Source: Bacillota bacterium (GTDB lineage Bacteria; Bacillota; Sulfobacillia; JAIMAT01). Taken from it: 64,000 nt of DNA. The DNA lies in NCBI GenBank assembly GCA_029960955.1, contig JASBVS010000003.1, forward strand, positions 6,194 to 70,193. The letters are read 5' to 3'. The notes beneath the pieces were generated by a model. The model ran no database searches. It was not told the origin of the DNA and saw only the letters and a list, made by a program, of their open reading frames with translations. This document shows, piece by piece, positions 1 to 64,000 of this stretch. How positions within the stretch are numbered: the stretch's first letter is position 1; the number at the start of each line of letters is the position of its first letter. The translations under genes were made by a program, and so were the position numbers.

Positions 1-336
1 GATCTCCTCCTCGAGGCGGTCGATCTCCCGCTGGAGGCGCCGGATGTGCCGGTCGAAGCTTCCTTGTTTCCGGTGACGCCAGACCTCGACGGTCACGTAG
101 GCCGTCAGCACGTAGGCGGGCAGCGCCACCACGACGGTCAGAGCCACCGGCTGCCAGGCCGGCGCCCGCGGGAGCAGCCTCCAGGCGAGGAGGCCGCTGG
201 CGGCGGCCACGAGGACGCCCTCCGCCGCCAGGGTGCGCCGGCTGGAAGGGGTATGCTGAAAACGGTTCTTCACATGGTCGGCGAGCAGCAGGAGCATGAG
301 GAGAACCGCCGTGAACATGACAAACAACCACGGCAT
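1..336 (-). CDS. Hypothetical membrane protein with two predicted TM helices then a coiled-coil-like tail. Partial: the gene starts at 336 and runs off the window edge.
   Basis: Reverse-strand translation from ATG (complement of 334-336) gives MPWLFVMFTAVLLMLLLLADHVKNRF...LTVVVALPAYVLTAYV...IRRLQREIDRLEEEI. A strong SD (GGGAGGTGG) lies 5 nt upstream. There is no stop in the window, which is why it is absent from the ORF track. Confidence 0.5.
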   Translation of the reverse strand, partial: MPWLFVMFTAVLLMLLLLADHVKNRFQHTPSSRRTLAAEGVLVAAASGLLAWRLLPRAPAWQPVALTVVVALPAYVLTAYVTVEVWRHRKQGSFDRHIRRLQREIDRLEEEI

Positions 337-360
337 GCGGCCACCTCCCTGCTGGCTGCA

Positions 361-366
361 ATTATA
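361..366 (-). promoter_or_regulatory. Perfect -10 hexamer TATAAT on the minus strand, about 25 nt upstream of the membrane-protein start. The -35 is weak.
   Basis: The complement of attata (361-366) is TATAAT, a rare AT hexamer in a 70% GC background, correctly placed before the SD/ATG at 336. A GC hairpin (ccccggccgacgacggccggccgg, 376-399) lies upstream and may terminate folC. Confidence 0.35.
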
Positions 367-582
367 AGGCAGCTTCCCCGGCCGACGACGGCCGGCCGGT
401 TGGCAGCGGCGCCAGGGGTCTCCAGAGGCCGTCCGAATGAAGGCCGAATCGCTCCCCGCAAACTAGCCGGGACGGGAGGCTGGGGGAGCATGGATCCGAT
501 CGACCGACGCACGAAACCGCCGTCCTCGCATCCGCGGAGCGAACGCCTCTACAACCCGCTGACCGAACGGAAGGGCTTCCGC

Positions 583-2007
583 CTACGGATGGGCGACATG
601 GAACTGGGCCGCATCGTCGAGCACCGCGCGCCTGCCGCGGCCGAGCGGAGCGGCGGCCGCGAGGAGCAGGGGGCGGATGGCGCCGACCAGGTGGAGTGAG
701 CCGGCGACCAGGAGGCGCTCCCCCGGCGCGGCCAGGGCGCGGAGCCGCCGGAAGGCTTCCTCGGGCGAGGCGGCGGCCTCGAGCGCACCGCCGCGCCCCG
801 CCTCGCGCCAGAGACGGGCGAGTCGTCCGGCCGGGTGGAAGTCGAAGCCGCCCCACCCTCCCCCCAGAGGAAGGAGCCGCCCGCCCGCCGGGGCGAGCGC
901 CCGCACCACGCCGTTCACATCCTTCTCGATCCCGACCGCCAGAAGCGTCCACTCCGCGCCCCCGCAGCCCGCCAGCCAGCGGGCCAGCGCGCGCGCCGCG
1001 TGCGGGTTGTGGGCGCCGTCCAGGATCCAGATCCGCCCGCCCTCGAGGAAGGGCTCCAGCCGCCCCGGCCAGCGGACGCGCGCCAGGCCCGCGCGGACCT
1101 CCTCCGGACCCAGCCGCTCGCCGCGCTCGGCCAGCCCCTCGGCCAGCGCCACCGCGGTGGCGGCGTTCTCCGCCTGGTGCGCCCCGACCAGGGCGACCCG
1201 CACGTCGCGCAGGCGCCAGCCCGGGCCCCGGTAGTCGAAGGCCACCCCGCCCAGCCCGTCGCCCCTGGCGAAGCGGTCGAGAAGCCGCCTCCGCCGGACG
1301 AGGAAGTCCCGCCCCGCGAGCCGCAGCCGCCCGCCCGCCGCCGCGACCGCCTCCTCCAGCGCCGCCCGCGCGGACGGTCTCTGCCCGGCGCTGACGGCCA
1401 GCGCCCCCGGCTTGGCGATGCCGGCCTTGTCGCGGCCGATGGCGCCGACGGTGCGGCCCAGGAGCCGCGTGTGGTCGAGGTGGATGGGCGTCCAGGCCAC
1501 CGCGCGCGGCGCCTCGACCGCGTTCGTCGGGTCGAAGCTCCCCCCCAGGCCCGTCTCCTGGACCAGCCAGTCGACGCCGGCCTCGGCCGCCAGCCACCAG
1601 GCGGCCGCCGTCAACAGCTCGGACTGGAGCAGCGGGCGCTCGCCCGGCCGGCGCGCCCGCCGGTCCGCCCGCCCGACCGCCTCCAGGGCGGCAGCCAGCG
1701 CGCCGCCGTCCACCGGCCGGCCGTCCAGCCGGATCCGCTCCTCCCAGGCGACCAGGTGCGGCGAGGTGAAGAGCGCCACCCGCCGCCCGGCGGCGGCCAG
1801 GATGGCCGCCAGCATGGCGGCCGTCGAGCCCTTGCCGTTGGTGCCGGCGACGTGGACCACCGCCAGGCGGCGCTCGGGATGGCCGAGCGCCGCCGCCAGC
1901 CGTTCCATCCGTTCCAGGCCGGGCGGGCTGGCGAAGCGCGGCGCGCTCTCCAGGAGGGCCGCCACGCGCGCCGAAGCCGGGCCGGCCGGCAGTCGCTCCT
2001 CAGCCAA
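583..2007 (-). CDS. folC: Folylpolyglutamate synthase / dihydrofolate synthase (FolC).
   Basis: P-loop VVHVAGTNGKGSTAAMLAAILAAAGRRVALFTSPHL and a Mur-ligase-like core. The start is moved to TTG at 2007 by alignment with Bacillus FolC N-termini (RMERLAAALGHPERR ~ RMKQLMARLGHPEKK). The ORF-track start at 2088 adds an Arg/Ala-rich extension. It lies 6 nt downstream of the CN-hydrolase stop. Confidence 0.8.
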   Translation of the reverse strand: MAEERLPAGPASARVAALLESAPRFASPPGLERMERLAAALGHPERRLAVVHVAGTNGKGSTAAMLAAILAAAGRRVALFTSPHLVAWEERIRLDGRPVDGGALAAALEAVGRADRRARRPGERPLLQSELLTAAAWWLAAEAGVDWLVQETGLGGSFDPTNAVEAPRAVAWTPIHLDHTRLLGRTVGAIGRDKAGIAKPGALAVSAGQRPSARAALEEAVAAAGGRLRLAGRDFLVRRRRLLDRFARGDGLGGVAFDYRGPGWRLRDVRVALVGAHQAENAATAVALAEGLAERGERLGPEEVRAGLARVRWPGRLEPFLEGGRIWILDGAHNPHAARALARWLAGCGGAEWTLLAVGIEKDVNGVVRALAPAGGRLLPLGGGWGGFDFHPAGRLARLWREAGRGGALEAAASPEEAFRRLRALAAPGERLLVAGSLHLVGAIRPLLLAAAAPLGRGRRAVLDDAAQFHVAHP

Positions 2008-3016
2008 GCCGCTCGTACGCCTCCAGGAGCCGGCGGACGACGGCGCGGTTGAGGCGCGCGCCCAGCGGGTGGCGCGTACGGTAGGCATCGAGGGCGGCCA
2101 GGTCGAGGACGGCGGCCGCCACTCCTTCCTGGTAGGGATCGTCGAGGCGCGCCAGCACGCCGTCGCCCCGCGGCGAGAGCGCCAGGGGCGCGAAGAGCCC
2201 GCTCCGCCCGCTCAGTTCCACCCCCAGGAAGCTCCCCACCATGGAGGCCTGGATCCCGTACACCTGGCTCTCCTGCACCCGCGGCCAGATCCCGCGCGCG
2301 GCGGTCCACTCGTTGTACGGGCGCTCGGGGTTGGCGCTGGGGATGACGACCACGTCCGCGCCCAGGCCGCGGGCGATGCGGAAGGTCTCGAAGTAGGTGG
2401 CGTCCATGCAGACCGGCTGCGCCAGCCGGCCCCAGGGCAGCTCCCAGACCTGCAGCTCCCGGCCGGGGACGAGACCCCAGGCCGCCTCCAGCGGCAGGAG
2501 GTGCGCCTTGGGCTGGCGGCCGAGCAGGCGGCCGTCGGGCGCGAAGAGGTGGGCCATGTTGTAGACGCAGCCGTCCTCCCCGGGCAGGTTGGCGCTTCCT
2601 GCCGCCACCCAGGCGCCGGTCTCGCGCGCCAGCGCCGCGAAGACGCTCCGGTAGAGCTCCTCCGCCGCCGGTCCGACGGCGGCGAAGACGTCGGCGACGC
2701 GCGGCGCCTCCCCGGGAGGAAGCTCGCCGCGCAAGGCTCGCTCCGCCTGGGCCGCCAGCGCGTCGATACCGGGCAGGAGCCCCACCAGCCCCGTGGCCAC
2801 GTCCTCGGGAAAGGCGATCAGCGCCGGGCTTCCCGCGCCCGCCTCGTCCGCCAGCGCCTCCAGCTCGCGCGCCGCCCGCAGGCCCAGCTCGCGCACCTGG
2901 CGCGCCCAGCCGGCGGCCCGCCGGTGGAGGCGGAGCTCCATCTGCACCGCCGCCGCCCGCAGCCGCCCCCGCCGGCCGCCCGCAGCGGCCCCGGCCCCGG
3001 TCTCCCCCGCCACCGC
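2000..3016 (-). CDS. Carbon-nitrogen hydrolase (nitrilase superfamily), predicted active.
   Basis: RLRAAAVQMEL...ALIAFPE, the catalytic Cys context PVCMDATYFETFRIA, and VVVIPSANPERPYNEW. The start is uncertain: GTG at about 3016, versus 3142 in the ORF track, because there is no ATG near the conserved N-terminus. Confidence 0.7.
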   Translation of the reverse strand, partial: AVAGETGAGAAAGGRRGRLRAAAVQMELRLHRRAAGWARQVRELGLRAARELEALADEAGAGSPALIAFPEDVATGLVGLLPGIDALAAQAERALRGELPPGEAPRVADVFAAVGPAAEELYRSVFAALARETGAWVAAGSANLPGEDGCVYNMAHLFAPDGRLLGRQPKAHLLPLEAAWGLVPGRELQVWELPWGRLAQPVCMDATYFETFRIARGLGADVVVIPSANPERPYNEWTAARGIWPRVQESQVYGIQASMVGSFLGVELSGRSGLFAPLALSPRGDGVLARLDDPYQEGVAAAVLDLAALDAYRTRHPLGARLNRAVVRRLLEAYERLG

Positions 3017-3138
3017 GCGCTCCCCGAAGCCCGCCTCGGCCAGCGCCGCCTCGGCGACACCGGGGGCCAGCCGGAAGAGCCGCGCGTCATCCGGCAGGGG
3101 GAGCAGCTCGCCCCCCTCCGCCCTCTCGCCGGCCCCGC

Positions 3139-3993
3139 TCACCGCGCCTCGCCTCCCGCCATGCGCGCATAGGCCTCCGCCAGCCTCGCCCGGTAGAGCG
3201 CCGGATTGAGGAAGCGCTCCAGCGGGTAGGCCTCGCGGATCGCCTCCAGAGTCTCCGCTTCGAGCCAGGCCGCCGCCGGCCTCCCGGGCTCCGCCGCCCA
3301 GTCGAGCCAGCCCCGCGAGTCCGGCGTGATCTCGCAGGGCGCCCAGACGGCCGGTCGCCCGCGCGAGAGGCGTCCCCCCAGGCGGCCCTCCAGCGGGCTC
3401 TCGACGGCGAAGACCTGGTTCTGCTGGACTTCCTGCCAGCCGCCGGCCACCTGGGCCCAGCCTCCGGGGAGGTCGCTCCCGGCTCCGGCCGCCCCCTGCC
3501 CGCCCGCCAGCGCGGCGCCTGCGGGCTCCTCCTGCGGCGCGGGGCGCGGAGCCTCCTCCGCCGGGTAGAGGCTGGGGACCGCCAGCAGCCGGGCGCCGCT
3601 CAGCGTCGCCAGCCGCGCCACCTCGGGCCAGAGGACGTCCTCGCCCACCACCATCGCCGCGCGCCAGCCGGCCAGGTCGAAGAGCTCCAGGCGATCGCCC
3701 GCCTGCCAGCCCGCGGGCGGGAAGAGCTCGTCCTGCACGGCCAGCGGGCCGCCTTCGGGTCCGAAGCAGGCGGCGGAGAGGCGGCGGCCGCCCGCCGCGT
3801 CGCGCTGCCCGGCCACCACCACCCAGAGCGCCCGCGAGCGCGCCAGCGCCTCGGCCTCGCGCAGCTGCTCGCCCCAGTCGCGCGGCGAGGGGGCCGCGAC
3901 CAGCAGCGCCCCGGCCTCCAGCCCGGCCGGCAGCCGCGCCAGGTCGGGGACGGCGGCCGCGTAGAGTCGTCGCAAGGGGTCACCTTCTTCCAC
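3139..3993 (-). CDS. Nitrilase-superfamily paralogue lacking the catalytic cysteine (likely non-catalytic).
   Basis: It has a CN-hydrolase-like fold signature (ALWVVVAG...AAMVVGEDVLWPEVARL...LLAVPS), but the nucleophile position reads VVGED with no Cys. It is tandem with the active paralogue. Confidence 0.5.
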   Translation of the reverse strand: MEEGDPLRRLYAAAVPDLARLPAGLEAGALLVAAPSPRDWGEQLREAEALARSRALWVVVAGQRDAAGGRRLSAACFGPEGGPLAVQDELFPPAGWQAGDRLELFDLAGWRAAMVVGEDVLWPEVARLATLSGARLLAVPSLYPAEEAPRPAPQEEPAGAALAGGQGAAGAGSDLPGGWAQVAGGWQEVQQNQVFAVESPLEGRLGGRLSRGRPAVWAPCEITPDSRGWLDWAAEPGRPAAAWLEAETLEAIREAYPLERFLNPALYRARLAEAYARMAGGEAR

Positions 3994-4037
3994 GCGTCCC
4001 TGGGAGCCGGAGGGGCGACCCGCCTCGCCCGCGATCC

Positions 4038-5699
4038 TCAGGAAGCCGAGCCCCCCGCCCGCTCCGCCTCCCAGGATAACCGTTCCACGGCGGAGGCGAG
4101 CCAGCGCGCCAGCTCGCCGGCCTCGGCCGGCCAGCCCGCGCGCACGTCGCCCACCGCCCGCGGCAAGACCAGGCGGAGGCGGCCCTGGCGGCGCTTCTTG
4201 TCGACGGCCAGCGCCGCGGCGAGAGCCTCTTCGGACAGCCCCGCCGGCGCCCGCCCCAGCCCGTAGGCGTCGAGGAGCGCCTCGATCCGCCGGCGCTCGC
4301 CCGCCGGGAGCAGCCCTTCCTCCTCGGCCCGGAGCGCGGCCAGGCGGAGGCCGGCGGCGACGGCGGCGCCGTGGCGGAGCCGGTAGCCGCTGGCCGTCTC
4401 CAGCGCGTGGGCGAAGGTGTGGCCGAGGTTGAGCAGCTCGCGGGGGCCGGCCTCGCGTTCGTCGGCGGCCACCACCCCGGCCTTGACCGCCGCCGCCGCG
4501 GCCACCGTCTCGACCAGCGCCGCGGGCTCGCGCGCGAGCAGGGCGCCGCGCTCGCGCCCGAGCCGGCCGAAGAGCGGTTCGCCCGCGATGACGGCCGCCT
4601 TGACGACCTCGCCCATCCCTTCCAGGAGGAGCGGCTCGGGGAGCGCGCGCAGCCAGCGGACGTCCGCCGCCACGCGGCGGGGGGCGTGGAAGGCGCCCAC
4701 CAGGTTCTTCCCTTCCTCCAGGTCGACGCCCGTCTTGCCGCCGAGGGCCGCGTCCACCTGCGCGAGGAGCGTGGTCGGCACCGCGACCCAGGGGAGGCCG
4801 CGCAGGAAGGTGGCGGCGACGAAGCCGCCCAGGTCGGTGGTCACCCCGCCCCCCACGGCCAGGAGCCAGGTCGTCCGCTCGGCGCCAAGCCGGACAAGGT
4901 CGTGGTAGAGGCGCTCCGCCGTCGCCAGCCGCTTGGCCTCCTCGCCGCCGGGGAAGAGGAGGAGGTCGGCCTCGAGGCCCCGGCCGCGGCAGGCCTCCAG
5001 CACCTCCTCGCCGGCCAGCGCCGCCGTCAGCGGCTCGGCCACCAGCACCAGGCGCCGCGCGCCCTGGGAAGCGAGCCAGCCGGCCAGCCGCTCGGGCGCC
5101 TCCACGCTCACCTCCGCCTCGTAGCGCCCGCCCACGGGGACGGCGCGCGGCTCCGGCAGGCGCGCGGGCGGCCGCAGGCCGGTCGCCTCCAGCACCCGCG
5201 CGGCCACCTCGGGCGGGCTTCCTGCGGCGTCGACGCGCAGCGCCCGGCCGTAGACCGGCCGCCGCGCCTCCAGCTGCGAGCGCAGCACCTCCTCGGGCGG
5301 GCGGCCGCGGAAGAGCGGCCGAGCAGCCAGCCCCTCGCCCGCCAGGCGGGCGGCCAGCCGCTCGGGCGGCGCGTCCAGCCAGACGACCCGCCCCCAGGCC
5401 AGGAGGCGCTCCATCGCCCCCGGGAGGAGGGGGGTGCCGCCGCCCGTGGCCAGCACCACCTCCTCCAGCTGCAGGGCGCGCTCCAGCGCCGCCGCCTCGC
5501 GGCGCCGGAAGCCTTCCTCGCCCTCCTCCGCCCAGAGGCGCGGGACGGGGGCGCCCGCCTCCATCTCCACCAGCCGGTCCAGGTCGAGGAAGGGGAGCGC
5601 CAGCCGCCGCGCCAGCAGCCGGCCGACCGTCCCCTTGCCGCTCCCGCTCAGGCCGACCAGCGCCAGCCGCGCCGCGGCCCGCCCGGCCCTCACGCCCAC
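4038..5699 (-). CDS. aroK-aroB: Bifunctional shikimate kinase / 3-dehydroquinate synthase (AroK-AroB fusion).
   Basis: N-terminal Walker A LVGLSGSGKGTVGRLLARRL (shikimate kinase). C-terminal DHQ synthase motifs follow (GGGVTTDLGGFVAATFLRGLPWVAVPTTLLAQVDAALGGKTGVDLEEGKN, NLGHTFAHALE). The start is moved to GTG at 5699 (RBS GGGAGG 10 nt upstream), overlapping the aroC stop. The ORF-track start at 6179 is an artefactual extension. Confidence 0.85.
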   Translation of the reverse strand: MGVRAGRAAARLALVGLSGSGKGTVGRLLARRLALPFLDLDRLVEMEAGAPVPRLWAEEGEEGFRRREAAALERALQLEEVVLATGGGTPLLPGAMERLLAWGRVVWLDAPPERLAARLAGEGLAARPLFRGRPPEEVLRSQLEARRPVYGRALRVDAAGSPPEVAARVLEATGLRPPARLPEPRAVPVGGRYEAEVSVEAPERLAGWLASQGARRLVLVAEPLTAALAGEEVLEACRGRGLEADLLLFPGGEEAKRLATAERLYHDLVRLGAERTTWLLAVGGGVTTDLGGFVAATFLRGLPWVAVPTTLLAQVDAALGGKTGVDLEEGKNLVGAFHAPRRVAADVRWLRALPEPLLLEGMGEVVKAAVIAGEPLFGRLGRERGALLAREPAALVETVAAAAAVKAGVVAADEREAGPRELLNLGHTFAHALETASGYRLRHGAAVAAGLRLAALRAEEEGLLPAGERRRIEALLDAYGLGRAPAGLSEEALAAALAVDKKRRQGRLRLVLPRAVGDVRAGWPAEAGELARWLASAVERLSWEAERAGGSAS

Positions 5700-6961
5700 G
5701 GCCAGCCGGCCTCCCAGGCGCGGCGCCGCTCCTCGACGCGGTGGCGGAGCTCCTCCAGGCTGTCGCCGCCCAACTTCTCCAGCAGCGCCTCGGCCAGGAC
5801 CAGCGCCAGCATCGCCTCGGCGACGACGCCCGCCGCCGGCACCACGCAGACGTCCGAGCGCTCGTAGGCCGCCTCGGCCGGCTGGCCGCTGGGCAGGTGG
5901 ACGGAGGGCAGCCCGCGGCGGAGCGTGGCCAGCGGCTTCATCACCGCGCTCACCACCAGCGGCTCGCCGTTGGTGACGCCGCCCTCGAGGCCGCCGGCCC
6001 GGTCGCTGGGACGGACGAAGCGCCCCGGCCGCGGCCCGCCGGGATCCGGCAGGATCGGGTCGTGGGCCCGGGAGCCGGGCAGCTCCGCCATCTCCTCGCC
6101 GGCGCCGAAGGCCACCGCCTTCACCCCGGGGATGGAGGCGATCGCCTGCGCCAGGCGCCCGTCCAGGCGACGGTCCCACTGCGCGTAGCTGCCCAGGCCG
6201 GGCGGGACGCCGAGGGCGAAGGCGACGAAGCGGCCGCCCACCGTGTCGCCCGCGCGAAGCGCCTGGTCGACGGCCTCCATCATCGCCGCCTCCGCCGCCG
6301 CGTCCGGGCAGTGGACCGGCGAGCGCGCCGCCGCCGCGGCCCAGGCCCGCCAGGGCTCCTCCTCCGCCGGGTAGGCCGGCTCCCTCCGCCAGGCGGCCGG
6401 CCCGATCCGCTCCACGAAGCTGCCCACCTCGACGCCCAGCTCGGCGAGGAGCGCCCTCGCCACCGCCCCCGCGGCCGTCCGCGCCGCCGTCTCGCGGGCG
6501 CTCGCCCGCTCCAGCACGTCCCGCATGTCGCGGTGGCCGTACTTGAGCGAGCCCGCCAGGTCGGCGTGGCCGGGGCGGGGCCGCTCCACGGGCAGCGCGC
6601 GCCGCTCGGCGGCGGTCAGGGCCGACGCCTCCCCGGCGCCGGAGGCGGGCGCACCCCCCGGCGGCTCCCCGCCCGTCTCCCGCGGCTCGGGATCCATCAC
6701 CGCCTGCCAGTTGGCCCAGTCCCGGTTCTCGATCCAGAGGACGACGGGCGCCCCGGTGCTCCGCCCCCGCCGCACCCCGCCCAGGAAGCGCGCCCGGTCC
6801 CGCTCGATGCGCATCCTCCCGCCGCGGCCGTACCCTTCCTGGCGGCGCGCCAGCTCCCGGGCCACCCGCTCCGCCTCCAGCGGGACGCCCGCCGGCAGCC
6901 CGTCGACGATCACCGTCAGCCCGGGGCCGTGCGACTCGCCCCCGGTCAGCCAGCGGAACAT
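5690..6961 (-). CDS. aroC: Chorismate synthase.
   Basis: MFRWLTGGESHGPGLTVIVDGLPAGVPL...RSDVCVVPAAGVVAEAMLALVLAEALLEKLGG. The start ATG is at 6961 (complement of 6959-6961). The ORF-track upstream extension to 8203 is spurious. Confidence 0.9.
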   Translation of the reverse strand: MFRWLTGGESHGPGLTVIVDGLPAGVPLEAERVARELARRQEGYGRGGRMRIERDRARFLGGVRRGRSTGAPVVLWIENRDWANWQAVMDPEPRETGGEPPGGAPASGAGEASALTAAERRALPVERPRPGHADLAGSLKYGHRDMRDVLERASARETAARTAAGAVARALLAELGVEVGSFVERIGPAAWRREPAYPAEEEPWRAWAAAAARSPVHCPDAAAEAAMMEAVDQALRAGDTVGGRFVAFALGVPPGLGSYAQWDRRLDGRLAQAIASIPGVKAVAFGAGEEMAELPGSRAHDPILPDPGGPRPGRFVRPSDRAGGLEGGVTNGEPLVVSAVMKPLATLRRGLPSVHLPSGQPAEAAYERSDVCVVPAAGVVAEAMLALVLAEALLEKLGGDSLEELRHRVEERRRAWEAGWPWA

Positions 6962-7818
6962 CGGAGCACCTCCTCCAGCGCCTCGCGCATCGCCGCGCGG
7001 GGCGCGCCGCGCCCCGTCCAGAGCTCGAAGGAGGCCGCCCCCTGGCGGAGCAGGAGCTCGAGGCCGTCGACGGTCCCCAGGCCCCGGGCGGCCGCGGCCT
7101 CCAGGAGCGGCGTGCGCGGCGGGCGGTAGACCAGCTCCAGCACCCGCGCCCCGGGCGCCAGTGCGGCCACCAGCGCCTCCGGGGGAAGCGGGTAGGGGGC
7201 GCCGCTTCCTTCCATCGCCAGGGGCGCCGCCTGGACCAGCAGGGTCGCCCCCTCCGGCCATCCGGCCTCCTCCAGCCCCCCGGGCCCGGCCGGCCAGCAG
7301 CCCGCGCTCCAGCGCGTGCCGGGAAAGTGCACGGACATGCGGCGGGCCAGCCGCCCGGCGCGCTCCCGGCTGCGGTTGAGGAAGAGGACCGACGGCGCGC
7401 CCAGCTCGCCCAGCGCGACCGCCGCGGCCGCCGCCGCGCCGCCCGCGCCCAGGACGACGGCCGGGCCCGGCCGCCAGCCCGCCTCGCGGAGCGCGCCCGC
7501 CACCGCCTCGACGTCGGTGTTCTCGGCCGCCCAGCCGCCCTCCGGCCGCCGCACCAGCGTGTTGGCCGCGCCCGCCTCGAGCGCGCGGCGGGAGGCCCGG
7601 CGCGCCAGCGCCAGCGCCTCCTCCTTCAGCGGCATGGTGACGTTCAGCCCCAGGAAGCCCTCCCGCTCGAGCTCGGCCGCCCGCGCCGCCAGCCGCCCCC
7701 GCTCCACGCGCAGCGCCAGGTAGCGCCCGGCGAGGCCCGCGGCGCGGAGCGCGGCCTCCTGCATGGCCGGCGAGAGGCTGTGCGCCACGGGGTCGCCGGC
7801 GACCGCCAGGAGGATCAC
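6946..7818 (-). CDS. aroE: Shikimate dehydrogenase.
   Basis: VILLAVAGDPVAHSLSPAMQEAALRAAGL...GLNVTMPLKEEA...NTDVEAVAGAL...VVLGAGGAAAAAAVAL. The GTG start at 7818 overlaps the aroA stop (GTGA). The 3' end overlaps the aroC start. Confidence 0.85.
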   Translation of the reverse strand: MILLAVAGDPVAHSLSPAMQEAALRAAGLAGRYLALRVERGRLAARAAELEREGFLGLNVTMPLKEEALALARRASRRALEAGAANTLVRRPEGGWAAENTDVEAVAGALREAGWRPGPAVVLGAGGAAAAAAVALGELGAPSVLFLNRSRERAGRLARRMSVHFPGTRWSAGCWPAGPGGLEEAGWPEGATLLVQAAPLAMEGSGAPYPLPPEALVAALAPGARVLELVYRPPRTPLLEAAAARGLGTVDGLELLLRQGAASFELWTGRGAPRAAMREALEEVLRCSAG

Positions 7819-9128
7819 CCGGCGCCCACCCTGCGGAAGAAGTCCGGGTCGGAGATGGCCACGCTCTCCGCCCCCTCCAGCTCCACCGCCTCCCCCGGCG
7901 CGAGGAGCGTCCAGGCCGCCACGGCCAGCGCCATGGCCACGCGATGGTCGCCGGCGCTGGAGACGCGGGCGGAGCGCGCCCGGGCCGGACCCCGCACCCG
8001 CCAGCCGTCCCCCTCCTCCTCCACCGGCAACCCCATGGCCGCCAGGCCCCGGGCCATGGCGCGCACCCGGTCGCTCTCCTTGACGCGCAGCTCCCCCAGG
8101 CCCTGGAAGCGGCTCTCGCCCTCGGCCGCGCAGGCGGCCACGGCCAGCAGCGGCAGCTCGTCGACCGCCGCGGGCACGTCCTCGCCGCGCACCTCGAGGG
8201 CATGGAGCGCGGAGGCGCGCAGGCGGATGCGGCCCACCGGCTCGCCGCCCACCCGCGCTTCCTCGACCAGCTCGAGGCGCGCGCCCATGCGCTCCAGCAG
8301 CCGGTAGCCGCCCAGGCGGAGCGGGTTGAGGAGGACGCCCTCGATCTCCAGCTCGGAGCCGGGCGTCAGGACGGCCCGCACCGCCCAAGGGAAGGCGCTG
8401 GACGGGTCGCCCGGGACCTCCAGCTCGAAGGGGGGCGGGCTGGCGGGGCCGGCCAGCCGGACCGGGGGCGGAGCGCCCGCGGCCGCCTCGCCCGCCGTCC
8501 CGGACGCAGGGGTCTCGTCGACGGCGAGCGGCAGGCCGAGCCAGAGGAAGAGGCGCTCGGTGTGGTCGCGGCTGCGCGCGGGCTCCCGCACCACCGTCTC
8601 CCCCTGCGCGCGCAGGCCGGCCAGGAGGATGGAGGACTTGACCTGGGCGCTGGCCACCGGGCTCCGCCAGGCGAGCGGCCGGAGCGGGCCGCCGCGGAGC
8701 GCGAGCGGCGCGAAGCGGCCGCCCTCGCGCCCGTCCACCCGGGCGCCCATGGCGCGGAGCGGCTCGGCCACCCGGTCCATGGGCCGCCTGCGCAGCGAGG
8801 CGTCGCCGGTCAGGATGGCCAGACCCGGCCGGCCGGCCAGGAGGCCGGCGAGGAGGCGGATGGTGGTGCCGGAGTTGCCGCAGTCGATCACGTCCTCGGG
8901 CTCCCGCCAGCCGTCGAGCCCGGGGCTCTCCACCTCGACGAGCCCGTCGCGCCGCTCGAGGCGGACCCCGAGCGCCTCCAGCGCACGCAGCGTCGAGGCG
9001 ACGTCGGCGCCGGGCGCCAGGTTGCGGAGGCGCGAGCGGCCGCGCGCCGCGCCGGCCAGCAGGGCCGCCCGGTGCGAGACCGATTTGTCGCCGGGCGGCC
9101 GGAGGCGGCCCTGGAACGGCTGTCGCAT
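7815..9128 (-). CDS. aroA: 3-phosphoshikimate 1-carboxyvinyltransferase (EPSP synthase).
   Basis: MRQPFQGRLRPPGDKSVSHRAALLAGAA...DCGNSGTTIRLLAGLLAG...RRRPMDRV...LRVKESDRV. ATG at 9128. Confidence 0.9.
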   Translation of the reverse strand: MRQPFQGRLRPPGDKSVSHRAALLAGAARGRSRLRNLAPGADVASTLRALEALGVRLERRDGLVEVESPGLDGWREPEDVIDCGNSGTTIRLLAGLLAGRPGLAILTGDASLRRRPMDRVAEPLRAMGARVDGREGGRFAPLALRGGPLRPLAWRSPVASAQVKSSILLAGLRAQGETVVREPARSRDHTERLFLWLGLPLAVDETPASGTAGEAAAGAPPPVRLAGPASPPPFELEVPGDPSSAFPWAVRAVLTPGSELEIEGVLLNPLRLGGYRLLERMGARLELVEEARVGGEPVGRIRLRASALHALEVRGEDVPAAVDELPLLAVAACAAEGESRFQGLGELRVKESDRVRAMARGLAAMGLPVEEEGDGWRVRGPARARSARVSSAGDHRVAMALAVAAWTLLAPGEAVELEGAESVAISDPDFFRRVGAG

Positions 9129-9139
9129 CGCTTCCAGTC

Positions 9140-10081
9140 TCAGCGCAGGCCACCTCCCGCAGGGGCGGGCGATCCCTCCGCCCGCTCGGCCTGGAGCAGG
9201 GCGGCGCGGGCGCCCCGGGCCCGCTCGAGGAGCCCGGCCAGCTCGCTCGCCCGGCCTTCGCGCAGCGCCGCCTCGAGCGCTCCCAGCGCCAGGCGGAAAC
9301 GCTCCAGCGCCGCCAGGAGCTCCTCGCGGTTGGCCAGGCACATGCCGCTCCCCACCTCGGGGCTGATGGCCACCACGCGGGTGCTGTCCCGGAAGCCGCC
9401 CGCCACCGCCTGGCGGATCCCCTCCGGCTCCTCTTCCGCGGCCACCGCGGCCAGCGCCGCCGCCGCCAGGTAGGGAAGGTGGCTCGTCCGCGCCACCCAG
9501 CGGTCGTGCAGCGCGGCGGCGACGCGGCGCGGCCGGGCGCCCAGCGCCTCCGCCAGGGCGGCGACGCGCGCGAAGGCCTCCTCCCCCTCCCCGGCGGGGA
9601 GGCCACCGCTCCCGCCCGGGCTCGCGCTTCCGCCTCCGCCCCCGGGCGGCGGGCAGAGGAACCAGACGGCGCCGCGGAAGAGGCCCGGGTCGGCCCAGCG
9701 GCCGCCCGTCCGCTCGCTGCCCGCCATGGGATGACCGGGGACGTACCGGCCGGGAGGAAGGAGCGGCGACAGCGCCTCGGCCACGCGCGCCTTGGCCCCG
9801 GCCACGTCGGTGACGACGGCGTCCCCCGCCAGCCAGGGCGCCGCCCGAGCGGCCAGCTCCGGCAGCGCGCCCGGCGGCGCGGCCAGGACGACCAGGGAGG
9901 CCTCCCCCAGCCACTCGCCCAGCCGCTCGTGGACGACGTCCACCGCCCCGGTCTCGGCCGCCACGCGCCGCGCCTCCGGGTCGGGGTCGTAGCCGAGCCG
10001 CCGGAGGCGGCCGCCCAGGCCGAGGCCGACGGAGCCACCGATCAGCCCCAGGCCCAGGATCGCCGCCGCCCGCTCCCGCAT
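9140..10081 (-). CDS. tyrA: Prephenate/arogenate dehydrogenase.
   Basis: Rossmann N-terminus [15 protein letters not shown], then [11 protein letters not shown]...[11 protein letters not shown]. Confidence 0.8.
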
Positions 10082-10093
10082 GGCGGGCTCCTC

Positions 10094-11158
10094 CTACCGG
10101 CCGGCGGCCGCCGCCCGCCGCGGGGCGGCCACATGCTCGGGCCGGAGGATCCAGCGGCCGACCGCCTGCGCCACCGCGTCGGCCTGCTCGACCAGGCGGG
10201 CGAGGCGGTCGGGGCGGAGCGACTGGCGCCCGTCGGAGAGCGCCTGGCTCGGATCGGGGTGGACCTCGACGAGCAGGCCGTCCGCGCCGGCGGCCACCGC
10301 GGCCAGCGCCATGGGCGTGACCAGCTCCCAGAGGCCGGTGGCGTGGCTGGGGTCGACCACCACCGGCAGGTGGCTGAGCCGCTTGACCAGCGGCACCGCG
10401 CTCAAGTCGAGCGTGTTCCGCGTGGCGTGCTCGAAGGTGCGGATGCCGCGCTCGCAGAGGATGACGTCGGGGTTGCCGTGGCTGAGGACGTACTCGGCCG
10501 CCAGCAGCCACTCCTCGACGGTGGCCGACATGCCGCGCTTGAGGAGGACGGGCTTGCCGGCGCGGCCCAGCTCCTTGAGGAGCGAGAAGTTCTGCATGTT
10601 GCGCGTGCCCACCTGGAGGACGTCCGCGTACTCCGCCACCAGCTCCACTTCCTGGGGCGCCATCACCTCGGTCACCACGGGCAGGCCGGTCCGCTGGCGC
10701 GCCTCGGCCAGCAGCCGCAGGCCCTCGGCGCCCAGGCCCTGGAAGCTGTAGGGCGAGGTGCGCGGCTTGAAGGCGCCACCGCGGAGGACCGCGGCCCCGG
10801 CCTCGCGGACGGCCTGGGCCGCCTCCAGCAGCTGCTCGCGGCTCTCCACGCTGCAGGGCCCGGCCATGACGACGATGCCCGGGCCCCCCACCTCCACCGG
10901 TCCCGCCCAGACCCGGGACCCCTCGGGGCGGAAGGCCCGGCTGGCCAGCTTGTACGGCTGCTCCAGGCGCACCACCTGCTCCACGCCCGGCAGCCGCAGG
11001 AAGACCTCCTCCGAGAGGCGGCTGACGTCGCCGACCACGCCCACCACCGAACGCAGCTCGCCGTCCGAGCGGTGCGGCCGCAACCCCAGCTCCTCCACCG
11101 CCCGCACCACCCGCTCGATCTCGCTCGCCTCCGCACCCTCGCGCATCACGATGACCAA
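10094..11158 (-). CDS. 3-deoxy-7-phosphoheptulonate (DAHP) synthase, type I-beta, with an N-terminal ACT/ferredoxin-like regulatory domain.
   Basis: N-terminal [26 protein letters not shown] (ACT-like). Catalytic barrel [21 protein letters not shown]...[19 protein letters not shown]...[20 protein letters not shown]...VVDPSHATG. Confidence 0.85.
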
Positions 11159-11613
11159 GGTGGTTCCGCCTCCCCCGCCTCGTCGCCGGCCAGATCGGGA
11201 CGCAAGCCCGCGGCTCCGCGCAGATAGACGTGTCGGATCTCATCCGGCCGCCTCGACGTGTTCCAGAGCGCCAGCACCCGGATGCACCGCTCGAGGTGCT
11301 GCGGGCCGGGAGCCTGCGCCAGGTCGAGCAGCGGAACCAGGCTCCAGCCCAGTTCGCGCGCCGCCTTGGACGGATAGAGGGCGCTCAGGTCGGGGGTGAG
11401 GGTGAAGAAGACCGCGGCCAGCTCCTGCGGCACCAGGCCGTTCCGCCGCACCAGCTCGAGCAGGAGCTCCTGCGTCGCCTGGCGGATGGCCGTCGCGGTG
11501 TCGCTCTCGGCGGTGGTGGCTCCGCGGACGCCGCGCAGAGCGAGGCGCGGGCGCGACCCGGGAAGCCGCCGGTCACCCGGCAGAGAGGAAGACCATCTTG
11601 CCGTCTTGCCCAC
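11146..11613 (-). CDS. aroH: Monofunctional chorismate mutase, AroH class.
   Basis: [25 protein letters not shown]...[25 protein letters not shown]...[34 protein letters not shown] is collinear with B. subtilis AroH. GTG start at 11613 with GGGAGGT upstream. It carries a roughly 25-aa N-terminal extension and is the first gene of the aro operon. Confidence 0.8.
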
Positions 11614-11686
11614 GAGGACCTCCCGAAACCCCTACCGTCTTTCCGTCCTGCGCTCCGCCCGCCCGGGGCGGCCGGATTTGCGCTGC

Positions 11687-11715
11687 ACTTTATCACAGGC
11701 CGCCCCGCCCGGCAA
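11687..11715 (-). promoter_or_regulatory. Candidate sigma-A promoter for the aro operon: -35 TTGCCG, 17-nt spacer, extended -10 TGaTAAAGT.
   Basis: The complement of 11710-11715 is TTGCCG and of 11687-11695 is TGATAAAGT, about 75 nt upstream of the aroH GTG. Confidence 0.35.
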
Positions 11716-11830
11716 GATGCGACGGCCTTCCCGGGCCGGAGCGGCCGGGGCAAGGCCGCGACCCGGAGGGAGGGCTGCAGGAAGTCGATTCCCACAGTGG
11801 AAACCTTTTCGCACCCGGAGGGTTCGCGCC

Positions 11831-12901
11831 ATGGGAGACCGCCAGACGAGCCGTACCACCTCGCTGGCCCGGCTGGCCGTCTGGACCGCCAGTCTCGGGC
11901 TCCTCGCGGCGCTGGTCCCGGCCGCGCGGAAGCCCGAGACGGCCTTCCTCTGGCTTTTCGCCCTCTGCTATTCGGGCGCCGTCCTGCTCTCCGTCCGCCT
12001 GCTGCGCCGGGAGCAGCTGCGCCTCTGGCTGGCGGCCTCGGCGCTTCTCGACTTCGGCGCGCTGGCCGCCGCGCAGGCGCTCTTCCCCGTCCCCTACTTC
12101 CAGCCGGGCTACCTCTTCGCCTTCATCTTCTACGCCATCGCCCTCGGCCGCCGCCGGGCGCTGGCGCTGGGCGTCCTGCCCGCGGCGCTGGCGGTGGCCG
12201 TCGACATGGCAGCCGGGCGGCCGAGCCTTCTGCCGCTGGACGCCAGCCTGGCCCTGGTCCTGCTCCTGACCGGCTGGGCGCTGGGCACGCTGAGCGACGA
12301 GCGGAGGCGGCTGCAGCAGGCGCTGGCCGCCTCCGCCCTGACCGACGAACTGACCGGCCTGGCCAACCGTCGCCACCTCTTCCAGCGCTTGCGCCAGGAG
12401 CTGCAACGAAGCGCGCGCACCGGCCGGCCCACCTCGCTCGCCCTCTTCGACGCCGACGCCTTCAAGCAGGTGAACGACCGCGTCGGCCATCCCGCCGGCG
12501 ACCGCGTCCTGGCCGCGGCCGGGCGCGCCATGCTCCATGCCGTCCGCCTCTCCGACCTGCCCGCCCGCTACGGAGGCGACGAGTTCGCCCTGCTGCTGCC
12601 CGAGACGGACGAGAACAGCGCCCGCGCGGTCGCCGAGCGCGTCGCGGCCCGCATGTCGCAGGCCGCCAACGCCGAGGTGGCGCGCCTGGCGCAGGCCGGC
12701 TCGCGGACGCCCGGACGCTCCGGCGGCGAGACGGCTGCCGCCGCGCAGCCGGCCCCCCCGCTCCCCTCCCTCGGCTTCACCTTCGGGGTGGCGGAGAGCC
12801 GCGGCGCCATGACGGCCGAGGAGCTGCTGGCCCTGGTCGACGGCCGGCTCTACGGCCGCAAGCCGCTGCGCGGCGAGCCGCACGATCCCGCCGGCCGGTA
12901 A
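11831..12901 (+). CDS. Diguanylate cyclase (GGDEF domain) with an N-terminal multi-TM membrane domain.
   Basis: GGDEF signature ARYGGDEFALLLPE plus LTGLANRRHLFQRLRQEL...LALFDADAFKQVNDRVGHPAGDRVL. ATG at 11831 with a GGAGGG RBS. The ORF-track start at 11396 is a spurious extension. Confidence 0.8.
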   Translation: MGDRQTSRTTSLARLAVWTASLGLLAALVPAARKPETAFLWLFALCYSGAVLLSVRLLRREQLRLWLAASALLDFGALAAAQALFPVPYFQPGYLFAFIFYAIALGRRRALALGVLPAALAVAVDMAAGRPSLLPLDASLALVLLLTGWALGTLSDERRRLQQALAASALTDELTGLANRRHLFQRLRQELQRSARTGRPTSLALFDADAFKQVNDRVGHPAGDRVLAAAGRAMLHAVRLSDLPARYGGDEFALLLPETDENSARAVAERVAARMSQAANAEVARLAQAGSRTPGRSGGETAAAAQPAPPLPSLGFTFGVAESRGAMTAEELLALVDGRLYGRKPLRGEPHDPAGR

Positions 12902-12955
12902 CCGCCGGCCGGTAGCCGCCGGCGGGGCGGCGGACGCCCGCAGGCGGCTCCGGCG

Positions 12956-13330
12956 CTACTCCGGCACCGCGCGGTGGGCGAGCCCCAGCGCCACGTCGTC
13001 GAGGTAGACCAGGCCGACCCCGGCGAAGACCGCCACGGCCAGGTGGCCGCCGCCGCGGGCGACGCCCAGCTTGCCGCCGATGTTGAAGCCGAGCGCCCGC
13101 TGGCCGACGATGCCCAGCGCCTCCCGCGCCGCGCCGGCCACCGCGCCCTCGTGGGCGTGGATCGGCCGGATGACGCCCTCGCGCCGGGCGGCCACGATGG
13201 CCCGCTCCACCATCTTGGCGAGGCTGGCGACGAAGTCGCCTCCGAGGTCGACGGCGGCGGCGGCGATCCCCTCCGCGCGCAGCTCCTCCTTCAGCCGGGC
13301 TTCCTCTTCGCGCGAGAGCGAGATGGCCAT
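12956..13330 (-). CDS. HutP-family protein (RNA-binding antiterminator family), orphan.
   Basis: 124 aa: MAISLSREEEARLKEEL...GVIRPIHAHEGAVAGAAREALGIVGQRALGFNIGGKLGVARGGGHLAVAVFAGVGLVYLDD. This pattern resembles B. subtilis HutP ([46 protein letters not shown]...). ATG at 13330. It is embedded in frame-shifted fashion within a spurious 776-aa ORF in the track. Confidence 0.55.
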   Translation of the reverse strand: MAISLSREEEARLKEELRAEGIAAAAVDLGGDFVASLAKMVERAIVAARREGVIRPIHAHEGAVAGAAREALGIVGQRALGFNIGGKLGVARGGGHLAVAVFAGVGLVYLDDVALGLAHRAVPE

Positions 13331-13438
13331 GCGCACCGCGGCTCGTCCGACGCTCAGGTTGTCCGGCACGCCCGCACCCCCCGGGGGCCCGCACGGGCCC
13401 GGCGTTCCCGCAGGGTGGCGGCGCGCCGGCCCGGGCGG

Positions 13439-13492
13439 ACGTTGAAACGGCCTAGGGCCTGGAAAGTTGAAGCGGCCTAGACGTTGAAGCGG
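13439..13492. repeat. Stuttered, imperfect 2.5-copy direct repeat of GACGTTGAARCGGCCTAG, duplicating the 3' end and stop codon of ychF.
   Basis: gacgttgaaacggcctag (13439-13456), gttgaagcggcctag (13466-13480) and gacgttgaagcgg (13480-13492). The last copy encodes the ychF C-terminus ...RFNV*. The earlier copies lie in the hutP-family upstream region. Confidence 0.45.
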
Positions 13493-14559
13493 ATGGTGAG
13501 GATGTCGCCATCCTGGACGACGTACTCCTTCCCCTCGACGCGGAGCAGCCCCGCCTCGCGCACGGCCTTCATGGAGCCCAGCCGCGCCAGGTCGTCGAAG
13601 GCGACCACCTCGGCGCGGATGAAGCCGCGCTCCAGGTCGGAGTGGATCTTCCCGGCCGCCCGCTTGGCCGTCGTCCCGGCGGGCACGGGCCAGGCGCGGA
13701 CCTCGTCCTCGCCGGCGGTCAGGAAGGAGACCAGGCCGAGCGAGGCGTAGGCCGCCTTGGCGACGCGCTCGATCCCCGTCTCCTCGATGCCGTAGGCGCG
13801 CATGAACTCCTGCCGGTCGGCCGGCTCCATCTCCGCCACCTCGAGCTCGACGCGGGCGCAGAAGTCGACCGTCCGCTCGCCGTGCCGGGCGGCGTACGCC
13901 TCCAGCTCCTCCCGCCGCGGGTAGTCTCGCCCGCTCCACTGCTCCTCCGACAGGTTGAGCGCCAGCAGGAGCGGCCGCGCGCTGACGAAGGCGTAGTTCC
14001 GGAGGAGGCGCGCCGCCTCCTCGTCGAGGCCCATGTCGCGGACGGGGATCTCCTCGCCCAGCGCCTCCTGGACCCGCTCCAGGAGCGCCAGCGTCGCCTC
14101 CTCCTCGGGGCTGCGGCGCCTCGACTGGCGCAGCCGGCCGGCGGCGCTCTCGGCCACGGCCAGGTCGGCGAGCAGGAGCTCCTGGTCGACGTCGCGCACA
14201 TCGGCCAGGGGGTCGACCCGGCCCCGCGGGTGGGGCAGCTCGGCGCTCTCGAAGGTGCGCACCACGTGGATGAGCGCGTCGGAGGTGCGGACCGCGTTGA
14301 GGAACTCGTTGGTCCGTGCGCGGTCGCCCTGCCCGGGGAGGAAGCCCGCCGTCTCCGTCAGCTGGATGGTGGCCGGCGTCACCTTGCGCGGCTGGTAGAT
14401 CCGCGCCAGGAAGTCCAGGCGCGGATCCGGCACCTGGGCGACGCCGACGCGGACGTCCGCGCGCCCGCCGGCGTGCGCCCCCTCCGTCCGCCCGCCGGTC
14501 AGCAGCCGGAAGAGCGTGCTCTTGCCGGAGAGCGGCAGCCCGATGATCCCGATCTGCAT
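13477..14559 (-). CDS. ychF: Ribosome-binding ATPase YchF (Obg-like GTPase family).
   Basis: MQIGIIGLPLSGKSTLFRLLT...C-terminal TGS domain ...AAGKIHSDLERGFIRAEVVAFDDL...GKEYVVQDGDILTIRFNV. Confidence 0.9.
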   Translation of the reverse strand: MQIGIIGLPLSGKSTLFRLLTGGRTEGAHAGGRADVRVGVAQVPDPRLDFLARIYQPRKVTPATIQLTETAGFLPGQGDRARTNEFLNAVRTSDALIHVVRTFESAELPHPRGRVDPLADVRDVDQELLLADLAVAESAAGRLRQSRRRSPEEEATLALLERVQEALGEEIPVRDMGLDEEAARLLRNYAFVSARPLLLALNLSEEQWSGRDYPRREELEAYAARHGERTVDFCARVELEVAEMEPADRQEFMRAYGIEETGIERVAKAAYASLGLVSFLTAGEDEVRAWPVPAGTTAKRAAGKIHSDLERGFIRAEVVAFDDLARLGSMKAVREAGLLRVEGKEYVVQDGDILTIRFNV

Positions 14560-15351
14560 CTACGCTCGCCTCGCCAGCCGCCGGCTGCCACCCGGGCGCC
14601 GGGCCACCCAGAAGAGCCGGTCGGAGACGGGGACCGGCGGATCGAAGGTGTAGGCGTCGTAGGTGGCGAGGAGCCGGAAGCCCGCCCGCGCCAGCCGCCG
14701 CTCCACCTCGCGGGCGGGGTAGCCGCGCTCGCGGTGGACTTCCTCCAGCCGCTCGTAACAGCCCGGGTGGCCCGGCCTGGGCAGGAAGCCGGTCAGCCGC
14801 ACCTCCCAGACCTGCTCGGCCATGTTCGTCCCGTGCTCCCAGATCAGGTGCCATTCCTCCTCCGGATCGTCCGAGCGGTAGTAGTGGGTCTCCGGCTCCA
14901 CGTGGAGCAGCTTGTACTCGGTGTTCATGTCCATCACCAGGAGCCCGCCGGGCCGCAGGTTCCGGTAGGCGGCCCGGAAGGCCGCCTCCAGCGCCTCCTC
15001 GTCCTCCAGGTAGTTGAGGCTGTCGTAGAGGCAGGTCGCCAGCTCCACCGGCTCCGGCAGCTCGAAGGAGCGGAGGTCCGCCTCCACCCAGGTCACCTCC
15101 AGCCGTTCCGCCTCCGCCTTGCGGCGCGCCACCTCCAGCATCTCCGGCGAGCGGTCGACGCCGTAGACCCGGTACCCCATGCGCGCCCAGGGAAGCGTGG
15201 TGTTGCCCGTGCCGCACGCCAGGTCGGCCACGCTGGAGGGGCGGGCGTCGAAGCGCTCCAGGATGGCCTGGACGTACTCGATCCACTCGGCGTAGGGAAT
15301 CGCCTGCATCACCCGGTCGTAGAGCCGGGCGAAGAAGCTGTAAGGCCTCAC
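14560..15351 (-). CDS. Class I SAM-dependent methyltransferase.
   Basis: Motif I VADLACGTGNTTLPWARMGYRVYGVDRSPEML. GTG start at 15351. Confidence 0.75.
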   Translation of the reverse strand: MRPYSFFARLYDRVMQAIPYAEWIEYVQAILERFDARPSSVADLACGTGNTTLPWARMGYRVYGVDRSPEMLEVARRKAEAERLEVTWVEADLRSFELPEPVELATCLYDSLNYLEDEEALEAAFRAAYRNLRPGGLLVMDMNTEYKLLHVEPETHYYRSDDPEEEWHLIWEHGTNMAEQVWEVRLTGFLPRPGHPGCYERLEEVHRERGYPAREVERRLARAGFRLLATYDAYTFDPPVPVSDRLFWVARRPGGSRRLARRA

Positions 15352-15467
15352 GGCTGCACCTCCGGCCGCCCTCCCGCGTTCATGCTGTCACTATCCGGCC
15401 GCCCCCCGGGGGCGTCAAGCCGCTCGGCCCGCGCCCGGCGCGCCGGCCGGGCTCCGGCGGCAGCGGC

Positions 15468-17141
15468 TCAGCGGCCGCGCAGCCCGCGCAGCGCCTGGAC
15501 GGCGAGGGCCAGGACGAGGAGCGCTCCGACGGCCAGCGCGGCCCGGGCGTAGCGCGGCGAGTGGAGGAGCGGCAGCGGTCCCTGCAGCGAGACGGCCAGC
15601 AGGAGGCCGGCGGCCAGGATGCTGAGCGCCAGGAGCAGGAGCGCCTGCGCCAGCCGCCCCGCGGACCGCTCGATGGTCCGCGCCGTCCGCTCGAGCTGCT
15701 CGCTCCGCACCTCGAGCCCGATCCGCCCCGCCTCCAGGCGGCGCAGCAGCCCCACCATCGCCGCAGGAAGCTCGCCCAGGTCGCGGACGCTCTCGCCGGC
15801 CGTCTCCGTCACCCTGCGCGCGATCCTGCGCGGGTCGAGCCGCTGCCGCAGGAGCTCGCGCCCGTACGGTTCGGCCAGCTCGACGACGCTGACGGAGGGG
15901 TCCAGCCGCTCGACCACGCCCTCCAGCGTGATGAGCGTCTTGCCCAGGACGGTGAAGTCGCCCGGGATGCGGATGCGGTGCTTCCAGGCCAGGCCCAGGA
16001 TCGAGCGGACCGCCTCGCCGATGGGGATCTCGCGCAGCGGCCGCTCGTAGAAGCGGTCGCGGATCTCCTCCACCTCTTCCTCGAAGCGGGGGAGGTCGAG
16101 GTCGTCCGGGGCGATGCCCATCTCCAGGATGGCACGCACGATGGCGCCCGCGTCCTGCTGGAGAAGCGCCACGGCCAGCGCCGAGAACTGTTCGCGGCGG
16201 GCCAGGCCCAGGCGCCCCACCATGCCGAAGTCGAGGTAGGCGATACGCCCGTCGCGCAGGACGAGGACGTTGCCCGGGTGCGGATCGGCGTGGAAGAGGC
16301 CCAGCTTGAAGATCTGGTCGAACATGGAGGTGGCGATCAGCCGCGCCACGCGCTCCGGCTCCTCCAGCCGCTCCTGGCCGGCGAGGATGCGGCTCAGGTG
16401 GACGCCGTCCACCCAGGCGAGGGTCAGCAGCCGGCTGCCGCTCAGCTCGGGGAAGACGCCCGGGATGACCACGTCGCGGGAGCCCGCGAAGAAGCGGCCG
16501 ACGCGGGCCGTGTGGGTCGCCTCCTGCGCGTAGTCCAGCTCCCGGTCGAGCATCCGGCCCAGCTCCTCGGCGATCTCGACGAAGCTGGTCGGCCCCCGGC
16601 GCGGGAGGCGCCGGTCGGCGAGGGCCGCCAGCTCCTTGAGCAGGTCGAGGTCGACGCCCACCTGCTCGCGGACGCCGGGCCGCTGGACCTTGACCGCCAC
16701 CTCGCGCCCGTCGTGGAGGACGGCGTGGTGGACCTGGCCCAGGCTGGCGGCGGCCACGGGCACCGGGTCGAAGGTGCGGAAGCTCTCGCCCAGCGGCCTC
16801 CCCAGCTCCGCCTCGATCACCCGGCGCGCCTCGGCGAAGGGGAAGGGCTGCACCTGCTCCTGGAGCTTCGACAGCTCCGCCAGGATGTCGGGCGGCAGCA
16901 GGTCGGCGCGGGTGGAGGCGAGCTGGCCCAGCTTGACGAAGGTGGGGCCCAGCTCCTCCAGCATGCGGCGGATCCGCTCCGCGCGGCTCAACCGCGCCAG
17001 CTCGGGCCGCCCGCGGAGAGGCGTGAGCGGGGCCAGCCCGGCGAGGCCGAGCTGGCCCAGCACCCACCCGAAGCCGAAGCGCCCCAGCGTCCTGGCGACC
17101 TGCCGGAAGCGGTCGAGCTGACGGATGCGCCGGCCGAGCAA
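15468..17141 (-). CDS. ubiB: ABC1/UbiB-family atypical kinase with a C-terminal TM segment.
   Basis: LGPTFVKLGQLASTRADLLP...AAASLGQVHHAVL...FHADPHPGNVLV...YLDFGMVGRL. The start is moved to TTG at 17141 (RBS AGAGGAGGT 6 nt upstream), versus ATG at 17171 in the ORF track. Confidence 0.75.
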   Translation of the reverse strand: MLGRRIRQLDRFRQVARTLGRFGFGWVLGQLGLAGLAPLTPLRGRPELARLSRAERIRRMLEELGPTFVKLGQLASTRADLLPPDILAELSKLQEQVQPFPFAEARRVIEAELGRPLGESFRTFDPVPVAAASLGQVHHAVLHDGREVAVKVQRPGVREQVGVDLDLLKELAALADRRLPRRGPTSFVEIAEELGRMLDRELDYAQEATHTARVGRFFAGSRDVVIPGVFPELSGSRLLTLAWVDGVHLSRILAGQERLEEPERVARLIATSMFDQIFKLGLFHADPHPGNVLVLRDGRIAYLDFGMVGRLGLARREQFSALAVALLQQDAGAIVRAILEMGIAPDDLDLPRFEEEVEEIRDRFYERPLREIPIGEAVRSILGLAWKHRIRIPGDFTVLGKTLITLEGVVERLDPSVSVVELAEPYGRELLRQRLDPRRIARRVTETAGESVRDLGELPAAMVGLLRRLEAGRIGLEVRSEQLERTARTIERSAGRLAQALLLLALSILAAGLLLAVSLQGPLPLLHSPRYARAALAVGALLVLALAVQALRGLRGR

Positions 17142-17235
17142 AGGGTTACCTCCTCTGGCCATTCTAGCCATATCCGACTCCGCTCCCCACCGGACGCGCC
17201 CCGCAGGCCGCCCCCGGCAGGCGCCCTAGAGCGGG

Positions 17236-17244
17236 TGCTATACT
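17236..17244 (+). promoter_or_regulatory. Candidate extended -10 (TGcTATACT) promoter element for sdhCAB.
   Basis: An AT-rich -10-like hexamer with upstream TG lies in the divergent intergenic region between ubiB and sdhC, about 75 nt upstream of the sdhC TTG. Confidence 0.3.
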
Positions 17245-17317
17245 TTTAGCCGTGTCGAGCATCATTGCCGCCGCTCGGCGGCCCGGACCGGGCGCACGGC
17301 GAAGGGAGAGAGGGCGA

Positions 17318-17917
17318 TTGCGCGTCAGCCACTTTTTCTGGAGCCGGCTGCATTCGCTCAGCGGTGTGGTGCCCGTCGGCGTCTTCCTCATCTTCCATCT
17401 CTGGGCGAACTCGGCGGCCTTCGCCGGACCCGCGGCCTACAACCGCGTCGTCCGGCTGCTGGAAAGCCTGCCGGCTCTGATCGTGGTCGAGACGCTCTTC
17501 ATCTTCATCCCCATCCTCTACCACGCGATCTACGGATTCGTGATCATGCGATCGGCCCGGTACAACGTCAATCGTTATCCCTTCGCTCGAAATTGGTATT
17601 TTGTGCTCCAGCGCGCCACCGGCGTAATTGTTTTCGTCTTCATCGTCTACCACGTTCTCACCATGCGCTTCGTCGGGCCGGCCGCCAGCTTCGCCAAGGT
17701 GGCGTCGGAGCTCTCCAACCCCTGGGGGCTGGCCTTCTATATCGTCGGCATCCTCTCCGCCACCTGGCACCTCGCCAACGGGTTCTGGCTCTTCGGGATC
17801 GACTGGGGCATCCTGGTCAGCCCGCGGGCGCAGCAGGTGGCCGGGTGGGTGCTGGCCGTCTTCTTCGTGGCGCTGAGCGTGCTGGGCGTCGGTTCAGCCA
17901 TCGCCTTCGTGGCGTAG
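17318..17917 (+). CDS. sdhC: Succinate dehydrogenase cytochrome b558 subunit (Bacillus type).
   Basis: VSHFFWSRLHSLSGVVPVGVFLIFHLWANS... with five TM helices and His ligands. TTG start at 17318 after GGGAGAGAGGG. It is about 200 aa, matching B. subtilis SdhC. Confidence 0.8.
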   Translation: MRVSHFFWSRLHSLSGVVPVGVFLIFHLWANSAAFAGPAAYNRVVRLLESLPALIVVETLFIFIPILYHAIYGFVIMRSARYNVNRYPFARNWYFVLQRATGVIVFVFIVYHVLTMRFVGPAASFAKVASELSNPWGLAFYIVGILSATWHLANGFWLFGIDWGILVSPRAQQVAGWVLAVFFVALSVLGVGSAIAFVA

Positions 17918-17934
17918 GCAAGGGGGGAGAGACG

Positions 17935-19674
17935 TTGCCGAAACAGAACCGGATCATCGTCGTCGGAGGCGGTCTGGCCGGGTTGATGACCACCATCCGC
18001 GCGGCCGAGGCGGGCTTCCAGGTCGACCTCTTCTCGCTGGTGCCGGTCAAACGCTCCCACTCGGTCTGCGCCCAGGGCGGCATCAACGGCGCCGTCAACA
18101 CCAAGGGCGAGGGCGACTCGCCCTGGCAGCACTTCGACGACACGGTCTACGGGGGCGACTTCCTGGCCAACCAGCCGCCGGTGCTGGGCATGTGCCAGGC
18201 CGCGCCCGACATCATCTACATGTTCGACCGCATGGGCGTCCCCTTCAACCGGACGCCCGAGGGGTTGATCGACTTCCGCCGCTTCGGCGGGACGCAGTTC
18301 CACCGCACCGCCTTCGCGGGGGCGACGACCGGGCAGCAGCTGATGTACGCCCTGGACGAGCAGGTCCGCCGCTGGGAGGCGGAGGGGCGGGTGAGCAAGT
18401 ACGAGATGTGGGACTTCCTGGGAGCCGTCGTCGACGACCGGGGGATCGGCCGCGGCATCATCGCCCAGGACCTGCACTCCATGGAGATCCGCGCCTTCCG
18501 CGCCAACGCGGTGGTGATCGCCACCGGCGGGCTGGGCGTCATCTTCGGCAAGAGCACCAACTCCATCATCAACGACGGGGCGCCGCTCAGCATCCTCTAT
18601 CAGCAGGGGCTGAAGTACGCCAACCCCGAGTTCATCCAGGTCCATCCCACGGCCATCCCAGGCGGGGACAAGAACCGCCTGATGTCGGAGTCGATCCGCG
18701 GCGAGGGCGGCCGGGTCTGGGTCTACAAGGACGGGAAGCCCTGGTACTTCCTGGAGGAGAAGTACCCGCACTACGGCAACCTGGTGCCGCGGGACATCGC
18801 CACGCGGGAGATCTTCGACGTCTGCGTCAACCAGCACCTGGGCATCGACGGCAAGAACATGGTCTACCTGGACGTCACCCACATCCCCGCGGACGTGCTG
18901 GAGCGGAAGCTGGGCGGCGTGCTGGAGATCTACGAGAAGTTCGTGGGCGACGACCCGCGCAAGGTGCCCATGAAGGTCTTCCCCACGGTCCATTACAACA
19001 TGGGCGGCCTCTGGGTCGACTACGGCATGCAGGCGTCGGTGCCCGGCATCTTCGGCGCCGGTGAGGCGGAGTACCAGCACCACGGCGCCAACCGGCTGGG
19101 CGCCAACTCGCTGCTCTCCTGCATCTACGACGGGATGGCGGTGGTGCCCACCATCCAGAAGCACGTCGAGGGGCTGGACCGGGACGCCTGGGACCTGCCC
19201 GAGAGCCTCTTCGAGGCGGAGAGGAAGCGCGCGGAGGAGTGGTACGAGCGGATCTACCGGATGGACGGCACGGAGAACCCGTACCGCATCCACCAGGAGC
19301 TGGGCCAGATCATGACGGACAACGTGACGGTGGTCCGCTACAACGACCGGCTCCGCGAGACCGACGCCAAGATCCAGGAGCTGCTGGAGCGCTGGCAGCG
19401 GATCGGCACCCCCGACGCCGGGCGCTGGACCAACCAGTCGGTGCAGTTCACCGCCCACCTCTACCACATGCTCCAGCTGGCGCGGGCGATCACCCTGGGC
19501 GCGCTCAACCGGAACGAGAGCCGGGGCGCCCACTACAAGCCCGAGTTCCCCGAGCGGGACGACGAGCACTGGCTGAAGACGACCATCGTCACCTTCACGC
19601 CCGACGGGCCGAAGTTCAGCTACGAGCCGGTGGACACCTCGCTCATCCCGCCGCGCCCGCGCAAGTACGACTGA
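17935..19674 (+). CDS. sdhA: Succinate dehydrogenase flavoprotein subunit.
   Basis: IIVVGGGLAGLMTTIRAAEAGF...HSVCAQGGINGA...RGEGG...HYNMGGLWVD. TTG start at 17935 (RBS GGGGGGAGAG). Confidence 0.9.
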   Translation: MPKQNRIIVVGGGLAGLMTTIRAAEAGFQVDLFSLVPVKRSHSVCAQGGINGAVNTKGEGDSPWQHFDDTVYGGDFLANQPPVLGMCQAAPDIIYMFDRMGVPFNRTPEGLIDFRRFGGTQFHRTAFAGATTGQQLMYALDEQVRRWEAEGRVSKYEMWDFLGAVVDDRGIGRGIIAQDLHSMEIRAFRANAVVIATGGLGVIFGKSTNSIINDGAPLSILYQQGLKYANPEFIQVHPTAIPGGDKNRLMSESIRGEGGRVWVYKDGKPWYFLEEKYPHYGNLVPRDIATREIFDVCVNQHLGIDGKNMVYLDVTHIPADVLERKLGGVLEIYEKFVGDDPRKVPMKVFPTVHYNMGGLWVDYGMQASVPGIFGAGEAEYQHHGANRLGANSLLSCIYDGMAVVPTIQKHVEGLDRDAWDLPESLFEAERKRAEEWYERIYRMDGTENPYRIHQELGQIMTDNVTVVRYNDRLRETDAKIQELLERWQRIGTPDAGRWTNQSVQFTAHLYHMLQLARAITLGALNRNESRGAHYKPEFPERDDEHWLKTTIVTFTPDGPKFSYEPVDTSLIPPRPRKYD

Positions 19675-19705
19675 GACCGCTCGGAATCGGAGGGGGAGAG
19701 AGCCT

Positions 19706-20470
19706 GTGGCCCGAGAGAGTGTCAAGCTGCGGATCCGGCGGCAGGAGAACCCCGAGGCGACGCCCCGCTGGGAGGACTTCGAGGTCCCCTACGAGCCGGG
19801 GATGAACGTGATCAGCGCGCTGATGGCGATCCAGCGGAACCCGGTCAACGCCGCCGGGCAGCCGACGACGCCGGTCGCCTGGGAGTCCAGCTGCCTGGAG
19901 GAGGTCTGCGGCGCCTGCAGCATGGTGATCAACGGCCGCGCCCGCCAGGCCTGCTCCACGCTGGTGGACAAGGTCGAAGAGCCCATCACCCTGGAGCCGA
20001 TGCACTCCTTCCCGGTGGTGCGCGACCTGATCGTCGACCGCTCGCGCATGTTCGAGAACCTGAAGAAGGTGAAGGCCTGGATCCCGCTCGACGGCACCTA
20101 CCCGCTGGGACCCGGACCGCGCATCTCCGACCAGGAGCAGCAGTGGCGCTACGAGCTCTCGCGCTGCATGACCTGCGGCGTCTGCCTGGAGGTCTGCCCG
20201 AACTACGGGCCGCAGTCCAGCTTCATCGGCGCCCAGCCCATCGCCCAGGTGGTCCTCTTCAACGCCCACCCGACGGGCCGCTACAACGCGGCCGAGCGGC
20301 TGGACGCGCTGATGGAGGAGGGCGGCGTGACGGGCTGCGGCAACGCCCAGAACTGCGTCCGCGCCTGCCCCAAGGGGATCCCCCTCACCACCGCCATCGC
20401 CGAGGCCAACCGCCAGACCATCGCCCGCGGCTTCTCGCGCTGGTTCGCCGGCAAGGCGAAGAGCGCCTGA
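19706..20470 (+). CDS. sdhB: Succinate dehydrogenase iron-sulfur subunit.
   Basis: CLEEVCGACSMVINGRARQAC...CMTCGVCLEVCPNY...CGNAQNCVRACPKGIP. GTG start at 19706 after GGAGGGGGAGAGAG. Confidence 0.9.
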   Translation: MARESVKLRIRRQENPEATPRWEDFEVPYEPGMNVISALMAIQRNPVNAAGQPTTPVAWESSCLEEVCGACSMVINGRARQACSTLVDKVEEPITLEPMHSFPVVRDLIVDRSRMFENLKKVKAWIPLDGTYPLGPGPRISDQEQQWRYELSRCMTCGVCLEVCPNYGPQSSFIGAQPIAQVVLFNAHPTGRYNAAERLDALMEEGGVTGCGNAQNCVRACPKGIPLTTAIAEANRQTIARGFSRWFAGKAKSA

Positions 20471-20472
20471 GC

Positions 20473-20506
20473 GGCTGCGCCGCCGTCCCGCGACGACGGC
20501 GCAGCC
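20473..20506 (+). terminator. GC-rich hairpin immediately after the sdhB stop (candidate terminator).
   Basis: ggctgcgccgccgtc...gacggcgcagcc, about a 12-bp stem with one bulge. The downstream gtctcctcgtcctcc is pyrimidine-rich rather than a clean U-tract. Confidence 0.35.
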
Positions 20507-20574
20507 GTCTCCTCGTCCTCCGCCTCTTCCCGCCCGGCCCGGAAAGGGGCCGGGCGCTCCCGGGAGGTGCTTCC

Positions 20575-21513
20575 GTGGCTTACGAAGGCTTTCGCGTCCT
20601 GGACGCCCACGTCCATTTCGTCTACGGGAAGTGGCCTCCGGCCGGCTTCGAGCACCCGGTGCTGGCGGCCTACGCGCGCGAGCGCGACCGGCGCATGCGC
20701 GAGGAGTGGCACTTCCCCGGACCACCCGAGCCGGCCGCCGCGACGCCCGAGGAAGCCGAGCGCCAGGCGGACCGCTGGGTGGAGGAGCTGGACCGCCACG
20801 GCGTCGAGCGCGTCATCTTCGTCACCGGTGGCGGGAACGAGCGCTTGGCGGCGGTGGTGCGGCGCCACCCGGACCGCTTCCTGGGGATGGTCCACCACGA
20901 TCCGACGGCGCCGGACGCCCTGGAGCAGCTCCGGCGCGGCGTCGAGGAGTACGGCTTCGTCGGCTACAAGATGTTCGGCCCGCGCATGCCGGTCCCGTTC
21001 GAGGATCCCTCGCTGCGGCCGATCTGGACCTACCTGGCCGAGCGGCGGATCCCGGTGCTCATCCACTTCGGCCTGCTGGGCCACGCGGGCGGGGTGGTCT
21101 ACGCGCCGCGCATGAGCCCGCTCACCATCTGGCCGGTGGCGCGGGAGTTCCTCGACATCCCCTTCATCATCCCGCACTTCGGGGCCGGCTACTGGCAGGA
21201 TCTGCTGCAGCTCTGCTGGAGCCTGCCCAACGTCTACATCGACACGTCGGGCTCCAACCAGTGGATGCGCTGGATGCCCTACCCGCTGACGCTGGAGTCG
21301 CTCCTGCAGAAGGCGTACGAGATGGTGGGGCCCGAGCGGATCCTCTTCGGCACCGACTCCAGCTGGTTCCCGCGCGGCTTCGTCGAACGCTACCTGGCGG
21401 ACCAGCTGCGGGCGGTCCGCTACCTGCGCTGGCCGGAGGAGGCGATCCGCCTCTTCCTCGGCGGCAACGCGGCCAGGCTCTTCGGCCTGCGGGAGTGGGG
21501 AGGCGGCGCATAG
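20575..21513 (+). CDS. Amidohydrolase-2 family metal-dependent TIM-barrel hydrolase.
   Basis: VLDAHVHF...ERVIFVTGGGNERL...VLIHFGLLGHAGG...PFIIPHFGAGYWQD...ILFGTDSSWFP. GTG start at 20575 after GGGAGG. Confidence 0.7.
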   Translation: MAYEGFRVLDAHVHFVYGKWPPAGFEHPVLAAYARERDRRMREEWHFPGPPEPAAATPEEAERQADRWVEELDRHGVERVIFVTGGGNERLAAVVRRHPDRFLGMVHHDPTAPDALEQLRRGVEEYGFVGYKMFGPRMPVPFEDPSLRPIWTYLAERRIPVLIHFGLLGHAGGVVYAPRMSPLTIWPVAREFLDIPFIIPHFGAGYWQDLLQLCWSLPNVYIDTSGSNQWMRWMPYPLTLESLLQKAYEMVGPERILFGTDSSWFPRGFVERYLADQLRAVRYLRWPEEAIRLFLGGNAARLFGLREWGGGA

Positions 21514-21531
21514 ACTGGCGCGGGGAGCGCC

Positions 21532-22560
21532 ATGGCCGTCTGGGTGACCGAGCCGGTCTCGCCGGCGTTCTGGCGGTCGTTGCGGCGTCTGGACCAGGTC
21601 GTCTACGCCAGCGCGGAGGCGCTGGCGGAGGGCCGTCTGCCGGCCGGCGAGCGCCCCTGGGCACTGGTGGTCCGCAACCGGACGCGGGTGGGGGCTCCGC
21701 TGCTCGCCCGGCTGGCGCCCCGGCTGCGGCTGGTCGCGCGGCTGGGGAGCGGCCTCGACAACGTCGACCTGGAGGCGGCGCGCCGCCTGGGCGTGGAAGT
21801 GCTGGGCGCCGCCGCCGAGAACGCCGCGGCCACCGCCGACTTCACCTGGCTGCTGGCCCTGGCCGCCTCGCGCCGGCTGCAGCGGGCGCTGGGGCGGAGC
21901 GAGGTCGCCCCGGCGGAGCGGCTGGCGCTGGCGGGGCGGGAGCTGGCCGGCGGCACCTGGGGCGTCGTCGGCTTCGGGGCGGTCGGCCGCCGGGTCGCCG
22001 CGCGGGCGCAGGCCTGGGGGATGCGGGTGCTGGCGCTGCCGCCGCGCCACCCGGCCGGTCCGCCGCCGGAAGGGGTGGCGTGGAGCGGGCTGGAGGAGCT
22101 GATCGCCCGCTCCGACGTGGTCAGTCTCCACCTTCCCCTCACGCCCGAGACCTGCCACCTGCTGGACCGGGAGCGCCTGGCCCTCTTCCGGCCCGGCTCC
22201 ATCCTGGTCAACACGGCCCGCGGGGCGCTCGTCGACGAGGAAGCGCTCCTCGCCGCCCTGCGGCGCGGCCGCCCGGCCGCGGCCGCCCTCGACGTGCGCG
22301 AGGAGCCCCTCCCCGACCCCGATCCCCTGGCCGGCCACCCGTCCGTCCTGCTGACGCCCCACGTCGCCGGCTGGAGCCGGGAGGCGCTGGCGCGCATCGA
22401 GCGGCGCGTGCTCCGCGAGCTGGCCCGGCGCCTCCCGGCCGAGCCGGCGGCCGCCGGCGGGCGCCGGCTCGCGCTCGCCCGGCGGCCGGAACTCACCCCT
22501 CCCGCTCCAGGACGTAGGGGAAGGGGAAGCGCTCGGGATGGCGGAGGAGGGCGGCTCTGA
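21532..22560 (+). CDS. D-isomer-specific 2-hydroxyacid dehydrogenase (NAD-binding).
   Basis: GTWGVVGFGAVGRRVAARAQAWGMRVLAL...LVNTARGALVDEEALLAAL...LDVREEPLP...LLTPHVAGWS. Confidence 0.75.
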   Translation: MAVWVTEPVSPAFWRSLRRLDQVVYASAEALAEGRLPAGERPWALVVRNRTRVGAPLLARLAPRLRLVARLGSGLDNVDLEAARRLGVEVLGAAAENAAATADFTWLLALAASRRLQRALGRSEVAPAERLALAGRELAGGTWGVVGFGAVGRRVAARAQAWGMRVLALPPRHPAGPPPEGVAWSGLEELIARSDVVSLHLPLTPETCHLLDRERLALFRPGSILVNTARGALVDEEALLAALRRGRPAAAALDVREEPLPDPDPLAGHPSVLLTPHVAGWSREALARIERRVLRELARRLPAEPAAAGGRRLALARRPELTPPAPGRRGRGSARDGGGGRL

Positions 22561-23362
22561 GCGTGTCGCCGCGCAGGCCGACCCGCAGCGCCTCGCAGGC
22601 CAGGACGTCCTCCGGGTGGACGTTGCCCAGGTTGACGTTGGGTCCGAAGCGGAGGATCAGGTCCTGCTGCTGCGCCTTGAGCGGCGCCTCCCAGATCAGC
22701 CGGCTCGCGTCCGGCACGTGGCGGATGATGTACTCGAGCTCGTCGTCGTCGATGGAGCCGTCCTCGTGGTAGATGACGACGCCCTTGCCCGACTCGCGCC
22801 CCTCGATGATCACGTGGCTCGCCCCCGCCTCCAGGTCGGCCGCCACCTGCTCCACCAGGTTGGTCGACGGCACCCGGTCGGCGGGATGCTTCTTGCCCAC
22901 CTCGCTGACCACCTCGAAGCCCCGCTCGCGGCAGAGCCGGATGATCTCCGCCCGCACGTCCGGCGTCATCGGGATGGTGCCGTCGGAGACCTCGATCTTG
23001 CGGAAGCCGATCCGCTCCGCCTCGTCCAGGAAGTCCTGGAAGCGGCCCTGGACCACCGCCACCTCCAGGAGCGTCCCCCCCGGATAGGCGGGAATGCCGT
23101 AGCTCTGGATCAGCCGCACCTTCTCGCGCAGCCGCTCGGCCGGGTAGAGCGCGGGGGTCCCGAAGGCCAGCTTGATGACGTCGATCTGGTCCGCCGCCAT
23201 TTCCAGGAGATCGCGGGTGGCCCGCAGACCCAGCCCCTTGTCGATGACCATGGTCAGCCCCTCGTCGCGGGGCTTGGGGCGCCGTCCCTGCACGGGGTAC
23301 GGGCAGACCTCCGACCAGCCGCGTTCGCGCACACCGTCCCCTCCTCTCGCCGGAGGCGGCAC
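22493..23362 (-). CDS. comA: (2R)-phospho-3-sulfolactate synthase (ComA/YitD family).
   Basis: PVQGRRPKPRDEGLTMVIDKGLGL...DVIKLAFGTPALYP...NLVEQVAADLEAGASHVIIEGRESGKGVV...IWEAPLKAQQQDLILRFGPNVNLGNV is collinear with B. subtilis YitD. The exact start is uncertain. Confidence 0.75.
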   Translation of the reverse strand: MPPPARGGDGVRERGWSEVCPYPVQGRRPKPRDEGLTMVIDKGLGLRATRDLLEMAADQIDVIKLAFGTPALYPAERLREKVRLIQSYGIPAYPGGTLLEVAVVQGRFQDFLDEAERIGFRKIEVSDGTIPMTPDVRAEIIRLCRERGFEVVSEVGKKHPADRVPSTNLVEQVAADLEAGASHVIIEGRESGKGVVIYHEDGSIDDDELEYIIRHVPDASRLIWEAPLKAQQQDLILRFGPNVNLGNVHPEDVLACEALRVGLRGDTLRAALLRHPERFPFPYVLEREG

Positions 23363-23538
23363 CTCGGGGCGGCTTCCTCCGCCCCCGGGAGCGCCAGCCC
23401 CTCGCGTCGCGGGAGCAGGGTATTCGCAGCCGCTTGACCGGGGTGCGGAGGGCCCGAGCCGGGCGACGCCGGCATATTTCCCGGCGCATCGAATAACACG
23501 GGGCTGGGCGGATCGCTCGCTTCCGCCGGGGAGGCGCG

Positions 23539-23994
23539 GTGGTGCTGGCGGTACCCGAGCCGATGGTGATCCTGCTCCTCCTGCTGGCGCTGGGTCTCCT
23601 CGCCCGCAACAGCCTCCTGACGGGCTCGGCGGCGGTCCTCATCCTCCTGCGGCTGGCCGGTGCCGATCCCCTGCTGCGGCTGCTGGGCCGCTACGGGATC
23701 AGCGCCGGCATCTTCCTGCTCATCCTGGCCATCCTGGTGCCCGTGGCCGACGGGCGCATCTCGCTGGGGCACTTCTTCGGCGAGCTGCTCCGCCCCGCGG
23801 GGCTCGTCGCCGTGGCGGTCAGCGCGGCGGCGGCCTACGTCGCCAGGGGCGGCGTCGAGCTCCTGGCGCGCCAGCCCTCGGTCATGGTCGGCCTGATCGT
23901 CGGCTCCATCGCCGGCGTCCTCGTCGGCGGCGTGCCGACCGGCCCGCTCATCGCCGCGGGCATCACCGCTCTCCTGGCACGCCTCCTCCGCTGA
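23539..23994 (+). CDS. DUF441/UPF0756-like small polytopic membrane protein.
   Basis: 151 aa, four TM helices, Gly/Ala/Leu-rich. GTG at 23539 after GGGGAGG. Confidence 0.55.
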   Translation: MVLAVPEPMVILLLLLALGLLARNSLLTGSAAVLILLRLAGADPLLRLLGRYGISAGIFLLILAILVPVADGRISLGHFFGELLRPAGLVAVAVSAAAAYVARGGVELLARQPSVMVGLIVGSIAGVLVGGVPTGPLIAAGITALLARLLR

Positions 23995-24086
23995 ACCCGC
24001 GCGCCCCGCTTTCGGCGGGCGGGCGGCCGGCGGACGGGGAGGGCCGGCCTTCTCCCCGCCGGTTCCCGGCTGGCGGGCGCCCCGTG

Positions 24087-24092
24087 TATACT
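24087..24092 (+). promoter_or_regulatory. -10-like TATACT (with TG immediately upstream), about 125 nt before the ECF S-component gene.
   Basis: An AT hexamer in a GC background. The downstream leader contains an imperfect GGATCGCC...GCGCGATCC helix. Confidence 0.25.
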
Positions 24093-24217
24093 GAATCGAC
24101 CCGGATCGCCGCGCGGGCGGAAGCCGCCGGCTCGCACCGCGCAGGAGCGCGATCCCGGGCGCCGAGCAGTCCGACGAACGGCATCCGCAGAGGCGGAGCC
24201 GGAACGGAGGGATCCTC

Positions 24218-25003
24218 ATGCACGTCGTCCAGGCCCGTTCCCGTACCCGCGGCATGGTGGTCACCGCCCTGATGGGCGCGCTGGTGGTCGTCCTCGGCAT
24301 GACGCCGCTGGGCTTCATCCCGGTGCCCACGCCGGCGGGCTCCGCCACCACCATCCACATCCCGGTCATCCTGGCCGCCCTCGCCGAGGGGCCGCTGGCC
24401 GGGGCGCTGACCGGCTTCCTCTTCGGGACCTTCAGCTACTGGCAGGCGCTCACCCACGCCGCCAACCCGATCGCCCGGGTGATGTTCAGCGACCCGCTCG
24501 TCGCCTTCGTGCCGCGCATCCTCATCGGGCTGGTGGCCTGGGCCGCCCTGAAGGCGGCGCAGAGCCGCGCCGGCCGCCGGCTGGTCGCGCTCCTGGTGGC
24601 CTTCGCGCTGGGGGACGCCACCTACCGGCTGACCAGCGGCATCCCGACCTCGGTCCGCTCGCCCTACCCCGGGGTGACGCCGCTGGGGCTGGCCGCCTCG
24701 CTGGCCGTGGCGGTCGCCAGCGCCTGGCTGGTCCTGCGCTGGCTGCGGCAGAAGGACGTGGGGCCCGCCCTGGCGGCGCTCCTGGGCAGCCTGACCAACA
24801 CCGTCGGCGTCCTCGGCCTCGTCACCCTGCGCGGCTATCTCCCCTGGCAGGTCTCGCTGGGCATCGGCGTGGTGCAGGGACTGCCGGAGGCGCTGGTGGC
24901 CATGGTGCTGACGGTGGCCGTCTACCGGGCGCTGCGGAGGAGCGGGCTCGTGCAGGAGACCACCTGGCCGGAGGCGAGCGCAGACCGTGCTCCTGGCACT
25001 TGA
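24218..25003 (+). CDS. ECF-transporter substrate-specific (S) component, possibly pantothenate-specific given the coaX linkage.
   Basis: Polytopic membrane protein. The RibU/ECF-S-like motif TTIHIPVILAALAEGPLAGALTG resembles DFSDVPAIIAILIYGPLAGIAV in RibU. It is translationally coupled to coaX (GTG at 24987 inside its 3' end). Confidence 0.5.
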   Translation: MHVVQARSRTRGMVVTALMGALVVVLGMTPLGFIPVPTPAGSATTIHIPVILAALAEGPLAGALTGFLFGTFSYWQALTHAANPIARVMFSDPLVAFVPRILIGLVAWAALKAAQSRAGRRLVALLVAFALGDATYRLTSGIPTSVRSPYPGVTPLGLAASLAVAVASAWLVLRWLRQKDVGPALAALLGSLTNTVGVLGLVTLRGYLPWQVSLGIGVVQGLPEALVAMVLTVAVYRALRRSGLVQETTWPEASADRAPGT

Positions 25004-25778
25004 CGTCGGCAACACCACCACCATGATCGGCCTCTACCGGGGGCGGCAGCTGGTGCGCCACTGGCGCGTCTCCAGCCGCCCCGAGCGCACCTCGGACGAG
25101 TGGGCCGTGGTGCTGAAGGTGCTCTTCGACCGGGCGGGCGAGCGGCTGGAGGAGGTGGACGGGGCGGCGGTCGCCTGCGTGGTACCGCCGGCCCTGGCCG
25201 CCATCGACCGCTTCCTCCGCCGGGAGCTGGAGGTCGAGCCGCTGGTCGTCGGCCCCGGGGTCCACACCGGCATGTCGATCCGCTACGAGAACCCGCGCGA
25301 GGTGGGAGCCGACCGGATCGTCGACGCGGTGGCCGCCCACGAGAAGTACGGCGGTCCCGTCATCGTGGTCGACTTCGGGACGGCGACCACCTTCGACGTG
25401 GTCGACGCCTCCGGCACCTACCTGGGCGGCGCCATCGCCCCGGGCATCGGCATCTCCACCGAGGCGCTCTTCGAGCACGCCTCCAAGCTGCCCCGCGTCG
25501 AGCTGGTCCGGCCGCCGCGGGTGATCGGGCGGAACACCGTCCAGTCCATGCAGTCCGGCATCCTCTTCGGCTTCGCCGGCCAGGTGGACGCGCTGGTCCG
25601 CCGCATCCAGCGGGAGCTGGGCGGACCGACGGCCGTGGTGGCCACGGGGGGGTACGCCGAGCTGGTGGCGTCGGAGAGCGAGACGATCCAGAAGGTCGAT
25701 CCCTTCCTGACGCTGACGGGGCTGGAGATCGTCTACCGGCGCAACCAGGCGCGCACCCCGGCCTTCCGCGCGGAGTAG
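24987..25778 (+). CDS. coaX: Type III pantothenate kinase.
   Basis: MLLALDVGNTTTMIGLY...IVVDFGTATTFDVV...YLGGAIAPGI...VVATGGYAEL. Confidence 0.9.
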   Translation: MLLALDVGNTTTMIGLYRGRQLVRHWRVSSRPERTSDEWAVVLKVLFDRAGERLEEVDGAAVACVVPPALAAIDRFLRRELEVEPLVVGPGVHTGMSIRYENPREVGADRIVDAVAAHEKYGGPVIVVDFGTATTFDVVDASGTYLGGAIAPGIGISTEALFEHASKLPRVELVRPPRVIGRNTVQSMQSGILFGFAGQVDALVRRIQRELGGPTAVVATGGYAELVASESETIQKVDPFLTLTGLEIVYRRNQARTPAFRAE

Positions 25779-25823
25779 GCGCGAGCCGGCGCGACGGCCG
25801 CCCCCGGTCTCGGGCTCGCCGCC

Positions 25824-26252
25824 TCAGGCCACCTGGCCGCCGCGCCGGACGCCCGGCACGACGATGGCGCCCTTGATGCAGACTTCCTCGCACTCGCCGC
25901 AGCTGACGCAGGCGTTGGGCCGCACCAGCCTGGCGATGCCGAACATGGAGCCGCCCTCGATCTCCAGGCAGTCGAAGGGGCAGATGTCGACGCAGAAGGT
26001 GCAGCCGGAGCAGAGGTCGGGGTTGACGACCGGCTTCGGCCAGTCGGCCCGCCGGGCGATGCGGGGCGGGAAGTAGCCGGTCGCGTCGTGGATCGCCTGC
26101 ACGGGGCAGACCCGGGCGCAGGCGCCGCAGTCGATGCAGAGCTCGGGATCGATGTGGAAGAGCTCCCGCTGCCTGCCCCAGATGGCGTCGGTGGGGCAGA
26201 CCTTCTCGCAGGCCGAGCAGCCGATGCAGGTCTCCACGATCGTGTAAGCCAC
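25824..26252 (-). CDS. Poly-ferredoxin (multiple 4Fe-4S CxxCxxCxxxCP motifs).
   Basis: CIGCSACEKVCP, CIDCGACARVCP, CSGCTFCVDICP and CVSCGECEEVC. Confidence 0.8.
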   Translation of the reverse strand: MAYTIVETCIGCSACEKVCPTDAIWGRQRELFHIDPELCIDCGACARVCPVQAIHDATGYFPPRIARRADWPKPVVNPDLCSGCTFCVDICPFDCLEIEGGSMFGIARLVRPNACVSCGECEEVCIKGAIVVPGVRRGGQVA

Positions 26253-26282
26253 TCCGCTCCTCCTCCTTTCGGCCCGGTCGCC

Positions 26283-27017
26283 TCAGCCCTGCGCGCCGGG
26301 AGCTCCCCACCGGCCGGCGGCCCGGGCCGTCTCCGCCGCCGGCTCCCGCGACCCCGGCTCCAGCGACGCCTCGTCGCGCCACCGTCGCGCGAAGGCCGCC
26401 CTCGCCCCGGCCTCCCACGTCCCTCCCCCGGTCAGCGGGTGGAGCCACTCCTCCAGCTCCTCGGCGTTGAGGAAGTCGACCCGGCCCGCGGCCTCCGCCA
26501 GCGTCCGGGCCTCCTCCAGCTCCGTCTCCCGCACCCGTCGCCGGAGCATGAGGACGCCGGCGCGCAGCACCAGACCGTGGGCCCCACCCTCCTCCGCCAG
26601 GAGCCGTTCGGCCCTCCGGCGGGCTTCCTCCGCCCGGCGCGCCGACTCCCCCAGCGCCCGCACCGCTCCTCGCCGCAGCCGCTGCTGCGAGGAGCGGTCG
26701 TAGAGGAGGAGACCCACCCCCGCCGGCGCGAGGATGACCAGGTCGGCCTGCCCGGGCAGCCGCCGGTCCCGCCGCAGGCGGAGGAGCCGCGAGCCGGCGG
26801 GCAGCAGCTGCCGGAGCCGCTCCAGGACGCTCTCCTCCACCCGGACCGCCTGGTTCCGCTCGACCCAGCGGCTGACCAGGAGCATCGCCCCGATCAGCGC
26901 CCAGAGGCCGAACATCTGAAAGAAGGGGAAGCCCGTCAGCTGGTTGAGCTTGAGCAGGACGCCCCCCAGGAAGGCGAGCGTCGCCAGCCACCAGAGCCAG
27001 TCCACGGCCGGCTGCAT
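26283..27017 (-). CDS. Hypothetical membrane-anchored protein, possibly NERD-like.
   Basis: N-terminal TM helices, then a charged Arg/Glu-rich domain (DLVILAPAGVGLLLYDR). Strong RBS GGAGGGAGGAG. No confident family assignment. Confidence 0.4.
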   Translation of the reverse strand: MQPAVDWLWWLATLAFLGGVLLKLNQLTGFPFFQMFGLWALIGAMLLVSRWVERNQAVRVEESVLERLRQLLPAGSRLLRLRRDRRLPGQADLVILAPAGVGLLLYDRSSQQRLRRGAVRALGESARRAEEARRRAERLLAEEGGAHGLVLRAGVLMLRRRVRETELEEARTLAEAAGRVDFLNAEELEEWLHPLTGGGTWEAGARAAFARRWRDEASLEPGSREPAAETARAAGRWGAPGAQG

Positions 27018-27102
27018 CGGCTGCCTCCTCCCTCCGCGCCGCCCCCGGAGCGGAGCCCGGCGGGGGCGGCGCCCGTCCTCCGGGCGCGCCGGAGCGCGCG
27101 GC

Positions 27103-28080
27103 CTACTTCAGGTGGATCAGGTAGTCGGCCAGCGTCCGCGCCTCCTCCGGCGTCATCCCCATGGACTGCTGGAAGTTGGGCATGTCCGTGGGGTGGCTGA
27201 GCGGCGTCGGCGCCGGCAACGGTTCGAGCTGGCCCTCCGCCTTCCCGCCCAGCGCCCGCTCCAGCACCGGGAACGGGTCCTGGAAGTTGGACCAGTAGAC
27301 CGGCGCCCGGTTCTTCACCGTCGGCGCGTGGAGCACCCAGTTCTGCAGGAAGTCCACGTCCAGCCCCCAGCTGCCCACCTGGGTCAGGTCCGGCCCGATG
27401 CGCCCGCCCACCGAGCCGATGGTGTGGCAGCTGAGGCAGCCGTACTTGGCGATGAGCTTCTGCGCCTGGGCGTACGTGCCCGGATCGAGCCCGGCCGGCT
27501 CGGGCAGCTGCGCCACCAGCTTCGCCTGCAGGTCGGCGCCCCCCTTGGCCGCCTCCTCCGGGCTGACCGTCCCCGTCGCCATGGGCGGCGTGTACTTGCC
27601 GGCCAGGGAGAAGTCGCCGTTCATGATGAAGGCGACCACGTCGCTCACCATCTGCTCGTCCAGCGGCCCGTTCTGCGACCGCCCCCAGGCCGGCATGGCC
27701 GTGAAGGAGGCCCAGCTGCCGTCCGGCAGGCGCACCCAGTGCGGGACCGTGGAGCCGGGCCGGCCGTTCGTGATGGTCTGGGTCAGCATCGCGACCACGT
27801 CCTGCTTGACGGAGGGATCGCCCTGCAGGTCGGCCCGGTTGAGCGGCTTGCCCACCACGCCCTCGCCGTTCGGGCCGTGGCAGACCATGCAGTACTGCGC
27901 GTAGATGCGCGCGCCGTCCTCGACGGCCTGCCGGTGCTGCTGGGCGGCCGCGCTGGCCATGCGCAGGGGGTCGTAGATCGCGTAGCCGACCAGAAGCAGG
28001 ATCAGGAGCCACGAGAACGTCATCACCAGGAAGTAGACCCTTTCGCGGTCCTGGACGGGTTCATCGGCCACGCCGCCCAC
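27103..28080 (-). CDS. Membrane-anchored diheme cytochrome c (qcr-associated c-type cytochrome).
   Basis: Two heme-binding motifs (CMVCHGPNG and CLSCHTIG) after an N-terminal TM anchor. GTG start at 28080. It is the last gene of the qcr cluster. Confidence 0.75.
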   Translation of the reverse strand: MGGVADEPVQDRERVYFLVMTFSWLLILLLVGYAIYDPLRMASAAAQQHRQAVEDGARIYAQYCMVCHGPNGEGVVGKPLNRADLQGDPSVKQDVVAMLTQTITNGRPGSTVPHWVRLPDGSWASFTAMPAWGRSQNGPLDEQMVSDVVAFIMNGDFSLAGKYTPPMATGTVSPEEAAKGGADLQAKLVAQLPEPAGLDPGTYAQAQKLIAKYGCLSCHTIGSVGGRIGPDLTQVGSWGLDVDFLQNWVLHAPTVKNRAPVYWSNFQDPFPVLERALGGKAEGQLEPLPAPTPLSHPTDMPNFQQSMGMTPEEARTLADYLIHLK

Positions 28081-28291
28081 CTCCCCGGACGGGGTGCTGC
28101 GGCTGATCGACCCGCATCCAGCGGTCGATCGCGTACATCGAGACGTAGAAGACGCCGAGCGTCACCATGACCAGCAGGAGCTCGATCGCTTCGCCGCGTG
28201 CGCCCGACAGCTGCAACAGCACGTGCGACCCCTCCGTTCGCCGGCCCTTCCCGCCCGGGGCTGTCCGGGCCGGCCGCGAATGCGCCCTCTC

Positions 28292-28843
28292 TCAGCCCTT
28301 GAACGGCGTGATCTGGTTCGCCTCGACCGCGTGGCGCTGGTTGATCTTGCCCGTGTCGACCACCACGATCCCCTTCTCGATGGTCAGCGGCATCCAGTCC
28401 AGCGGCCGCGGCGCGGGGCCGGCGATGTTCTTCCCCGCGTGGTCGTAGATGGAGCCGTGGCATGGGCAGTGGAAGCGGTCCTCCGCCGGCACCCAGGGGA
28501 CCGTGCAGCCCAGGTGGACGCACCGCCAGTAGAGCGCGATCAGGCCTTCGACCGGCGCGTAGCGGGTGGTCACATGAGAAACGTAGAACTTGCCTTCGCG
28601 CACGACGGTCACGCTCAGCGGCTGCGCGAACTTGCTGACCGGTCCGGCCACCACCTTGCCGCCGAAGCCCTGGATCTTGCGCGGCCAGAACATGCCCAGC
28701 CCCACCCCGGCCGTGGCCAGGGCGAAGACGCCCGTCGAGCCCCACATCAGGTAGCGGAGGAGCCGTCGCCGGCTCACCTTCTCCGGCTCGGGCACCGGCT
28801 TGCGCGCCGGCTCCGGCTGCTGAGCCTCCGGTTGTACGCTCAC
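28292..28843 (-). CDS. qcrA: Rieske [2Fe-2S] subunit of menaquinol:cytochrome c reductase, with a Tat signal.
   Basis: Twin-arginine SRRRLLRYL. Rieske boxes CVHLGCTV and [12 protein letters not shown] start at 28843 after GGGGGTGA. Confidence 0.9.
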
Positions 28844-28874
28844 GGAACGCTCACCCCCATGCGGACCGTCGCCT

Positions 28875-29642
28875 CTACTGGGTGAAGCCGGGCAGGTTCC
28901 ACGGCAGGACCAGGTTCATGCTCTCGCCGCGGAAGAACGTCCCGACCAGGGTCAGGGTCCAGAACGAGGCGAAGAAGAAGGCGTAGAGCGCGATCATCAC
29001 TTCCCGCCTGTCGGCCTGCCAGCGTCTCCGCACGAGGAGCACGAGCAGCGCCGGGATGAAGAGCATGATGGCGCTCGGCACCACGATGGCCGAGATCCAC
29101 TCCGGCCAGCCGAGCACCGTGTGCAGGTAGGGGCCGAGGCCGTGCCCGCCCTCCGCCGCGGGCAGGTACTGGTCCATCAGGATGAGGGCGACCTCCCAGA
29201 CCGCCGTGTAGGCCAGCGAGAAGAGGGCGATCGGCAGGCCCTTCTTCGTCGTGAAGTAGATGCCGGTGCCCACGCGCTCGCGGTCGATGTAGGGGATGGC
29301 CATCAGCCCGAGGATGACCACGCCCGGCACGATGACGCCGGCCAGCGAGGGGTGCATGTGGAGCAGGAGCTCCTGCAGCCCGAGGAAGTACCAGGGCGCC
29401 TTCGACGGATCGGGCGTCTTCTCGTCGTTGGCCAGCGTCTCCAGCGGCGCGTTGACGAGGACGGCCAGGAGGCCGAGCAGGAGGAGGAGCAGGAGGCCGC
29501 CGATCAGCTCGATGCTCAGCAGGTTGGGCCAGACGAAGACGCGCCGCAGCTCGTCCTCCGGTACGTCCTCGAAGAAGCGCTCGCGCGGGTTGGGCTTGGG
29601 CGCGCCCTCCTCCTCGATCCGTTCACTGGGCAAGCTGGACAT
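28875..29642 (-). CDS. Cytochrome b6-f subunit IV-like (PetD/QcrC N-domain homologue) as a stand-alone protein.
   Basis: [12 protein letters not shown]...three TM helices, resembling the N-terminal half of B. subtilis QcrC. ATG at 29642 with GAGGAG 10 nt upstream. It overlaps the qcrB 3' end by about 20 nt. Confidence 0.7.
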
Positions 29643-30396
29643 GGCTTCCAATCTCCTCTTCCTCGTAGATCGGGGTGGAGATGCCGCCGTCCTTGCGGAT
29701 GCGCCAGAAGTGGATGCTCATCCCCACGATCAGCGCCAGCGGCAGGAAGATGACGTGCAGCGTGTACCAGCGCACCAGCGTCGCCGGCCCGACGCTGAAC
29801 CCGCCCAGGAGCGCGGTCCGGATGGCGCCGCCGACCAGCGGCGTCGAACCGGCCATGTTGGTGCCCACGGTGATCGCCCAGAGGGCCAGCTGGTCCCAGG
29901 GCAGCAGGTAGCCGGTGAAGCTGAGCAGGAAGGTGAGGACCAGGAGGCCGACGCCGACCATCCAGTTGTACTCGCGCGGCGGCTTGTAGGCCCCGGTCAG
30001 GAAGACCCGCGTCATGTGCATGAAGACGAGGAGCACCATGGCGTGCGCCGCCCAGCGGTGCAGGTTGCGCATGAACTGCCCGAAGGTGACGCTGGTCGCC
30101 AGGTTCTGGATGGAGAAGTAGGCGCCGGGCACGTCCGGCACGTAGTAGAACATCAGGAAGACGCCGGTGAAGGTGAGGATGAGGAAGAGCCAGACGCTCA
30201 GCCCTCCCAGCCCCCACGTGTAGGTGAGGCGGGTGGCCCGCTTGGGCACCCGCACCGGGTGCAGGTGGAGCGCGAGGCTCTGCAGGATGACCATCGACTG
30301 CCAGCGTGGCTGATCGGGGTACCGCGTCCGGTAGATGGACCTGTAGAGCGAGCTCTCGCGGATCCGCTCCCAGAGGCTCGGCCTGGGCTCCGCCAC
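29623..30396 (-). CDS. qcrB: Cytochrome b6 (menaquinol:cytochrome c reductase cytochrome b).
   Basis: FYYVPDVPGAYFSIQNL...RNLHRWAAHAMVLLVFMHMTRVFLTGAYKPPRE...TGYLLPWDQLALWA is collinear with B. subtilis QcrB. The start is moved to GTG at 30396 (GGGGGG/GGAG SD), because the ORF-track TTG at 30477 lies only about 11 nt downstream of the predicted transcription start. Confidence 0.8.
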   Translation of the reverse strand: MAEPRPSLWERIRESSLYRSIYRTRYPDQPRWQSMVILQSLALHLHPVRVPKRATRLTYTWGLGGLSVWLFLILTFTGVFLMFYYVPDVPGAYFSIQNLATSVTFGQFMRNLHRWAAHAMVLLVFMHMTRVFLTGAYKPPREYNWMVGVGLLVLTFLLSFTGYLLPWDQLALWAITVGTNMAGSTPLVGGAIRTALLGGFSVGPATLVRWYTLHVIFLPLALIVGMSIHFWRIRKDGGISTPIYEEEEIGSHVQLAQ

Positions 30397-30495
30397 CTCC
30401 GACCCCCCTGCGGGCGCCGCGCCGCGGGCCCGGCGGGGCGCCCTTACGTATGATTCCTCTACTTCCCAATGGTGCAAGTATCAGAATGCGCGTTC

Positions 30496-30524
30496 ATTAT
30501 ACCTGCCCAGGACCCCACGCTCAA
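30496..30524 (-). promoter_or_regulatory. Strong candidate sigma-A promoter of the qcr cluster: -35 TTGAGC, 17-nt spacer, -10 TATAAT.
   Basis: The complement of 30519-30524 is TTGAGC and of 30496-30501 is TATAAT (a perfect consensus -10). Confidence 0.5.
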
Positions 30525-30564
30525 ATCAGTGCTCCACGAATCCAGGGGGGCCGGGGGTGTCCCG

Positions 30565-31827
30565 TCAGGGGAGGGGCTGGAGCTCGCTGGGCCGGCCGAA
30601 CCTGCGCGCGGCCGCCGCCTCCACCCGGGCGCGCGCCTCGGCGGGGGCGAGGACGTAGAAGCGCCAGAGGGCGCGGTAGGCCTGGTCGAGCGCCTCGACC
30701 TCGGGACCGTCCAGCTCCCTGCGGCCCGAGGGCCCGATCACCCGCACCCGCGCCTCCTTCATGGCGCTCTCCTGGGCGCACCAGACGACGACCGTCCCCG
30801 CCGGCAGGCCGGCCTCGTCGGCCAGCTCCGCCTCCAGCCGGCGCCGCGCTTCGCCGCGCCGCCAGTAGAGGCGGGTCAACTCCGCCCGCTCCTCCCGCCC
30901 GGTGCTGCGCGGCGTCAGCACGTAGGCGCGCTTCAGGAGCCGCCGCTCGAGGACGCCCCGCGCCAGCCCGGCCACCACCTCCCGCGCGCGGCCTTCCAGC
31001 CCGGCGCCCTCGGCCAGCCAGGCGAGCAGCGTCTGGTCGCCGAAGGCGAGGAGGCGGGCCTCGTCCAGGGCGCCCGCCTCCAGCGCCGTCTCCACCGCCC
31101 GCGAGACCATGGCGCCCGAGGCCACCTTGGCGTGGTGGAAGTAGACGCGCTCGGTGAGGAAGTAGCGCGTGCGCAGGACCTGGATCACCTCGGAGCGGGC
31201 GTCCGGCCGCTCGATCCCCCGGTCCTGCAGGTTGAGGGCGAGGTGGCCCTCGTCGAGGACGAAGTAGCGGAAGACCCGGTCGTCGTAGTCGGGCTTCAGC
31301 CCGGCGTAGTAGGCGTCGCGGCGGAGGTAGTCGAGGAGGTCGGCGTCGACCGTCCCCGCCACCAGCTCGCCCGCCCAGGGCGGCAGGCTCCGTGCCCCGG
31401 CCCCCTCCCCGCGCGCGGGCTCCAGGATCTCGCGCACCGGCTCCAGGAGGTCGAGCCGCTCCAGCCGGCGGCCCAGCTCGCCCTGGAGGAGGAGGCCGAG
31501 ACGCGGCCCGCGGTCGTGGCGCGGGAGGAGCCCGCGCTCGTCCTCCAGCGTGTGGCCGAAGGGGACGTGGGTGACGTCGTGCAGGAGCGCCGCCGCGCGG
31601 ACGGCGCGGGCCACCTCCGGCGGCGCCGGGAAGCCGGCCCCGGCCAGCGAGGCCAGGATGCGGCCGGCCGTGGCCAGCGTGCCGAGACCGTGCTCGAGCC
31701 GGCTGTGCCTGCAGCCGGGGTAGACGAGGTAGGCGGTGCCCAGCTGCTGCACCCAGCGGAGGCGCTGCACCTCGGGGGCGTCGAGGAGCCAGGCCTCGTC
31801 GGGGGCGAGGGTGATGTCGCCGTGCAC
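30565..31827 (-). CDS. HD-domain phosphohydrolase (dGTPase-like superfamily).
   Basis: HSRLEHGLGTLATAGRILASL...LLHDVTHVPFGHTLEDE...DLLDYLRRDAYYAGLK. Confidence 0.7.
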   Translation of the reverse strand: MHGDITLAPDEAWLLDAPEVQRLRWVQQLGTAYLVYPGCRHSRLEHGLGTLATAGRILASLAGAGFPAPPEVARAVRAAALLHDVTHVPFGHTLEDERGLLPRHDRGPRLGLLLQGELGRRLERLDLLEPVREILEPARGEGAGARSLPPWAGELVAGTVDADLLDYLRRDAYYAGLKPDYDDRVFRYFVLDEGHLALNLQDRGIERPDARSEVIQVLRTRYFLTERVYFHHAKVASGAMVSRAVETALEAGALDEARLLAFGDQTLLAWLAEGAGLEGRAREVVAGLARGVLERRLLKRAYVLTPRSTGREERAELTRLYWRRGEARRRLEAELADEAGLPAGTVVVWCAQESAMKEARVRVIGPSGRRELDGPEVEALDQAYRALWRFYVLAPAEARARVEAAAARRFGRPSELQPLP

Positions 31828-31900
31828 CGGGTCGCGCAGGATCAGGCGAGCCGCCTCCGTGAGGAAGCGGCTTCGCCCCGGGCCGGCGGCTTCCTGCCGC

Positions 31901-32287
31901 TCAGCCGCCCTCTTCCTGGACGTAGTCGCGGAAGATGTAGCCGGACGGCCCGTGCATCACCTGCACCTCGATCCAGTAGCCCTGGTAGCTGCAGATGATC
32001 ACCTGGTCGCCCTGCTGGGCCTTCCCCACCAGGTTCGACTGCCCGTTGGGCGCCGAGCGGATGTTGACATCGCTGGCGGTGACGCGCCCGAAGCCCAGGA
32101 AGCGTTCCGGCACCCGGTCGCCCAGCAGCTCCAGGCTGAGCAGCTGCAGCCGCTGGTAGGCCCTCAGCTGGCTGACGATCTTCGCCTCGGCGGGCGCCTG
32201 CGCCGCGCGCGCCAGCTCCTCGTAGGTGGGCATCAGCTCCGACTCGTGCGCCCGCAGCTGGTCGGCCAGCGCCTTCAGGTCGGACAT
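31901..32287 (-). CDS. Small SH3b-domain protein.
   Basis: 128 aa; C-terminal RVTASDVNIRSAPNGQSNLVGKAQQGDQVIICSYQGYWIEVQVMHGPSGYIFRDYV. ATG at 32287 after GGGGGTGA. It is hidden inside a spurious 495-aa ORF in the track. Confidence 0.6.
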   Translation of the reverse strand: MSDLKALADQLRAHESELMPTYEELARAAQAPAEAKIVSQLRAYQRLQLLSLELLGDRVPERFLGFGRVTASDVNIRSAPNGQSNLVGKAQQGDQVIICSYQGYWIEVQVMHGPSGYIFRDYVQEEGG

Positions 32288-32368
32288 GGCGCTCACCCCC
32301 CGGCCTCTCGCTCCAGCCGTATGCGGGGGGGCCGCCCGCGATGCTAGATTGAGGGAACGAGGAGGGCG

Positions 32369-33337
32369 ATGGCATTGGCCCACGAGCTGGAGGACGGCCG
32401 GACCGCTTCCGACGAGCTGGGAAGCGCCATGGAGCGCGTGGTACAGGCCGCCGAGCGGCTGCACGCGGCGCAGCAGGAAGGCGACCTGCGCGAACCCCTC
32501 GCGCCCCGCTACCCGGACTACGAGCGCGTGGTCCGCCTGATCGGCAAGCTGCGCCGGGTGCTCTTCCCCGGCCACTACAGCGGGCGGCAGGCGGTCCGCC
32601 TCGACCCGACGGCCCTCAACGAGCGGCTGGGCGACATCTTCTGGGACCTGGCCGACGAGATCCATTCGGCGCGCGCGCACGCGTGCGACACCTCGACCTC
32701 GCTCTGCCCGGAGCTGAGCTGGGCGCAGTCGGTGGCCGCCGCCTTCCTGGCCGAGCTGCCCAGGATCCGCGCGATGCTCTGCGACGACGTCCACGCGGCC
32801 TACGACGGCGATCCCGCCGCCAAGAGCTACGACGAGATCCTCCTCGCCTACCCGGGCTTCTTCGCCGTACTCGTCTACCGCCTGGCCCACGAGCTCTGGG
32901 TGCGGGGCGTGCCGCTCATCCCGCGCATGATGACCGAGTACGCGCACAGCGTCACCGGCATCGACATCCACCCGGGCGCCCAGATCGGGCGGAGCTTCTT
33001 CATCGACCACGGCACCGGCGTGGTCATCGGCGAGACGGCGGTCATCGGCGACCGCGTCAAGCTCTACCAGGGGGTGACGATCGGCGCCCTCAGCTTTCCC
33101 AAGGACGAGAGCGGGGCGCTGATCCGCAACCAGAAGCGCCACCCCACGCTGGAGGACGACGTGGTCGTCTACTCCGGCGCCACCATCCTGGGCGGCGCGA
33201 CGGTGATCGGCCGCGGCGCCGTCATCGGCGGCAACTGCTGGGTGACCGAGAGCGTCCCCGCCGGCGCCATGGTCCTGCACCGGCCGACGGTGGAGCTGCG
33301 GCCGCCGCGCGAACCGGGCGCGCCGGGCGCCCGCTGA
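32369..33337 (+). CDS. cysE: Serine O-acetyltransferase with an N-terminal SATase extension.
   Basis: Left-handed beta-helix hexapeptide repeats: GIDIHPGAQIGRSFFIDHGTGVVIGETAVIGDRVKLYQGVTIG...DDVVVYSGATILGGATVIGRGAVIGGN. Confidence 0.8.
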   Translation: MALAHELEDGRTASDELGSAMERVVQAAERLHAAQQEGDLREPLAPRYPDYERVVRLIGKLRRVLFPGHYSGRQAVRLDPTALNERLGDIFWDLADEIHSARAHACDTSTSLCPELSWAQSVAAAFLAELPRIRAMLCDDVHAAYDGDPAAKSYDEILLAYPGFFAVLVYRLAHELWVRGVPLIPRMMTEYAHSVTGIDIHPGAQIGRSFFIDHGTGVVIGETAVIGDRVKLYQGVTIGALSFPKDESGALIRNQKRHPTLEDDVVVYSGATILGGATVIGRGAVIGGNCWVTESVPAGAMVLHRPTVELRPPREPGAPGAR

Positions 33338-33350
33338 GGGGGGAGGGCGG

Positions 33351-33872
33351 CTGGACGGGTACGGCTTCCTGACGACGCGCCGCGTCACCTGGCGCGACTG
33401 CGACCTGCTCGGTCACGTCAACAACGCGGTCTACTTCACCTACTTCGAGGAAGCGCGCACTCTCTGGCTCGAGCGCGCGCTGGGGGTGCCGCCCTCGGCG
33501 CTCTCCGGCGGGCGGCGCGGGGAGGCGGCGGGCGGGGAGGCGGAGGAGGCGCTTCCTCCCATGGTGCTGGCAAAGGCGAGCTGCACCTACCGGAGTCCGG
33601 CCCGCTTCGGCGAGGAGCTGCGCATCGGCGTCCGCCTGGGCGAGGTGCGCAGCTCCGCCTTCGAGCTCGAGTACGAGGTGGAGGCGGCCGACGGCCGCCG
33701 GGTGGCCAGCGGGCGGACGGTCCAGGTCTTCGTCGACGCGCGCAGCGGCCGGCCGCGCAGGCTGCCGCCGAGCTTCCGCCAGCGGCTGGAGGCGGCCGGC
33801 TCCGCGCCTCAGCCGCCCGGCTCCCGGCCGCGCAGCCAGCGGACCAGCGCCAGCGCGTCCTCCACCCGCTGA
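33351..33872 (+). CDS. 4HBT/YbgC-like acyl-CoA thioesterase; no canonical start codon is found at the conserved N-terminus.
   Basis: YGFLTTRRVTWRDCDLLGHVNNAVYFTYFEEARTLWLER... In this frame only CTG (33351) precedes the conserved N-terminus, and the first ATG at 33486 removes the catalytic region. The cysE stop is at 33337. Confidence 0.55.
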   Translation: MDGYGFLTTRRVTWRDCDLLGHVNNAVYFTYFEEARTLWLERALGVPPSALSGGRRGEAAGGEAEEALPPMVLAKASCTYRSPARFGEELRIGVRLGEVRSSAFELEYEVEAADGRRVASGRTVQVFVDARSGRPRRLPPSFRQRLEAAGSAPQPPGSRPRSQRTSASASSTR

Positions 33873-35797
33873 AAACTGGGCACCACGTAGGCTCCGGCCA
33901 CCCAGGGCCGGATGGCGAGCCAGACCTCCTGGACCACCTCCAGCCCGACGCGGCGCGCCTCGGCCCCCGCCTCCTCCATCCGCCGCAGGACCGCCTCGGG
34001 GATGCGGATGCCGGGCACCTCGTTGTGCAGGTAGAGCGCGTGCGGGTAGCTGGCCAGGGGCATCAGGCCGGCCAGGAGGGGGAGGGGTGCGCCGCCCAGC
34101 CGGTCCAGCACCGCCTCCAGCTCGGCCGGGTCGTAGACCGGCTGGGTCATGGCGAAGTGGGCGCCCTCGGCCACCTTGGCGCGGAAGCGCTCCACCTCCC
34201 GCTCCAGGTCGGCGGCGGCCGGGTTGAGCGCGCAGCCGATCAGGAAGTCCGTCGGCCGGGCCAGCCGGTTGCCGGCGGCGTCCTCGCCGCCGTTCAGCCG
34301 GCGGAGGAGCCGGATCAGCCCGATCGAGTCGAGGTCGTAGACGGCGGTGGCGTGCGCGTAGTTGCCCAGCGCGGGCGGGTCGCCGGTCAGCGCCAGCACG
34401 TTCCGGACGCCCAGCGCGTGCGCCCCCAGCAGGTCGGCCTGCAGGCCCATCAGGTTCCGGTCGCGGGTGGTGAAGTGGAGGATCGCCTCCACGCCGGCCT
34501 CGCGCTGGACCAGGTGGGCGGCGGCCAGCGAGGACATGCGCACCCGGGCCATGGGGCTGTCGCCCACGTTGACGCAGTCGACCCCCGCCTCCCGCGCCTT
34601 GCGCGCCTGGGCGAGGAAGCGCTCCGCCACCGCGCCGCGCGGCGGGTCGAGCTCGAGGCTGACCACCAGCCGCCGGCCGAGGCGGTCCGCCAGCCTGGCT
34701 TGCGCGCGCTCCCCGCCGGCCGGCGCGGGAGGACGGCTGTCTGCCGCCGGCTCGGCGCCCGCCTCCGGCGGGGCGACAGGCTCGGCCCGCAGGCCCGCCG
34801 GGGGTGCGAGGGAGGCTCCGCGGCCGGCCTCGCGCCCCGCCAGGGCGGCCCCGCGAGGCGCGGGCGGCTCTCCCCCCCGGCGGCGCGCCAGCTCGAAGCC
34901 GAGCCGGGCCACGTGCTCGGGCGAGGTGCCGCAGCAGCCGCCCACCAGCCGGGCGCCCAGCTCGAGACCGCGCGCCACCGTCTCGGCGAAGTAGGCGGGG
35001 CGGGAGGGGTAGCGGACCCGTCCCCCGCTCCGCTCGGGCAGGCCGGCGTTGGGCGAGAGCGCCCAGCGCGGCCGCCGCGCGGGCGGCACCCGCGCGGCGA
35101 CGGCCTTCTCCAGCCGCGCCAGGCTCTCCAGGCTCGGCGCCGGCCCGGCGCCGCAGTTGACGCCCATCAGCTCCGGGAGCGGCTGGTCGCCCAGCGCCTC
35201 GAGGAACTCCTCCAGCGCCCGCTCCACCGGCGTGCCGAAGAGGGTGGTCCCGTCGGCGGAGAAGGTGAGGAAGGCCGCCGCCGGCAGGTCGGACTCGGCC
35301 CGCACCGCGCGCAGCGCCAGCGCCAGCTGGCGCGGGTCGGAGAAGGTCTCCAGGAGGAAGAGGTCGGCGCCGCCCGCGACCAGCGCGCGCACCTGCTCGC
35401 GGTAGGCTTCCTCCACCTCCGCCGGTTCGAGCGGGCCCAGGGGCGCCAGCGCGCCCTGGCAGGGCCCCAGCGAGGCGCCGACGAACGCCTCCTGGCCCGC
35501 CATCTCCCGCGCCTGCCGCGCCAGCTTGACGGCCGCCACGTTGAGCGCCCAGACCTCGCCCTGGAGGCCGTGGCGCGCCAGCGCCAGGCGGTGTCCCTGG
35601 AAGGTGTTGGTCGTCAGGAGGCGCGCGCCGGCGCGCAGGTAGTCCAGGTGGAGGTCGAGGACCAGCTCCGGCGACTGCGCGTTGAGCAGCTCCAGCGACC
35701 CGTAGAGCGGCGCCCCGCGCGCGTGGAGCTGCGTGCCGACGGCGCCGTCCGCCAGGAGCGGCCCCTCCTCCAGCGCGGCCAGGAAGGGGCTGCTCAT
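33809..35797 (-). CDS. yitJ: Bifunctional homocysteine S-methyltransferase / 5,10-methylenetetrahydrofolate reductase (YitJ-like).
   Basis: N-terminal Hcy-binding domain (GAVGTQLH...LLTTNTF...GVNCG...GGCCGTSPEH). C-terminal MTHFR domain (LVVSLELDPPRG...ILHFTTRDRN...LALTGDPP). ATG at 35797 overlaps the upstream stop (ATGA). Confidence 0.85.
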   Translation of the reverse strand: MSSPFLAALEEGPLLADGAVGTQLHARGAPLYGSLELLNAQSPELVLDLHLDYLRAGARLLTTNTFQGHRLALARHGLQGEVWALNVAAVKLARQAREMAGQEAFVGASLGPCQGALAPLGPLEPAEVEEAYREQVRALVAGGADLFLLETFSDPRQLALALRAVRAESDLPAAAFLTFSADGTTLFGTPVERALEEFLEALGDQPLPELMGVNCGAGPAPSLESLARLEKAVAARVPPARRPRWALSPNAGLPERSGGRVRYPSRPAYFAETVARGLELGARLVGGCCGTSPEHVARLGFELARRRGGEPPAPRGAALAGREAGRGASLAPPAGLRAEPVAPPEAGAEPAADSRPPAPAGGERAQARLADRLGRRLVVSLELDPPRGAVAERFLAQARKAREAGVDCVNVGDSPMARVRMSSLAAAHLVQREAGVEAILHFTTRDRNLMGLQADLLGAHALGVRNVLALTGDPPALGNYAHATAVYDLDSIGLIRLLRRLNGGEDAAGNRLARPTDFLIGCALNPAAADLEREVERFRAKVAEGAHFAMTQPVYDPAELEAVLDRLGGAPLPLLAGLMPLASYPHALYLHNEVPGIRIPEAVLRRMEEAGAEARRVGLEVVQEVWLAIRPWVAGAYVVPSFQRVEDALALVRWLRGREPGG

Positions 35798-36822
35798 GCC
35801 AGTCCCAGCTCCCGGCGCACCTCCTGGACGGCGCGCACCATCACCTCCAGCTTCCGCTTCGCCTCCTCCTCGGTCCGGGTCTTCAGCCCGCAGTCGGGAT
35901 CGACGTAGACGCGCTCGGGAGGAAGGAACTCCAGCGCGCGGTAGATGCCCCGCTTCACCTCCTCCACGCTCTCGATCCGGTGGCTGTGCACGTCGATGAC
36001 GCCCAGGCCGATCTCCTTCGAAAGGGGGTAGCGGCGGAGCAGGTCCAGCAGGGCGTAGTCGCCGTTGGCCATCTCCAGGTCGAGCTGGTCGACCGGCAGC
36101 TCCAGCAGCGCCGGGAGGACCTCCTCCCAGTGGCCGTAGCAGACGTGGCTGACCGTGTGCGCCTTCAGGCCGCGGGTCACGCGGCCCAGCGCCTCGATGG
36201 CGAGGTCGATCTCCTCCGGGCGCGTGGAGACGGCCGGCTCGTCGATCTGGATGAACTGCGCCCCGGCCGCCTCCAGCTCCAGCGCCTCCTCGTGGAGCGC
36301 CTCCGCCAGCGCCAGCGTCAGGCTGCGGCGGTCGGGGTAGTACTCGTCGAACGACCAGTCGCACATGGTGTAGGGACCGGTCAGGATGGCCTTGACCGGC
36401 CGGTCGGTCAGCGCCTGCGCCTCGCGCCAGCTCTCCAGCGCCAGCGGCCGGACGCGGCGGACGGGTCCGACCACGATCGGCTTGCGGTAGTACCGGTTGC
36501 CGTAGGAGCGGACGGGGCCCGAGATGGCGAAGCCGTCCAGGAGCTCGGCGAAGTAGGTGGCCATGTCGCCGCGCTCCATCTCGCCGTGGACCGGGACGTC
36601 GATGCCGATCGCCTCCTGGAAGCGGATCCACGCCTCCGTCGCCTCCCGTTCGAGGCGGCGCAGCTCCTCCTGCGCGACCTCCCCCCTGCGCGCCCGCTCC
36701 CGCGCCTCCAGCAGCGCCGGCGGCTTGGGCAGGCTGCCGACGCCGGTGGTGCGCAGCGTCCGGTGGGGAATGCCCAGCTTCCTCGAGCCGGGACGACCTC
36801 CGCCGTTCGCACTTCCCGTCAT
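35794..36822 (-). CDS. MetE C-terminal (catalytic, Zn-binding) domain-only cobalamin-independent methionine synthase homologue.
   Basis: 342 aa: GVGSLPKP...ILTGPYTMCDWSF...QIDEPAVS...VSHVCYGHWEE...VDPDCGLKTR (MetE C-domain Zn and homocysteine ligands). ATG at 36822 after GGGGGA, with 4-nt overlaps to both neighbours. Confidence 0.75.
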   Translation of the reverse strand: MTGSANGGGRPGSRKLGIPHRTLRTTGVGSLPKPPALLEARERARRGEVAQEELRRLEREATEAWIRFQEAIGIDVPVHGEMERGDMATYFAELLDGFAISGPVRSYGNRYYRKPIVVGPVRRVRPLALESWREAQALTDRPVKAILTGPYTMCDWSFDEYYPDRRSLTLALAEALHEEALELEAAGAQFIQIDEPAVSTRPEEIDLAIEALGRVTRGLKAHTVSHVCYGHWEEVLPALLELPVDQLDLEMANGDYALLDLLRRYPLSKEIGLGVIDVHSHRIESVEEVKRGIYRALEFLPPERVYVDPDCGLKTRTEEEAKRKLEVMVRAVQEVRRELGLA

Positions 36823-37859
36823 CGCGCATCCCCCCTGACGGCTCGGATCGCTTCGCCCAGCCGCTCCAGTTTCGCCCGCGCCTTGTCGGCGGGGAGGAAC
36901 TCGAGGCTGGCGCTGGGGTGGAGCGTCATCCGCTCCACCGGCACCTTGCCCGAGAGCCGCTCGACGAGGCGGAGCACCTCCTCCACCCTCTCCAGGCGCG
37001 GCTGCCGCGCGTCGAGGCAGCCGAGGCCCACCCCCCGGGGGAAACCCTCGGCCGCCAGCCGCCCGGCGACGGAGGGACCGGAGGCCAGGTCGAAGAGCAC
37101 GTCGTCGACCGGCCACTCCGCCAGCTCCTCCAGCAGGGGCGCCGCGTCGCCGAAGAAGAGCGCCAGCTGGGTGCGCGCGCCCAGCCCCGACACCACCCGG
37201 CGCGTCGCCTCGCGCGCCTCCGCCAGCCAGGCGGCGCGGTCGCGCAGCGCCCGCTCGCGGTCGGCACCCTGCGGCCGGACCAGCTCCGGTTCGTCCAGCT
37301 GGACGACGGCGGCGCCGGCCTCGACCGCGCCGGCCGCCAGCAGGTGGAGCGCCTCGCTCAGGTCGGCCAGGAGCCCCTCCCGGTCGTGGTAGTGCTCGTC
37401 GACCACCAGCGCGGCCGCCGTCAGGGGGCCGGGCAGCACCACCTTCACCCGCCGCTCCGTCCTCCGCGCCAGCCAGGCCGTCTGGCCGGCGAGGCTCATG
37501 CCGGCCGGGGCGATCCTGCCCGTCACCCGCGGAGCCCGGTAGTAGAAGTTGTTGTCGTAGTAGCGCACCAGGCCGCCCGGCTCGAGGCCGGCCAGGTCGC
37601 GCACCAGCGGCTCCATCAGGTCGTCCTGCCGCACCTGGCCGTCGGTCACCGGATCGAGAGCGGCCGCCTCCTGCTCGCGGACGACGCGGAGCACGGTGGC
37701 GTCGTAGGCGGCGGCCAGGGCGGCCGCGTCGATCTCGCCGCTCTCGAAGCGGTTCCGCTCGCGGCGCAGGTTGACGTCGCCGCGCCGCCAGGGGATGTGG
37801 GGGTAGCCGTCGAGGAGCGCGGCCTCCGGGCCGCGCGCATGGGCCGTCCTCTCCTGCAA
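36819..37859 (-). CDS. MetE N-terminal-domain-like (UroD/MetE fold) protein as a separate polypeptide.
   Basis: 346 aa: GYPHIPWRRGDVNLRRERNRFESGEIDAAAL...VTDGQVRQDD...VVLPGPLT...VQLDEPEL...GLGCLDARQPRLE resembles the folate-binding N-half of MetE. TTG start at 37859 after AAAGGAG. Confidence 0.6.
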   Translation of the reverse strand: MQERTAHARGPEAALLDGYPHIPWRRGDVNLRRERNRFESGEIDAAALAAAYDATVLRVVREQEAAALDPVTDGQVRQDDLMEPLVRDLAGLEPGGLVRYYDNNFYYRAPRVTGRIAPAGMSLAGQTAWLARRTERRVKVVLPGPLTAAALVVDEHYHDREGLLADLSEALHLLAAGAVEAGAAVVQLDEPELVRPQGADRERALRDRAAWLAEAREATRRVVSGLGARTQLALFFGDAAPLLEELAEWPVDDVLFDLASGPSVAGRLAAEGFPRGVGLGCLDARQPRLERVEEVLRLVERLSGKVPVERMTLHPSASLEFLPADKARAKLERLGEAIRAVRGDAR

Positions 37860-37988
37860 CTCCTTTGCCAGCTCCTTTTCGGTCCAGAGTCGGTGCTGCC
37901 CGATCCCCCGCTTCGCCGGCCCCGCCCCCGCACCTCCCGCCCGGCGCCCGGCGGGTGGCGGCGGGCGACGGCGGCCGCGGCTCGCCCC

Positions 37989-39011
37989 TCAGGGCGTCCG
38001 GGCGTGACGGTCGCCGGCGGAGCGCCCGCCGCCCCCGCCCCGCGGGCCGAGGAGCTCCTCCAGCGCCGCCTCCGGCCGCGCGTAGCGGAAGCGGTAGCCC
38101 AGCGCCAGCGCCCGCGCCGGCAGGGCGCGCTGGCCGGAGAGGAGGAGCGCCTCGGCCATCTCGCCCAGCGCCAGGCGGAGGAGCGGCGCCGGGGCGGGGA
38201 ACCACGCCGGTCGCCCCAGGAAGCGGCCGATGAGGCGGGCCAGCTCGCGCTGGCGGACCGGCTCGGGGGCGACCGCGTTGAGCGGCCCTTCCACCCGCTC
38301 CTCCTCCAGCGCCCAGCGGATCAGGCCGACCTCGTCGGCCAGGTGGATCCAGGGCACCCACTGCCCGCCGCCCCCCAGCGGTCCGCCCAGCCCCAGGCGG
38401 AAGGGGCGGAGGAGCTGCGGCAGGGCGCCTCCCTCGCGGGCCAGGACCAGGCCCGTCCGCAGCCGGACGACGCGCAGGCCGAGCCGCTCCGCGGCCTCCG
38501 CCTCCCGCTCCCAGGCGACGCAGACCCGCGCCAGGAAGTCGCTGCCCGGGCCCGCTTCCTCGGTCAGCTCCTCGTCGCCGTGCGGCCCGTAGTAGCCGAC
38601 GGCCGAACCGCTGACCAGCGCCTTCGGCCTCCGCTCCGCCGCCTCCAGCGCCTCCACCAGCGCCCGCGTGGAGCGGACGCGGCTCTGGAGGATCCGCTCC
38701 TTCCGCGCCGCCGTCCAGCGGCCGGAGGCGATGGACTCGCCGGCCAGGTGGACGACCGCGTCGGCCTCCTCCAGGGCGCGCCGCCACTCGCCCGACTCGC
38801 CGGCCTGCGGCCCCGGCGCCAGCGCCAGCTCGCCCGCGGGCAGCGCCGGCCAGGCGAGCAGCCGGACGCCCGGGGGCAGCCGCCCGGCCGCGGACGGAGC
38901 CGGCCTCCGGCTGAGGACGACCACCCCGTGACCCTCGGAGGCCAGGGCCTCGGCCAGGGCGCGACCGATCAGGCCGGTCCCTCCCGTCACCACCACGCGC
39001 AACGCCGCCAC
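37989..39011 (-). CDS. yfcH: YfcH/TIGR01777-family NAD-dependent epimerase-like protein (SDR fold plus DUF1731).
   Basis: MAALRVVVTGGTGLIGRALAEAL...GPLNAVAPEPVRQRELARLIGRFLGRPAWFPAPAPLLRLALGEMAEALLLSGQRALPARALALGYRFRY. GTG at 39011 after GGGGGAGGAG. Confidence 0.75.
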   Translation of the reverse strand: MAALRVVVTGGTGLIGRALAEALASEGHGVVVLSRRPAPSAAGRLPPGVRLLAWPALPAGELALAPGPQAGESGEWRRALEEADAVVHLAGESIASGRWTAARKERILQSRVRSTRALVEALEAAERRPKALVSGSAVGYYGPHGDEELTEEAGPGSDFLARVCVAWEREAEAAERLGLRVVRLRTGLVLAREGGALPQLLRPFRLGLGGPLGGGGQWVPWIHLADEVGLIRWALEEERVEGPLNAVAPEPVRQRELARLIGRFLGRPAWFPAPAPLLRLALGEMAEALLLSGQRALPARALALGYRFRYARPEAALEELLGPRGGGGGRSAGDRHARTP

Positions 39012-39139
39012 CTCCTCCCCCGCGAGCCGCCGCCGCGCGCACCCCCGCGCCGCCCGCGGAGCACCCTGCTTAGGCCGATTCGCTTCCTCGGGCCGGCGGC
39101 CTTCTCCGCCCGGTGGGAAAACGGGCGCCTGCCGGCGAA

Positions 39140-40573
<1,434 letters not shown>

Positions 40574-40582
40574 ACGCCCGGG

Positions 40583-40650
40583 GGTGGCTCCGGGCGCCGC
40601 CCGTCCCCCGGAGCCACCAGGAAGCGGCCCGGGGAGAGCTCCCCGGGCCG
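40583..40650. terminator. Two perfect GC hairpins in the convergent fumC/SASP intergenic region (candidate bidirectional terminators).
   Basis: GGTGGCTCCGGG-N12-CCCGGAGCCACC (40583-40618) and the 26-nt palindrome CGGCCCGGGGAGAGCTCCCCGGGCCG (40625-40650). Confidence 0.4.
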
Positions 40651-40730
40651 CCCGCCTGCGGACGCCTCAGCGCCTGGCGGCACCGGCCGCTAGGCGAGGC
40701 TGCGCGCCCGCGCCGCCGCTCCGCTCTGCC

Positions 40731-40952
40731 TCATCGAAACGGTTGCGCGCCGCGGAGCCCCTCGCCGGGCGAACCCCGGGCCTGGCCGGCCAGCGAACGT
40801 TCCGCCCGCTCGATGGCGAGACGGACGAGGCTTCCGCAGTTGCGCGAGGAGACGGATCCCCAGCCCTCGCGCTCCACGACCCCGGCCACGCCCAGTTCGC
40901 GCGCCAGCTCGACCTTGAGCGCGTCCGACATCAGGCCAGCACGCCGTGCCAC
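40731..40952 (-). CDS. Alpha/beta-type small acid-soluble spore protein (SASP).
   Basis: MSDALKVELARELGVAGVVEREGWGSVSSRNCGSLVRLAIERAE matches the SASP signatures (K-x-E-I/L-A-x-E-L/F-G-V and G-S-V-x-x-x-x-x-x-x-L-V). The start is moved to GTG at 40952 with SD AGGTGGGA 5 nt upstream (ORF-track start 40964). Confidence 0.7.
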   Translation of the reverse strand: MARRAGLMSDALKVELARELGVAGVVEREGWGSVSSRNCGSLVRLAIERAERSLAGQARGSPGEGLRGAQPFR

Positions 40953-41060
40953 CGGTGATCCCACCTTTGCAGCCTGGCTTCGGCCTGCACGTAGAGTCTG
41001 CCCGGCGCGGGCGCCTCCGCCTCAGGAGGAGTCCGCCGGCCGCGGATCGAGCCGCCAGGA

Positions 41061-42278
41061 TCAGGCGGAGCGGACCACTTCCGGCAGCGCCTGGGCGAGG
41101 CGGTCGATCTCTTCCTCCGTGTTGAAGAAGCCGGTGGAGATGCGCATCCTGGGCGGGTGAGGCGTGACGCGCAGCATGAAGCCGCGCTCGCGCAGCGCGC
41201 GCACGACGCGCTCCGGGGCGGCGCCCTGCGCCTCGAAGTGGAGGAGCCCGGCGGCGTTGGCGGGCGTCGTCACGCGCAGGCCGGGAAGCTCGCCCAGGCG
41301 CGCGCGGGCGTAGGCGGCCAACCGCTCGACGCGCGCGAAGAGCTCCGGCCAGCCCAGCGATTCGAGCCACTCCAGGCCCTCCCGCCAAGCCTCCAGGGCG
41401 GGCTCGAAGACGGTGCCCACCTCGAAGCGGCGCGCCCCCTCGGCCAGCTCCAGGCGCGGCGCGTCGGCGGCCACCGTGCCGTGGCGGGCGCTGGCCCAGG
41501 CGGCGAAGGTGGGCCGCAGCTCGGCCAAGCGGTCGGCGCGCACGTAGAGCGCCCCGGTCCCCTCCGGTCCGAGCAGCCACTTCTGCCCCGGCAGCGCGTA
41601 GAAATCGACGCCCAGGGCGTGCACGTCGACGGGGAGGGCGCCGGCCGACTGGGCGCCGTCGACCAGCACCGGCACGCCCCGCGCATGGGCCATCGTCACG
41701 ATCTCCGCCAGCGGCAGGCGGGCGCCGGTGGAGTAGCTGACGTGGGAGAGCAGGAGGAGCCGCGTGGCGGGTGTCAGCGCGCGCCGGATCCCCTCCAGCG
41801 CCGCCTCCTCCGAGCCGTCGCCGACGGAGGCGAAGCGGAGGCCGACGCCGCGCCGCTGGTGGAGGAGGTAGAGCGGCACGAGGCCGCCCTCGTGCTCGGC
41901 GTCGGTGGTGACCACCTCGTCGCCCGGGGTCCACTCGATTCCCCAGAGGACGATGTTCAAGCCTTCGCTGGTGTGGTGGGTCAGGGCCACTTCCTCCGCG
42001 CCGGCGCCGATCAGGGCGGCCACCCGGGCCCGCAGCGCCTCCCTCCGCTCCCGCGCCAGCGGCCAGAGGTCGGGCCAGGCGCGACCCTCCTCCACCTCGC
42101 GCGCCAGCGCCCTCTCCAGCGCCGCCGCCACCCGGCGGGGAAGCGGGCCCGCCGTGCCGGTATTCAGGTAGACGGCGCGCCGGACCGCAGGAAGCTCCTC
42201 GCGCACGGCCTGGAGATCGAGCACCGCCCCGTCCCTCCCGCGCGGCGGACGGCCCGGGAGCCGCACCGCCAGGCTCAC
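41061..42278 (-). CDS. Class V (fold type I) PLP-dependent aminotransferase/desulfurase-like enzyme; no C-terminal catalytic Cys was found.
   Basis: PLP lysine context FYALPGQKWLLGPEGTGALYVR, with LTHHTSEGLNIV and LLLSHVSYSTGARLP. It is nested in a longer spurious ORF in another frame. Confidence 0.7.
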   Translation of the reverse strand: MSLAVRLPGRPPRGRDGAVLDLQAVREELPAVRRAVYLNTGTAGPLPRRVAAALERALAREVEEGRAWPDLWPLARERREALRARVAALIGAGAEEVALTHHTSEGLNIVLWGIEWTPGDEVVTTDAEHEGGLVPLYLLHQRRGVGLRFASVGDGSEEAALEGIRRALTPATRLLLLSHVSYSTGARLPLAEIVTMAHARGVPVLVDGAQSAGALPVDVHALGVDFYALPGQKWLLGPEGTGALYVRADRLAELRPTFAAWASARHGTVAADAPRLELAEGARRFEVGTVFEPALEAWREGLEWLESLGWPELFARVERLAAYARARLGELPGLRVTTPANAAGLLHFEAQGAAPERVVRALRERGFMLRVTPHPPRMRISTGFFNTEEEIDRLAQALPEVVRSA

Positions 42279-43030
42279 CCGGCCGTCCCCGCCCCCCGTT
42301 CGACCGGGTAGCCTTCGGCCTTCCAGGCGGCAAACCCTCCCGCCAGAAGCCCGACGCGGGGGAACCGCCTCGCCAGGAGCGGCAGCGCGCTCCGCCCGAG
42401 GAAGCAGTACGGCCCGCGGCAGTACGCGACCGCCTGCGCCGGCCCTTCCTGGCGAGCCAGCTCTTCCAGCGCCTCCGGCCGCGCGGCCAGCTCCTCGGCG
42501 GGCAGCGAGCGCGCCCCCGGCAGGTGGCCCGCCGCGAACTCGACCGCCGGCCGCAGGTCGATCAGGAGCACCCGCCCGAGCCTTCCGGCGAGCTCGGCGG
42601 CCTCCAGCGGCGGCCCGCCCCCGCCCGCCTCCAGCCCGGCGGCTTCGCGCGCCAGCTCCGCCAGCCGCCGCGAGTGCCGCGCCGCCGCCTTCTGCAGCTC
42701 CAGCCAGAGGTTAAGGATGTCGTCGCCGGCAAGGCGATACTCGACGTAGAGCCCGTGCCGCTCGGCCTCCACCAGCCGCTGGCGGCGCAGGACACCCAGG
42801 TGCTGCGAGGCGCTGGCCACGCCCAGCCCTGCGGCCCCGGCCAGCGCCTCGACCGTCCGCGGGCCCTGCGCCAGGAGCCCGAGCAGGCGCAGCCGGTGCG
42901 GGTGGGCGAGGGCGCGGGCGAAGCGCGCCAGCTCCGCCAGCGCGCCCGCCTCCGCTCCGCCGGGCCCGCCAGCCGGCAGGGTGGTCTCCGACCGGGAAGT
43001 CTCCGGCGGCACGCTCCCGCCAGCCGTCAT
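42275..43030 (-). CDS. ArsR-family winged-helix regulator fused to a C-terminal rhodanese domain.
   Basis: N-terminal LARFARALAHPHRLRLLGLLAQGPRTVEALAGAAGLGVASASQHLGVLRRQRLVEAERHGLYVEY (ArsR HTH). C-terminal rhodanese-like VLLIDLRPAVEFAAGHLPGARSLP...AVAYCRGPYCFLG. It overlaps the downstream aminotransferase start by 4 nt. Confidence 0.7.
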   Translation of the reverse strand: MTAGGSVPPETSRSETTLPAGGPGGAEAGALAELARFARALAHPHRLRLLGLLAQGPRTVEALAGAAGLGVASASQHLGVLRRQRLVEAERHGLYVEYRLAGDDILNLWLELQKAAARHSRRLAELAREAAGLEAGGGGPPLEAAELAGRLGRVLLIDLRPAVEFAAGHLPGARSLPAEELAARPEALEELARQEGPAQAVAYCRGPYCFLGRSALPLLARRFPRVGLLAGGFAAWKAEGYPVERGAGTAG

Positions 43031-43175
43031 CGTCTCATCCCCTCTGTCGTCCCCGCTCTTCTGGTATATTCAATGCCGCGGTTGAATAACGGTCGTCGGG
43101 CGGCGCCGCCCCCTTCCCGCCGCGGCTGGCGGAGGGGCGGTTCGCGCCTCCGGCTCGCCGACGGGAGGGATCGAG

Positions 43176-43697
43176 GTGTTCCAGAACGTCGACGTCGACG
43201 CCCTGCGCTCCACCATCGACCAGGCGTCCGCAGGCGCTTCCACGCGCCAGAGCGTCGTCCTCGAGGGCGACTGGAACTTCCGGGACGGGCAACCCCAGTT
43301 CGCCGCCACCCTGGGCACGCCCAGGGCCGGGCAGGTGACGCTCCAGGCGGACTTCCCGCCCCACATGGGCGGCAACGGCCTCGCGCCCAGCGCCGTCCAG
43401 TACTGCATGTACGGGGCCATGGCCTGCTTCGCCTCCACCTTCGCGCTGGTGGCCGCCCTGGAGGGGATCGGACTCCGCTCGCTCCACGTCCGCTCGACGG
43501 CCGACGTCAACTTCGCCCGCTTCTTCGGGCTGGGCGAGGCGCCCGTGATCGAAGCGCTGCGCTGGGAGGTGGAGGTGGAGAGCGACGCCCCGCAGGAGGC
43601 GCTCGACCGGCTCCTGCAGACGGCTGAGGAGCGCTGCCCGGCCACCTGGTGCCTGCGCAACCCGGTGCCCGTGCAGGCGTCCGTGCGCCGCCGCTGA
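43176..43697 (+). CDS. OsmC/Ohr-family peroxiredoxin-like protein.
   Basis: GNGLAPSAVQYCMYGAMACFASTFALVAA...AEERCPATWCL, with two conserved Cys regions. GTG at 43176 after GGGAGGGA. Confidence 0.7.
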   Translation: MFQNVDVDALRSTIDQASAGASTRQSVVLEGDWNFRDGQPQFAATLGTPRAGQVTLQADFPPHMGGNGLAPSAVQYCMYGAMACFASTFALVAALEGIGLRSLHVRSTADVNFARFFGLGEAPVIEALRWEVEVESDAPQEALDRLLQTAEERCPATWCLRNPVPVQASVRRR

Positions 43698-43867
43698 GGC
43701 TCCCGCCGCTCTCCCGCCCGGGCCGTGCGAGCGCCGCGGTCCGGGCGGCCGGCTTCCCGTGCCGTTTCCGTAGATTTGCCAGGGCGTCATCCCCCTTCCG
43801 AAGAATTCGGAGATCCCCCGCATGGGTGATTCCGGCCTTCCTGGGCCTCGCCTTAGGCTTTAGGTAG

Positions 43868-43912
43868 GCGCGAGGCTATTTTTTCAGATCAAACTGTTCT
43901 TTTGCCTCGCGC
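43868..43912 (+). promoter_or_regulatory. GC-clamped hairpin with a 27-nt AT-rich loop upstream of cydA (candidate operator or cis-regulatory element).
   Basis: GCGCGAGGC-tattttttcagatcaaactgttctttt-GCCTCGCGC, 40 nt upstream of the cydA ATG. The loop contains a TTTTT-N4-ATCAA FNR/CRP-like half-match. It is the only AT-rich stretch in a 255-nt GC-rich intergenic region. Confidence 0.3.
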
Positions 43913-43952
43913 CAAGGCCACGGGACGCGCTCCCCCACAAGGAGGGCGGGAT

Positions 43953-45347
43953 ATGCCTCTCAACCTTCTGCTCGCGCGATGGCAGTTCGGCGTCACGACC
44001 GTCTTCCATTTCTTCTTCGTACCGTTGACCATCGGCCTCAGCCTGCTGATCGCCGTCCTGGAGACGCTCTACGTGCGCCGCGGCGAGGAAGCCTACCGGA
44101 CGCTGGCGCAATTCTTCGGAAAGCTCTTCCTCGTCAACTTCGCGCTGGGCGTCGTTACCGGAATCTTGCAAGAGTTCCAGTTCGGCATGAACTGGTCCGA
44201 CTACTCGCGCTTCGTGGGTGACGTCTTCGGCGCGCCGCTGGCCGTGGAGGCGCTGCTCGCCTTCTTCATGGAGTCGACCTTCCTGGGGGTCTGGATCTTC
44301 GGCTGGGAGAAGATCTCCAAGTCGCTCCACGCCGCCTCCATGTGGCTGGTCGCCGTGGGCACGCTGATCTCGGCCTTCTGGATCCTGACCGCCAACTCGT
44401 TCATGCAGGAGCCGGTGGGCTACGCGCTGCGCGGAGGCCGCGCCGAGATGGTCAATTTCTTCGCGCTGCTGGGCAACCCGCAGCTCTGGGTGGAGTTCCC
44501 GCACACCGTCTTCGGCGCCTACGCCACGGCCGGCTTCTTCGTGGCGGGCGTCAGCGCCTACCAGATCCTGCGGCGCCATCACCCCGACCTCTTCCTGCGC
44601 TCGCTCAAGCTGGGCGTCGGCTTCGCCGCCGCCTTCAGCCTGCTGGTGGTGGTGATGGGCCACGCGCAGGCGGTCCATCTGGTCAGCGCCCAGCCCATGA
44701 AGATGGCGGCCTCCGAGGCGCTGTGGAAGGACAGCCCGAGCCCGGCGCCCTGGACGCTCCTCGCCATCCCGGACAGCGCCAACCAGAGGAACTACCTGGA
44801 GATCAAGATCCCGTACGCCCTGAGCCTGCTGGCCTACGGCCGGCTCTCCGGGAGCGTGCCGGGCATCGAGGCGCTGCAGGCGCAGGAGGCGGCCCGCTAC
44901 GGGCCGGGCGACTACGTGCCGCCCGTCGGCGTCACCTTCTGGACCTTCCGCATCATGGTGCTGGCCGGCCTGCTCATGCTCATCCTCGGCCTCTACGGCG
45001 CCGTCCTGCTCTGGCGGAAGCGCGACCTGGCGGTGCGGCCGCGCTACCTCCGCCTGCTGGTCTGGGCGATCGCGCTGCCCTACGTCGCCAACGCCACGGG
45101 CTGGCTGATGACGGAGATCGGGCGACAGCCCTGGGTGGTGACCGGCCTCCTGAAGACGGCCGACGCGGTCTCGCCCACCGTCACCGGCCTGGACGTCGGG
45201 CTCAGCCTCGTCCTCTTCACCCTGCTCTACTCGCTGATGGCGGCGGCCGACCTGCGCCTGACGCTGAAGTACGTGCGCCTGGGCCTGGAGAGCCGCGAGC
45301 CCGAGGAAGCACCCGAGGTCGGCGTCCAGCCGACGGTCGGCCTCTGA
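43953..45347 (+). CDS. cydA: Cytochrome bd menaquinol oxidase subunit I.
   Basis: MPLNLLLARWQFGVTTVFHFFFVPLTIGL...Q-loop...GWLMTEIGRQPWVV. ATG at 43953 after GGAGGG. Confidence 0.9.
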   Translation: MPLNLLLARWQFGVTTVFHFFFVPLTIGLSLLIAVLETLYVRRGEEAYRTLAQFFGKLFLVNFALGVVTGILQEFQFGMNWSDYSRFVGDVFGAPLAVEALLAFFMESTFLGVWIFGWEKISKSLHAASMWLVAVGTLISAFWILTANSFMQEPVGYALRGGRAEMVNFFALLGNPQLWVEFPHTVFGAYATAGFFVAGVSAYQILRRHHPDLFLRSLKLGVGFAAAFSLLVVVMGHAQAVHLVSAQPMKMAASEALWKDSPSPAPWTLLAIPDSANQRNYLEIKIPYALSLLAYGRLSGSVPGIEALQAQEAARYGPGDYVPPVGVTFWTFRIMVLAGLLMLILGLYGAVLLWRKRDLAVRPRYLRLLVWAIALPYVANATGWLMTEIGRQPWVVTGLLKTADAVSPTVTGLDVGLSLVLFTLLYSLMAAADLRLTLKYVRLGLESREPEEAPEVGVQPTVGL

Positions 45348-45360
45348 GGGGGGATCGCGG

Positions 45361-46374
45361 GTGGATCTGAACACGCTCTGGTTCGCGCTGATCGTGGTCC
45401 TCTTCGTGGGCTACTTCTTCCTGGAGGGCTTCGACTACGGCGTGGGGATCCTGCTTCCCTGGCTGGGCCGCTCCGACCGGGAACGGCGGGTCCTCCTCAA
45501 CACCGTCGGGCCGCACTGGGACGGCAACGAGGTCTGGCTGCTCACCGCCGGGGGCGCCATGTTCGCCGCCTTCCCCAACTGGTATGCCACCCTCTTCAGC
45601 GGCTTCTACCTGGCGCTGGTCCTGATGCTGCTGGCGCTGATCGTGCGCGGCGTGGGCTTCGAGTACCGCAGCCGCGACGAGAGCCCGCGCTGGCGGAACG
45701 CCTGGGACTGGGCGATCTTCGCCGGCAGCCTGGTGCCGGCGCTGCTCTGGGGCGTGGCGCTGGCCAACCTGGTGCGCGGCCTGCCCATCGACCAGCAGAT
45801 GAACTACAGGGGCAGCCTCTTCACGCTGCTCAACCCGTACGGCCTCCTGGGCGGCCTCTTCACGCTGCTCGCCTTCACGCTCCACGGGGCGCTCTTCCTG
45901 CTGCTCAAGACCGAGGGTGAGATGCGCGAGCGGGCGCGCGCGGCCGCGCGCTGGGTGGGGGCGCTGGCGACGGCGGTGGCGGCGCTCTTCGCGCTCTACA
46001 GCTACTTCGCCACCGGCATCTTCCAGAAGCCGGGCCTCCTGCCCGGGGCGCTGGTGGTCGTCGGCGGCCTGGCGCTGCTGGCCGTGCGGGCGATGCTGGA
46101 CCGCGACCGCGCCGGCTGGGCCTTCGTGCTGAACGGCGTGACCATCGTCGCCGCCGTGGCCACGATCTTTCTCGGGCTCTACCCGAACGTGATGATCTCG
46201 AACCTCAACCCGGCCTGGAACCTGACGATCCACAACGCTTCCTCCAGCCCGTACACGCTGAAGGTGATGAGCATCGTCGCCGTCTCGCTGGTCCCCTTCG
46301 TCCTGGCCTACCAGGCCTGGACCTACTGGGTCTTCCGCAAGCGCGTCGGCCTGCGGGAGAAGCTGACGTACTAG
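45361..46374 (+). CDS. cydB: Cytochrome bd oxidase subunit II.
   Basis: MDLNTLWFALIVVLFVGYFFLEGFDYGVGILLP...GPHWDGNEVWLL. GTG at 45361. Confidence 0.9.
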   Translation: MDLNTLWFALIVVLFVGYFFLEGFDYGVGILLPWLGRSDRERRVLLNTVGPHWDGNEVWLLTAGGAMFAAFPNWYATLFSGFYLALVLMLLALIVRGVGFEYRSRDESPRWRNAWDWAIFAGSLVPALLWGVALANLVRGLPIDQQMNYRGSLFTLLNPYGLLGGLFTLLAFTLHGALFLLLKTEGEMRERARAAARWVGALATAVAALFALYSYFATGIFQKPGLLPGALVVVGGLALLAVRAMLDRDRAGWAFVLNGVTIVAAVATIFLGLYPNVMISNLNPAWNLTIHNASSSPYTLKVMSIVAVSLVPFVLAYQAWTYWVFRKRVGLREKLTY

Positions 46375-46399
46375 CGCGCGGGTGGAGAATAGAGGCAAG

Positions 46400-46430
46400 G
46401 CCGAGGCCGGCCCCGCGGGCCGGCCTCGGC
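46400..46430 (+). promoter_or_regulatory. Perfect 14-bp-stem hairpin between cydB and cydD (candidate intra-operon attenuator or RNA-processing element).
   Basis: GCCGAGGCCGGCCC-cgc-GGGCCGGCCTCGGC, with no following U-tract. Confidence 0.3.
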
Positions 46431-46449
46431 GTCGGGGTGGGGCGTCGAG

Positions 46450-48255
46450 ATGGGAGTCGACCGCAGGCTGATCGCGCGCGTGCGACCGGTTCGCCACCTG
46501 CTCGGCATGGTGGTGGTCCTGGGGCTCCTGGCCGGCCTCCTGGCCGTCGCCCAGGCCTCGCTCCTGGCGGGCGTGGTCGACCGGGTCCTGCTCCGCGGCG
46601 CCGGCCTGCCCGCGCTGGAAAGGCCGGCGGCCGCGCTGCTCGCCGTCATGCTGGCCCGGGCGCTGCTGGCCTGGGGGAGCGAGCTGGCGGCCTTCGAGCT
46701 GGCCGCGCGGGTGAGGCAGGAGCTGCGCGAGCGCCTGGCGCGCCACCTGCTGGCGCTGGGGCCGGCGCGGGCGGCGGGCGAGCGGAGCGGCGAGCTGGTC
46801 AACACGCTGCTGGAGGGCGTCGAGCAGCTGGAGACCTACCTCGGCCGCTACCTGCCGCAGCTGGCGCTGGCGGCCCTGGTACCGCTGGTGCTGGTCGCCT
46901 TCGTCTTCCCGCGCGACTGGCTCTCGGGGGTGATCTTCCTGGTCACCCTGCCGCTCCTGCCCTTCTTCATGTGGCTGATCGGCGGCCAGGCGTCGCTGGC
47001 CGCGCGGCGGCGCTGGGCGGAGCTGGCGCGGCTGAGCGCCCACTTTCTGGACGTGGTGCAGGGGCTGCCGACGCTCAAGCTCTTCGGGCTGGGGAAGCGG
47101 GAGGCCGAGGTGGTGGCGCGGGCCAGCGACCGCTTCCGCGGCGCCACCATGGCGACGCTAAGGGTCGCCTTCCTCTCGGCGCTGGCGCTGGAGCTGCTCG
47201 CCTCGCTCAGCACGGCGGTGGTGGCCGTGGCGCTGGCGCTGCGCCTGCTGGGGGGCGGTCTCTCCTTCCGCGAGGCCTTCTTCGTCCTCCTCCTGGCGCC
47301 GGAGATCTACCAGCCGCTGCGCACGCTGGGCAGCCAGTTCCACGCCTCGACCACCGGCGCGGCCGCCAGCCGGCGCATCTTCGAGCTGCTGGAGCAGCCG
47401 GCGCCCTGGCCGGAGGAAGAGGTCGCCGTCGCCGGCGAGCGGCGCGACCCGGCCGCCCCCGCGCCCCGCGGCCCGGCGGAGCGCGGCCTCCGCTCCGAGG
47501 GCGTCCGCTTCGAGGCGGTCGCCTTCACCTACCCGGGGGCCGAGCGGCCGGCCGTGGCCGGGCTCAGCTTCGCCGTGGAGCCGGGGGAGCGGGTGGCGCT
47601 CGTGGGGCCGACGGGTGCCGGGAAGAGCACGGTGCTGGCGCTCTGGATGGGCTTCCTGCGGCCGGAGGCGGGAGGCGTCCGGGTCGGCGGCCGGCGCCTG
47701 GAGGAGGTGGGCGTCGCCGCCTGGCGGGCGCAGGTGGCGCTGGTGCCGCAGCAGCCCTACCTCTTCGCCGGCAGCGTGGCGGAGAACCTGCGCCTCGCGC
47801 GGCCCGGCGCCGGCGAGGCCGAGCTCTGGGAGGCGCTGCGCGCGGCGGGGGCGGAGGAGTTCGTGCGCGCCCTCCCCTTCGGGCTGGAGACGCGCCTGGG
47901 CGAGGAGGGGGCGGGGCTTTCGGGCGGCGAGCGGCAGCGCCTGGCCATCGCCCGCGCCTGGCTGCGCGGCGCGCCCTGGCTGGTGATGGACGAGCCCACC
48001 GCCCACCTGGACCCCGAGAGCGAGGCGGCCGTCCAGGAGGCGCTCGCCCGCCTGCTGGCGGGGCGGGGGGCTCTGGTGGTGGCGCACCGCCTGGCCACCA
48101 TCCGCCAGCTGGACCGCATCCTCGTCCTCGACCGGGGGCGCCTGGTCGAGGAAGGCTCGCACGAGGCGCTGGTGGCGCGGGGCGGCCTCTACGCGCGCCT
48201 GGCGCGCGCCTACGTCGGACCGGCCGCAGGGGCGGCCGCGCGGGGGGAGGGATAG
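46450..48255 (+). CDS. cydD: ABC transporter permease/ATPase CydD (thiol reductant exporter).
   Basis: Six TM helices plus NBD: GPTGAGKST, LSGGERQRLAIARA, LVMDEPTAHLD. Confidence 0.85.
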   Translation: MGVDRRLIARVRPVRHLLGMVVVLGLLAGLLAVAQASLLAGVVDRVLLRGAGLPALERPAAALLAVMLARALLAWGSELAAFELAARVRQELRERLARHLLALGPARAAGERSGELVNTLLEGVEQLETYLGRYLPQLALAALVPLVLVAFVFPRDWLSGVIFLVTLPLLPFFMWLIGGQASLAARRRWAELARLSAHFLDVVQGLPTLKLFGLGKREAEVVARASDRFRGATMATLRVAFLSALALELLASLSTAVVAVALALRLLGGGLSFREAFFVLLLAPEIYQPLRTLGSQFHASTTGAAASRRIFELLEQPAPWPEEEVAVAGERRDPAAPAPRGPAERGLRSEGVRFEAVAFTYPGAERPAVAGLSFAVEPGERVALVGPTGAGKSTVLALWMGFLRPEAGGVRVGGRRLEEVGVAAWRAQVALVPQQPYLFAGSVAENLRLARPGAGEAELWEALRAAGAEEFVRALPFGLETRLGEEGAGLSGGERQRLAIARAWLRGAPWLVMDEPTAHLDPESEAAVQEALARLLAGRGALVVAHRLATIRQLDRILVLDRGRLVEEGSHEALVARGGLYARLARAYVGPAAGAAARGEG

Positions 48256-48256
48256 C

Positions 48257-50064
48257 GTGGAGCGGCGCCTCCTGCGACGCTGGATCGGCTTCCTGTGGCC
48301 GCTGCGGGGGCAGGTGGCGCTGGGGCTTCTGCTGGGCCTGCTGACGGTCGGCTCGAACGTCGGCCTGCTGGCCCTCTCCGGCTACCTGATCGCCGCCTCC
48401 GCCCTGCGGCCCGCCACCATCCTGCTGCTCTGGGTGCCCATCGTCGGCGTCCGCTTCTTCGGCATCGCGCGGGGCGTCTTCCGCTACCTGGAGCGGCTGG
48501 TCACCCATGACGCCACGCTGCGCCTGCTGGCCCGCCTGCGCGTCGCCTTCTACCGCGCGCTGGAGCCGCTGGCGCCGGCCGGCCTGGGCGACCGGCGCCA
48601 GGGCGACCTGCTCAGCCGCATGGTCCAGGATGTGGAGACGCTGCAGAACCTCTTCCTGCGCGTGCTCTACCCGCCGGCGGTGGCACTCCTCACCCTGGGG
48701 CTCGGCTGGGCGATCCTGGCGCCGCGCGGGCTCCGGCTGGCGCTCGCCTTCGGCGTGGCCTTCCTCCTGGCGGGGGCGGTGCTGCCCGCCCTCGCCCACC
48801 TGGCGGCGCGCCGGCCCGCCGCCGCGCTGCCCCGCGCCCGCGGCGAGCTGAGCACACTGGCCGTCGACGCCGTGCGCGGCATGACCGAGCTGGTCGCCTT
48901 CTCCCAGGAAGCGGCCTGGAGCCGCCGCCTGGCCGCCGCCGGCGAGCGCCTGATCCGCCTGCAACGCGGGGTGCGGCGCGCGGAGGCGGCGACGGGCGCG
49001 CTCCTCGGCCTGCTGCAGAACCTGGCCATGGCGGCCGTCCTCCTCCTGGCGGTGCCGCTGGTCCGCCAGGGCCACCTGCCGGCGGCCGAGATCGCCGGCG
49101 TGGCGCTGGCCGCCCTGGCCGCCTTCGAGGCGGTGGCGCCCCTCCCCGGCGCGCTGGCCGGCCTGGGCGAGAGCCTGGAGGCCTCGCGCCGGCTGGAGGA
49201 GCTGGAGAGGGCGACGCCGCCGGTGCCGGAGCGGTCCTCGGGAGCCGGTTCGGGCGCGGCCCCGACGGCCGGCCTCGCCGGCTCGCGCAGCCGGGTCGGC
49301 CCCGCCCGCCTCGAGGTGCGCGCGCTCCGCTACACGTACCCGGGGGCGGCGCGGCCGGCGCTGGACGGGCTGAGCCTGGTGCTCGAAGCGGGCGCGCGCG
49401 TGGCGCTGGTGGGGCCCAGCGGCTCGGGCAAGAGCACGCTCCTCGACCTGCTCGTCCGCTTCCGCGACCCCGAGGAAGGGTCGATCCTGCTGGACGGCCG
49501 CGACACCCGCGCGCTCGACCCCGAGGCGGTCCGCTCCTTCTTCAGCGTCGTCGCCCAGGAGAGCCACCTCTTCCACGCCAGCCTGGGCGAGAACCTGCGC
49601 CTGGGCAACCCGCGCGCCGGCGAGGCGGAGCTGCGCGAGGCGCTCCGGGTGGCGCAGCTGGAGGGGTGGTGGGCCGGGCTTGCCGAGGGCCTGGCGACGC
49701 AGGTGGGCGAGGCCGGGCTCCGCCTCTCCGGCGGCGAGCGGCGGAGGGTGGCGGTGGCGCGGGCGCTCCTCCGGCCGGCGCCGATCCTCCTTCTCGACGA
49801 GCCGACCGCCGGCCTCGACGCCCTGACGGAGCGGCGCCTCATGGAGGCGCTTCTGGCGGGCCTCGGGGGGCGCAGCCTCCTCCTCGTCACCCACCGGCTG
49901 GCGGGACTGGAGGCGATGGACGAGATCCTCGTCCTCGCCCGCGGCCGCGTGGTCGAGCGCGGGCGTCACGCGGAGCTCCTGGGCCGCCGCGGCCTCTACC
50001 GGCGCATGTGGGAGCTCGAGCAGGAGCTGCTGGTGGAGGAGCCGGCGCTGCTGGGAGCTCCGGG

Positions 50065-50077
<13 letters not shown>
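48257..50077 (+). CDS. cydC: ABC transporter permease/ATPase CydC.
   Basis: GPSGSGKSTL, LSGGERRRVAVARAL, LLLDEPTAGLD. GTG at 48257, 1 nt after the cydD stop. Confidence 0.85.
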
Positions 50078-51237
<1,160 letters not shown>

Positions 51238-51405
51238 CTCGCACCCTCTCCCGCTCGCATCCTGCCGCCGCAGGCGCGGGGCCTCCGCGGGCTCGCGCCA
51301 GGCTTCTTCGCCCTTCTGCGTCCGCGCGGTCCTCCCTTTTCCCTCTCGGTCCCGGGCGGCCTCTTTCAAGTCAAGTCGCCTCGCCATTTCCGGGGAGCGC
51401 GGCCG

Positions 51406-52701
51406 TCAGGCGCCGGCGGAAAGCACCAGCAGCAGGGCAGCCAGCGTGACCGCCAGGACGGGGAGCGTCAGCGTGATGCCCACGCGGAAGTAGTAGCCCC
51501 AGCCGATCTTGACGCCGCGGTGCTCCAGCACGTGCAGCCAGAGGAGGGTCGCCAGGGAGCCGATGGGGGTGATCTTCGGGCCGAGGTCGCTGCCCACCAC
51601 GTTGGCCAGGGCAGCGCCGAGGCGGAGCACCCCCTCCGCTCCACTCGCGTGGATGGCGAGGGCGTCGACCATGACCGTCGGCATGTTGTTCATGACCGAG
51701 GAAAGCCCCGCGGCGAGAAAGCCCGTGTAGAAGACGGACGCCGCCAGCCCGTGCCGGGCCACCCACGCCAGCGAGCGGGCGAGCGCGGCGATCAAGCCCG
51801 CGTTCCGCAGTCCGAAGACGACCACGTACATGCCGACCGAGAAGACCACGACCTTCCACGGGGCCTCCGCGACAAGACGCCGCACGTCGACGGCCGGGCT
51901 CCGCGCGGCGAGGAGGAGCAGCAGCAGGGCGGCGCTCCCCGCCACCACCGAGACCGGGATGTGCAGGGTCTGGCTGGCCAGATAGCCTGCCAGGAGAAGC
52001 CCGAGCACAACCCAGGAGAAGCCGAAAAGCCGCCGGTCGCGGATGGCGTCCACCGGCGCCTTCAGTCCGGTAGTCTCCAGGCGCCCCGGCAGGTCGCGGC
52101 GGAAGAAGAGGTAGAGGGCCAGCAAGCTGGCTACCAGCGCCGCCACGTCGACGGGCAGCATGCGCGCGGAGTAGGCGACGAACCCGATGTGAAAGAAGTC
52201 GGCGGACACGATGTTGACCAGGTTGCTGACGACGAGCGGCAGGGAGGTGCTGTCGGCGACGAAGCCGCCCGCCATGACGAAGGCCAGGATGGCGGCGGCC
52301 GGGAGCCGGAGGGCCTTGACCTGCTCGTAGACGATCGGGGTCAGGATGAGCGCCGCGCCGTCGTTGGCGAAGAGGGCCGCCACCAGCGCCCCCAGGACGA
52401 TGCTGTAGATGAAGAGGCGGATCCCGCTGCCTCGGGCCCGGCGTACCATGTGCAGGGCGGCCCACTCGAAGAAGCCGGTGGCGTCCAGAACCAGCGAGAT
52501 AAGGATGACGGCGACGAAGGCCAGGGTCGCGTCCCAGACGATGCCGACGACCTCGCCCACCTCGGCCGGGGTGACGATGCCGAGTAGGACGGCCAGGGCC
52601 CCGCCGACCGCCGCCGGCCAGCCGATGGAGAGGCCTCGCGGTTGCCAGATGACGAGGGCCAGCGCGACGACGAAGAGAGCGACGGCCAGGAGACTCTGCA
52701 T
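51406..52701 (-). CDS. arsB: ArsB/NhaD-superfamily permease (arsenite efflux-like).
   Basis: About 12 TM helices with ArsB-like repeats (GAALILTPIVY..., VVSNLVNIVSADFF). It is adjacent to arsR. Confidence 0.65.
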   Translation of the reverse strand: MQSLLAVALFVVALALVIWQPRGLSIGWPAAVGGALAVLLGIVTPAEVGEVVGIVWDATLAFVAVILISLVLDATGFFEWAALHMVRRARGSGIRLFIYSIVLGALVAALFANDGAALILTPIVYEQVKALRLPAAAILAFVMAGGFVADSTSLPLVVSNLVNIVSADFFHIGFVAYSARMLPVDVAALVASLLALYLFFRRDLPGRLETTGLKAPVDAIRDRRLFGFSWVVLGLLLAGYLASQTLHIPVSVVAGSAALLLLLLAARSPAVDVRRLVAEAPWKVVVFSVGMYVVVFGLRNAGLIAALARSLAWVARHGLAASVFYTGFLAAGLSSVMNNMPTVMVDALAIHASGAEGVLRLGAALANVVGSDLGPKITPIGSLATLLWLHVLEHRGVKIGWGYYFRVGITLTLPVLAVTLAALLLVLSAGA

Positions 52702-53011
52702 GGCTGGAAATGCACCCCCAAGCTTCAGGTCTTCTGTCGCGAAGGCAGCTCGTCACGGGTCCAGCCGCTCGAACCGGGTAGCTCGGACGAGGTTGCTGGG
52801 AATGCCCTTCTCCGCCTCGTCCCGTCCAGCCGGGGCGGGAGCGGGAGACGTGGAGGCTCCACGGGCCGGACCTGCACTCCGGCCCTCCCGGTCGGTGGCC
52901 CGCCCCGCGCGCCAGGGATGCCGCGCTGCCGGGAAGCACGCAAGAGGTCGAGGCGGAAACCCGGCAGGCGCTCCCGGCGGCCGGCGCGGAGGGAAAGCCG
53001 GCACAGGCGGG

Positions 53012-53455
53012 TCACCCGTCGCGGAACCCGTCTGCGGCAGGCTCCCGGGGCGCGGGTGCCGGCAGACCGACTTGTCGGACCCCGAGGTTCTCCGAGGCAG
53101 GCCCCTGTCGCCCGGTGCGGCAGGAGTTGACGGGCGTCATGGAGGCGAAGCGCTTCTGCACCGCCTGCGGAAGCCGGACCGCGCGGAGCGCCTCGGACGC
53201 ATAGGCGGGCAACGGCCGGCGCAGGCGGTAGAAGACCCAGATGCCGCGCCGCTCGGCGGCCACCAGGCCGGCCTCCTTCAGGCGGCGCAGGTGTTCGCTG
53301 ATGGCGGGCTGGCTGATGCCGAAGAGGTCGACGAACTCGCAGACGCAGATCTCGCGCTGTTGCAGGAGAGACAGCATCTGCAGGCGGGTGTCGTCTCCGA
53401 GGGCCCGGAAGACCGTGGCCACCGTGGAAGAGGGAGTTCGCACAGCCTTCATCAC
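53012..53455 (-). CDS. arsR: ArsR/SmtB-family metalloregulator with a canonical As(III)-binding CVC motif.
   Basis: DDTRLQMLSLLQQREICVCEFVDLFGISQPAISEHLRRLKEAGLV. ATG at 53455 after AAGGTG. It has a roughly 40-aa C-terminal tail. Confidence 0.8.
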   Translation of the reverse strand: MMKAVRTPSSTVATVFRALGDDTRLQMLSLLQQREICVCEFVDLFGISQPAISEHLRRLKEAGLVAAERRGIWVFYRLRRPLPAYASEALRAVRLPQAVQKRFASMTPVNSCRTGRQGPASENLGVRQVGLPAPAPREPAADGFRDG

Positions 53456-53476
53456 CTTATTGCCATTTCCCGATGA

Positions 53477-53508
53477 ACTCTAACGCATGCCTCCCCCTTG
53501 CACAAGGG
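53477..53508 (-). promoter_or_regulatory. Candidate arsR promoter (-35 TTGTGC, 17-nt spacer, -10 TAGAGT) with a 6-2-6 inverted repeat CCCTTG-ca-CAAGGG overlapping the -35 (candidate ArsR operator).
   Basis: The complement of 53500-53505 is TTGTGC and of 53477-53482 is TAGAGT. The palindrome spans 53495-53508. A local AT-rich patch runs from there to the arsR RBS. Confidence 0.4.
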
Positions 53509-53538
53509 TTCCGGCTGGTGCTGGTTGCCGGCGTGGCC

Positions 53539-53621
53539 GGGCAGAGGCGTCCCGCGGCACGGCGGGTCAAGCCCCCTCCGCGCTGGGATCCGCCTCTGCG
53601 TATCGGGATCCGCCTCTGCCC
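53539..53621. repeat. Three copies of a GGGCAGAGGCG / CGCCTCTGCCC motif: one inverted copy and two 15-bp tandem direct copies (GGGATCCGCCTCTGC) spaced 20 bp apart.
   Basis: GGGCAGAGGCG at 53539-53549. GGGATCCGCCTCTGC at 53585-53599 and again at 53605-53619, the latter extended to ...CCC at 53621. The outer copies form an 11-bp perfect complement. The cluster sits between the ilvD stop and the arsR promoter. Confidence 0.45.
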
Positions 53622-53636
53622 GCTGGCCTCTCGCGC

Positions 53637-55369
<1,733 letters not shown>

Positions 55370-55373
<4 letters not shown>

Positions 55374-56026
55374 GCTTCCCGTCCCCCCCGTCCCGGGCCG
55401 GCGGCCTCCCCGGCCGCCGCCCAAGCGATCTCCGACCAGCTCGGCCGCCGCGCCTCGAAGGCGGCGATGGCCGCCTCCCGCGCGAGCGTCACGTCGATGT
55501 CGTCCACTCCCTCCAGCAACCGCCGCCTCCTCTCCGGATCGACGCGGAAGGCGGCGACGAAGCCGGAGGCGTCGCGGACCTCCTCCCGTTCCAGGTCGAC
55601 CGTCAGCTGGTAGCCGGGCTGGTCACCGGTCCGGCGGAAGAGCTCCTCCACCGCCTCGGGTTCCAGCCGGACGGGCAGGAGCCCGTTCTGCAGGCAGTTG
55701 GCCTCGAAGATGTCGGCGAAGCTGGGCGCCACGATCGCCCGGAAGCCGTACTGCTGGAGCGCCCAGGGCGCGTGTTCGCGGCTCGAGCCGCAGCCGAAGT
55801 TCTCCCGCGCCAGCAGGATGGTGGCTCCCCGGTAGCGCGGCTGGTTGAGGACGAAGTCCGGGTCGGGCGAACCGTCAGGACGGTAGCGCCAGTCGTGGAA
55901 GAGGAAGGGCCCGTACCCCGTCCGCTCGATCCGCTTGAGGAACTGCTTGGGAATGATGGCGTCGGTGTCCACGTCGGGCCGGTCGAGCGGCGCCACCAGC
56001 CCGGTATGGCGGACGAAGCGCTCCAT
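55370..56026 (-). CDS. leuD: 3-isopropylmalate dehydratase small subunit.
   Basis: [39 protein letters not shown]...[21 protein letters not shown]. The ATG at 56026 overlaps the leuC stop (ATGA). Confidence 0.9.
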
Positions 56027-57489
56027 CAGGCCCCCACCCCCTCGGCCGCCGGTTCCGCCCGGCCGGCCGCCTCGCCGTCGAACCAGCGGCGCACGTCGAC
56101 GAAGTGGCCGGCGACGGCGGCGGCCGCCGCCATGGCCGGGCTGACCAGATGGGTCCGGCCGCCGCGTCCCTGCCGGCCCTCGAAGTTCCGGTTGGAGGTG
56201 GAGGCGCAGCGCTCGCCGGGCCGCAGGACGTCGGGATTCATGCCCAGGCAGAGCGAGCAGCCCGAGGCGCGCCACTCGAAACCCGCCTCCAGGAAGAGGC
56301 GGTCAAGCCCCTCGGCCTCCGCCTGGCGGCGGACGCTCTCGGAGCCCGGCACCACCATGGCGCGGACCTCCGGGGCGACGCGCCTCCCGCGCACGACCGC
56401 CGCCGCGGCGCGCAGGTCTTCCAGGCGCGCGTTGGTGCAGGAGCCGATGAAGACCCGGTCGACGCGGATCGACTCCATGGGCGTCCCCGGCTCGAGCCCC
56501 ATGTAGGCGAGCGCCCGTTCCGCCGCCCCCCGCTCCACCGGATCCTCCATCGAGCGGGGGTCGGGCACCGCCGCGGTCACCGCCACCGTCATGCCCGGGT
56601 GCGTCCCCCAGGTCACCTGCGGCGCCACCTCGGAGGCGTCGAGCACGAGCCGCCGGTCGTAGGAGGCGCCGGGGTCGCTGCGGAGCGCCCGCCAGGCGCG
56701 GAGCGCCTCCTCCCAGGCGTCGCCCCGGGGGGCGAAGCGCCTTCCTCGCAGGTAGGCGAAGGTGGTCTCGTCCGGCGCCACCAGCCCGACGCGGGCGCCC
56801 GCCTCGATGGCCATGTTGCAGAGCGTCATCCGCTCCTCCATGCTCATCCGCTCGACCGCCGGCCCGGTGAACTCGACGGCGTAGCCCTGGCCGACCCGCG
56901 GCCCGTGGCGGCCGATGAAGGCGAGGATCAGGTCCTTGACCGTGACGCCGGGGGCGAGCCGCCCCTCGAAGCGGACCTCCATCGTCCTGGGCCGGCGCTG
57001 CCAGAGGGTCTGGGTGGCCAGGACGTGCTCCACCTCGCTGGTGCCGATGCCGAAGGCCAGCGCCCCGAAGGCGCCGTGCGTGGCCGTGTGGCTGTCGCCG
57101 CAGACGATCAGCTTGCCGGGCTGGGTCAGGCCGAGCTCGGGTCCGATCACGTGGACGATGCCGCGCTCCGGGCTCCGCAACCCGTAGAGGGGCACGCCGA
57201 ACTCCCGGCAGTTGGCCTCCAGCGCCTCCACCTGCCGGCGCGAGACCGGGTCGACGATCCGCTCCGCGGTGAGCAGGCCCGGCTCGGTGGGCACGTTGTG
57301 GTCGACGGTGGCCACCGTCAGGTCGGGCCGGCGCACGCGGCGGCCGGCCAGCCGCAACCCTTCGAAGGCCTGGGGCGAGGTGACTTCGTGGACCAGGTGC
57401 AGGTCGACGTAGAGGAGCGCCTGGCCGCCGGGCTCCTCGTGGACCACGTGGCTCCGCCACAGCTTCTCGAACAACGTCTGCGCTGGCAT
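56026..57489 (-). CDS. leuC: 3-isopropylmalate dehydratase large subunit.
   Basis: [16 protein letters not shown]...[27 protein letters not shown]...[14 protein letters not shown]...[14 protein letters not shown] at 57489 after GGAGAGGAGG. Confidence 0.9.
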
Positions 57490-57742
57490 CCGCCAGCCTC
57501 CTCTCCGCGCCGCGCGAGCTCGCAAGGGGGACGAGCGCCATGGGCAGGGCGATGACGCGGAGATCGTACTAGGTATACGGGCCCGGGTGGGCGACTCCTC
57601 CCGGCGGCGCGGGCGCCCGTCGCCGCGCCGGCGGGATCGGGCAAAGTTCGCCTGTTCACAAGTGCGAACGATCTAGGCGGCGAAAAGCTGAGCTTTCGGG
57701 CTTCTACCCGCCGTTTGCCGGCCGATCCGGCCGCTGAACCGG

Positions 57743-57772
57743 TTGACTTTCGTTGCGCGCCTCGGGTAGCAT
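57743..57772 (+). promoter_or_regulatory. Candidate sigma-A promoter (-35 TTGACT, 18-nt spacer, -10 TAGCAT) driving the T-box leader and the ilvH-ilvC-leuA-leuB-ilvB operon.
   Basis: TTGACT at 57743-57748 and TAGCAT at 57767-57772, just upstream of the predicted T-box Stem I. Confidence 0.4.
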
Positions 57773-57859
57773 CGCTGCCAACAACCGGCCGTCCTGGAGG
57801 TCGGGCCGCTCCTCTTACAACCCGTACGAGCGCAAGGCGATGAGGGACAGCGCCCGCGA

Positions 57860-58236
57860 AGGCGCCGGAGGCAGAGAGCCGGGGTAGCTGCGAACCGGTT
57901 CCGGCCGTCGCAGGTTCTCCGTCCCGAGCTGCGTGCCCGAACCATCGCCGCCTCGGGCGGTCTCCGGTGCGCCTCCGGACCTGCCGAGGGGCGAAAGTAG
58001 GGTGCGCCGGCCCGGACTCTACGGGCCGTTAGCCGAAGCGAGGCGGCAGCCTCGGGCCTTCCCCGTCTTCGCGACGAGGCGGAGGCGTGCGCCGGACGCA
58101 CGTCGCCGCCGTCGCCGCGGCCGGGAGAAGGCACGCTCCGGCGCAGCCGCAAAGCAGGGTGGTACCGCGAGGCAGGAAGGAGGACCTCGCCCCTGGAGGG
58201 GCGGGGTCTTTTTTTATCCAGCGGCTGCGTCCGGCG
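57860..58236 (+). ncRNA. T-box riboswitch leader (tRNA-sensing antiterminator) with an intrinsic terminator, upstream of ilvH.
   Basis: Conserved T-box sequence AAAGCAGGGTGGTACCGCGAGG at 58171-58192 (consensus AANNNGGGTGGNACCGCG). F-box-like CCGTTA at 58046-58051. AGAGAG at 57893-57898 in the Stem I region. Terminator hairpin CGCCCC-tgga-GGGGCGGGG followed by TCTTTTTTTAT (58204-58238). The T-box 3' half can pair with the terminator's 5' arm, forming an antiterminator. Confidence 0.7.
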
Positions 58237-58320
58237 CTCCTTGCGCGGGGCGGAGGGGCAGGTCGGAAGGGTGGCCCGGCGGCCGGGCGGCGGCCGTCCG
58301 GATGCGAAGGGGGTGAGGCC

Positions 58321-58845
58321 ATGGAGTTCGCGCTGGCGGTGAGGGTCGAGAACGAGCCCGGGGTTCTGGCCAGGGTGGCGTCGCTGGTGAGCCGCCGCGG
58401 CTTCAACATCGAGAGCCTGGCGGTCGGTCCCACGGAGGACGCCTCGGTGTCGCGGATCACGCTGGTCTGCAAGGGGGACGAGCGCGACCGGGAGCGGCTC
58501 CGCCGCCAGCTCGAGAAGCTGGTCGAGGTGCTGGAGGCCTGGCACGTGCCGGGGGAGAGCTCGGTGCGGCGCGAGCTGGCGCTGGTGCGGGTGCGAGCCG
58601 ATCCCGGCCGCAGGGCCGAGCTTCTGCAGGTGGCCGGCATCTTCCGATCGCGGGTGGTGCATGTCGACCGGAGCGCGCTGGTGCTGGAGACGACGGGCGA
58701 CCCGGAGAAGATCCAGGCCTGGCTCGAGGTGCTGAGAGACTTCGGGATCGAGGAAGTGGCCCGCACCGGGATCGTGGCGCTCGACCGCGAGCGACGCGCG
58801 GTCCCGCAGGCGGAGTTCGAGAGCCGCGAGGAGGCGGCCTTCTGA
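58321..58845 (+). CDS. ilvH: Acetolactate synthase small (regulatory) subunit.
   Basis: [49 protein letters not shown] (ACT domain) plus a C-terminal AHAS-small domain. ATG at 58321; the ORF-track start at 58087 lies inside the T-box leader. Confidence 0.85.
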
Positions 58846-58879
58846 GCCGTCCCGATCGACCGGATGGAGGGATGGAAGG

Positions 58880-59935
58880 ATGGGCAGGATCTGGTATGAG
58901 GCGGACGCCGACCCGCGGCTCCTGCAGGGCAAGAGCGTGGCGGTGATCGGCTACGGCAGCCAGGGCCACGCGCAGGCGCAGAACCTGCGCGACCACGGCG
59001 TCGACGTGATCGTGGGCATCCGGCCCGGGGCGAGCGCCCGAAGGGCGGAGGCGGACGGCTTCCCCGTCTTCGACGTGGCGGAGGCCACCCGGCGCGCCGA
59101 CATCGTCCACATCCTGGTCAACGACGAGGTGCAGCGCGACCTCTACGAGAGCGCCATCCGGCCCCACCTGCGCCCGGGCATGGCGCTCGGCTTCTCCCAC
59201 GGTTTCAACATCCACTACGGCCAGATCGTGCCGCCGCCGGGCGTCGACGTCTTCCTGGTGGCGCCCAAGGCGCCCGGGCACGAGTTCCGGCGGCTGGTCC
59301 GCGAGGGACAGGGCGTGCCGGCCCTCCTCGCCGTCGCGCAGGACGCCAGCGGGCAGGCCTGGGATCTCGCCCTGGCCTTCGCCTGGGGCATCGGCTGCGC
59401 CCGCGCGGGCGTCATCGAGACCACCTTCCGCGAGGAGACGGAGTCCGACCTCTTCGGCGAGCAGGCGGTCCTCTGCGGCGGTGTCAGCGAGCTGATCAAG
59501 GCCGGCTTCGAGACGCTGGTCGAGGCCGGCTACCAGCCCGAGATCGCCTACTTCGAGTGCCTCAACGAGATGAAGCTGATCGTGGACCTCATCTACCAGG
59601 GCGGCCTCGCCTGGATGCGCTACTCGGTCTCGGACACGGCCGAGTACGGCGACATGACGCGCGGACCGCGGGTGATCGACGGGCACGTGCGCGAGAACAT
59701 GCGCCGGCTCCTGGCCGAGATCCAGGACGGCAGCTTCGCGCGCGAGTGGATCCTGGAGAACCGGGCCGGGCGGCCGGTCTACCGGGCGCGCCAGCGGCAG
59801 GAGCGGGAGCACCCCATCGAGGCGGTGGGTCGCAAGCTCCGCGCCATGATGCCGTGGACGGGGAACCGGCTTCCTCCGGACATGGAGCAGGCGGCCGAGA
59901 AGGCGCCCTCGGGCGCCGGCGCGGCCACCCGTTGA
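58880..59935 (+). CDS. ilvC: Ketol-acid reductoisomerase.
   Basis: [50 protein letters not shown]...[16 protein letters not shown]...[11 protein letters not shown]. Confidence 0.95.
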
Positions 59936-59958
59936 GAGCCTGGGAAGGGGGAGGCGTC

Positions 59959-61152
59959 ATGCGCAGGATCTACATCTTCGACACCACGCTGCGAGACGGC
60001 GAGCAGTCGCCGGGCGTCAACCTGCTGCCCGAGGAGAAGCTGGAGATCGCGCACCAGCTGGAGCGGCTGGACGTCGACGTGATCGAGGCCGGCTTCCCCG
60101 CCACCTCCGAGGGCGACTTCCTGGCGGTCTCGCGCATCGCCCAGGAAGTGCGCGAGCCGGTGATCGCGGCGCTGGCCCGCACCCACCCCTCCGACATCGA
60201 GGCGGCGGCGCGCGCGCTGGAGAAGGCGGCGCGGCCCCGCATCCACACCTTCACCTCGTTCTCGCGCATCCACATCGAGCGCATGCTGCGCAAGAGCGAG
60301 GAAGAGGTCCTGGAGATGAGCGTCGCCGCCGTCCGCCAGGCCCGGCGCTACGTCGACGACGTCGAGTTCAGCGGGCAGGACGCGGGCCGCGCCGACCCGG
60401 AGTACATGGTACGCGTCATCGAGGCGGTGATCGAGGCGGGCGCCACGGTGATCAACATCCCCGACACGGTCGGCTGGACGCTTCCGGAGGAGTTCGGGGC
60501 GCTGATCGCCACCCTCCGCCGGCGCGTCCGCGGCATCGAGCGGGTCACCCTCTCCGTCCACTGCCACAACGACCTCGGCCTGGCGACGGCCAACACGCTG
60601 GCCGGCCTCCAGGCGGGCGCCGACCAGGCGGAGGTGGCGGTCAACGGCATCGGCGAGCGGGCCGGGAACACCTCGCTGGAAGAGGTGGTGATGGCCATCG
60701 CCGCCCGCGGCGACCGGCTGGGGATGTACACCGGCGTGGAGACGCGCGAGATCATGGCGGCCAGCCAGCTGGTCCGGCGCCTGACGGGCATGCCGGTCCA
60801 GCCCAACAAGGCGATCGTCGGCGCCAACGCCTTCGCCCACGAGTCGGGCATCCACCAGGACGGCGTGCTGAAGGAGCGCCGCACCTACGAGATCCTGGAC
60901 CCCGAGGCGGTCGGGCTGGACAGCTCCAACCTGGTCCTGGGCAAGCACTCGGGCCGGCACGCCTTCGCCGCCCGGCTGGAGGCGCTCGGCTACCGGCTGG
61001 AGCGGGAGCGGCTGGAGGCGGCCTTCCGCCGCTTCAAGGCCCTGACCGACCAGACCAAGGAGGTGCGCGACGGCGACCTGGTGGCGCTGGTGGAGGCGAG
61101 CCTGCGCGAGGAAGCCGAAGCCGTGGCCGACCACGGAGGCGACGCGGCATGA
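59959..61152 (+). CDS. leuA: 2-isopropylmalate synthase, short form (397 aa), lacking the C-terminal LeuA-dimer/leucine-binding regulatory domain.
   Basis: [22 protein letters not shown]...[45 protein letters not shown]...[12 protein letters not shown] at 59959. The stop TGA at 61150-61152 overlaps the leuB ATG, leaving no room for the regulatory domain. Confidence 0.85.
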
Positions 61153-62354
61153 GCGAGGCGTGGAGGCTTCTCCTCCTGCCCGGCGACGGCATCGGGCCGG
61201 AGGTGAGCGAGGCGACCGAGGCGGTGCTGGAGGTCGCGGCCGCCTGGTTGGAGAGGCGGAGCGGGCGGGGCGTGGCGGTCCGGCGCGGCTGGATCGGCGG
61301 CGCGGCCATCGACCGCTGGGGGGTACCGCTTCCCGAGGAGACGCTGGAGGCGGCGCGCGCCTCGGACGCGGTCCTCCTGGCGGCGGTGGGCGGGCCGCGC
61401 TGGGAGCACCTGCCCGGCCACCTGCGGCCCGAGGCGGGGCTGCTGGCGCTGCGCCGGGAGCTGGGCGTCTACGCGAACCTGCGCCCGGCCACGGTCTGGC
61501 CGGGGCTGGAGGGCCGCTCGCCCCTCCGCCCGGAGGTGGTGGCCGGCACGGACTGCCTCGTCGTCCGCGAGCTGACGGGCGGCCTCTACTACGGCCAGCC
61601 GCGCGGTCGCGGCGTCGGCTCGGGCGGCGAGATCCGCGCCGTCGACACCATGGAGTACAGCGCCGACGAGATCCGCCGCGTGGCGCACGTCGCCTTCCGC
61701 GCCGCCCGGCGGCGCCGCCGGCTTGTGACCAGCGTCGACAAGGCCAACGTGCTGGAGAACTCGCGCCTCTGGCGGGAGGTCGTCTCCAACGTGGCGCGCG
61801 ACTACCCGGACGTCCGCCTCGAACACCAGCTGGTGGACAGCGCGGCCATGCTCCTGGTCAGCCAGCCGGCCCGCTTCGACGTGCTCCTGACGGAGAACCT
61901 CTTCGGCGACATCCTCAGCGACCTGGCCGGCGGCGTGGTGGGAAGCCTCGGCCTCCTGCCCTCGGCCAGCCTGGGCGACGGCGGGCCGGGCCTCTACGAG
62001 CCCGTCCACGGTTCGGCGCCCGACATCGCCGGCCAGGATCGCGCCAACCCGCTGGGCATGATCCTCTCGCTGGCGATGCTTTTCGAGAGCAGTTTCGGCG
62101 CGGCCTGGCTGGCCGCCGAGCTGCGCGAGGCGGTGGCCGCCGTGCTGGCCGAAGGCTGGCGGACGGCCGACATCGCCGCGCCCGGCGCGCGGCTGGCGGG
62201 CACGCGCGAGATGGGCCGGCGGGTGGCCCGGGAGCTGGAGAGGCGAGCCCGCGCCGGCGAGGCCGGCCCCGACGCCCGCGCCGGCCGGCGCTCCGGCGCC
62301 GAGTCCGAGCCGGTCGATTCGGCGGCCCGCCCGCACATGGCCGCGGGCGCCTGA
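61149..62354 (+). CDS. leuB: 3-isopropylmalate dehydrogenase.
   Basis: [11 protein letters not shown]...[11 protein letters not shown]...NLRP...SVDKANVLE...[31 protein letters not shown]. Confidence 0.9.
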
Positions 62355-62369
62355 GAGGGAGGGATCGCG

Positions 62370-64000
62370 ATGCGCGCCAACGCAGCCGCCCAGCTCCTCC
62401 GCTGCCTGGAGGAGGAGGGCGTCGAGGTGATCTTCGGCTACCCCGGCGGCGCGGTCCTTCCGATTTACGACGCGCTGGTCGACGCGCCGATCCGCCACGT
62501 CCTGGTCCGCCACGAGCAGGGCGCGGTCCACGCCGCCGACGGCTACGCGCGCGCCTCCGGTCGCGTGGGCGTCTGCCTGGCCACCTCGGGCCCCGGGGCG
62601 ACCAACCTGGTGACCGGCCTGGCCACCGCCTACATGGACTCGGTGCCGGTGGTCGCCATCACCGGCCAGGTCGCGCGCCCGCTGGTCGGCTCCGACGCCT
62701 TCCAGGAAGCGGACGTGGTGGGCATCACCCGCGCCACCACCAAGCACAACTACGCGGTGACGCGCCCCGCGGAGCTGCCCCGCGTCGTCCACGAAGCCTT
62801 CCACCTGGCGCGGAGCGGCCGGCCCGGCCCCGTGCTGATCGACCTGCCCAAGGACGTCACCCTGGCCGACGGCCCCTTCCCCCATCCCCAGGCGCCCCCC
62901 TCGCGGCGCGGTTACCGCCCGCGGCTGGAGCCCGATCCGGCCGAGGTCGAGGCGGCTGCGGCCGCGCTGGCGGGGGCGCAGAGGCCGGTGGTGATGGTGG
63001 GCGGCGGCATCATCCACGGCGGGGCGGCGGGGGAGCTGCGGCGCTTCCTGGAGACGACGGGCTTCCCGGCGGTCAGCACGCTGATGGGGCTGGGCGCCCT
63101 GCCGGCCGACGACCCCCGCCACCTGGGGCTGGTGGGCATGCACGGCACCTACGCGGCCAACCGGGCCGTCAGCCAGGCCGACCTGGTGCTGGGGCTGGGT
63201 CTCCGCTTCGACGACCGCGTGACGGGCAACGCCTCGCGCTTCGCGCCGCGCGCGCGGATCGTCCACGTGGACATCGACCCCTCGGAGATCGGCAAGAACG
63301 TCCGCGCCGACGTGGCGGTCCTGGGGGATCTGATCCGCGTCCTGCCGCGCCTGCTGGAACGGCTTCTGGCCGTCTGGGCCGCCTCGGGCCGCCCGGACCC
63401 GGCGCCCTGGTGGGAGGCGCTCCGCTCCTGGCAGGCGCACCAGGGCTGGGACCTGCACACCCCCATGGAGCTGGGCGGGGAGGAAGGGCGACCGCTCCGT
63501 CCGCAGGGCGTGATCCAGCAGGTGGCGCGCGTGGCCGGCCCCGAGGCGATCGTGGCCACCGACGTGGGCCAGCACCAGATGTGGACGGCGCTCCTCTTCC
63601 CCTTCCGGCGACCGCGCCAGCTGATCACGTCCGGGGGTCTGGGCACCATGGGCTACGGGCTGCCGGCGGCCATCGGCGCCCAGATGGCCGAGCCGGAGAG
63701 GCCGGTCTGGCTGGTGACCGGCGACGGCAGCTTCCAGATGAACGTCCAGGAGATGGCCACCGCCGTCAACTACGGGCTCCCGCTCCGCGTGGTCATCGTC
63801 GACAACCGGAGCCTGGGCATGGTCCGCCAGTGGCAGGAGCTCTTCCACCAGGCGCGCTACTCGGCGGTCATGCTGGAGCCGCTCCCCGACTGGGTCCGCC
63901 TGGCCGAAGCCTACGGATGGCAAGGCTGGAAGGTGGAGCGGGCCGCCGAGCTGGAGCCCGCGCTGGCGGCGCTGGCCGAGGCCAGGGGCCCCGCGCTGGT
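62370..64000 (+). CDS. ilvB: Acetolactate synthase large (catalytic) subunit; the 3' end lies beyond the window.
   Basis: MRANAAAQLLRCLEEEGVEVIFGYPGGAVLPIYDAL...HEQGAVHAADGYARASGRVGVCLATSGPGATNLVTGLATAYMDSVPVVAITGQV...GTMGYGLPAAIGA...ITGDGSFQMN. ATG at 62370 after GAGAGGGAGGGA. It is not in the ORF track because there is no in-window stop. Confidence 0.85.
   Translation, partial: MRANAAAQLLRCLEEEGVEVIFGYPGGAVLPIYDALVDAPIRHVLVRHEQGAVHAADGYARASGRVGVCLATSGPGATNLVTGLATAYMDSVPVVAITGQVARPLVGSDAFQEADVVGITRATTKHNYAVTRPAELPRVVHEAFHLARSGRPGPVLIDLPKDVTLADGPFPHPQAPPSRRGYRPRLEPDPAEVEAAAAALAGAQRPVVMVGGGIIHGGAAGELRRFLETTGFPAVSTLMGLGALPADDPRHLGLVGMHGTYAANRAVSQADLVLGLGLRFDDRVTGNASRFAPRARIVHVDIDPSEIGKNVRADVAVLGDLIRVLPRLLERLLAVWAASGRPDPAPWWEALRSWQAHQGWDLHTPMELGGEEGRPLRPQGVIQQVARVAGPEAIVATDVGQHQMWTALLFPFRRPRQLITSGGLGTMGYGLPAAIGAQMAEPERPVWLVTGDGSFQMNVQEMATAVNYGLPLRVVIVDNRSLGMVRQWQELFHQARYSAVMLEPLPDWVRLAEAYGWQGWKVERAAELEPALAALAEARGPAL

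Follow-up and report, generated by a model that had tools for sequence, protein, structure and literature searches.

An operon in an uncultured, high-GC (74% GC) Bacillota bacterium, represented by a MAG, encodes two proteins, A and B, that we predict to be the subunits of a split cobalamin-independent methionine synthase (MetE), together with a YitJ-type fusion protein, C. We put the probability that A and B are two such subunits at about three in four. The window analysed is a stretch of 64,000 nucleotides, and its preliminary description had proposed a two-subunit MetE coupled to yitJ; this is the best-supported reading. The operon is a new example of split MetE, an architecture previously described in 2021.

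The three genes lie on the minus strand and are chained by 4-nt overlaps, as first described; the coordinates proved exact and both junctions read ATGA (Table 1). Two syntenic MAG loci, L087 and L088, have identical 4-nt overlaps at the B/C junction. In-frame GC3 of the operon ORFs was 0.96, Pfam E-values across the operon genes ranged from 1e-23 to 1e-80, and dN/dS between the window and the two syntenic MAGs was 0.22–0.33, the value for A being equal to those for B and C. Thus, A, B and C are true genes rather than chance ORFs. They form a genuine three-gene methionine operon, in which purifying selection is as strong on A as on B and C.

Table 1. Features of the operon and its leader, in window coordinates.
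Feature	Position	Strand	Detail
Gene A, predicted zinc-less N-barrel-type subunit of split MetE	36819..37859	-	346 aa, TTG start
Gene B, predicted catalytic zinc/homocysteine subunit of split MetE	35794..36822	-	342 aa
Gene C, YitJ-type homocysteine S-methyltransferase / 5,10-methylene-THF reductase	33809..35797	-	662 aa
ATGA overlap of A stop and B start, putative translational coupling	36819..36822	-	direct sequence reading
ATGA overlap of B stop and C start	35794..35797	-	direct sequence reading
Homocysteine-binding (MetH-like, Cys3-Zn) domain of C	34901..35758	-	PF02574, 205 bits
MTHFR domain of C, predicted 5-methyl-THF source	33926..34672	-	PF02219, 114 bits
Leader 5' of A, 129 nt, no riboswitch	37860..37988	-	Rfam scans

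Side by side and ordered N then C as in MetE, the two halves could in principle result from a sequencing or assembly frameshift in an ordinary full-length metE. That explanation is refuted and almost certainly wrong. Three independent MAG assemblies and dozens of genomes share the two-gene structure, with ATGA overlaps in the MAGs. Matches occurred in at least 351 species genomes, and of the 80 best loci among them, 78 have a B-type gene directly downstream of the A-type gene. A and B together amount to 688 aa, whereas E. coli MetE has 753 aa, and A lacks the ~30-aa beta2-alpha2 and ~19-aa beta8-alpha8 insertions of the N barrel of full-length MetE. On TIGR01371, the model of canonical MetE (cutoff 930), B scores 290 bits and A 62 bits. 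The two separate genes of the preliminary description were therefore no artefact.

Judged from its sequence, B is a complete MetE-type catalytic barrel, with four of four zinc ligands and three of three homocysteine-binding residues. It scores 270 bits on Pfam Meth_synt_2 and 413 bits on NCBIfam NF003317 (PRK04326 methionine synthase; equivalog cutoff 406). In alignment, zinc-ligand positions H641, C643, E665 and C726 of E. coli MetE are H226, C228, E250 and C311 in B, which bears out the H-x-C...E...C pattern by which B had been recognised as the zinc-binding barrel. The homocysteine-binding positions are S30, E81 and D194, and the equivalents of the C-barrel folate contacts are DMA 86–88, R110, R113 and W156. 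Across the B family, the residues H, C, C, S, E and D and the W561 equivalent are kept in all 62 sequences, and the position of E. coli E484, Glu81 in B, is likewise Glu in 62/62; the Glu zinc ligand is absent from 10 of these 62 proteins. B also lacks the ~8-residue beta4-alpha4 insertion of full-length MetE, which by numbering offset holds the pterin-binding Glu (T. maritima Glu583, E. coli E605), and its pterin binding may therefore differ. Methylcobalamin-using archaeal enzymes with a single domain lack this insertion too (Pejchal & Ludwig, PMC539065).

This last likeness favours another reading of the pair, in which B is a stand-alone, folate-independent 'core' synthase supplied with methyl groups by a corrinoid protein or another donor, and A is an accessory or regulatory pseudo-enzyme. 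The loss of the Glu ligand in some B-type proteins points the same way, as does the 38% identity of MesA to split-MetE catalytic subunits, given in the available text of Price et al. (PMC7857596), which also places Gln at the E484 position in MesA and MesC. The core synthases MesA, MesB (core-MetE), MesC and MesD share with B a half-size MetE-like zinc barrel; however, they need neither a second barrel nor folate, whereas here a partner, A, is present. Of the folate determinants, B retains the Trp, the two paired Arg residues and DM(V/A), and it has Glu81 where MesA and MesC have Gln. It does not reach the cutoffs set for the other short methionine-synthase models of NCBIfam: 177 against 258 bits for PRK00957, which we take to be the MesA type, 174 against 392 for PRK09121, presumably the MesD type, and 167 against 399 for PRK01207. 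No corrinoid-protein gene occurs among the neighbours of this operon or of the syntenic loci, and neither a corrinoid gene nor DUF1852 (MesX), the companion of MesD, was found among the ten genes flanking the operon. Among relatives, the A-B pair is linked repeatedly to MTHFR genes and not to corrinoid genes. A is seldom missing and co-evolves with B; in our NJ tree the two subtrees are roughly congruent. We therefore regard a core-MetE with another methyl donor, an option named in the preliminary description, as decidedly unlikely, and less likely than a two-subunit MetE.

Diagnostic residues, a one-residue indel and the tree together group A, as a zinc-less paralogous barrel, with the N barrel of MetE. 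The preliminary description had likened A to that barrel only; the kinship stood, but the restriction did not. A scores 84.2 bits on Meth_synt_2 against 48.9 bits on Meth_synt_1 (whose trusted cutoff of 27 it passes). In alignments with solved MetE structures and the E. coli enzyme it fits the C-terminal half more closely than the N-terminal half, and it shares 33% identity with B. At the positions of H641/C643/E665/C726, A has A233/F235/D257/A317; at these sites the A family reads Y/Y/D/C in consensus and the N barrel of E. coli MetE T/Y/D/C. The derived states of the MetE N barrel are replacement of Cys620 by Tyr232 beside an aromatic residue, replacement of Glu by Asp253, and retention of Cys309 (Pejchal & Ludwig, PMC539065). 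Scored as Tyr/aromatic/Asp/Cys, the former zinc site is Y/F/D/C in the A family (Y in 59/82, F in 82/82, D in 82/82 and C in 56/82) and F/F/D/A in the A protein of the window, whose clade has lost three family-typical residues (W78->Q, Y235->F and C317->A). An extra residue in the hairpin motif FDxN is common to A and the E. coli N barrel and absent from B and the C-terminal barrels; the A hairpin is otherwise C-barrel-like, and R99, N104, Y106 and R108 are invariant. The A family with the E. coli N barrel separated from the B family with the C-terminal barrels in 100/100 NJ bootstraps, in a tree open to long-branch attraction because it holds one N-barrel sequence only. AF2 models A with confidence (pLDDT 91), and the folds that the model matches best are those of MetE structures. 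Neither half matches an unrelated family, in agreement with the original assignment, UroD being a distant fold match only.

Its missing zinc ligands, its resemblance to B and its departures from the family consensus at several positions might also mark A as a decaying, functionless duplicate of B left over from a tandem duplication. Selection and conservation effectively refute this idea, which we consider highly improbable. The dN/dS of A is that of its two neighbours, its in-frame GC3 is high and its model confident. Its family occurs in at least 351 species genomes with 21 invariant columns, and its deviations from consensus are common to all three syntenic MAGs.

The A family spans many bacterial phyla and several archaeal lineages, and includes MSBL-1 archaeal proteins. 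The best 80 related loci are mostly bacterial (Chloroflexota, Actinomycetota, Omnitrophota, Nitrospirota and others). The A gene ends in ATGA or GTGA in 47 of 81 related loci, and a 4-nt overlap is frequent. A yitJ-type fusion adjoins the pair in Limnochordales/Clostridia MAGs, an Ignavibacteria MAG and an unclassified bacterium; in most lineages A and B have no yitJ neighbour.

The identification of the third gene as a YitJ-type fusion was upheld. On NCBIfam NF006396, the YitJ-type model (equivalog cutoff 453), C reaches 608 bits, and its Pfam domains, S-methyl_trans at residues 14–299 and MTHFR at residues 376–624, are separated by a Pro/Ala/Gly-rich linker of ~60 aa. The best solved relative of the homocysteine domain is the Hcy domain of 8g3h (deposited as 'Methionine synthase'; 152 bits), with which the cysteine motifs GVNC and GGCCGT align, the three zinc cysteines being kept. 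The MTHFR domain matches 1v93 and 3apt, both deposited as methylenetetrahydrofolate reductase. Bacillus subtilis YitJ is a fusion of the same two domains, and B. subtilis yitJ is under S-box control. In contrast, C has no S-box leader, carries the Pro/Ala/Gly-rich linker and is translationally coupled to methionine synthase genes.

The absence of an S-box riboswitch upstream, remarked on in the preliminary description, was borne out: no SAM or other riboswitch was found in the whole window at Rfam gathering thresholds, and no relevant Rfam match at E<=10 over 37700–39300. The stretch then proposed for a riboswitch scan, 37860–39140, proved to be mostly coding, with an epimerase/DUF1731 gene at 37989–39011, and the true intergenic leader is the short segment in Table 1. 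A Shine-Dalgarno sequence, AAAGGAG, lies at 37872–37878, 12 nt before the TTG of A, and its region is the sole leader element conserved in alignment with L087 and L088. No match to a sigma-70-like promoter or an intrinsic terminator was found in the A leader. Actinomycetota relatives do have SAM riboswitches, as does L032, where one precedes a yitJ-A-B operon; RF00162 stands directly 5' of the A gene in four loci (L009, L017, L023 and L024) and RF01725 in two (L033 and L065). None was found in the Limnochordales/Clostridia relatives L001, L006 and L007.

These data also bear on the possibility that the homocysteine S-methyltransferase domain of C, using S-adenosylmethionine (SAM) or S-methylmethionine (SMM), is the main source of methionine, and A/B a redundant or condition-specific back-up. 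The retained zinc cysteines of the domain favour it, as does the annotation of B. subtilis YitJ as AdoMet:homocysteine methyltransferase (PMC6302742). We find it very unlikely, given that in most lineages A/B has no yitJ gene beside it and is itself controlled by SAM riboswitches. Moreover, net de novo methionine synthesis is impossible by methyl transfer from SAM or SMM. Redundancy with the YitJ domain, as had also been suggested, is compatible with the two-subunit reading.

Split MetE was proposed by Price, Deutschbauer & Arkin (2021, PLoS Genet; PMC7857596), whose available text gives PF1268 and PF1269 of Pyrococcus furiosus as the prototype and reports a PF1268/PF1269 complex from an earlier proteomics study. 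Since this architecture has been published, our observation is correct but not new in kind. In the searchable literature we found no biochemical test of any split MetE. As far as the available text goes, the published systems resemble ours in having two adjacent genes of about 330–345 aa, in pairing a zinc-binding Meth_synt_2 catalytic barrel with a divergent, Meth_synt_1-matching barrel, in the prediction of methyl-THF or another methyl pterin as donor, and in MSBL-1, where a likely split MetE is reported under other locus tags. They are described there as occurring 'primarily in archaea', with one bacterial adjacency (Sulfobacillus sp. hq2), whereas our pair is from Bacillota; yitJ coupling, and the SAM riboswitch control seen in relatives, are absent from that part of the paper's account.

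The same text separates split MetE, with two polypeptides of <=400 aa each, from single chains of >=676 aa, and by this measure of size A (346 aa) and B (342 aa) are split. Its criterion for the catalytic component is a phmmer score of >=200 bits against PF1269 (METE_PYRFU), for which we used the NF003317 pass of B as a proxy. Partners were filtered by a Meth_synt_1 score above the Meth_synt_2 score, a filter that A fails, as do 7 of 10 sampled A relatives (L009, L057 and L059 pass); Price et al. themselves call it incomplete, citing AMET1_0515 (PMC7857596). Such failures probably account for the under-counting of the bacterial clade.

Canonical MetE (TIGR01371; E. coli b3829; T. maritima 1XPG and related entries) likewise has both barrel types in N-then-C order, the zinc ligands and homocysteine residues in its catalytic barrel, and derived substitutions in its zinc-less one. 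It differs in being one polypeptide of ~750 aa, where here there are two, and in having the beta2-alpha2, beta8-alpha8 and beta4-alpha4 insertions that A and B lack. The N-barrel beta8-alpha8 and C-barrel beta4-alpha4 insertions are credited with enlarging the inter-barrel interface, and the inter-domain linker of the fused enzyme is ~35 residues long (PMC539065); our alignment of A and B with fused MetE left out the segment containing this linker.

The most likely arrangement, going by homology, is an A/B heterodimer that would rebuild the MetE double barrel and draw its 5-methyl-THF from the MTHFR domain of C. The SAM riboswitches and MTHFR genes found beside the pair in relatives lend this genomic support. 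The His-Cys-Glu-Cys zinc site of B would activate homocysteine as a thiolate, and its barrel retains the C-barrel residues responsible in MetE for pterin stacking and for binding of the glutamate tail. A, a putative homologue of the MetE N-terminal barrel that has lost zinc and homocysteine binding, would dock face to face on B and close the folate cleft, with R32 and R99, aligned with T. maritima Lys18 and Lys104, possibly contributing basic residues. The MTHFR domain of C would reduce 5,10-methylene-THF to 5-methyl-THF, the presumed methyl donor, and the MetH-like domain probably has a side activity, for example methylation of homocysteine by SAM or SMM. The overlapping start and stop codons would couple translation of A, B and C and may help to match the amounts of A and B.

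Because the insertions are absent and the A hairpin is C-barrel-like, the heterodimer might bind folate or pterin more symmetrically than full-length MetE does. The bacterial A/B pair could even be a survivor from before the two barrels of MetE were fused, and not the product of secondary fission, a suggestion that we regard as doubtful. If it is true, yitJ-coupled operons could pass 5-methyl-THF directly from the MTHFR, in a three-protein assembly.

Three minus-strand genes are chained in this locus, encoding a zinc-less barrel (A), a catalytic MetE barrel (B) and a YitJ-type fusion (C). Their coordinates and 4-nt overlaps are as the preliminary description gave them, with ATGA at both the A/B and B/C junctions, the start codon sharing four nucleotides with the preceding stop. 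The window has a G+C content of 74.4%. Gene A had a GC3 of 0.96, and its G+C by codon position followed the pattern that real genes of this genome show. The long ORFs that cross the locus on the plus strand had a GC3 of 0.83, compared with 0.96 in the real frames, and were rejected as shadow ORFs, which are typical of high-GC DNA. The product of gene A was 100% identical to the deposited QJR08_01495, from a MAG labelled 'Bacillota bacterium', and its nearest relatives came from MAGs carrying the labels Clostridia, Bacillota and Limnochordales. Two MAGs stood closest (87% and 83% identity), and in both the A-B-yitJ chain recurred with identical overlaps within a syntenic region. Against these two MAGs, dN/dS was 0.22-0.33 for A, 0.23-0.25 for B and 0.23-0.31 for C. 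Thus, selection maintains A as strongly as its neighbours.

Positions of features in and around the operon (window coordinates).
Feature	Position	Strand	Details
Sulfur-flavoured genes, syntenic in three MAGs	32369-33337; 41061-42278; 42275-43030; 43176-43697	+; -; -; +	
Overlap of yitJ and thioesterase 3' ends	33809-33872		64 nt, convergent
Gene C	33809-35797	-	662 aa
Shadow ORF (example)	34025-35908	+	rejected
Inter-domain linker of C	34682-34870		residues ~310-372
Gene B	35794-36822	-	342 aa
Gene A	36819-37859	-	346 aa, TTG start
Clade-specific insertion of A	37230-37280		A residues ~194-209; also in the syntenic MAG loci L087 and L088
Leader of A	37860-37988		129 nt
Shine-Dalgarno region, AAAGGAG	37872-37878		
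Epimerase/DUF1731 gene	37989-39011		bounds leader of A
Small gene	40767-40952	-	89% identical to 73-aa product of a syntenic MAG

The Pfam model Meth_synt_2 covered B end to end with 270 bits. B passed the NCBIfam equivalog NF003317 (PRK04326, 'methionine synthase'; 413 bits, cutoff 406) and fell far short of the full-length MetE model TIGR01371 (290 against a cutoff of 930). By alignment, the zinc-ligand positions H641, C643, E665 and C726 of E. coli MetE correspond to H226, C228, E250 and C311 in B, and the homocysteine-binding positions S433, E484 and D599 correspond to S30, E81 and D194. At the E484 position B has Glu, whereas the folate-independent core methionine synthases MesA and MesC have Gln. 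The folate determinants of the T. maritima MetE C barrel also have equivalents in B, namely DM(V/A), R110, R113 and W156. Unlike the C barrel of full-length MetE, B lacks a ~8-residue beta4-alpha4 insertion; by numbering offset, the absent segment contains the pterin-binding Glu (T. maritima Glu583, E. coli E605), so pterin binding by B may, judging from the alignment, differ in detail from that of the full-length enzyme.

Elsewhere in the family, 10 of 62 B-type subunits have Ala at the Glu665 zinc-ligand position while keeping the His and both Cys ligands (loci L002, L011, L014, L021, L032, L034, L041, L070, L071 and L078, fetched from other genomes, in most of which the B-type gene sits just downstream of position ~9000). 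Examples are 'DLAISHS' and 'HLAFKNT', compared with 'DLEMANG' in the B of the window. These proteins may have a three-ligand zinc site, or may form a subgroup with altered chemistry.

Gene A had been described as resembling MetE's N-terminal barrel alone, and this holds in part. Against it, Pfam scored A higher with Meth_synt_2 (84 bits) than with Meth_synt_1 (49 bits), and A aligned better with the C-terminal half of E. coli MetE and of solved MetE structures; identity to its own partner B was 33%. The diagnostic residues, the hairpin and the tree were of the N type. When 82 A-type proteins were aligned with 62 of the B type, A was seen to have lost the zinc ligands: the position of catalytic-barrel Cys643 is Tyr in 59 of the 82 A-type proteins and is followed by an invariant Phe, that of Glu665 is Asp in all 82, and at Cys726 the Cys is retained in 56. 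The N barrel of E. coli MetE has the matching states T/Y/D/C at its zinc-site positions, and they are the substitutions of the T. maritima N barrel, in which Tyr232, the neighbouring Tyr233/Phe, Asp253 and a retained Cys309 are found (Pejchal & Ludwig, PMC539065). A hairpin motif has an extra residue common to A (VRYYDNNFYY) and the E. coli N barrel (TKWFNTNYHY); the same hairpin in catalytic barrels reads YG-SR/NR, without it. Two N-barrel folate contacts, with numbering equivalence inferred from motifs, also have basic counterparts in A: R32 (79/82) aligned with E. coli K20, the T. maritima Lys18, and R99 (82/82) with E. coli K117, the T. maritima Lys104. A neighbour-joining tree, which held a single N-barrel sequence on a long branch, separated the A family plus the E. 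coli N barrel from the B family plus MetE C barrels in 100 of 100 bootstraps, and the A and B subtrees were roughly congruent. At the diagnostic positions, A thus resembles the MetE N barrel.

A confident AlphaFold2 model of A (pLDDT 91, pTM 0.91) had MetE structures as its best Foldseek matches in the PDB, at a TM of about 0.8; this confirmed a MetE-type barrel, N-like and C-like being indistinguishable in an output that gives no aligned target range. UroD and MtaA-like folds matched the model of A far more weakly than MetE did, and neither half hit an unrelated family; such a hit was an outcome that the preliminary description had named as overturning its reading. The E. coli MetE N barrel carries a ~30-residue beta2-alpha2 and a ~19-residue beta8-alpha8 insertion, both of which A lacks; in full-length MetE, the beta8-alpha8 and beta4-alpha4 insertions are described in the literature as enlarging the inter-barrel interface. 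The A of the window clade has its own ~12-residue insertion, 'QGADRERALRDRAAWL', in the beta4-alpha4 loop, which other A-family members lack, and this is the loop in which the C barrel of full-length MetE bears an interface-enlarging insertion. The family-typical W78, Y235 and C317 are Q, F and A in this clade.

Gene C combined S-methyl_trans and MTHFR domains (Pfam) and scored 608 bits with the YitJ equivalog NF006396, for which the cutoff is 453. The closest solved relative of its N-terminal domain was the homocysteine domain of MetH, and the zinc-cysteine motifs GVNC and GGCCGT were conserved. C is ~50 aa longer than the 611 positions of the NCBIfam model because of a linker of ~60 residues between the domains, which is low-complexity and rich in Pro, Ala and Gly. 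The 3' end of yitJ overlaps that of a convergent 4HBT-type thioesterase gene; this overlap recurs in the syntenic MAGs, with a length of 94 nt for the one in L087. The start of the thioesterase ORF is probably farther upstream than the listed GTG (the ORF has 128 aa in the window, 176 aa in L087).

We surveyed the distribution of the pair by a pattern scan with one genome per species. An A-type protein was encoded in at least 351 species genomes. Most of the best 80 of these loci were bacterial (Chloroflexota/Dehalococcoidia, Actinomycetota, Omnitrophota, Nitrospirota, Methylomirabilota/Rokubacteria, Acidobacteriota, Ignavibacteria and Armatimonadota); the archaea among the 80 were Thermoplasmata, Hadarchaeota and 'Methanobacteriota' MAGs. 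At 78 of the 80, a B-type gene (identity to B, 49-67%) started at or just after the A-type end, and the A gene ended in ATGA or GTGA in 47 of 81 loci, earlier-fetched loci included. The only exceptions, without a B-type gene in the fetched flank, were L027 and L084 (Armatimonadota/Fervidibacter MAGs), where A either has its partner gene at another site, as in Pyrolobus, or serves a different function. The 599-aa protein P0039 was considered as a natural A-B fusion and rejected, since it is an ordinary MetE shortened at its N terminus, with 47% identity to the E. coli enzyme. A search with a Hadarchaeota A-type protein returned 2915 relatives, MSBL-1 archaea included, with no Pyrococcus among the 120 matches listed.

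MetE as two half-size proteins has been described before. In Price, Deutschbauer & Arkin 2021 (PMC7857596), split MetE is defined from Pyrolobus and Pyrococcus, the P. furiosus prototype PF1268/PF1269 is reported as complex-forming, and the distribution is given as 'primarily in archaea'. The proposal is already in use for genome annotation in GapMind, whose 2026 preprint mentions split MetE in one line as 'previously proposed'; our literature search found these two sources only and no biochemical study. The window locus shows every structural feature of the class as the 2021 paper sets it out, and its A fails one operational filter, which requires the partner to score higher with Meth_synt_1 than with Meth_synt_2 and which the authors themselves flagged there as a source of false negatives. 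Of ten A-family proteins sampled, seven fail this filter and three pass; all ten belong to one family whose members adjoin B-type genes. The bacterial distribution was probably under-counted because the filter rejects most bacterial A-type partners. The A family includes MSBL-1 archaeal proteins, and the paper names MSBL-1, under other locus tags, as a lineage with likely split MetE proteins. The preliminary observation was real, and the analysis supports its reading as a split MetE; the window locus is a further example of a kind described before. Its additions are modest: the broad bacterial distribution, the weakness of the published filter and, as independent evidence on function, the linkage to riboswitches and MTHFR.

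The riboswitch evidence comes from related loci, scanned by regular expression and with Rfam. A SAM riboswitch lay directly upstream of the A gene in six Actinomycetota loci (RF00162 in L009, L017, L023 and L024; RF01725 in L033 and L065), and in L032, from an unclassified bacterium, one lay upstream of a yitJ-A-B operon. We found none upstream of the loci of the Limnochordales and Clostridia relatives. The earlier failure to see an S-box upstream of the window operon was borne out, since an Rfam scan gave no riboswitch of any class in the window and none around the leader at permissive thresholds. That leader is short because an epimerase/DUF1731 gene bounds it. Aligned with the two syntenic MAGs, it was conserved only in the Shine-Dalgarno region, and a promoter and terminator consensus scan gave no match in it, as expected at 74% GC. 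A TPP riboswitch followed the split metE pair a short way downstream in two MAGs of Actinomycetota (L023, 10405-10512; L042, 9968-10070), a recurrent neighbour with no obvious link.

A homocysteine-methyltransferase/MTHFR fusion adjoins the pair in the window clade, in MAGs of Limnochordales and Clostridia, in one MAG of Ignavibacteria and in L032. The MTHFR product, 5-methyl-THF, is the substrate of MetE. No corrinoid-protein or DUF1852 (MesX) gene was present among the flanking genes of the window locus. SAM riboswitches and MTHFR linkage are two independent genomic lines that support a role of the pair in making methionine from a folate methyl donor. Most likely, A and B would form a heterodimer re-creating the face-to-face double barrel of MetE, in which B would perform the zinc-thiolate chemistry and A would close the folate cleft, with the MTHFR domain of C presumably supplying the methyl donor.

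The surroundings of the operon have a sulfur flavour. Four genes there encode a serine-acetyltransferase-like hexapeptide protein with a long N-terminal extension, a class-V aminotransferase (cysteine-desulfurase-like), an ArsR-HTH/rhodanese fusion and an OsmC protein. The syntenic counterpart of the small gene has a faint Pfam match to SASP (small acid-soluble spore protein), a hint that this high-GC Bacillota lineage may form spores.

The proposed split MetE class, carried by at least 351 species genomes, reaches far more widely among uncultured bacteria than its first survey indicated, and the Pfam-score filter in its published form passes over most of the bacterial partner subunits. A bacterial, tetrahydrofolate-using version with MTHFR linkage should suit E. 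coli complementation better than the prototypes from archaea, whose pterins may differ. The picture of the MetE mechanism is unchanged; annotation is refined and a convenient test system is offered.

Follow-up and report, generated by a model that had tools for sequence, protein, structure and literature searches.

The intergenic region between leuC and ilvN occupies positions 57490-58320 (831 nt) of a 64-kb stretch of DNA, referred to here as the window, whose host is a Bacillota MAG with 73% GC. Divergent operons for branched-chain amino acid (BCAA) synthesis lie on either side of this region, and their genes were assigned with NCBIfam and Pfam:

53637-57489, minus strand: divergent operon of leuC (57489-56026), leuD (about 56029-55370) and ilvD (55373-53637)
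58321-64000, plus strand: T-box-controlled operon of ilvN, ilvC, leuA, leuB and ilvB, in that order
58321-58845, plus strand: ilvN, which opens the T-box operon
58880-59935, plus strand: ilvC
59959-61152, plus strand: leuA, short form
61149-62354, plus strand: leuB
62370 to the window end, plus strand: ilvB

A first-pass annotation of the window had this layout right, including a minus-strand leuC that begins at 57489 and precedes leuD and ilvD, and every string that it quoted is present in the sequence. The encoded LeuA lacks the leucine-binding regulatory domain. We compared the region among three closely related genomes, namely the window and its sisters L081 and L098, and among six genomes that also include Caldinitratiruptor microaerophilus (L082), Symbiobacterium thermophilum (L084) and a JGI relative (L085). 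Invariance was judged against a neutral baseline of 0.484, taken from 4-fold sites. LeuC proved too conserved to serve as a contig-search query, its best matches being about 70% identical and coming from unrelated phyla. The plus-strand gene order recurs in L081, and the leuC-leuD-ilvD order in both L081 and L098. In this clade leuCD is of the long type and, together with ilvD, forms a separate divergent unit without a T-box.

Upstream of ilvN, the plus strand carries a promoter and the 5′ end of a long leader:

57743-57772, plus strand: sigma-A-type promoter of the T-box operon (-35 TTGACT at 57743-57748, N18, -10 TAGCAT at 57767-57772)
57773-57804, plus strand: leader 5′ end, with the 19-mer CGCTGCCAACAACCGGCCG at 57773-57791, which overlaps hairpin P0
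57785-57792 with 57797-57804, plus strand: P0, a small hairpin before Stem I

The promoter is the sole sigma70-like site on either strand of 57300-58500 (0.0 expected from shuffles). Its hexamers and spacing are identical in L081, and L098 has TTGACT-N18-TAGGAT. The earlier proposal that TTGACT-N18-TAGCAT drives the T-box leader is supported, and the transcript is predicted to start near 57779. The 19-mer at the leader's 5′ end is invariant at 19/19 positions in the three genomes (P ~1e-6 against the 4-fold-site baseline), and P0 is 92% paired among them, with one change on both sides.

Stem I of the T-box follows P0 and contains the specifier codon:

57836-57930, plus strand: T-box Stem I, with K-turn, helices, AG bulge and distal loop
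57837-57843, plus strand: K-turn GCGAUGA, with a closing stem of 57836-57838 paired with 57928-57930
57844-57848 with 57921-57925, plus strand: Stem I helix GGGAC/GUCCC
57865-57870 with 57899-57904, plus strand: Stem I helix CCGGAG/UUCCGG
57871-57878, plus strand: AG bulge GCAGAGAG, with AGAGAG at 57873-57878
57879-57882 with 57895-57898, plus strand: Stem I helix CCGG/CCGG
57883-57894, plus strand: distal loop GGUAGCUGCGAA, containing GCUGCGAA
57917-57919, plus strand: specifier codon CUC (leucine), within GUUCUCCGU at 57914-57922 and followed by C57920 and then helix GUCCC

The K-turn faces GA-GC at 57926-57929. Its motif occurs in all six genomes, across which the order of the Stem I motifs is identical. 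Among the three close relatives, the Stem I helices, including those flanking the K-turn, are 89-100% paired, the CCGGAG/UUCCGG helix contains a compensatory change from C-G to G-C, and the bases of the AG bulge and distal loop are invariant. CUC is invariant at the same position in 6/6 genomes while the adjacent bases vary; the base that follows is A in L084 and L085, C in L082, L081 and the window, and G in L098. Moreover, Rfam aligns CUC to the codon columns in both L085 (96.3 bits) and L082. The first-pass annotation had offered this CUC as a candidate specifier, and correctly so, although it placed GUUCUCCGU at 57937-57945, an overshoot of about 20 nt. Throughout the window clade, the S-turn of the specifier loop is degenerate. 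Its motifs, AGUA and GAA, are absent in the window, which has AGCG and AGGUU instead, and the codon is followed by C rather than the usual purine. Both the S-turn motifs and a purine after the codon are frequent, but not absolute, in the T-box family. In Bacillus subtilis, the ilv-leu T-box likewise has CUC as its leucine specifier, as experimentally defined (Marta et al. 1996, as cited in PMC2494555).

Downstream of Stem I lie the remaining modules:

57931-58031, plus strand: Stem II to F-box region, comprising Stem II, Stem IIA and the F-box
57931-57938 with 58000-58007, plus strand: Stem II, GCGUGCCC/GGGUGCGC, with GAA...AGUA and a variable GC-rich insert
58008-58014 with 58022-58028, plus strand: Stem IIA hairpin, 95% paired in the three genomes
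58026-58031, plus strand: F-box CCGUUA (CCGTTA as DNA)
58032-58150, plus strand: Stem III region, expanded by GC-rich insertions and about 80 nt longer than in L081
58151-58194, plus strand: T-box sequence and antiterminator, with AAAGCAGGGTGGTACCGCGAGG, that is AAAGCAGGGUGGUACCGCGAGG, at 58151-58172
58157-58169, plus strand: T-box motif with UGGN bulge, GGGUGGUACCGCG
58156-58159 with 58191-58194, plus strand: antiterminator helix A1, AGGG/CCCU, with bulge UGGUACC
58167-58172 with 58185-58190, plus strand: antiterminator helix A2, GCGAGG/CCUCGC
58183-58215, plus strand: intrinsic terminator found by a terminator scan, GACCUCGCCCC/GGGGCGGGGUC (58183-58193 with 58198-58208) and then U7 (58209-58215)

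Stem II is 100% paired in the three genomes, and four of its pairs vary by wobble changes only. The F-box, already named in the first-pass annotation, is kept in L081, L082, L084 and L085 and reads CCGAUA in L098. Indels in the Stem III region are visible in leader alignments with relatives. L081 does without the insert, and there a single Rfam alignment takes in both Stem III and the T-box sequence (model 146-216, 31.3 bits, E 2e-5). The T-box sequence is also matched locally in L098 (22.3 bits, E 0.005) and in the window (58152-58194, model 183-216, 18.2 bits). Both antiterminator helices are invariant and 100% paired in the three genomes, the antiterminator loop is not conserved, and the UGGU bulge would fit a tRNA ending in ACCA. 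The 5′ strand of the terminator overlaps the 3′ strand of the antiterminator, and the terminator core stem is the more stable of the two (-23.6 versus -12.4 kcal/mol), so termination is the default state. The terminator is conserved in L081 and L098, with U7-U9. Its presence and U7 tract had been recognized before, but at 58204-58238, and AAAGCAGGGTGGTACCGCGAGG had been assigned to 58171-58192, about 20 nt above its actual location.

The Rfam T-box family (RF00230) has no match at gathering in the window, L081, L082 or L084, and yields no full-length alignment of the window leader or those of its two sisters. In the window, a permissive scan returned T-box fragments only, the 18.2-bit match above and one of 13.4 bits over the AG bulge and distal loop (57867-57902, model 39-75); in L081, a local match covers model positions 27-85 of Stem I. 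By contrast, the L085 leader aligns over its full length with 96.3 bits, against a gathering threshold of 93, and that of L082 aligns to the full model with 53.1 bits (E 9e-11). Both precede the same ilvN-ilvC-leuA genes, and CUC occupies an identical position in them. MAFFT and RNAalifold, applied to the three distant leaders, missed the canonical distal stem of Stem I, so we relied on a hand-drawn structure and pair counts in place of a covariance model. The canonical fold, drawn from the window itself and counted over three closely related sequences, is 94.1% paired as compared to 32-48% for slid partners, and it contains four compensatory pairs in which both sides changed, a result that only 1-2 of 500 shuffles equaled. 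The canonical motifs occur in canonical order in six genomes, and in three of them the modules exceed the neutral level of conservation. Overall, the promoter, specifier, F-box, T-box bulge and terminator do not vary, apart from differences in the F-box and -10 of L098.

The first-pass annotation had anticipated that, if a covariance model could not place Stem I, the element would be only a terminator plus a chance T-box-like 14-mer. The model did fail in the window, but the inference drawn from that failure is contradicted by the orthologous leaders and the pair counts. We regard it as highly improbable that the element is non-functional, whether as such a chance assembly or as a decayed relic. 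The fragmentary, below-gathering RF00230 matches and the degenerate S-turn would agree with decay, but the modules are all present in order, with above-neutral conservation and compensatory changes in three genomes; a chain of homology connects them to the L082 and L085 leaders that Rfam aligns completely; and the insertions are confined to known variable regions, namely the Stem II tip and Stem III. The Rfam model misses the window leader because of its divergent specifier loop without an S-turn and its large GC-rich insertions, to which its length, GC richness and the pyrimidine or G after the codon also contribute; the absent S-turn is the main reason for the failure on Stem I. We conclude that the plus strand harbors a genuine T-box transcription attenuator specific for leucine, unusually long (about 435 nt) and GC-rich, which controls ilvN-ilvC-leuA-leuB-ilvB, in agreement with the earlier reading of a T-box leader. 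A search for tRNA-Leu(GAG) found no tRNA gene in the 64-kb window, and a ykkC-type riboswitch suspected upstream of the L085 T-box had no Rfam support at gathering.

Leucine T-boxes with a CUC specifier upstream of ilv-leu genes have been known since the 1990s, and the window T-box itself offers no new biology; its value is one of annotation. It shares with the known examples its role as a BCAA-gene attenuator, the CUC codon, K-turn, AG bulge and distal loop, a Stem II with GAA...AGUA, Stem IIA, the F-box, the GGGUGGUACCGCG bulge, and an antiterminator and a U-tract terminator that exclude each other. It differs in its length (about 435 nt against 219 Rfam model positions) and GC-rich insertions in Stems II and III, in an additional 5′ hairpin, in the missing S-turn and C after the codon, in its below-gathering score, and in an operon that begins with ilvN, ends with ilvB and lacks leuCD. 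The leucine T-boxes of L084, L082 and L085 occupy the orthologous position before ilvN-ilvC-leuA, with the same motif order and CUC, and Caldinitratiruptor shares the C after the codon with the window. Their leaders keep the AGUA/GAA S-turn, unlike those of the window clade, and Rfam aligns them end to end (96 bits in L085 and 53 bits in Caldinitratiruptor). Their operons are unidirectional, that of Caldinitratiruptor including short-type leuCD and ilvD. A CUC leucine T-box on ilv-leu has published precedent, as does T-box control of BCAA synthesis in Bacillales and Clostridia (PMC2494555).

The leuC side of the intergenic region has a different set of features:

57490-57565, minus strand: clade-invariant leuC 5′ leader, with P1, linker, P2 and extended Shine-Dalgarno (SD) sequence
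57563-57554 with 57511-57502, minus strand: P1, UCUCCGCGUC with GGCGCGGAGA
57552-57538, minus strand: drifting 15-nt linker, called the spacer below
57536-57518, minus strand: P2 hairpin, GCUCGU-CCCCCUU-GCGAGC, with a CCCCCUU loop
57505-57496, minus strand: extended SD, GGAGAGGAGG
57566-57599, minus strand: putative weak leuC promoter (AGGAGTC at 57599-57593, a 13-nt gap, CGTATACCT at 57579-57571)
57565-57579, leuC side: AT-rich palindromic island CGTACTAGGTATACG of the first-pass annotation
57643-57699, no strand assigned: block B, a TTCGCC/GGCGAA half-site cluster around invariant ACTTGTGAA, a candidate shared operator
57654-57669, leuC side: previously flagged inverted element GTTCACAAGTGCGAAC
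57681-57698, leuC side: previously flagged hairpin CGAAAAGCTGAGCTTTCG

The three previously flagged elements had been located to within 0-2 nt, and Rfam scans confirm the accompanying remark that the leuC side has no T-box consensus. As structures, CGAAAAGCTGAGCTTTCG, GTTCACAAGTGCGAAC and CGTACTAGGTATACG do not hold up: they are 76%, 83% and 75% paired, every change breaks a pair and none compensates. The fold of 57590-57720 is not beyond chance either (z-scores of -1.5 and -1.3 for the minus and plus strands). The 250-nt structured leader that had been built from these elements is not supported, since they are not conserved as structures. The segment that is under constraint, 57490-57565, was not among the elements flagged at that stage.

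Selection has strongly constrained the leuC leader. In the three genomes, 62/76 of its columns are invariant against the 0.484 baseline (P 2e-9), with 44/48 in 57490-57537 and 12/13 in 57553-57565, while the 15-nt spacer is neutral (6/15). P1 and P2 make up the consensus fold and are 100% paired, but they are invariant and so without covariation; unpaired positions in the loop and inter-helix linker are conserved as well. The leuC-sense strand folds better than its antisense (-41.4 versus -36.6 kcal/mol), G-U pairs favor the sense strand, and the fold z-score is -0.8 in the window and -2.9 in L081. P1 spans the first half of the extended SD and ends beside a GGAGG optimally spaced from the start codon; because that GGAGG is left unpaired, sequestration of the SD is partial at most. 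On the minus strand the leader has no Rfam family match, and pattern and sequence searches did not find the element outside the clade of three genomes. The metagenome pattern ATCTCCGCG-N25-55-CGCGGAGAGGAGG returned 12 loci, all of them chance matches, none upstream of leuC and none with P2. By eye, GGGCCCGTATACCT...GATCTCC resembles the region upstream of leuC in two 75% relatives, L100 and L099, whose leuC leaders are unstructured; neither MAFFT nor nhmmer at maximum sensitivity supported the likeness, which we keep as a weak lead.

No TA step occurs in 57490-57563, so a -10 element can lie no closer to leuC than the CGTATACCT island, the sole A/T-containing island between leuC and about 57640. 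AGGAGTC and CCGT(A)ATACCT are invariant in the three genomes and the left palindrome arm is not. The candidate falls below sigma70 consensus criteria, and the minus strand has no sigma70-like site in 57300-58500. From this arrangement we infer that 57566-57599 is the leuC promoter, with the AT-rich island as its -10 region. The leuC and T-box core promoters then point in opposite directions, about 145-170 nt apart. The CGTATACCT and ACTTGTGAA blocks were also compared, by eye or by search, with a second T-box, with sigma54, ECF/SigW-like, SigB, SigD and SigH promoters, and with cre, CRP and Rex sites; all were rejected on spacing or half-sites, and just one Rex-like half-site, TTGTGAA, occurs.

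Block B lies midway between the two core promoters and includes the previously flagged hairpin and inverted element. With three TTCGC half-sites in 66 nt, it is as dense in them as any part of the 64-kb window gets (8 of 12,787 windows sampled). In the three genomes, the outer pair GTTCGCC...GGCGAAA does not change and the inner arms vary. Overall, 33/57 columns are conserved, a fraction that does not differ significantly from the neutral one (P 0.1). Block B keeps a constant distance from the T-box -35, and its distance from the leuC block is shifted by 28 nt in L081. Block B is unique to the clade, and neither AGGAGTC-N13-CGTATAC nor GTTCGCC-N2-TTCACAAGT has a second copy in the window, so there is no regulon signal. 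The 10-bp palindrome GCGAGCTCGC occurs at the chance rate, 1.2 being expected per window.

How, then, might leuCD-ilvD be controlled? A transcription factor could bind the half-site cluster at 57643-57699, a GCTCG-N9-CGAGC dyad in the leuC leader, or both, in which case the conserved blocks would be DNA operators, not RNA, acting on the leuC side and perhaps on the T-box side as well. We consider this rather unlikely. It would account for the unmatched half-site density, for the invariance of the outer half-sites and ACTTGTGAA, for the position of the cluster midway between the divergent promoters at a fixed distance from the T-box -35, and for a leuC promoter that, like activator-dependent promoters, has no -35 element; and the invariance of the leuC leader could equally reflect a DNA operator. 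In B. subtilis, moreover, the ilv-leu T-box is combined with protein regulators, and beside leuCD in L099, a 75% relative, lies a divergently oriented LysR-type regulator gene with a T-N11-A box. However, block B taken as a whole does not rise significantly above neutral, its inner arms are degraded in L081, it has no second copy in the window, and GCGAGCTCGC is expected there by chance. A tblastn search with the L099 LysR regulator gave no match in the window or the related loci, and the CodY-type site suggested earlier found no counterpart, as the box AATTTTCWGAAAATT has no match at ≤3 mismatches anywhere in the window.

Reading the same conservation as RNA, the leader at 57490-57565 could be a specific translational switch, a new riboswitch or protein-bound RNA operator in which P1, maybe together with a CCCCCUU-GAGGAGG pairing, opens or closes the ribosome-binding site on a BCAA-pathway signal. 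The 15-nt spacer drifts, but the loop, the inter-helix linker and the two helices do not, and invariance of the loop and linker implies a constraint that exceeds base pairing, as is seen in RNAs that bind ligands or proteins. P1 also overlaps the extended SD, the P2 loop is complementary at 6/7 positions to the remainder of the SD, and the SD-pairing LEU element of actinobacterial leuA provides a conceptual precedent (PMC1262725). We nonetheless consider such a switch unlikely, given zero covariation in P1 and P2, a weak thermodynamic signal, the lack of an Rfam match, an element limited to three closely related genomes, unstructured leaders in the 75% relatives, and about 55 structured nt, which is small for an aptamer. 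Slightly less likely still is that the leader is an undescribed cis-regulatory RNA that would gate leuCD-ilvD translation independently of the T-box, through a metabolite or the LeuCD apo-enzyme. The apo-enzyme idea has an aconitase-family protein autoregulating through the CCCCCUU hairpin, reminiscent of RNA binding by aconitase/IRP. The first-pass annotation had also raised an antisense effect of T-box read-through. Both units do share one intergenic region, and the CCCCCUU loop of P2 is complementary at 7/7 positions to the ilvN ribosome-binding tract AAGGGGG; yet the T-box unit runs away from leuC, and the sole candidate leuC promoter sits on the opposite strand, 145-170 nt upstream of the T-box promoter, so that the two transcripts have no overlap. 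The T-box leader contains no minus-strand promoter-like site, composition makes it expected that a C-rich loop and a G-rich ribosome-binding site match over 7 nt, and the antiterminator loop is not conserved. We find control by antisense or transcriptional interference, or by the terminated T-box leader acting in trans, very unlikely. Classical leader-peptide attenuation, of the kind found in proteobacterial leu operons and in the Staphylococcus aureus ilv-leu operon (PMC5794164), has only the hairpins in its favor, and the data refute it upstream of leuC: the minus strand of the window and L081 has no conserved short ORF and no run of Leu, Ile or Val codons, and no terminator-like site was found on the minus strand. 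We give it practically no credence.

The explanation we favor, with good confidence, is a leucine T-box on the plus strand and, on the minus strand, a weak promoter followed by a constrained untranslated region of about 75 nt. In the T-box, the CUC codon of Stem I (57917-57919) would face the tRNA-Leu(GAG) anticodon, the tRNA elbow would rest on the AG bulge and distal loop, and the antiterminator (58156-58194) would capture the uncharged ACCA end with its UGGU bulge. The captured tRNA would stabilize the weak antiterminator against the stronger U7 terminator, such that read-through into ilvN-ilvC-leuA-leuB-ilvB is expected only when charged tRNA-Leu is scarce. The leuCD-ilvD unit lies outside this control and is most likely transcribed from the weak, non-consensus promoter at 57566-57599. 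Its mRNA would then begin with a 5′ UTR of about 75 nt, a sequence that is frozen across the clade's three known genomes; the 5′ end of this UTR pairs with the purine tract making up the first half of the extended SD (P1) and encloses the CCCCCUU hairpin (P2). Judged by this anatomy, the leader may set mRNA stability and translation efficiency, much like a 5′-terminal stem beside a strong ribosome-binding site. Any amino-acid-specific control on the leuC side would presumably involve a protein on the leader or on the half-site cluster at 57643-57699.

Stem-loops at the 5′ terminus that stabilize mRNA beside strong ribosome-binding sites are familiar from Firmicutes, for example in the aprE and ermC leaders. 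The leuC leader resembles them in having a stable helix a few nt from its predicted 5′ end that terminates by a long SD. Such stabilizers do not normally need invariant loops or linkers, so this role leaves the full conservation pattern of the leuC leader, whose start is a predicted one, partly unexplained. The LEU element upstream of actinobacterial leuA (Seliverstov et al. 2005, PMC1262725) is likewise a compact leader without an assigned ligand, in which a base stem pairs a CUC-containing tract with the SD region. That element has a leader ORF with a run of Leu codons and a pseudoknot, and it precedes leuA in Actinobacteria, whereas the leuC leader has no leader ORF, a single inner hairpin, a different gene and no sequence similarity; the likeness is only one of design, not of membership. 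As a regulatory element, the leuC leader is a modest lead drawn from three near-identical sequences.

In evolutionary terms, leuCD-ilvD has split from the T-box operon in the window clade. Given this split and a LeuA without its regulatory domain, the T-box may be the sole leucine sensor for half the pathway, and the other half sits behind the strongly constrained leuC leader. Should that leader turn out to be an operator or a regulatory RNA, it would illustrate the re-wiring of a pathway that follows the splitting of an operon; were it an undescribed regulatory RNA, the split BCAA regulon would have gained a second, RNA-based sensor. On the plus-strand side, functional-looking leucine T-boxes fall below the Rfam gathering threshold in the three clade genomes, S. 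thermophilum and Caldinitratiruptor, owing to GC-rich insertions and a non-canonical specifier loop, so T-box regulons are under-annotated in such lineages.

The window, with a GC content of ~73%, carries two divergent operons, a layout common to only two other genomes: L081 (GCA_029961055.1; IlvN 90% and LeuC 91% identical to those of the window) and L098 (GCA_023511835.1; LeuC 92% identical). A protein annotated in a Bacillota MAG has exactly the IlvN sequence of the window. In the next relatives, Caldinitratiruptor, Symbiobacterium thermophilum and a JGI contig (L085), ilvN-ilvC-leuA and the genes that follow form a single operon behind a leader of ~530-680 nt. All strings quoted in the first-pass annotation are present in the sequence; its coordinates are correct to within 2 nt on the leuC side but ~20 nt too high on the plus side, and revised positions are listed here.

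Operons and plus-strand leader features
57489 (leuC start), minus strand: leuC, then leuD and ilvD, one of the two divergent operons
58321 (ilvN start), plus strand: ilvN, ilvC, a short leuA, leuB and ilvB, the opposite operon
57743-57772, plus strand: TTGACT-N18-TAGCAT promoter
57914-57922, plus strand: GUUCUCCGU, which contains CUC (previously 57937-57945)
58151-58172, plus strand: T-box sequence (previously 58171-58192)
58183-58215, plus strand: terminator with U7 (previously 58204-58238)

The promoter had been recognized correctly and is the sole sigma70-like site on either strand of 57300-58500; shuffled sequences give none. The leader behind it had been read as a T-box, with the proviso that failure of the covariance model would leave only a terminator and a chance 14-mer. 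Formally, the model does fail: an Rfam scan at the gathering threshold finds no T-box in the window, and a permissive scan recovers only two fragments, one at 58152-58194 (model positions 183-216, 18.2 bits) and one at 57867-57902 (positions 39-75, 13.4 bits). The chance-match reading is nevertheless contradicted by four independent lines of evidence, as orthologous leaders, motif content, pair counts and energetics all agree on a T-box. The L085 leader, which precedes the same genes, passes the curated Rfam threshold end to end (96.3 bits vs 93), and the Caldinitratiruptor leader also aligns end to end (53.1 bits, E 9e-11, local search). The leaders of the two closer relatives give significant partial matches, that of L081 to model positions 146-216 (31.3 bits, E 2e-5) as well as to part of Stem I, and that of L098 to positions 159-216 (E 0.005). 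Six leaders share the canonical motif order: GCGAUGA (K-turn), AGAGA(G), a GCUGNGAA-type distal loop, CUC plus one base, a helix with GAGC, GAA...AGUA, CCGUUA, GGGUGGUACC(G/A)CG and the terminator. Two features of the window leader account for the failure of the model: GC-rich insertions at the tip of Stem II and in Stem III, the latter region being ~80 nt longer than that of L081, and a specifier loop devoid of the AGUA/GAA S-turn motifs. In S. thermophilum (L084, 9650-9960) and Caldinitratiruptor (L082, 9609-9916), the ilvN T-boxes likewise score below the 93-bit gathering threshold, so high-GC T-boxes appear to be systematically under-called there.

We drew the canonical T-box structure on the window and scored it on the three-genome alignment. 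The drawn fold is 94.1% paired, compared to 32-48% after the 3' partners are shifted by 1-3 columns, and four pairs show changes on both sides, a result equaled by just 1-2 of 500 shuffles. One of the three aligned sequences supplied the structure, however, and all three are close relatives. The terminator core (-23.6 kcal/mol) is predicted to be more stable than the antiterminator (-12.4 kcal/mol), with which it shares one strand, so the modeled default state is OFF, like that of canonical T-boxes. The proposed specifier also holds up. CUC at 57917-57919 lies one base ahead of the helix above the K-turn and is invariant in all six genomes, with A (L084, L085), C (L082, the window, L081) or G (L098) as the next base, and Rfam places it in the codon columns in both L085 and L082. 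For the B. subtilis ilv-leu T-box, the leucine specifier has been determined experimentally and is CUC (Marta et al. 1996, cited in PMC2494555). Branched-chain amino acid synthesis is often under T-box control in Bacillales and Clostridia, and many T-boxes are known from S. thermophilum (PMC2494555). We conclude that the T-box interpretation is right and that the element is an ordinary member of a well-known class. At its 5' end (57773-57804 region, plus strand), the 19 nt directly after the -10, CGCTGCCAACAACCGGCCG, are invariant at 19/19 positions across the three genomes (P ~1e-6). The hairpin that comes next has a different sequence in every genome yet retains its pairing; neither feature belongs to the standard T-box model.

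On the leuC side, the first-pass annotation had described a structured 250-nt leader with three elements, whose actual positions are 57681-57698 (a hairpin), 57654-57669 (an inverted element) and 57565-57579 (an AT-rich palindromic island). The three-genome alignment does not bear this out. These elements are 76%, 83% and 75% paired, all changes break pairs, and their region folds no better than shuffles (z-scores -1.5 and -1.3). We took 4-fold degenerate sites as the neutral baseline; pairwise identity between the window and L081 at such sites is 0.66-0.76, and three-way invariance at those of leuC is 0.484.

Three-way invariance upstream of leuC (alignment columns; P vs neutral)
57490-57537: leuC-proximal segment, 44/48 invariant, P 2e-10
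57538-57552: linker, 6/15 invariant, P 0.8, no excess
57553-57565: outer leader segment, 12/13 invariant, P 1e-3
57600-57640: GC-rich spacer, 19/69 invariant, P 1.0, no excess
57643-57699: Block B, a half-site cluster holding two of the three elements, 33/57 invariant, P 0.1
57700-57742: stretch, 9/43 invariant, P 1.0, no excess

Measured against this baseline, the constrained part is ~75 nt adjoining leuC, which had not been flagged. Between the promoter-like island and Block B lies an imperfect GC-rich hairpin (57597-57637, 12/13 pairs); because conservation is low in this spacer and L081 has 28 nt more of it, the region looks like drifting spacer DNA.

The RNAalifold consensus of the constrained leader contains two helices. 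P1 is a 10-bp helix that pairs UCUCCGCGUC (57563-57554) with GRCGCGGAGA (57511-57502), and it encloses both the hairpin P2, GCUCGU-CCCCCUU-GCGAGC (57536-57518), and a drifting linker. The first half of the extended Shine-Dalgarno sequence GGAGAGGAGG lies within P1, whose end adjoins the optimally spaced GGAGG. Although 100% paired, the two helices are invariant in the three genomes, as are the loop and inter-helix linker, so covariation is uninformative. The fold has a z-score of -0.8 for the window sequence and -2.9 for that of L081. The leuC-sense strand folds at -41.4 kcal/mol compared to -36.6 for the antisense, and this difference, together with the G-U pairs, mildly favors a predicted RNA of leuC sense. 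Even a lenient threshold reveals no sigma70-like promoter on the minus strand, and TA steps are absent from 57490-57563. The only A/T island between leuC and about 57640 is CGTATACCTAGTACG, the former "palindromic island". The left arm of the palindrome varies, but the three genomes keep the CCGT(A)ATACCT core of the island unchanged, along with an AGGAGTC that precedes it by 13 nt. We infer that this island is the putative -10 region of a weak or activator-dependent leuC promoter, which would place the mRNA 5' end within a few nt of P1.

How the leuC side is regulated allows several readings. An antisense effect of T-box read-through, suggested earlier, is ruled out on geometric grounds: the two units are transcribed away from each other, and their promoters lie ~145-170 nt apart. 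Control by a protein operator seems unlikely to us, if still worth considering, and Block B would be a reasonable candidate site: its three TTCGC half-sites in 66 nt are the highest density in the window, the outer pair GTTCGCC...GGCGAAA and the central ACTTGTGAA are invariant, and it sits midway between the two core promoters at a constant distance from the T-box -35. Taken as a whole, Block B is not significantly conserved; in L081 its spacing from the leuC block differs by 28 nt, and the window holds no further copies of the leuC-side motifs. The CodY-type site proposed earlier finds no CodY box match. The blocks were not found outside the clade, either in metagenome contigs or by nhmmer in ~100 fetched loci. 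In a Firmicutes MAG (L099, 211-1280) whose LeuC is 75% identical, a stand-alone leuCD adjoins a divergent LysR-type regulator gene, and the intergenic region contains an ATAG-N7-CTAT (T-N11-A) box and the direct repeat TCAAACAGACCG. This is a different, protein-based solution to leuCD regulation, and no homolog of the regulator was found in the window or related loci.

That the leuC leader is a specific RNA switch appears improbable, more so than an operator, though it too is worth considering. The nearest design parallel is the Shine-Dalgarno-pairing LEU element of actinobacterial leuA (PMC1262725), but the leader ORF that defines it is absent before leuC. Consistent with the earlier view that this side lacks a T-box, Rfam finds neither a second T-box nor any other family on the minus strand. 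Leader-peptide attenuation was also rejected, as there is no conserved small ORF. The most likely role of the leuC 5' UTR, in our view, is to adjust the stability and translation of its mRNA. Uncharged tRNA-Leu would switch on the plus unit by the canonical T-box mechanism, and the minus unit would be expressed from a weak promoter through this conserved, structured 5' UTR. The proposed leader is shorter than the 250-nt one and strongly constrained, as judged from three near-identical genomes free of covariation.

In the plus operon (window 58321-64000; L081 10001-15798), ordered ilvN-ilvC-leuA-leuB-ilvB, the small subunit of acetolactate synthase leads and the large subunit closes; this ilvN-first, ilvB-last order is common to the window, Symbiobacterium, Caldinitratiruptor and L085 and differs from the usual ilvBNC order. 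LeuA (59959-61152, plus) is only 397 aa long, with HMGL-like and HCS_D2 domains. Unlike the LeuA of Caldinitratiruptor and Symbiobacterium (523-529 aa), it lacks the C-terminal leucine-binding regulatory domain LeuA_dimer, so the enzyme may escape feedback inhibition by leucine, and the T-box would then be the sole leucine sensor for the plus operon. LeuCD of the window clade (55370-57489, minus) belongs to the long bacterial type (487 aa, TIGR00170), and LeuC proteins of many phyla are ~70-75% identical to it, whereas the in-operon LeuC of Caldinitratiruptor (L082, 13223-15081) is a 427-aa type. Because the types differ, the divergent leuCD-ilvD unit probably arose by replacement or acquisition rather than by simple inversion of the ancestral operon.

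Upstream of the L085 T-box (9321-9650) is a separate promoter-like TTGACA...TAAAAT, followed by ~200 nt containing CTAGGGTTCCG, reminiscent of ykkC-type riboswitches; the terminator-like GGGTCCGGGGCTTTTTT also lies in this interval. Rfam gives no match to this element at the gathering threshold; it may represent a tandem riboswitch or else a small RNA.

Follow-up and report, generated by a model that had tools for sequence, protein, structure and literature searches.

The canonical 2-isopropylmalate synthase (IPMS, LeuA), as described by the NF002086 and TIGR00973 models, is a protein of about 510-520 amino acids that carries, beside its catalytic module, a leucine-binding regulatory domain of about 120 residues (LeuA_dimer, PF08502). 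Removal of this domain from the IPMS of Neisseria meningitidis and Mycobacterium tuberculosis strongly impaired catalysis (PMC9860122; bioRxiv 10.1101/2024.06.14.598950), so that activity cannot be presumed for a truncated bacterial LeuA. Enzymes without the domain are known from plants, namely the MAM synthase 6E1J, IBMS, an engineered Brassica IPMS1 and a banana splice isoform, all of which have the same truncation point and fold as the protein described here. In such IPMS-derived plant forms the leucine feedback disappears with the domain whereas activity persists, and a plant IPMS with the domain deleted was found to be active, leucine-insensitive and competitively inhibited by ketoisocaproate (bioRxiv 10.1101/2024.06.14.598950). 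Leptospira LeuA2 (LbIPMS2; 4OV4, 4OV9; NF042434) likewise consists of a TIM barrel and subdomains I and II with the regulatory domain missing, and leucine is stated not to inhibit it (PMC12345160); in Leptospira it accompanies a long LeuA1 as an additional paralogue. T-box leaders upstream of leuA have also been documented (PMC2494555). The short architecture is therefore already known, with one natural example (LbIPMS2) characterised in structure and biochemistry, and what is notable in the present locus is the orthology of a short gene in the operon slot of leuA together with the recurrence of the deletion.

The window referred to below is the whole stretch of DNA analysed, 64 kb from a Bacillota MAG. 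In this window ilvD, leuD and leuC on the reverse strand face an operon on the forward strand that runs from a T-box leader through ilvN, ilvC, leuA and leuB to ilvB. The features are as follows:

53637-57489, reverse strand: divergent genes leuC (56026-57489), leuD (55370-56026) and ilvD (53637-55373), from open reading frames, with an Aconitase_C match for leuD
57743-57772, forward strand: candidate sigma-70-type promoter upstream of the T-box (TTGACT, 18 nt, TAGCAT), in a block conserved in loci L087 and L003 by alignment
57830-58216, forward strand: leucine-type T-box leader of ilvN-ilvC-leuA-leuB-ilvB, from its core motif, partial Rfam matches and leader comparison
58321-58845, forward strand: ilvN, acetolactate synthase small subunit with its ACT domain retained (Pfam ACT_AHAS_ss and ALS_ss_C)
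58880-59935, forward strand: ilvC, ketol-acid reductoisomerase (identical protein MDI3297841.1)
59959-61152, forward strand: leuA, short-form 2-isopropylmalate synthase of 397 amino acids plus stop, regulatory domain missing (ORF, Pfam, NCBIfam, dN/dS)
59965-60774, forward strand: catalytic TIM barrel of LeuA (HMGL-like), residues 3-272 (PF00682, E=1.5e-88; AlphaFold pLDDT mostly >90)
60814-61059, forward strand: accessory domain HCS_D2 of LeuA (subdomains I and II), residues 286-367 (PF22617, E=1.8e-30)
61060-61149, forward strand: C-terminal helix and poorly conserved tail of LeuA, residues 368-397, standing in place of the regulatory domain (AlphaFold, dN/dS)
61149-62354, forward strand: leuB, 3-isopropylmalate dehydrogenase (TIGR00169, 459 bits against a cutoff of 353; identical protein MDI3297842.1)
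62370-64000, forward strand: ilvB, acetolactate synthase large subunit, running off the end of the window (Pfam TPP_enzyme_N, M and C)

The leuA reading frame extends from the ATG at 59959 to the TGA at 61150-61152, and this stop overlaps the leuB ATG (61149-61151) as ATGA. A Shine-Dalgarno sequence for leuB, GGAGG at 61135-61139, was read within the final codons of leuA. The first-pass annotation had proposed this overlap; the ORF coordinates agree with it and translational coupling is accepted. Stop/start overlaps also occur at the leuC-leuD and leuD-ilvD junctions (1 nt and 4 nt), the starts of leuC, leuD and ilvD having been chosen by comparison with L087, while the ilvB ATG at 62370 is preceded by GAGGGAGGG.

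Only the HMGL-like and HCS_D2 domains were recognised by Pfam in the 397-residue LeuA, with no match to PF08502. The NCBIfam equivalog model for IPMS, NF002086, is passed with 624 bits (cutoff 532), and the match covers model positions 5-390 of 516. For TIGR00973, a quarter of which has no counterpart in the short protein, the score is for this reason just under the cutoff (584 bits against 598.7). Long proteins dominate its best homologues, 115 of 120 being 501-578 amino acids in length and carrying PF08502. The observation that this LeuA ends where the regulatory domain would start, and that the usual length is about 510-520 residues, thus holds.

The closest relatives of the short protein are LeuA proteins of 510-520 amino acids, 69-73% identical and encoded in syntenic operons; over canonical LeuA as a whole the catalytic module is 60-73% identical. 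Scores for citramalate synthase fall far short of the cutoffs, being 196 against 450 and 154 against 950 for the two CimA models (TIGR00977, NF042433), as does that for NifV (TIGR02660, 316 bits against 463), and the window ORFs that were scanned include no nif genes. The profile comparison with LeuA, CimA and NifV that had been called for, in case this copy belonged with the latter two, consequently places it with LeuA. The resemblance to NifV and short CimA suggested at first survives as one of architecture only. Judged by its sequence matches and its position, the short leuA is a positional orthologue of LeuA, neither CimA nor NifV.

Catalytic positions have been preserved to a high degree. 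Residues R12, D13, E136, S138, N166, D169, T170, H201 and H203 are invariant in 121 of 121 sequences, the near-invariant P168 is kept, and all the catalytic positions checked in canonical LeuA are retained in the window protein. At 135 positions the long forms reach a conservation of 95% or more, and all five short forms keep the same residue at 125 of them. Three substitutions in the window clade (Y173W, M313L and K366T/S) affect residues with a conservation of 96% or more in long forms, and might be compensatory or without consequence. A replacement of a catalytic glutamate by Q140 was also considered. The position, which we take by our own mapping to be the equivalent of M. tuberculosis E218, is variable among canonical LeuA (E in 68, Q in 34 and M in 19), and the idea was dropped since Q also occurs there in long forms.

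The AlphaFold model of the short LeuA has a mean pLDDT of 87, with a confident barrel, a low-scoring loop at residues 289-304, a helix spanning residues 371-392 and disorder over the last five residues (393-397). Its best full-length fold matches are enzymes that naturally lack the regulatory domain or were built without it. The best match in the PDB is the MAM synthase 6E1J (TM 0.85 over 393 columns, 51% identity); LbIPMS2 (4OV4/4OV9) matches over about 388 columns at about 32% identity, and SaHCS(dRAM) 6KTQ is also among the best. The alignment reaches residue 471 of 6E1J, and the alignable region of the short LeuA ends at residues 379-382. Residues 3-382 align to 25-411 of the 414-residue 4OV4 chain, which indicates that the whole catalytic module is retained. 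In Leptospira IPMS the catalytic module alone is reportedly sufficient for activity, a finding said to go back to Zhang et al. in 2014.

Although LeuA2 has the same architecture, it is only about 32% identical to the window LeuA, whose score with NF042434 is 255 bits where 500 would be required, so the two are of independent origin. They also differ in standing, as LeuA2 is a paralogue added to a long enzyme whereas the window gene is the orthologue of the operon's own leuA. MAM and IBMS, for their part, are eukaryotic enzymes of specialised metabolism with altered pockets, whereas the pocket and context of the window LeuA are those of leucine synthesis.

The short gene is shared by related genomes. 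A 397-amino-acid ORF with the four-nucleotide stop/start overlap recurs in loci L087, L003-L006 and L094-L096, which represent three other NCBI MAGs (the sister MAG GCA_029961055.1, which holds L087, together with GCA_023511835.1 and GCA_019683775.1) and five SRA-run assemblies, about ten independent assemblies in all. Five distinct DNA versions were distinguished among these loci, and internal stops number zero in ten loci. Between the window and L004, which are about 91% identical in DNA, the dN/dS of leuA is 0.224, and between the window and L087 it is 0.169. By part, it is 0.175 for residues 1-367 and about 0.69 for the tail (residues 368-397), the latter value resting on few sites and indicating relaxed constraint.

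A frameshift concealing a regulatory domain had been raised as a possible refutation. Searches by tblastn with six regulatory domains gave nothing better than E=0.5 in all frames of the 64-kb window. Seven related loci with the short form likewise had no match at E<=0.1, whereas four long-form loci, included as a positive control, gave matches at E values from 1e-17 to 1e-91. There is also no coding space downstream of leuA for a hidden domain, as LeuB fits its model from residue 7. A frameshift is therefore excluded. The same searches bear on the notion that a gene of its own provides the domain in trans, as in a split LeuA; they were empty in the window and in the seven loci despite the strong controls, and a split enzyme is hardly credible. 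That leuA is instead a decaying remnant, a view that the source MAG's public annotation seems to share, draws on several observations. The exact 397-residue protein was absent from the protein collection searched and the source MAG apparently released no such protein, although the accessions of the flanking IlvC and LeuB (MDI3297841.1 and MDI3297842.1) run on consecutively; no gene was called at the same site in L087; and truncation inactivated the N. meningitidis and M. tuberculosis enzymes. The source annotation probably set the gene aside as incomplete. Decay is nonetheless contradicted by the dN/dS values of 0.17-0.22 over three genomes, by the lack of internal stops, by the intact catalytic residues and by the maintenance of the short architecture at 71% and 64% identity. 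The coupling to leuB has likewise been kept in spite of different start codons (ATGA in the window, TTGA in L004), and the orthologue was released as a protein in other MAG annotations. We regard decay as very improbable; the short leuA is neither an artefact nor a pseudogene.

Gene order in related genomes shows that the window leuA occupies a slot held by long-form leuA. In the long-form loci L088/L089 the order is ilvN-ilvC-leuA(520)-leuC-leuD-leuB-ilvB-ilvD, and L001 has this same order with a short leuA of 398 codons (P0004) in the same slot. A second arrangement, T-box-leuA-leuC, is found with a long gene of 520 codons in L091/L092 and with a short one of 400 in L002, and both the long P0031 and the short P0040 are arranged in this way.

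A neighbour-joining tree built on the catalytic core placed the short forms at three points among long forms. A single loss for all short forms was considered and rejected, the grouping of all short forms having been recovered in 0 of 100 bootstrap replicates and P0040 being 92% identical in its core to the long P0031; the window clade grouped with P0004 in 3 of 100, on a weakly supported backbone. Between L002 and L091 the DNA shows 86% identity to either side of an alignment gap of about 363 nt, and the leuA of L002 retains the final six codons of the long gene (..AEGAR*). By these alignments P0040 arose when about 121 codons, those of the regulatory domain, were cut out cleanly and in frame. 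The tree placement and this excision together imply two or more independent losses of the domain among related lineages, possibly three. All of the short forms end about 15 residues or less past the ..DLxALVE helix, with which subdomain II ends.

Similar proteins are widespread. An exhaustive search covered 1.84 billion cluster representatives, of which the best 150 were inspected. The clusters were formed at 50% identity, and by manual count about 30 of the 150 have a length of 377-424 amino acids and cover the query in full; the ten that were tested all match NF002086 with 523-624 bits, the match ending at about position 377-398 of 516. As about 20% of the best representatives are short and those tested are of the LeuA type, the short architecture is common. 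These other proteins are only 45-58% identical to the window LeuA, which places them in separate lineages, and some of them may be fragments.

The leader upstream of ilvN was recognised from its sequence motif, from partial matches judged by E-value and from comparison with other leaders. Its elements within the window are as follows:

57837-57843 and 57926-57928, forward strand: K-turn of Stem I
57844-57848 pairing with 57921-57925, forward strand: helix by the K-turn, which covaries
57873-57877, forward strand: AG bulge (AGAGA) of Stem I
57883-57894, forward strand: distal loop of Stem I
57917-57919, forward strand: specifier CUC, spaced as in the Rfam-validated leaders of L002 and L091
58156-58169, forward strand: T-box core AGGGUGGUACCGCG, an exact motif match
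58184-58208, forward strand: terminator stem (about -35 kcal/mol), with U7 at 58209-58215

The antiterminator has a seven-nucleotide UGGUACC bulge, and the strand at 58186-58194 is common to antiterminator and terminator. In all nine leaders compared, CUC stands one base before the helix adjacent to the K-turn, and this helix covaries (GGGAC/GUCCC, CAGGG/CCCUG and UGGGA/UCCCA). The window leader thus shares with the ilv-leu/leuA T-boxes of RF00230 the core, the antiterminator bulge, the terminator, the K-turn, the AG bulge, the distal loop and the CUC. It differs from them in being GC-rich and expanded and in having a C, rather than the usual purine, after the codon. At the gathering threshold RF00230 had no match in the whole window, the leader scoring 18 bits against 93; the leader of L087 gave two partial matches in the right order, one of 31 bits (E=2.7e-5) and another of 15. 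The long-form relatives carry the same leader, with 97 bits in Rfam for L091/L092 and the core motif and CUC in L088-L090, so the T-box predates the loss of the domain. The suggestion that the pathway relies on T-box control instead of allostery was accordingly right in that a leader with a CUC specifier heads the operon, but this leader is ancestral and is found with long enzymes as well. By the comparison of leaders, the T-box is the leucine-responsive control that is left and not a replacement evolved to that end.

We consider it likely that the window leuA is the operon's own functional short-form IPMS, and that it lost LeuA_dimer in situ through a deletion of about 120 codons. Such a deletion would have left the TIM barrel and accessory subdomains I and II complete, and the enzyme would still condense acetyl-CoA with 2-ketoisovalerate. 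With the leucine site gone, allosteric inhibition by leucine would be lost; the absence of the domain and the precedents indicate that the short LeuA is probably leucine-insensitive. The sole leucine-responsive control recognised at the locus would then be the ancestral CUC T-box upstream of ilvN, the leader presumably being read through at its terminator when tRNA-Leu is uncharged. Some product control may persist through competitive inhibition by 2-ketoisocaproate, as in the domain-deleted plant enzymes.

Two other functions may be weighed against this one. Loss of the domain could mark recruitment to another substrate, be it pyruvate (giving citramalate for isoleucine) or 2-oxoglutarate (giving homocitrate), or to the lengthening of carbon chains as by MAM or HphA, seeing that IPMS-derived enzymes without the domain (MAM, IBMS, HphA) use new substrates, that the top PDB match of the short LeuA is a MAM synthase and that neither ilvA nor cimA is visible in the window. 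However, the protein passes the IPMS equivalog model while remaining far under the CimA and NifV cutoffs, it is about 70% identical to canonical LeuA, and its gene, which follows a T-box with a Leu specifier (CUC), lies in an ilvNC-leuA-leuB-ilvB context beside leuCD and ilvD. It also retains both S138 and P168, the counterparts of the two pocket positions changed in MAM. The switch from pyruvate to citramalate suggested by the first-pass annotation is disfavoured because the substrate and metal positions checked are unaltered, and a change of substrate in general is improbable. The second possibility is that the short LeuA is an auxiliary, unregulated isozyme, and that regulated flux is carried by a long, leucine-sensitive LeuA (or a CimA) encoded elsewhere. 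Leptospira has just such a pair in LeuA1 and LeuA2, and the region inspected comprises 64 kb of the genome plus the flanks in relatives. Against this, the short gene fills the canonical leuA slot, which in relatives is held by the long form; the 64-kb window contains no second HMGL-like gene; and none of the traceable members of the 120 best homologues (at least 60% identity) comes from the same MAG. We hold this second arrangement to be unlikely, though far from negligible. One candidate for a long paralogue in the same MAG, P0105 (MDI3280721.1), comes from the same study but belongs to GCA_029961005.1, at 70.7% GC, and hence to a different genome. A contig scan with the short LeuA gave relatives at 54-63% identity among the matches listed.

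The reading of leuA as the operon's own short-form IPMS has consequences for annotation. The gene has seemingly been dropped as a protein from both the source MAG and its sister MAG, though it is conserved and under selection, and a pathway reconstruction would therefore wrongly score leucine biosynthesis as incomplete. The short LeuA proteins and their long relatives at 70-92% identity also form natural pairs with which to ask why removal of the domain kills only some bacterial IPMS, and the short forms are candidates for feedback-free, possibly thermostable enzymes for leucine or isopentanol production.

At the locus itself, sensing of tRNA-Leu charging at the RNA level would persist after allosteric sensing of the end product was lost. 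It may tentatively be proposed, as a possibility rather than an expectation, that the short LeuA is the sole IPMS and that whole high-GC Bacillota lineages have given up allosteric leucine feedback, relying on the tRNA-Leu-sensing T-box. If this is true, the repeated deletions would reflect selection for a deregulated supply of 2-ketoisocaproate or leucine, for example for iso-branched fatty-acid primers, and they would show which bacterial LeuA backgrounds, unlike those of Neisseria and Mycobacterium, tolerate loss of the domain.

Loss of the regulatory domain can be followed between two related loci, one short-form (L002, 2226-3428) and one long-form (L091, 8001-9563). Compared with the latter, the leuA of L002 has lost about 121 codons cleanly and in frame; the deleted stretch corresponds exactly to the regulatory domain, and the last six codons of the gene are retained after it. 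Outside the deletion the two genes share 86% DNA identity and 92% protein identity. Since L002 is a single 5-kb contig, this deletion variant is known from one assembly. It was also observed that the gene following leuC at L091 and at a second long-form locus, L092, encodes an apparent LeuD-LeuB fusion, as judged from its Pfam domains.

L091 10884-12539 and L092 10887-12539: gene of 550-551 aa after leuC, matching Aconitase_C (LeuD) and Iso_dh (LeuB)

Short proteins of this type were widely found by the search with the short LeuA. Around one fifth of the best 150 representatives of 50%-identity clusters (P0130-P0279; manual count) are of the bacterial LeuA type with 377-424 aa, and their C-terminal ends lie at the same domain boundary. 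The NCBIfam LeuA model NF002086 was the best or near-best match for all of the short representatives tested (10 of 10).

Three residues that are 96-99% conserved across long-form LeuA are altered in the window clade:

60475-60477: residue 173, Y173W
60895-60897: residue 313, M313L
61054-61056: residue 366, K366T/S

K366 is also altered, to Q, in P0004, an independent short form. These substitutions may represent adjustments to the loss of the regulatory domain.

Neither the source MAG nor its sister MAG (L087) seems to include a released protein for the short leuA itself:

59959-61152, + strand: short leuA in the window
8811-10004: its counterpart in L087

The proteins flanking it in the window bear consecutive accessions (MDI3297841.1 and MDI3297842.1), and in L087 a 1.2-kb gap without a gene call occupies its position. 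The orthologue is named '2-isopropylmalate synthase' in four other MAG annotations.

A T-box leader was recognized upstream of ilvN.

57830-58216, + strand: expanded, GC-rich T-box leader of the leucine type (CUC)

It scores 18 bits against an Rfam gathering threshold of 93 and is missed at threshold. Its features include a strong terminator and an antiterminator bulge, along with an exact match to the T-box core. L087 and three further short-form loci (L003, L006 and L001) carry this leader too. A 230-aa ORF has been called across this region in L003 (491-1183), L006 (502-1194) and L094 (491-1183), another locus with the 397-aa form; it has no Pfam match, and GC-rich non-coding RNA has probably been mistaken here for a gene.

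The acetolactate synthase subunits are split across the operon, with the small subunit first (ilvN, 58321-58845) and the large subunit last (ilvB, 62370-64000), an order common to L001, L003 and the long-form operon L088. In the window ilvN retains an intact ACT domain, so that allosteric control at the acetolactate synthase step is probably kept.

Elsewhere in the window, 5867-9140 contains many long overlapping ORFs on both strands, none of which shows the GC distribution over codon positions, with very high GC3, that the genes in the rest of the window have. Respiratory and arsenic genes are located in four regions, listed together:

17230-20470, 27103-30480, 43857-50077 and 51406-53479: succinate dehydrogenase/fumarate reductase subunits; Rieske, cytochrome b and cytochrome c proteins; cytochrome bd oxidase with CydDC-like ABC transporters; arsR-arsB

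These genes suggest a respiring, high-GC (74%) lineage of Bacillota.
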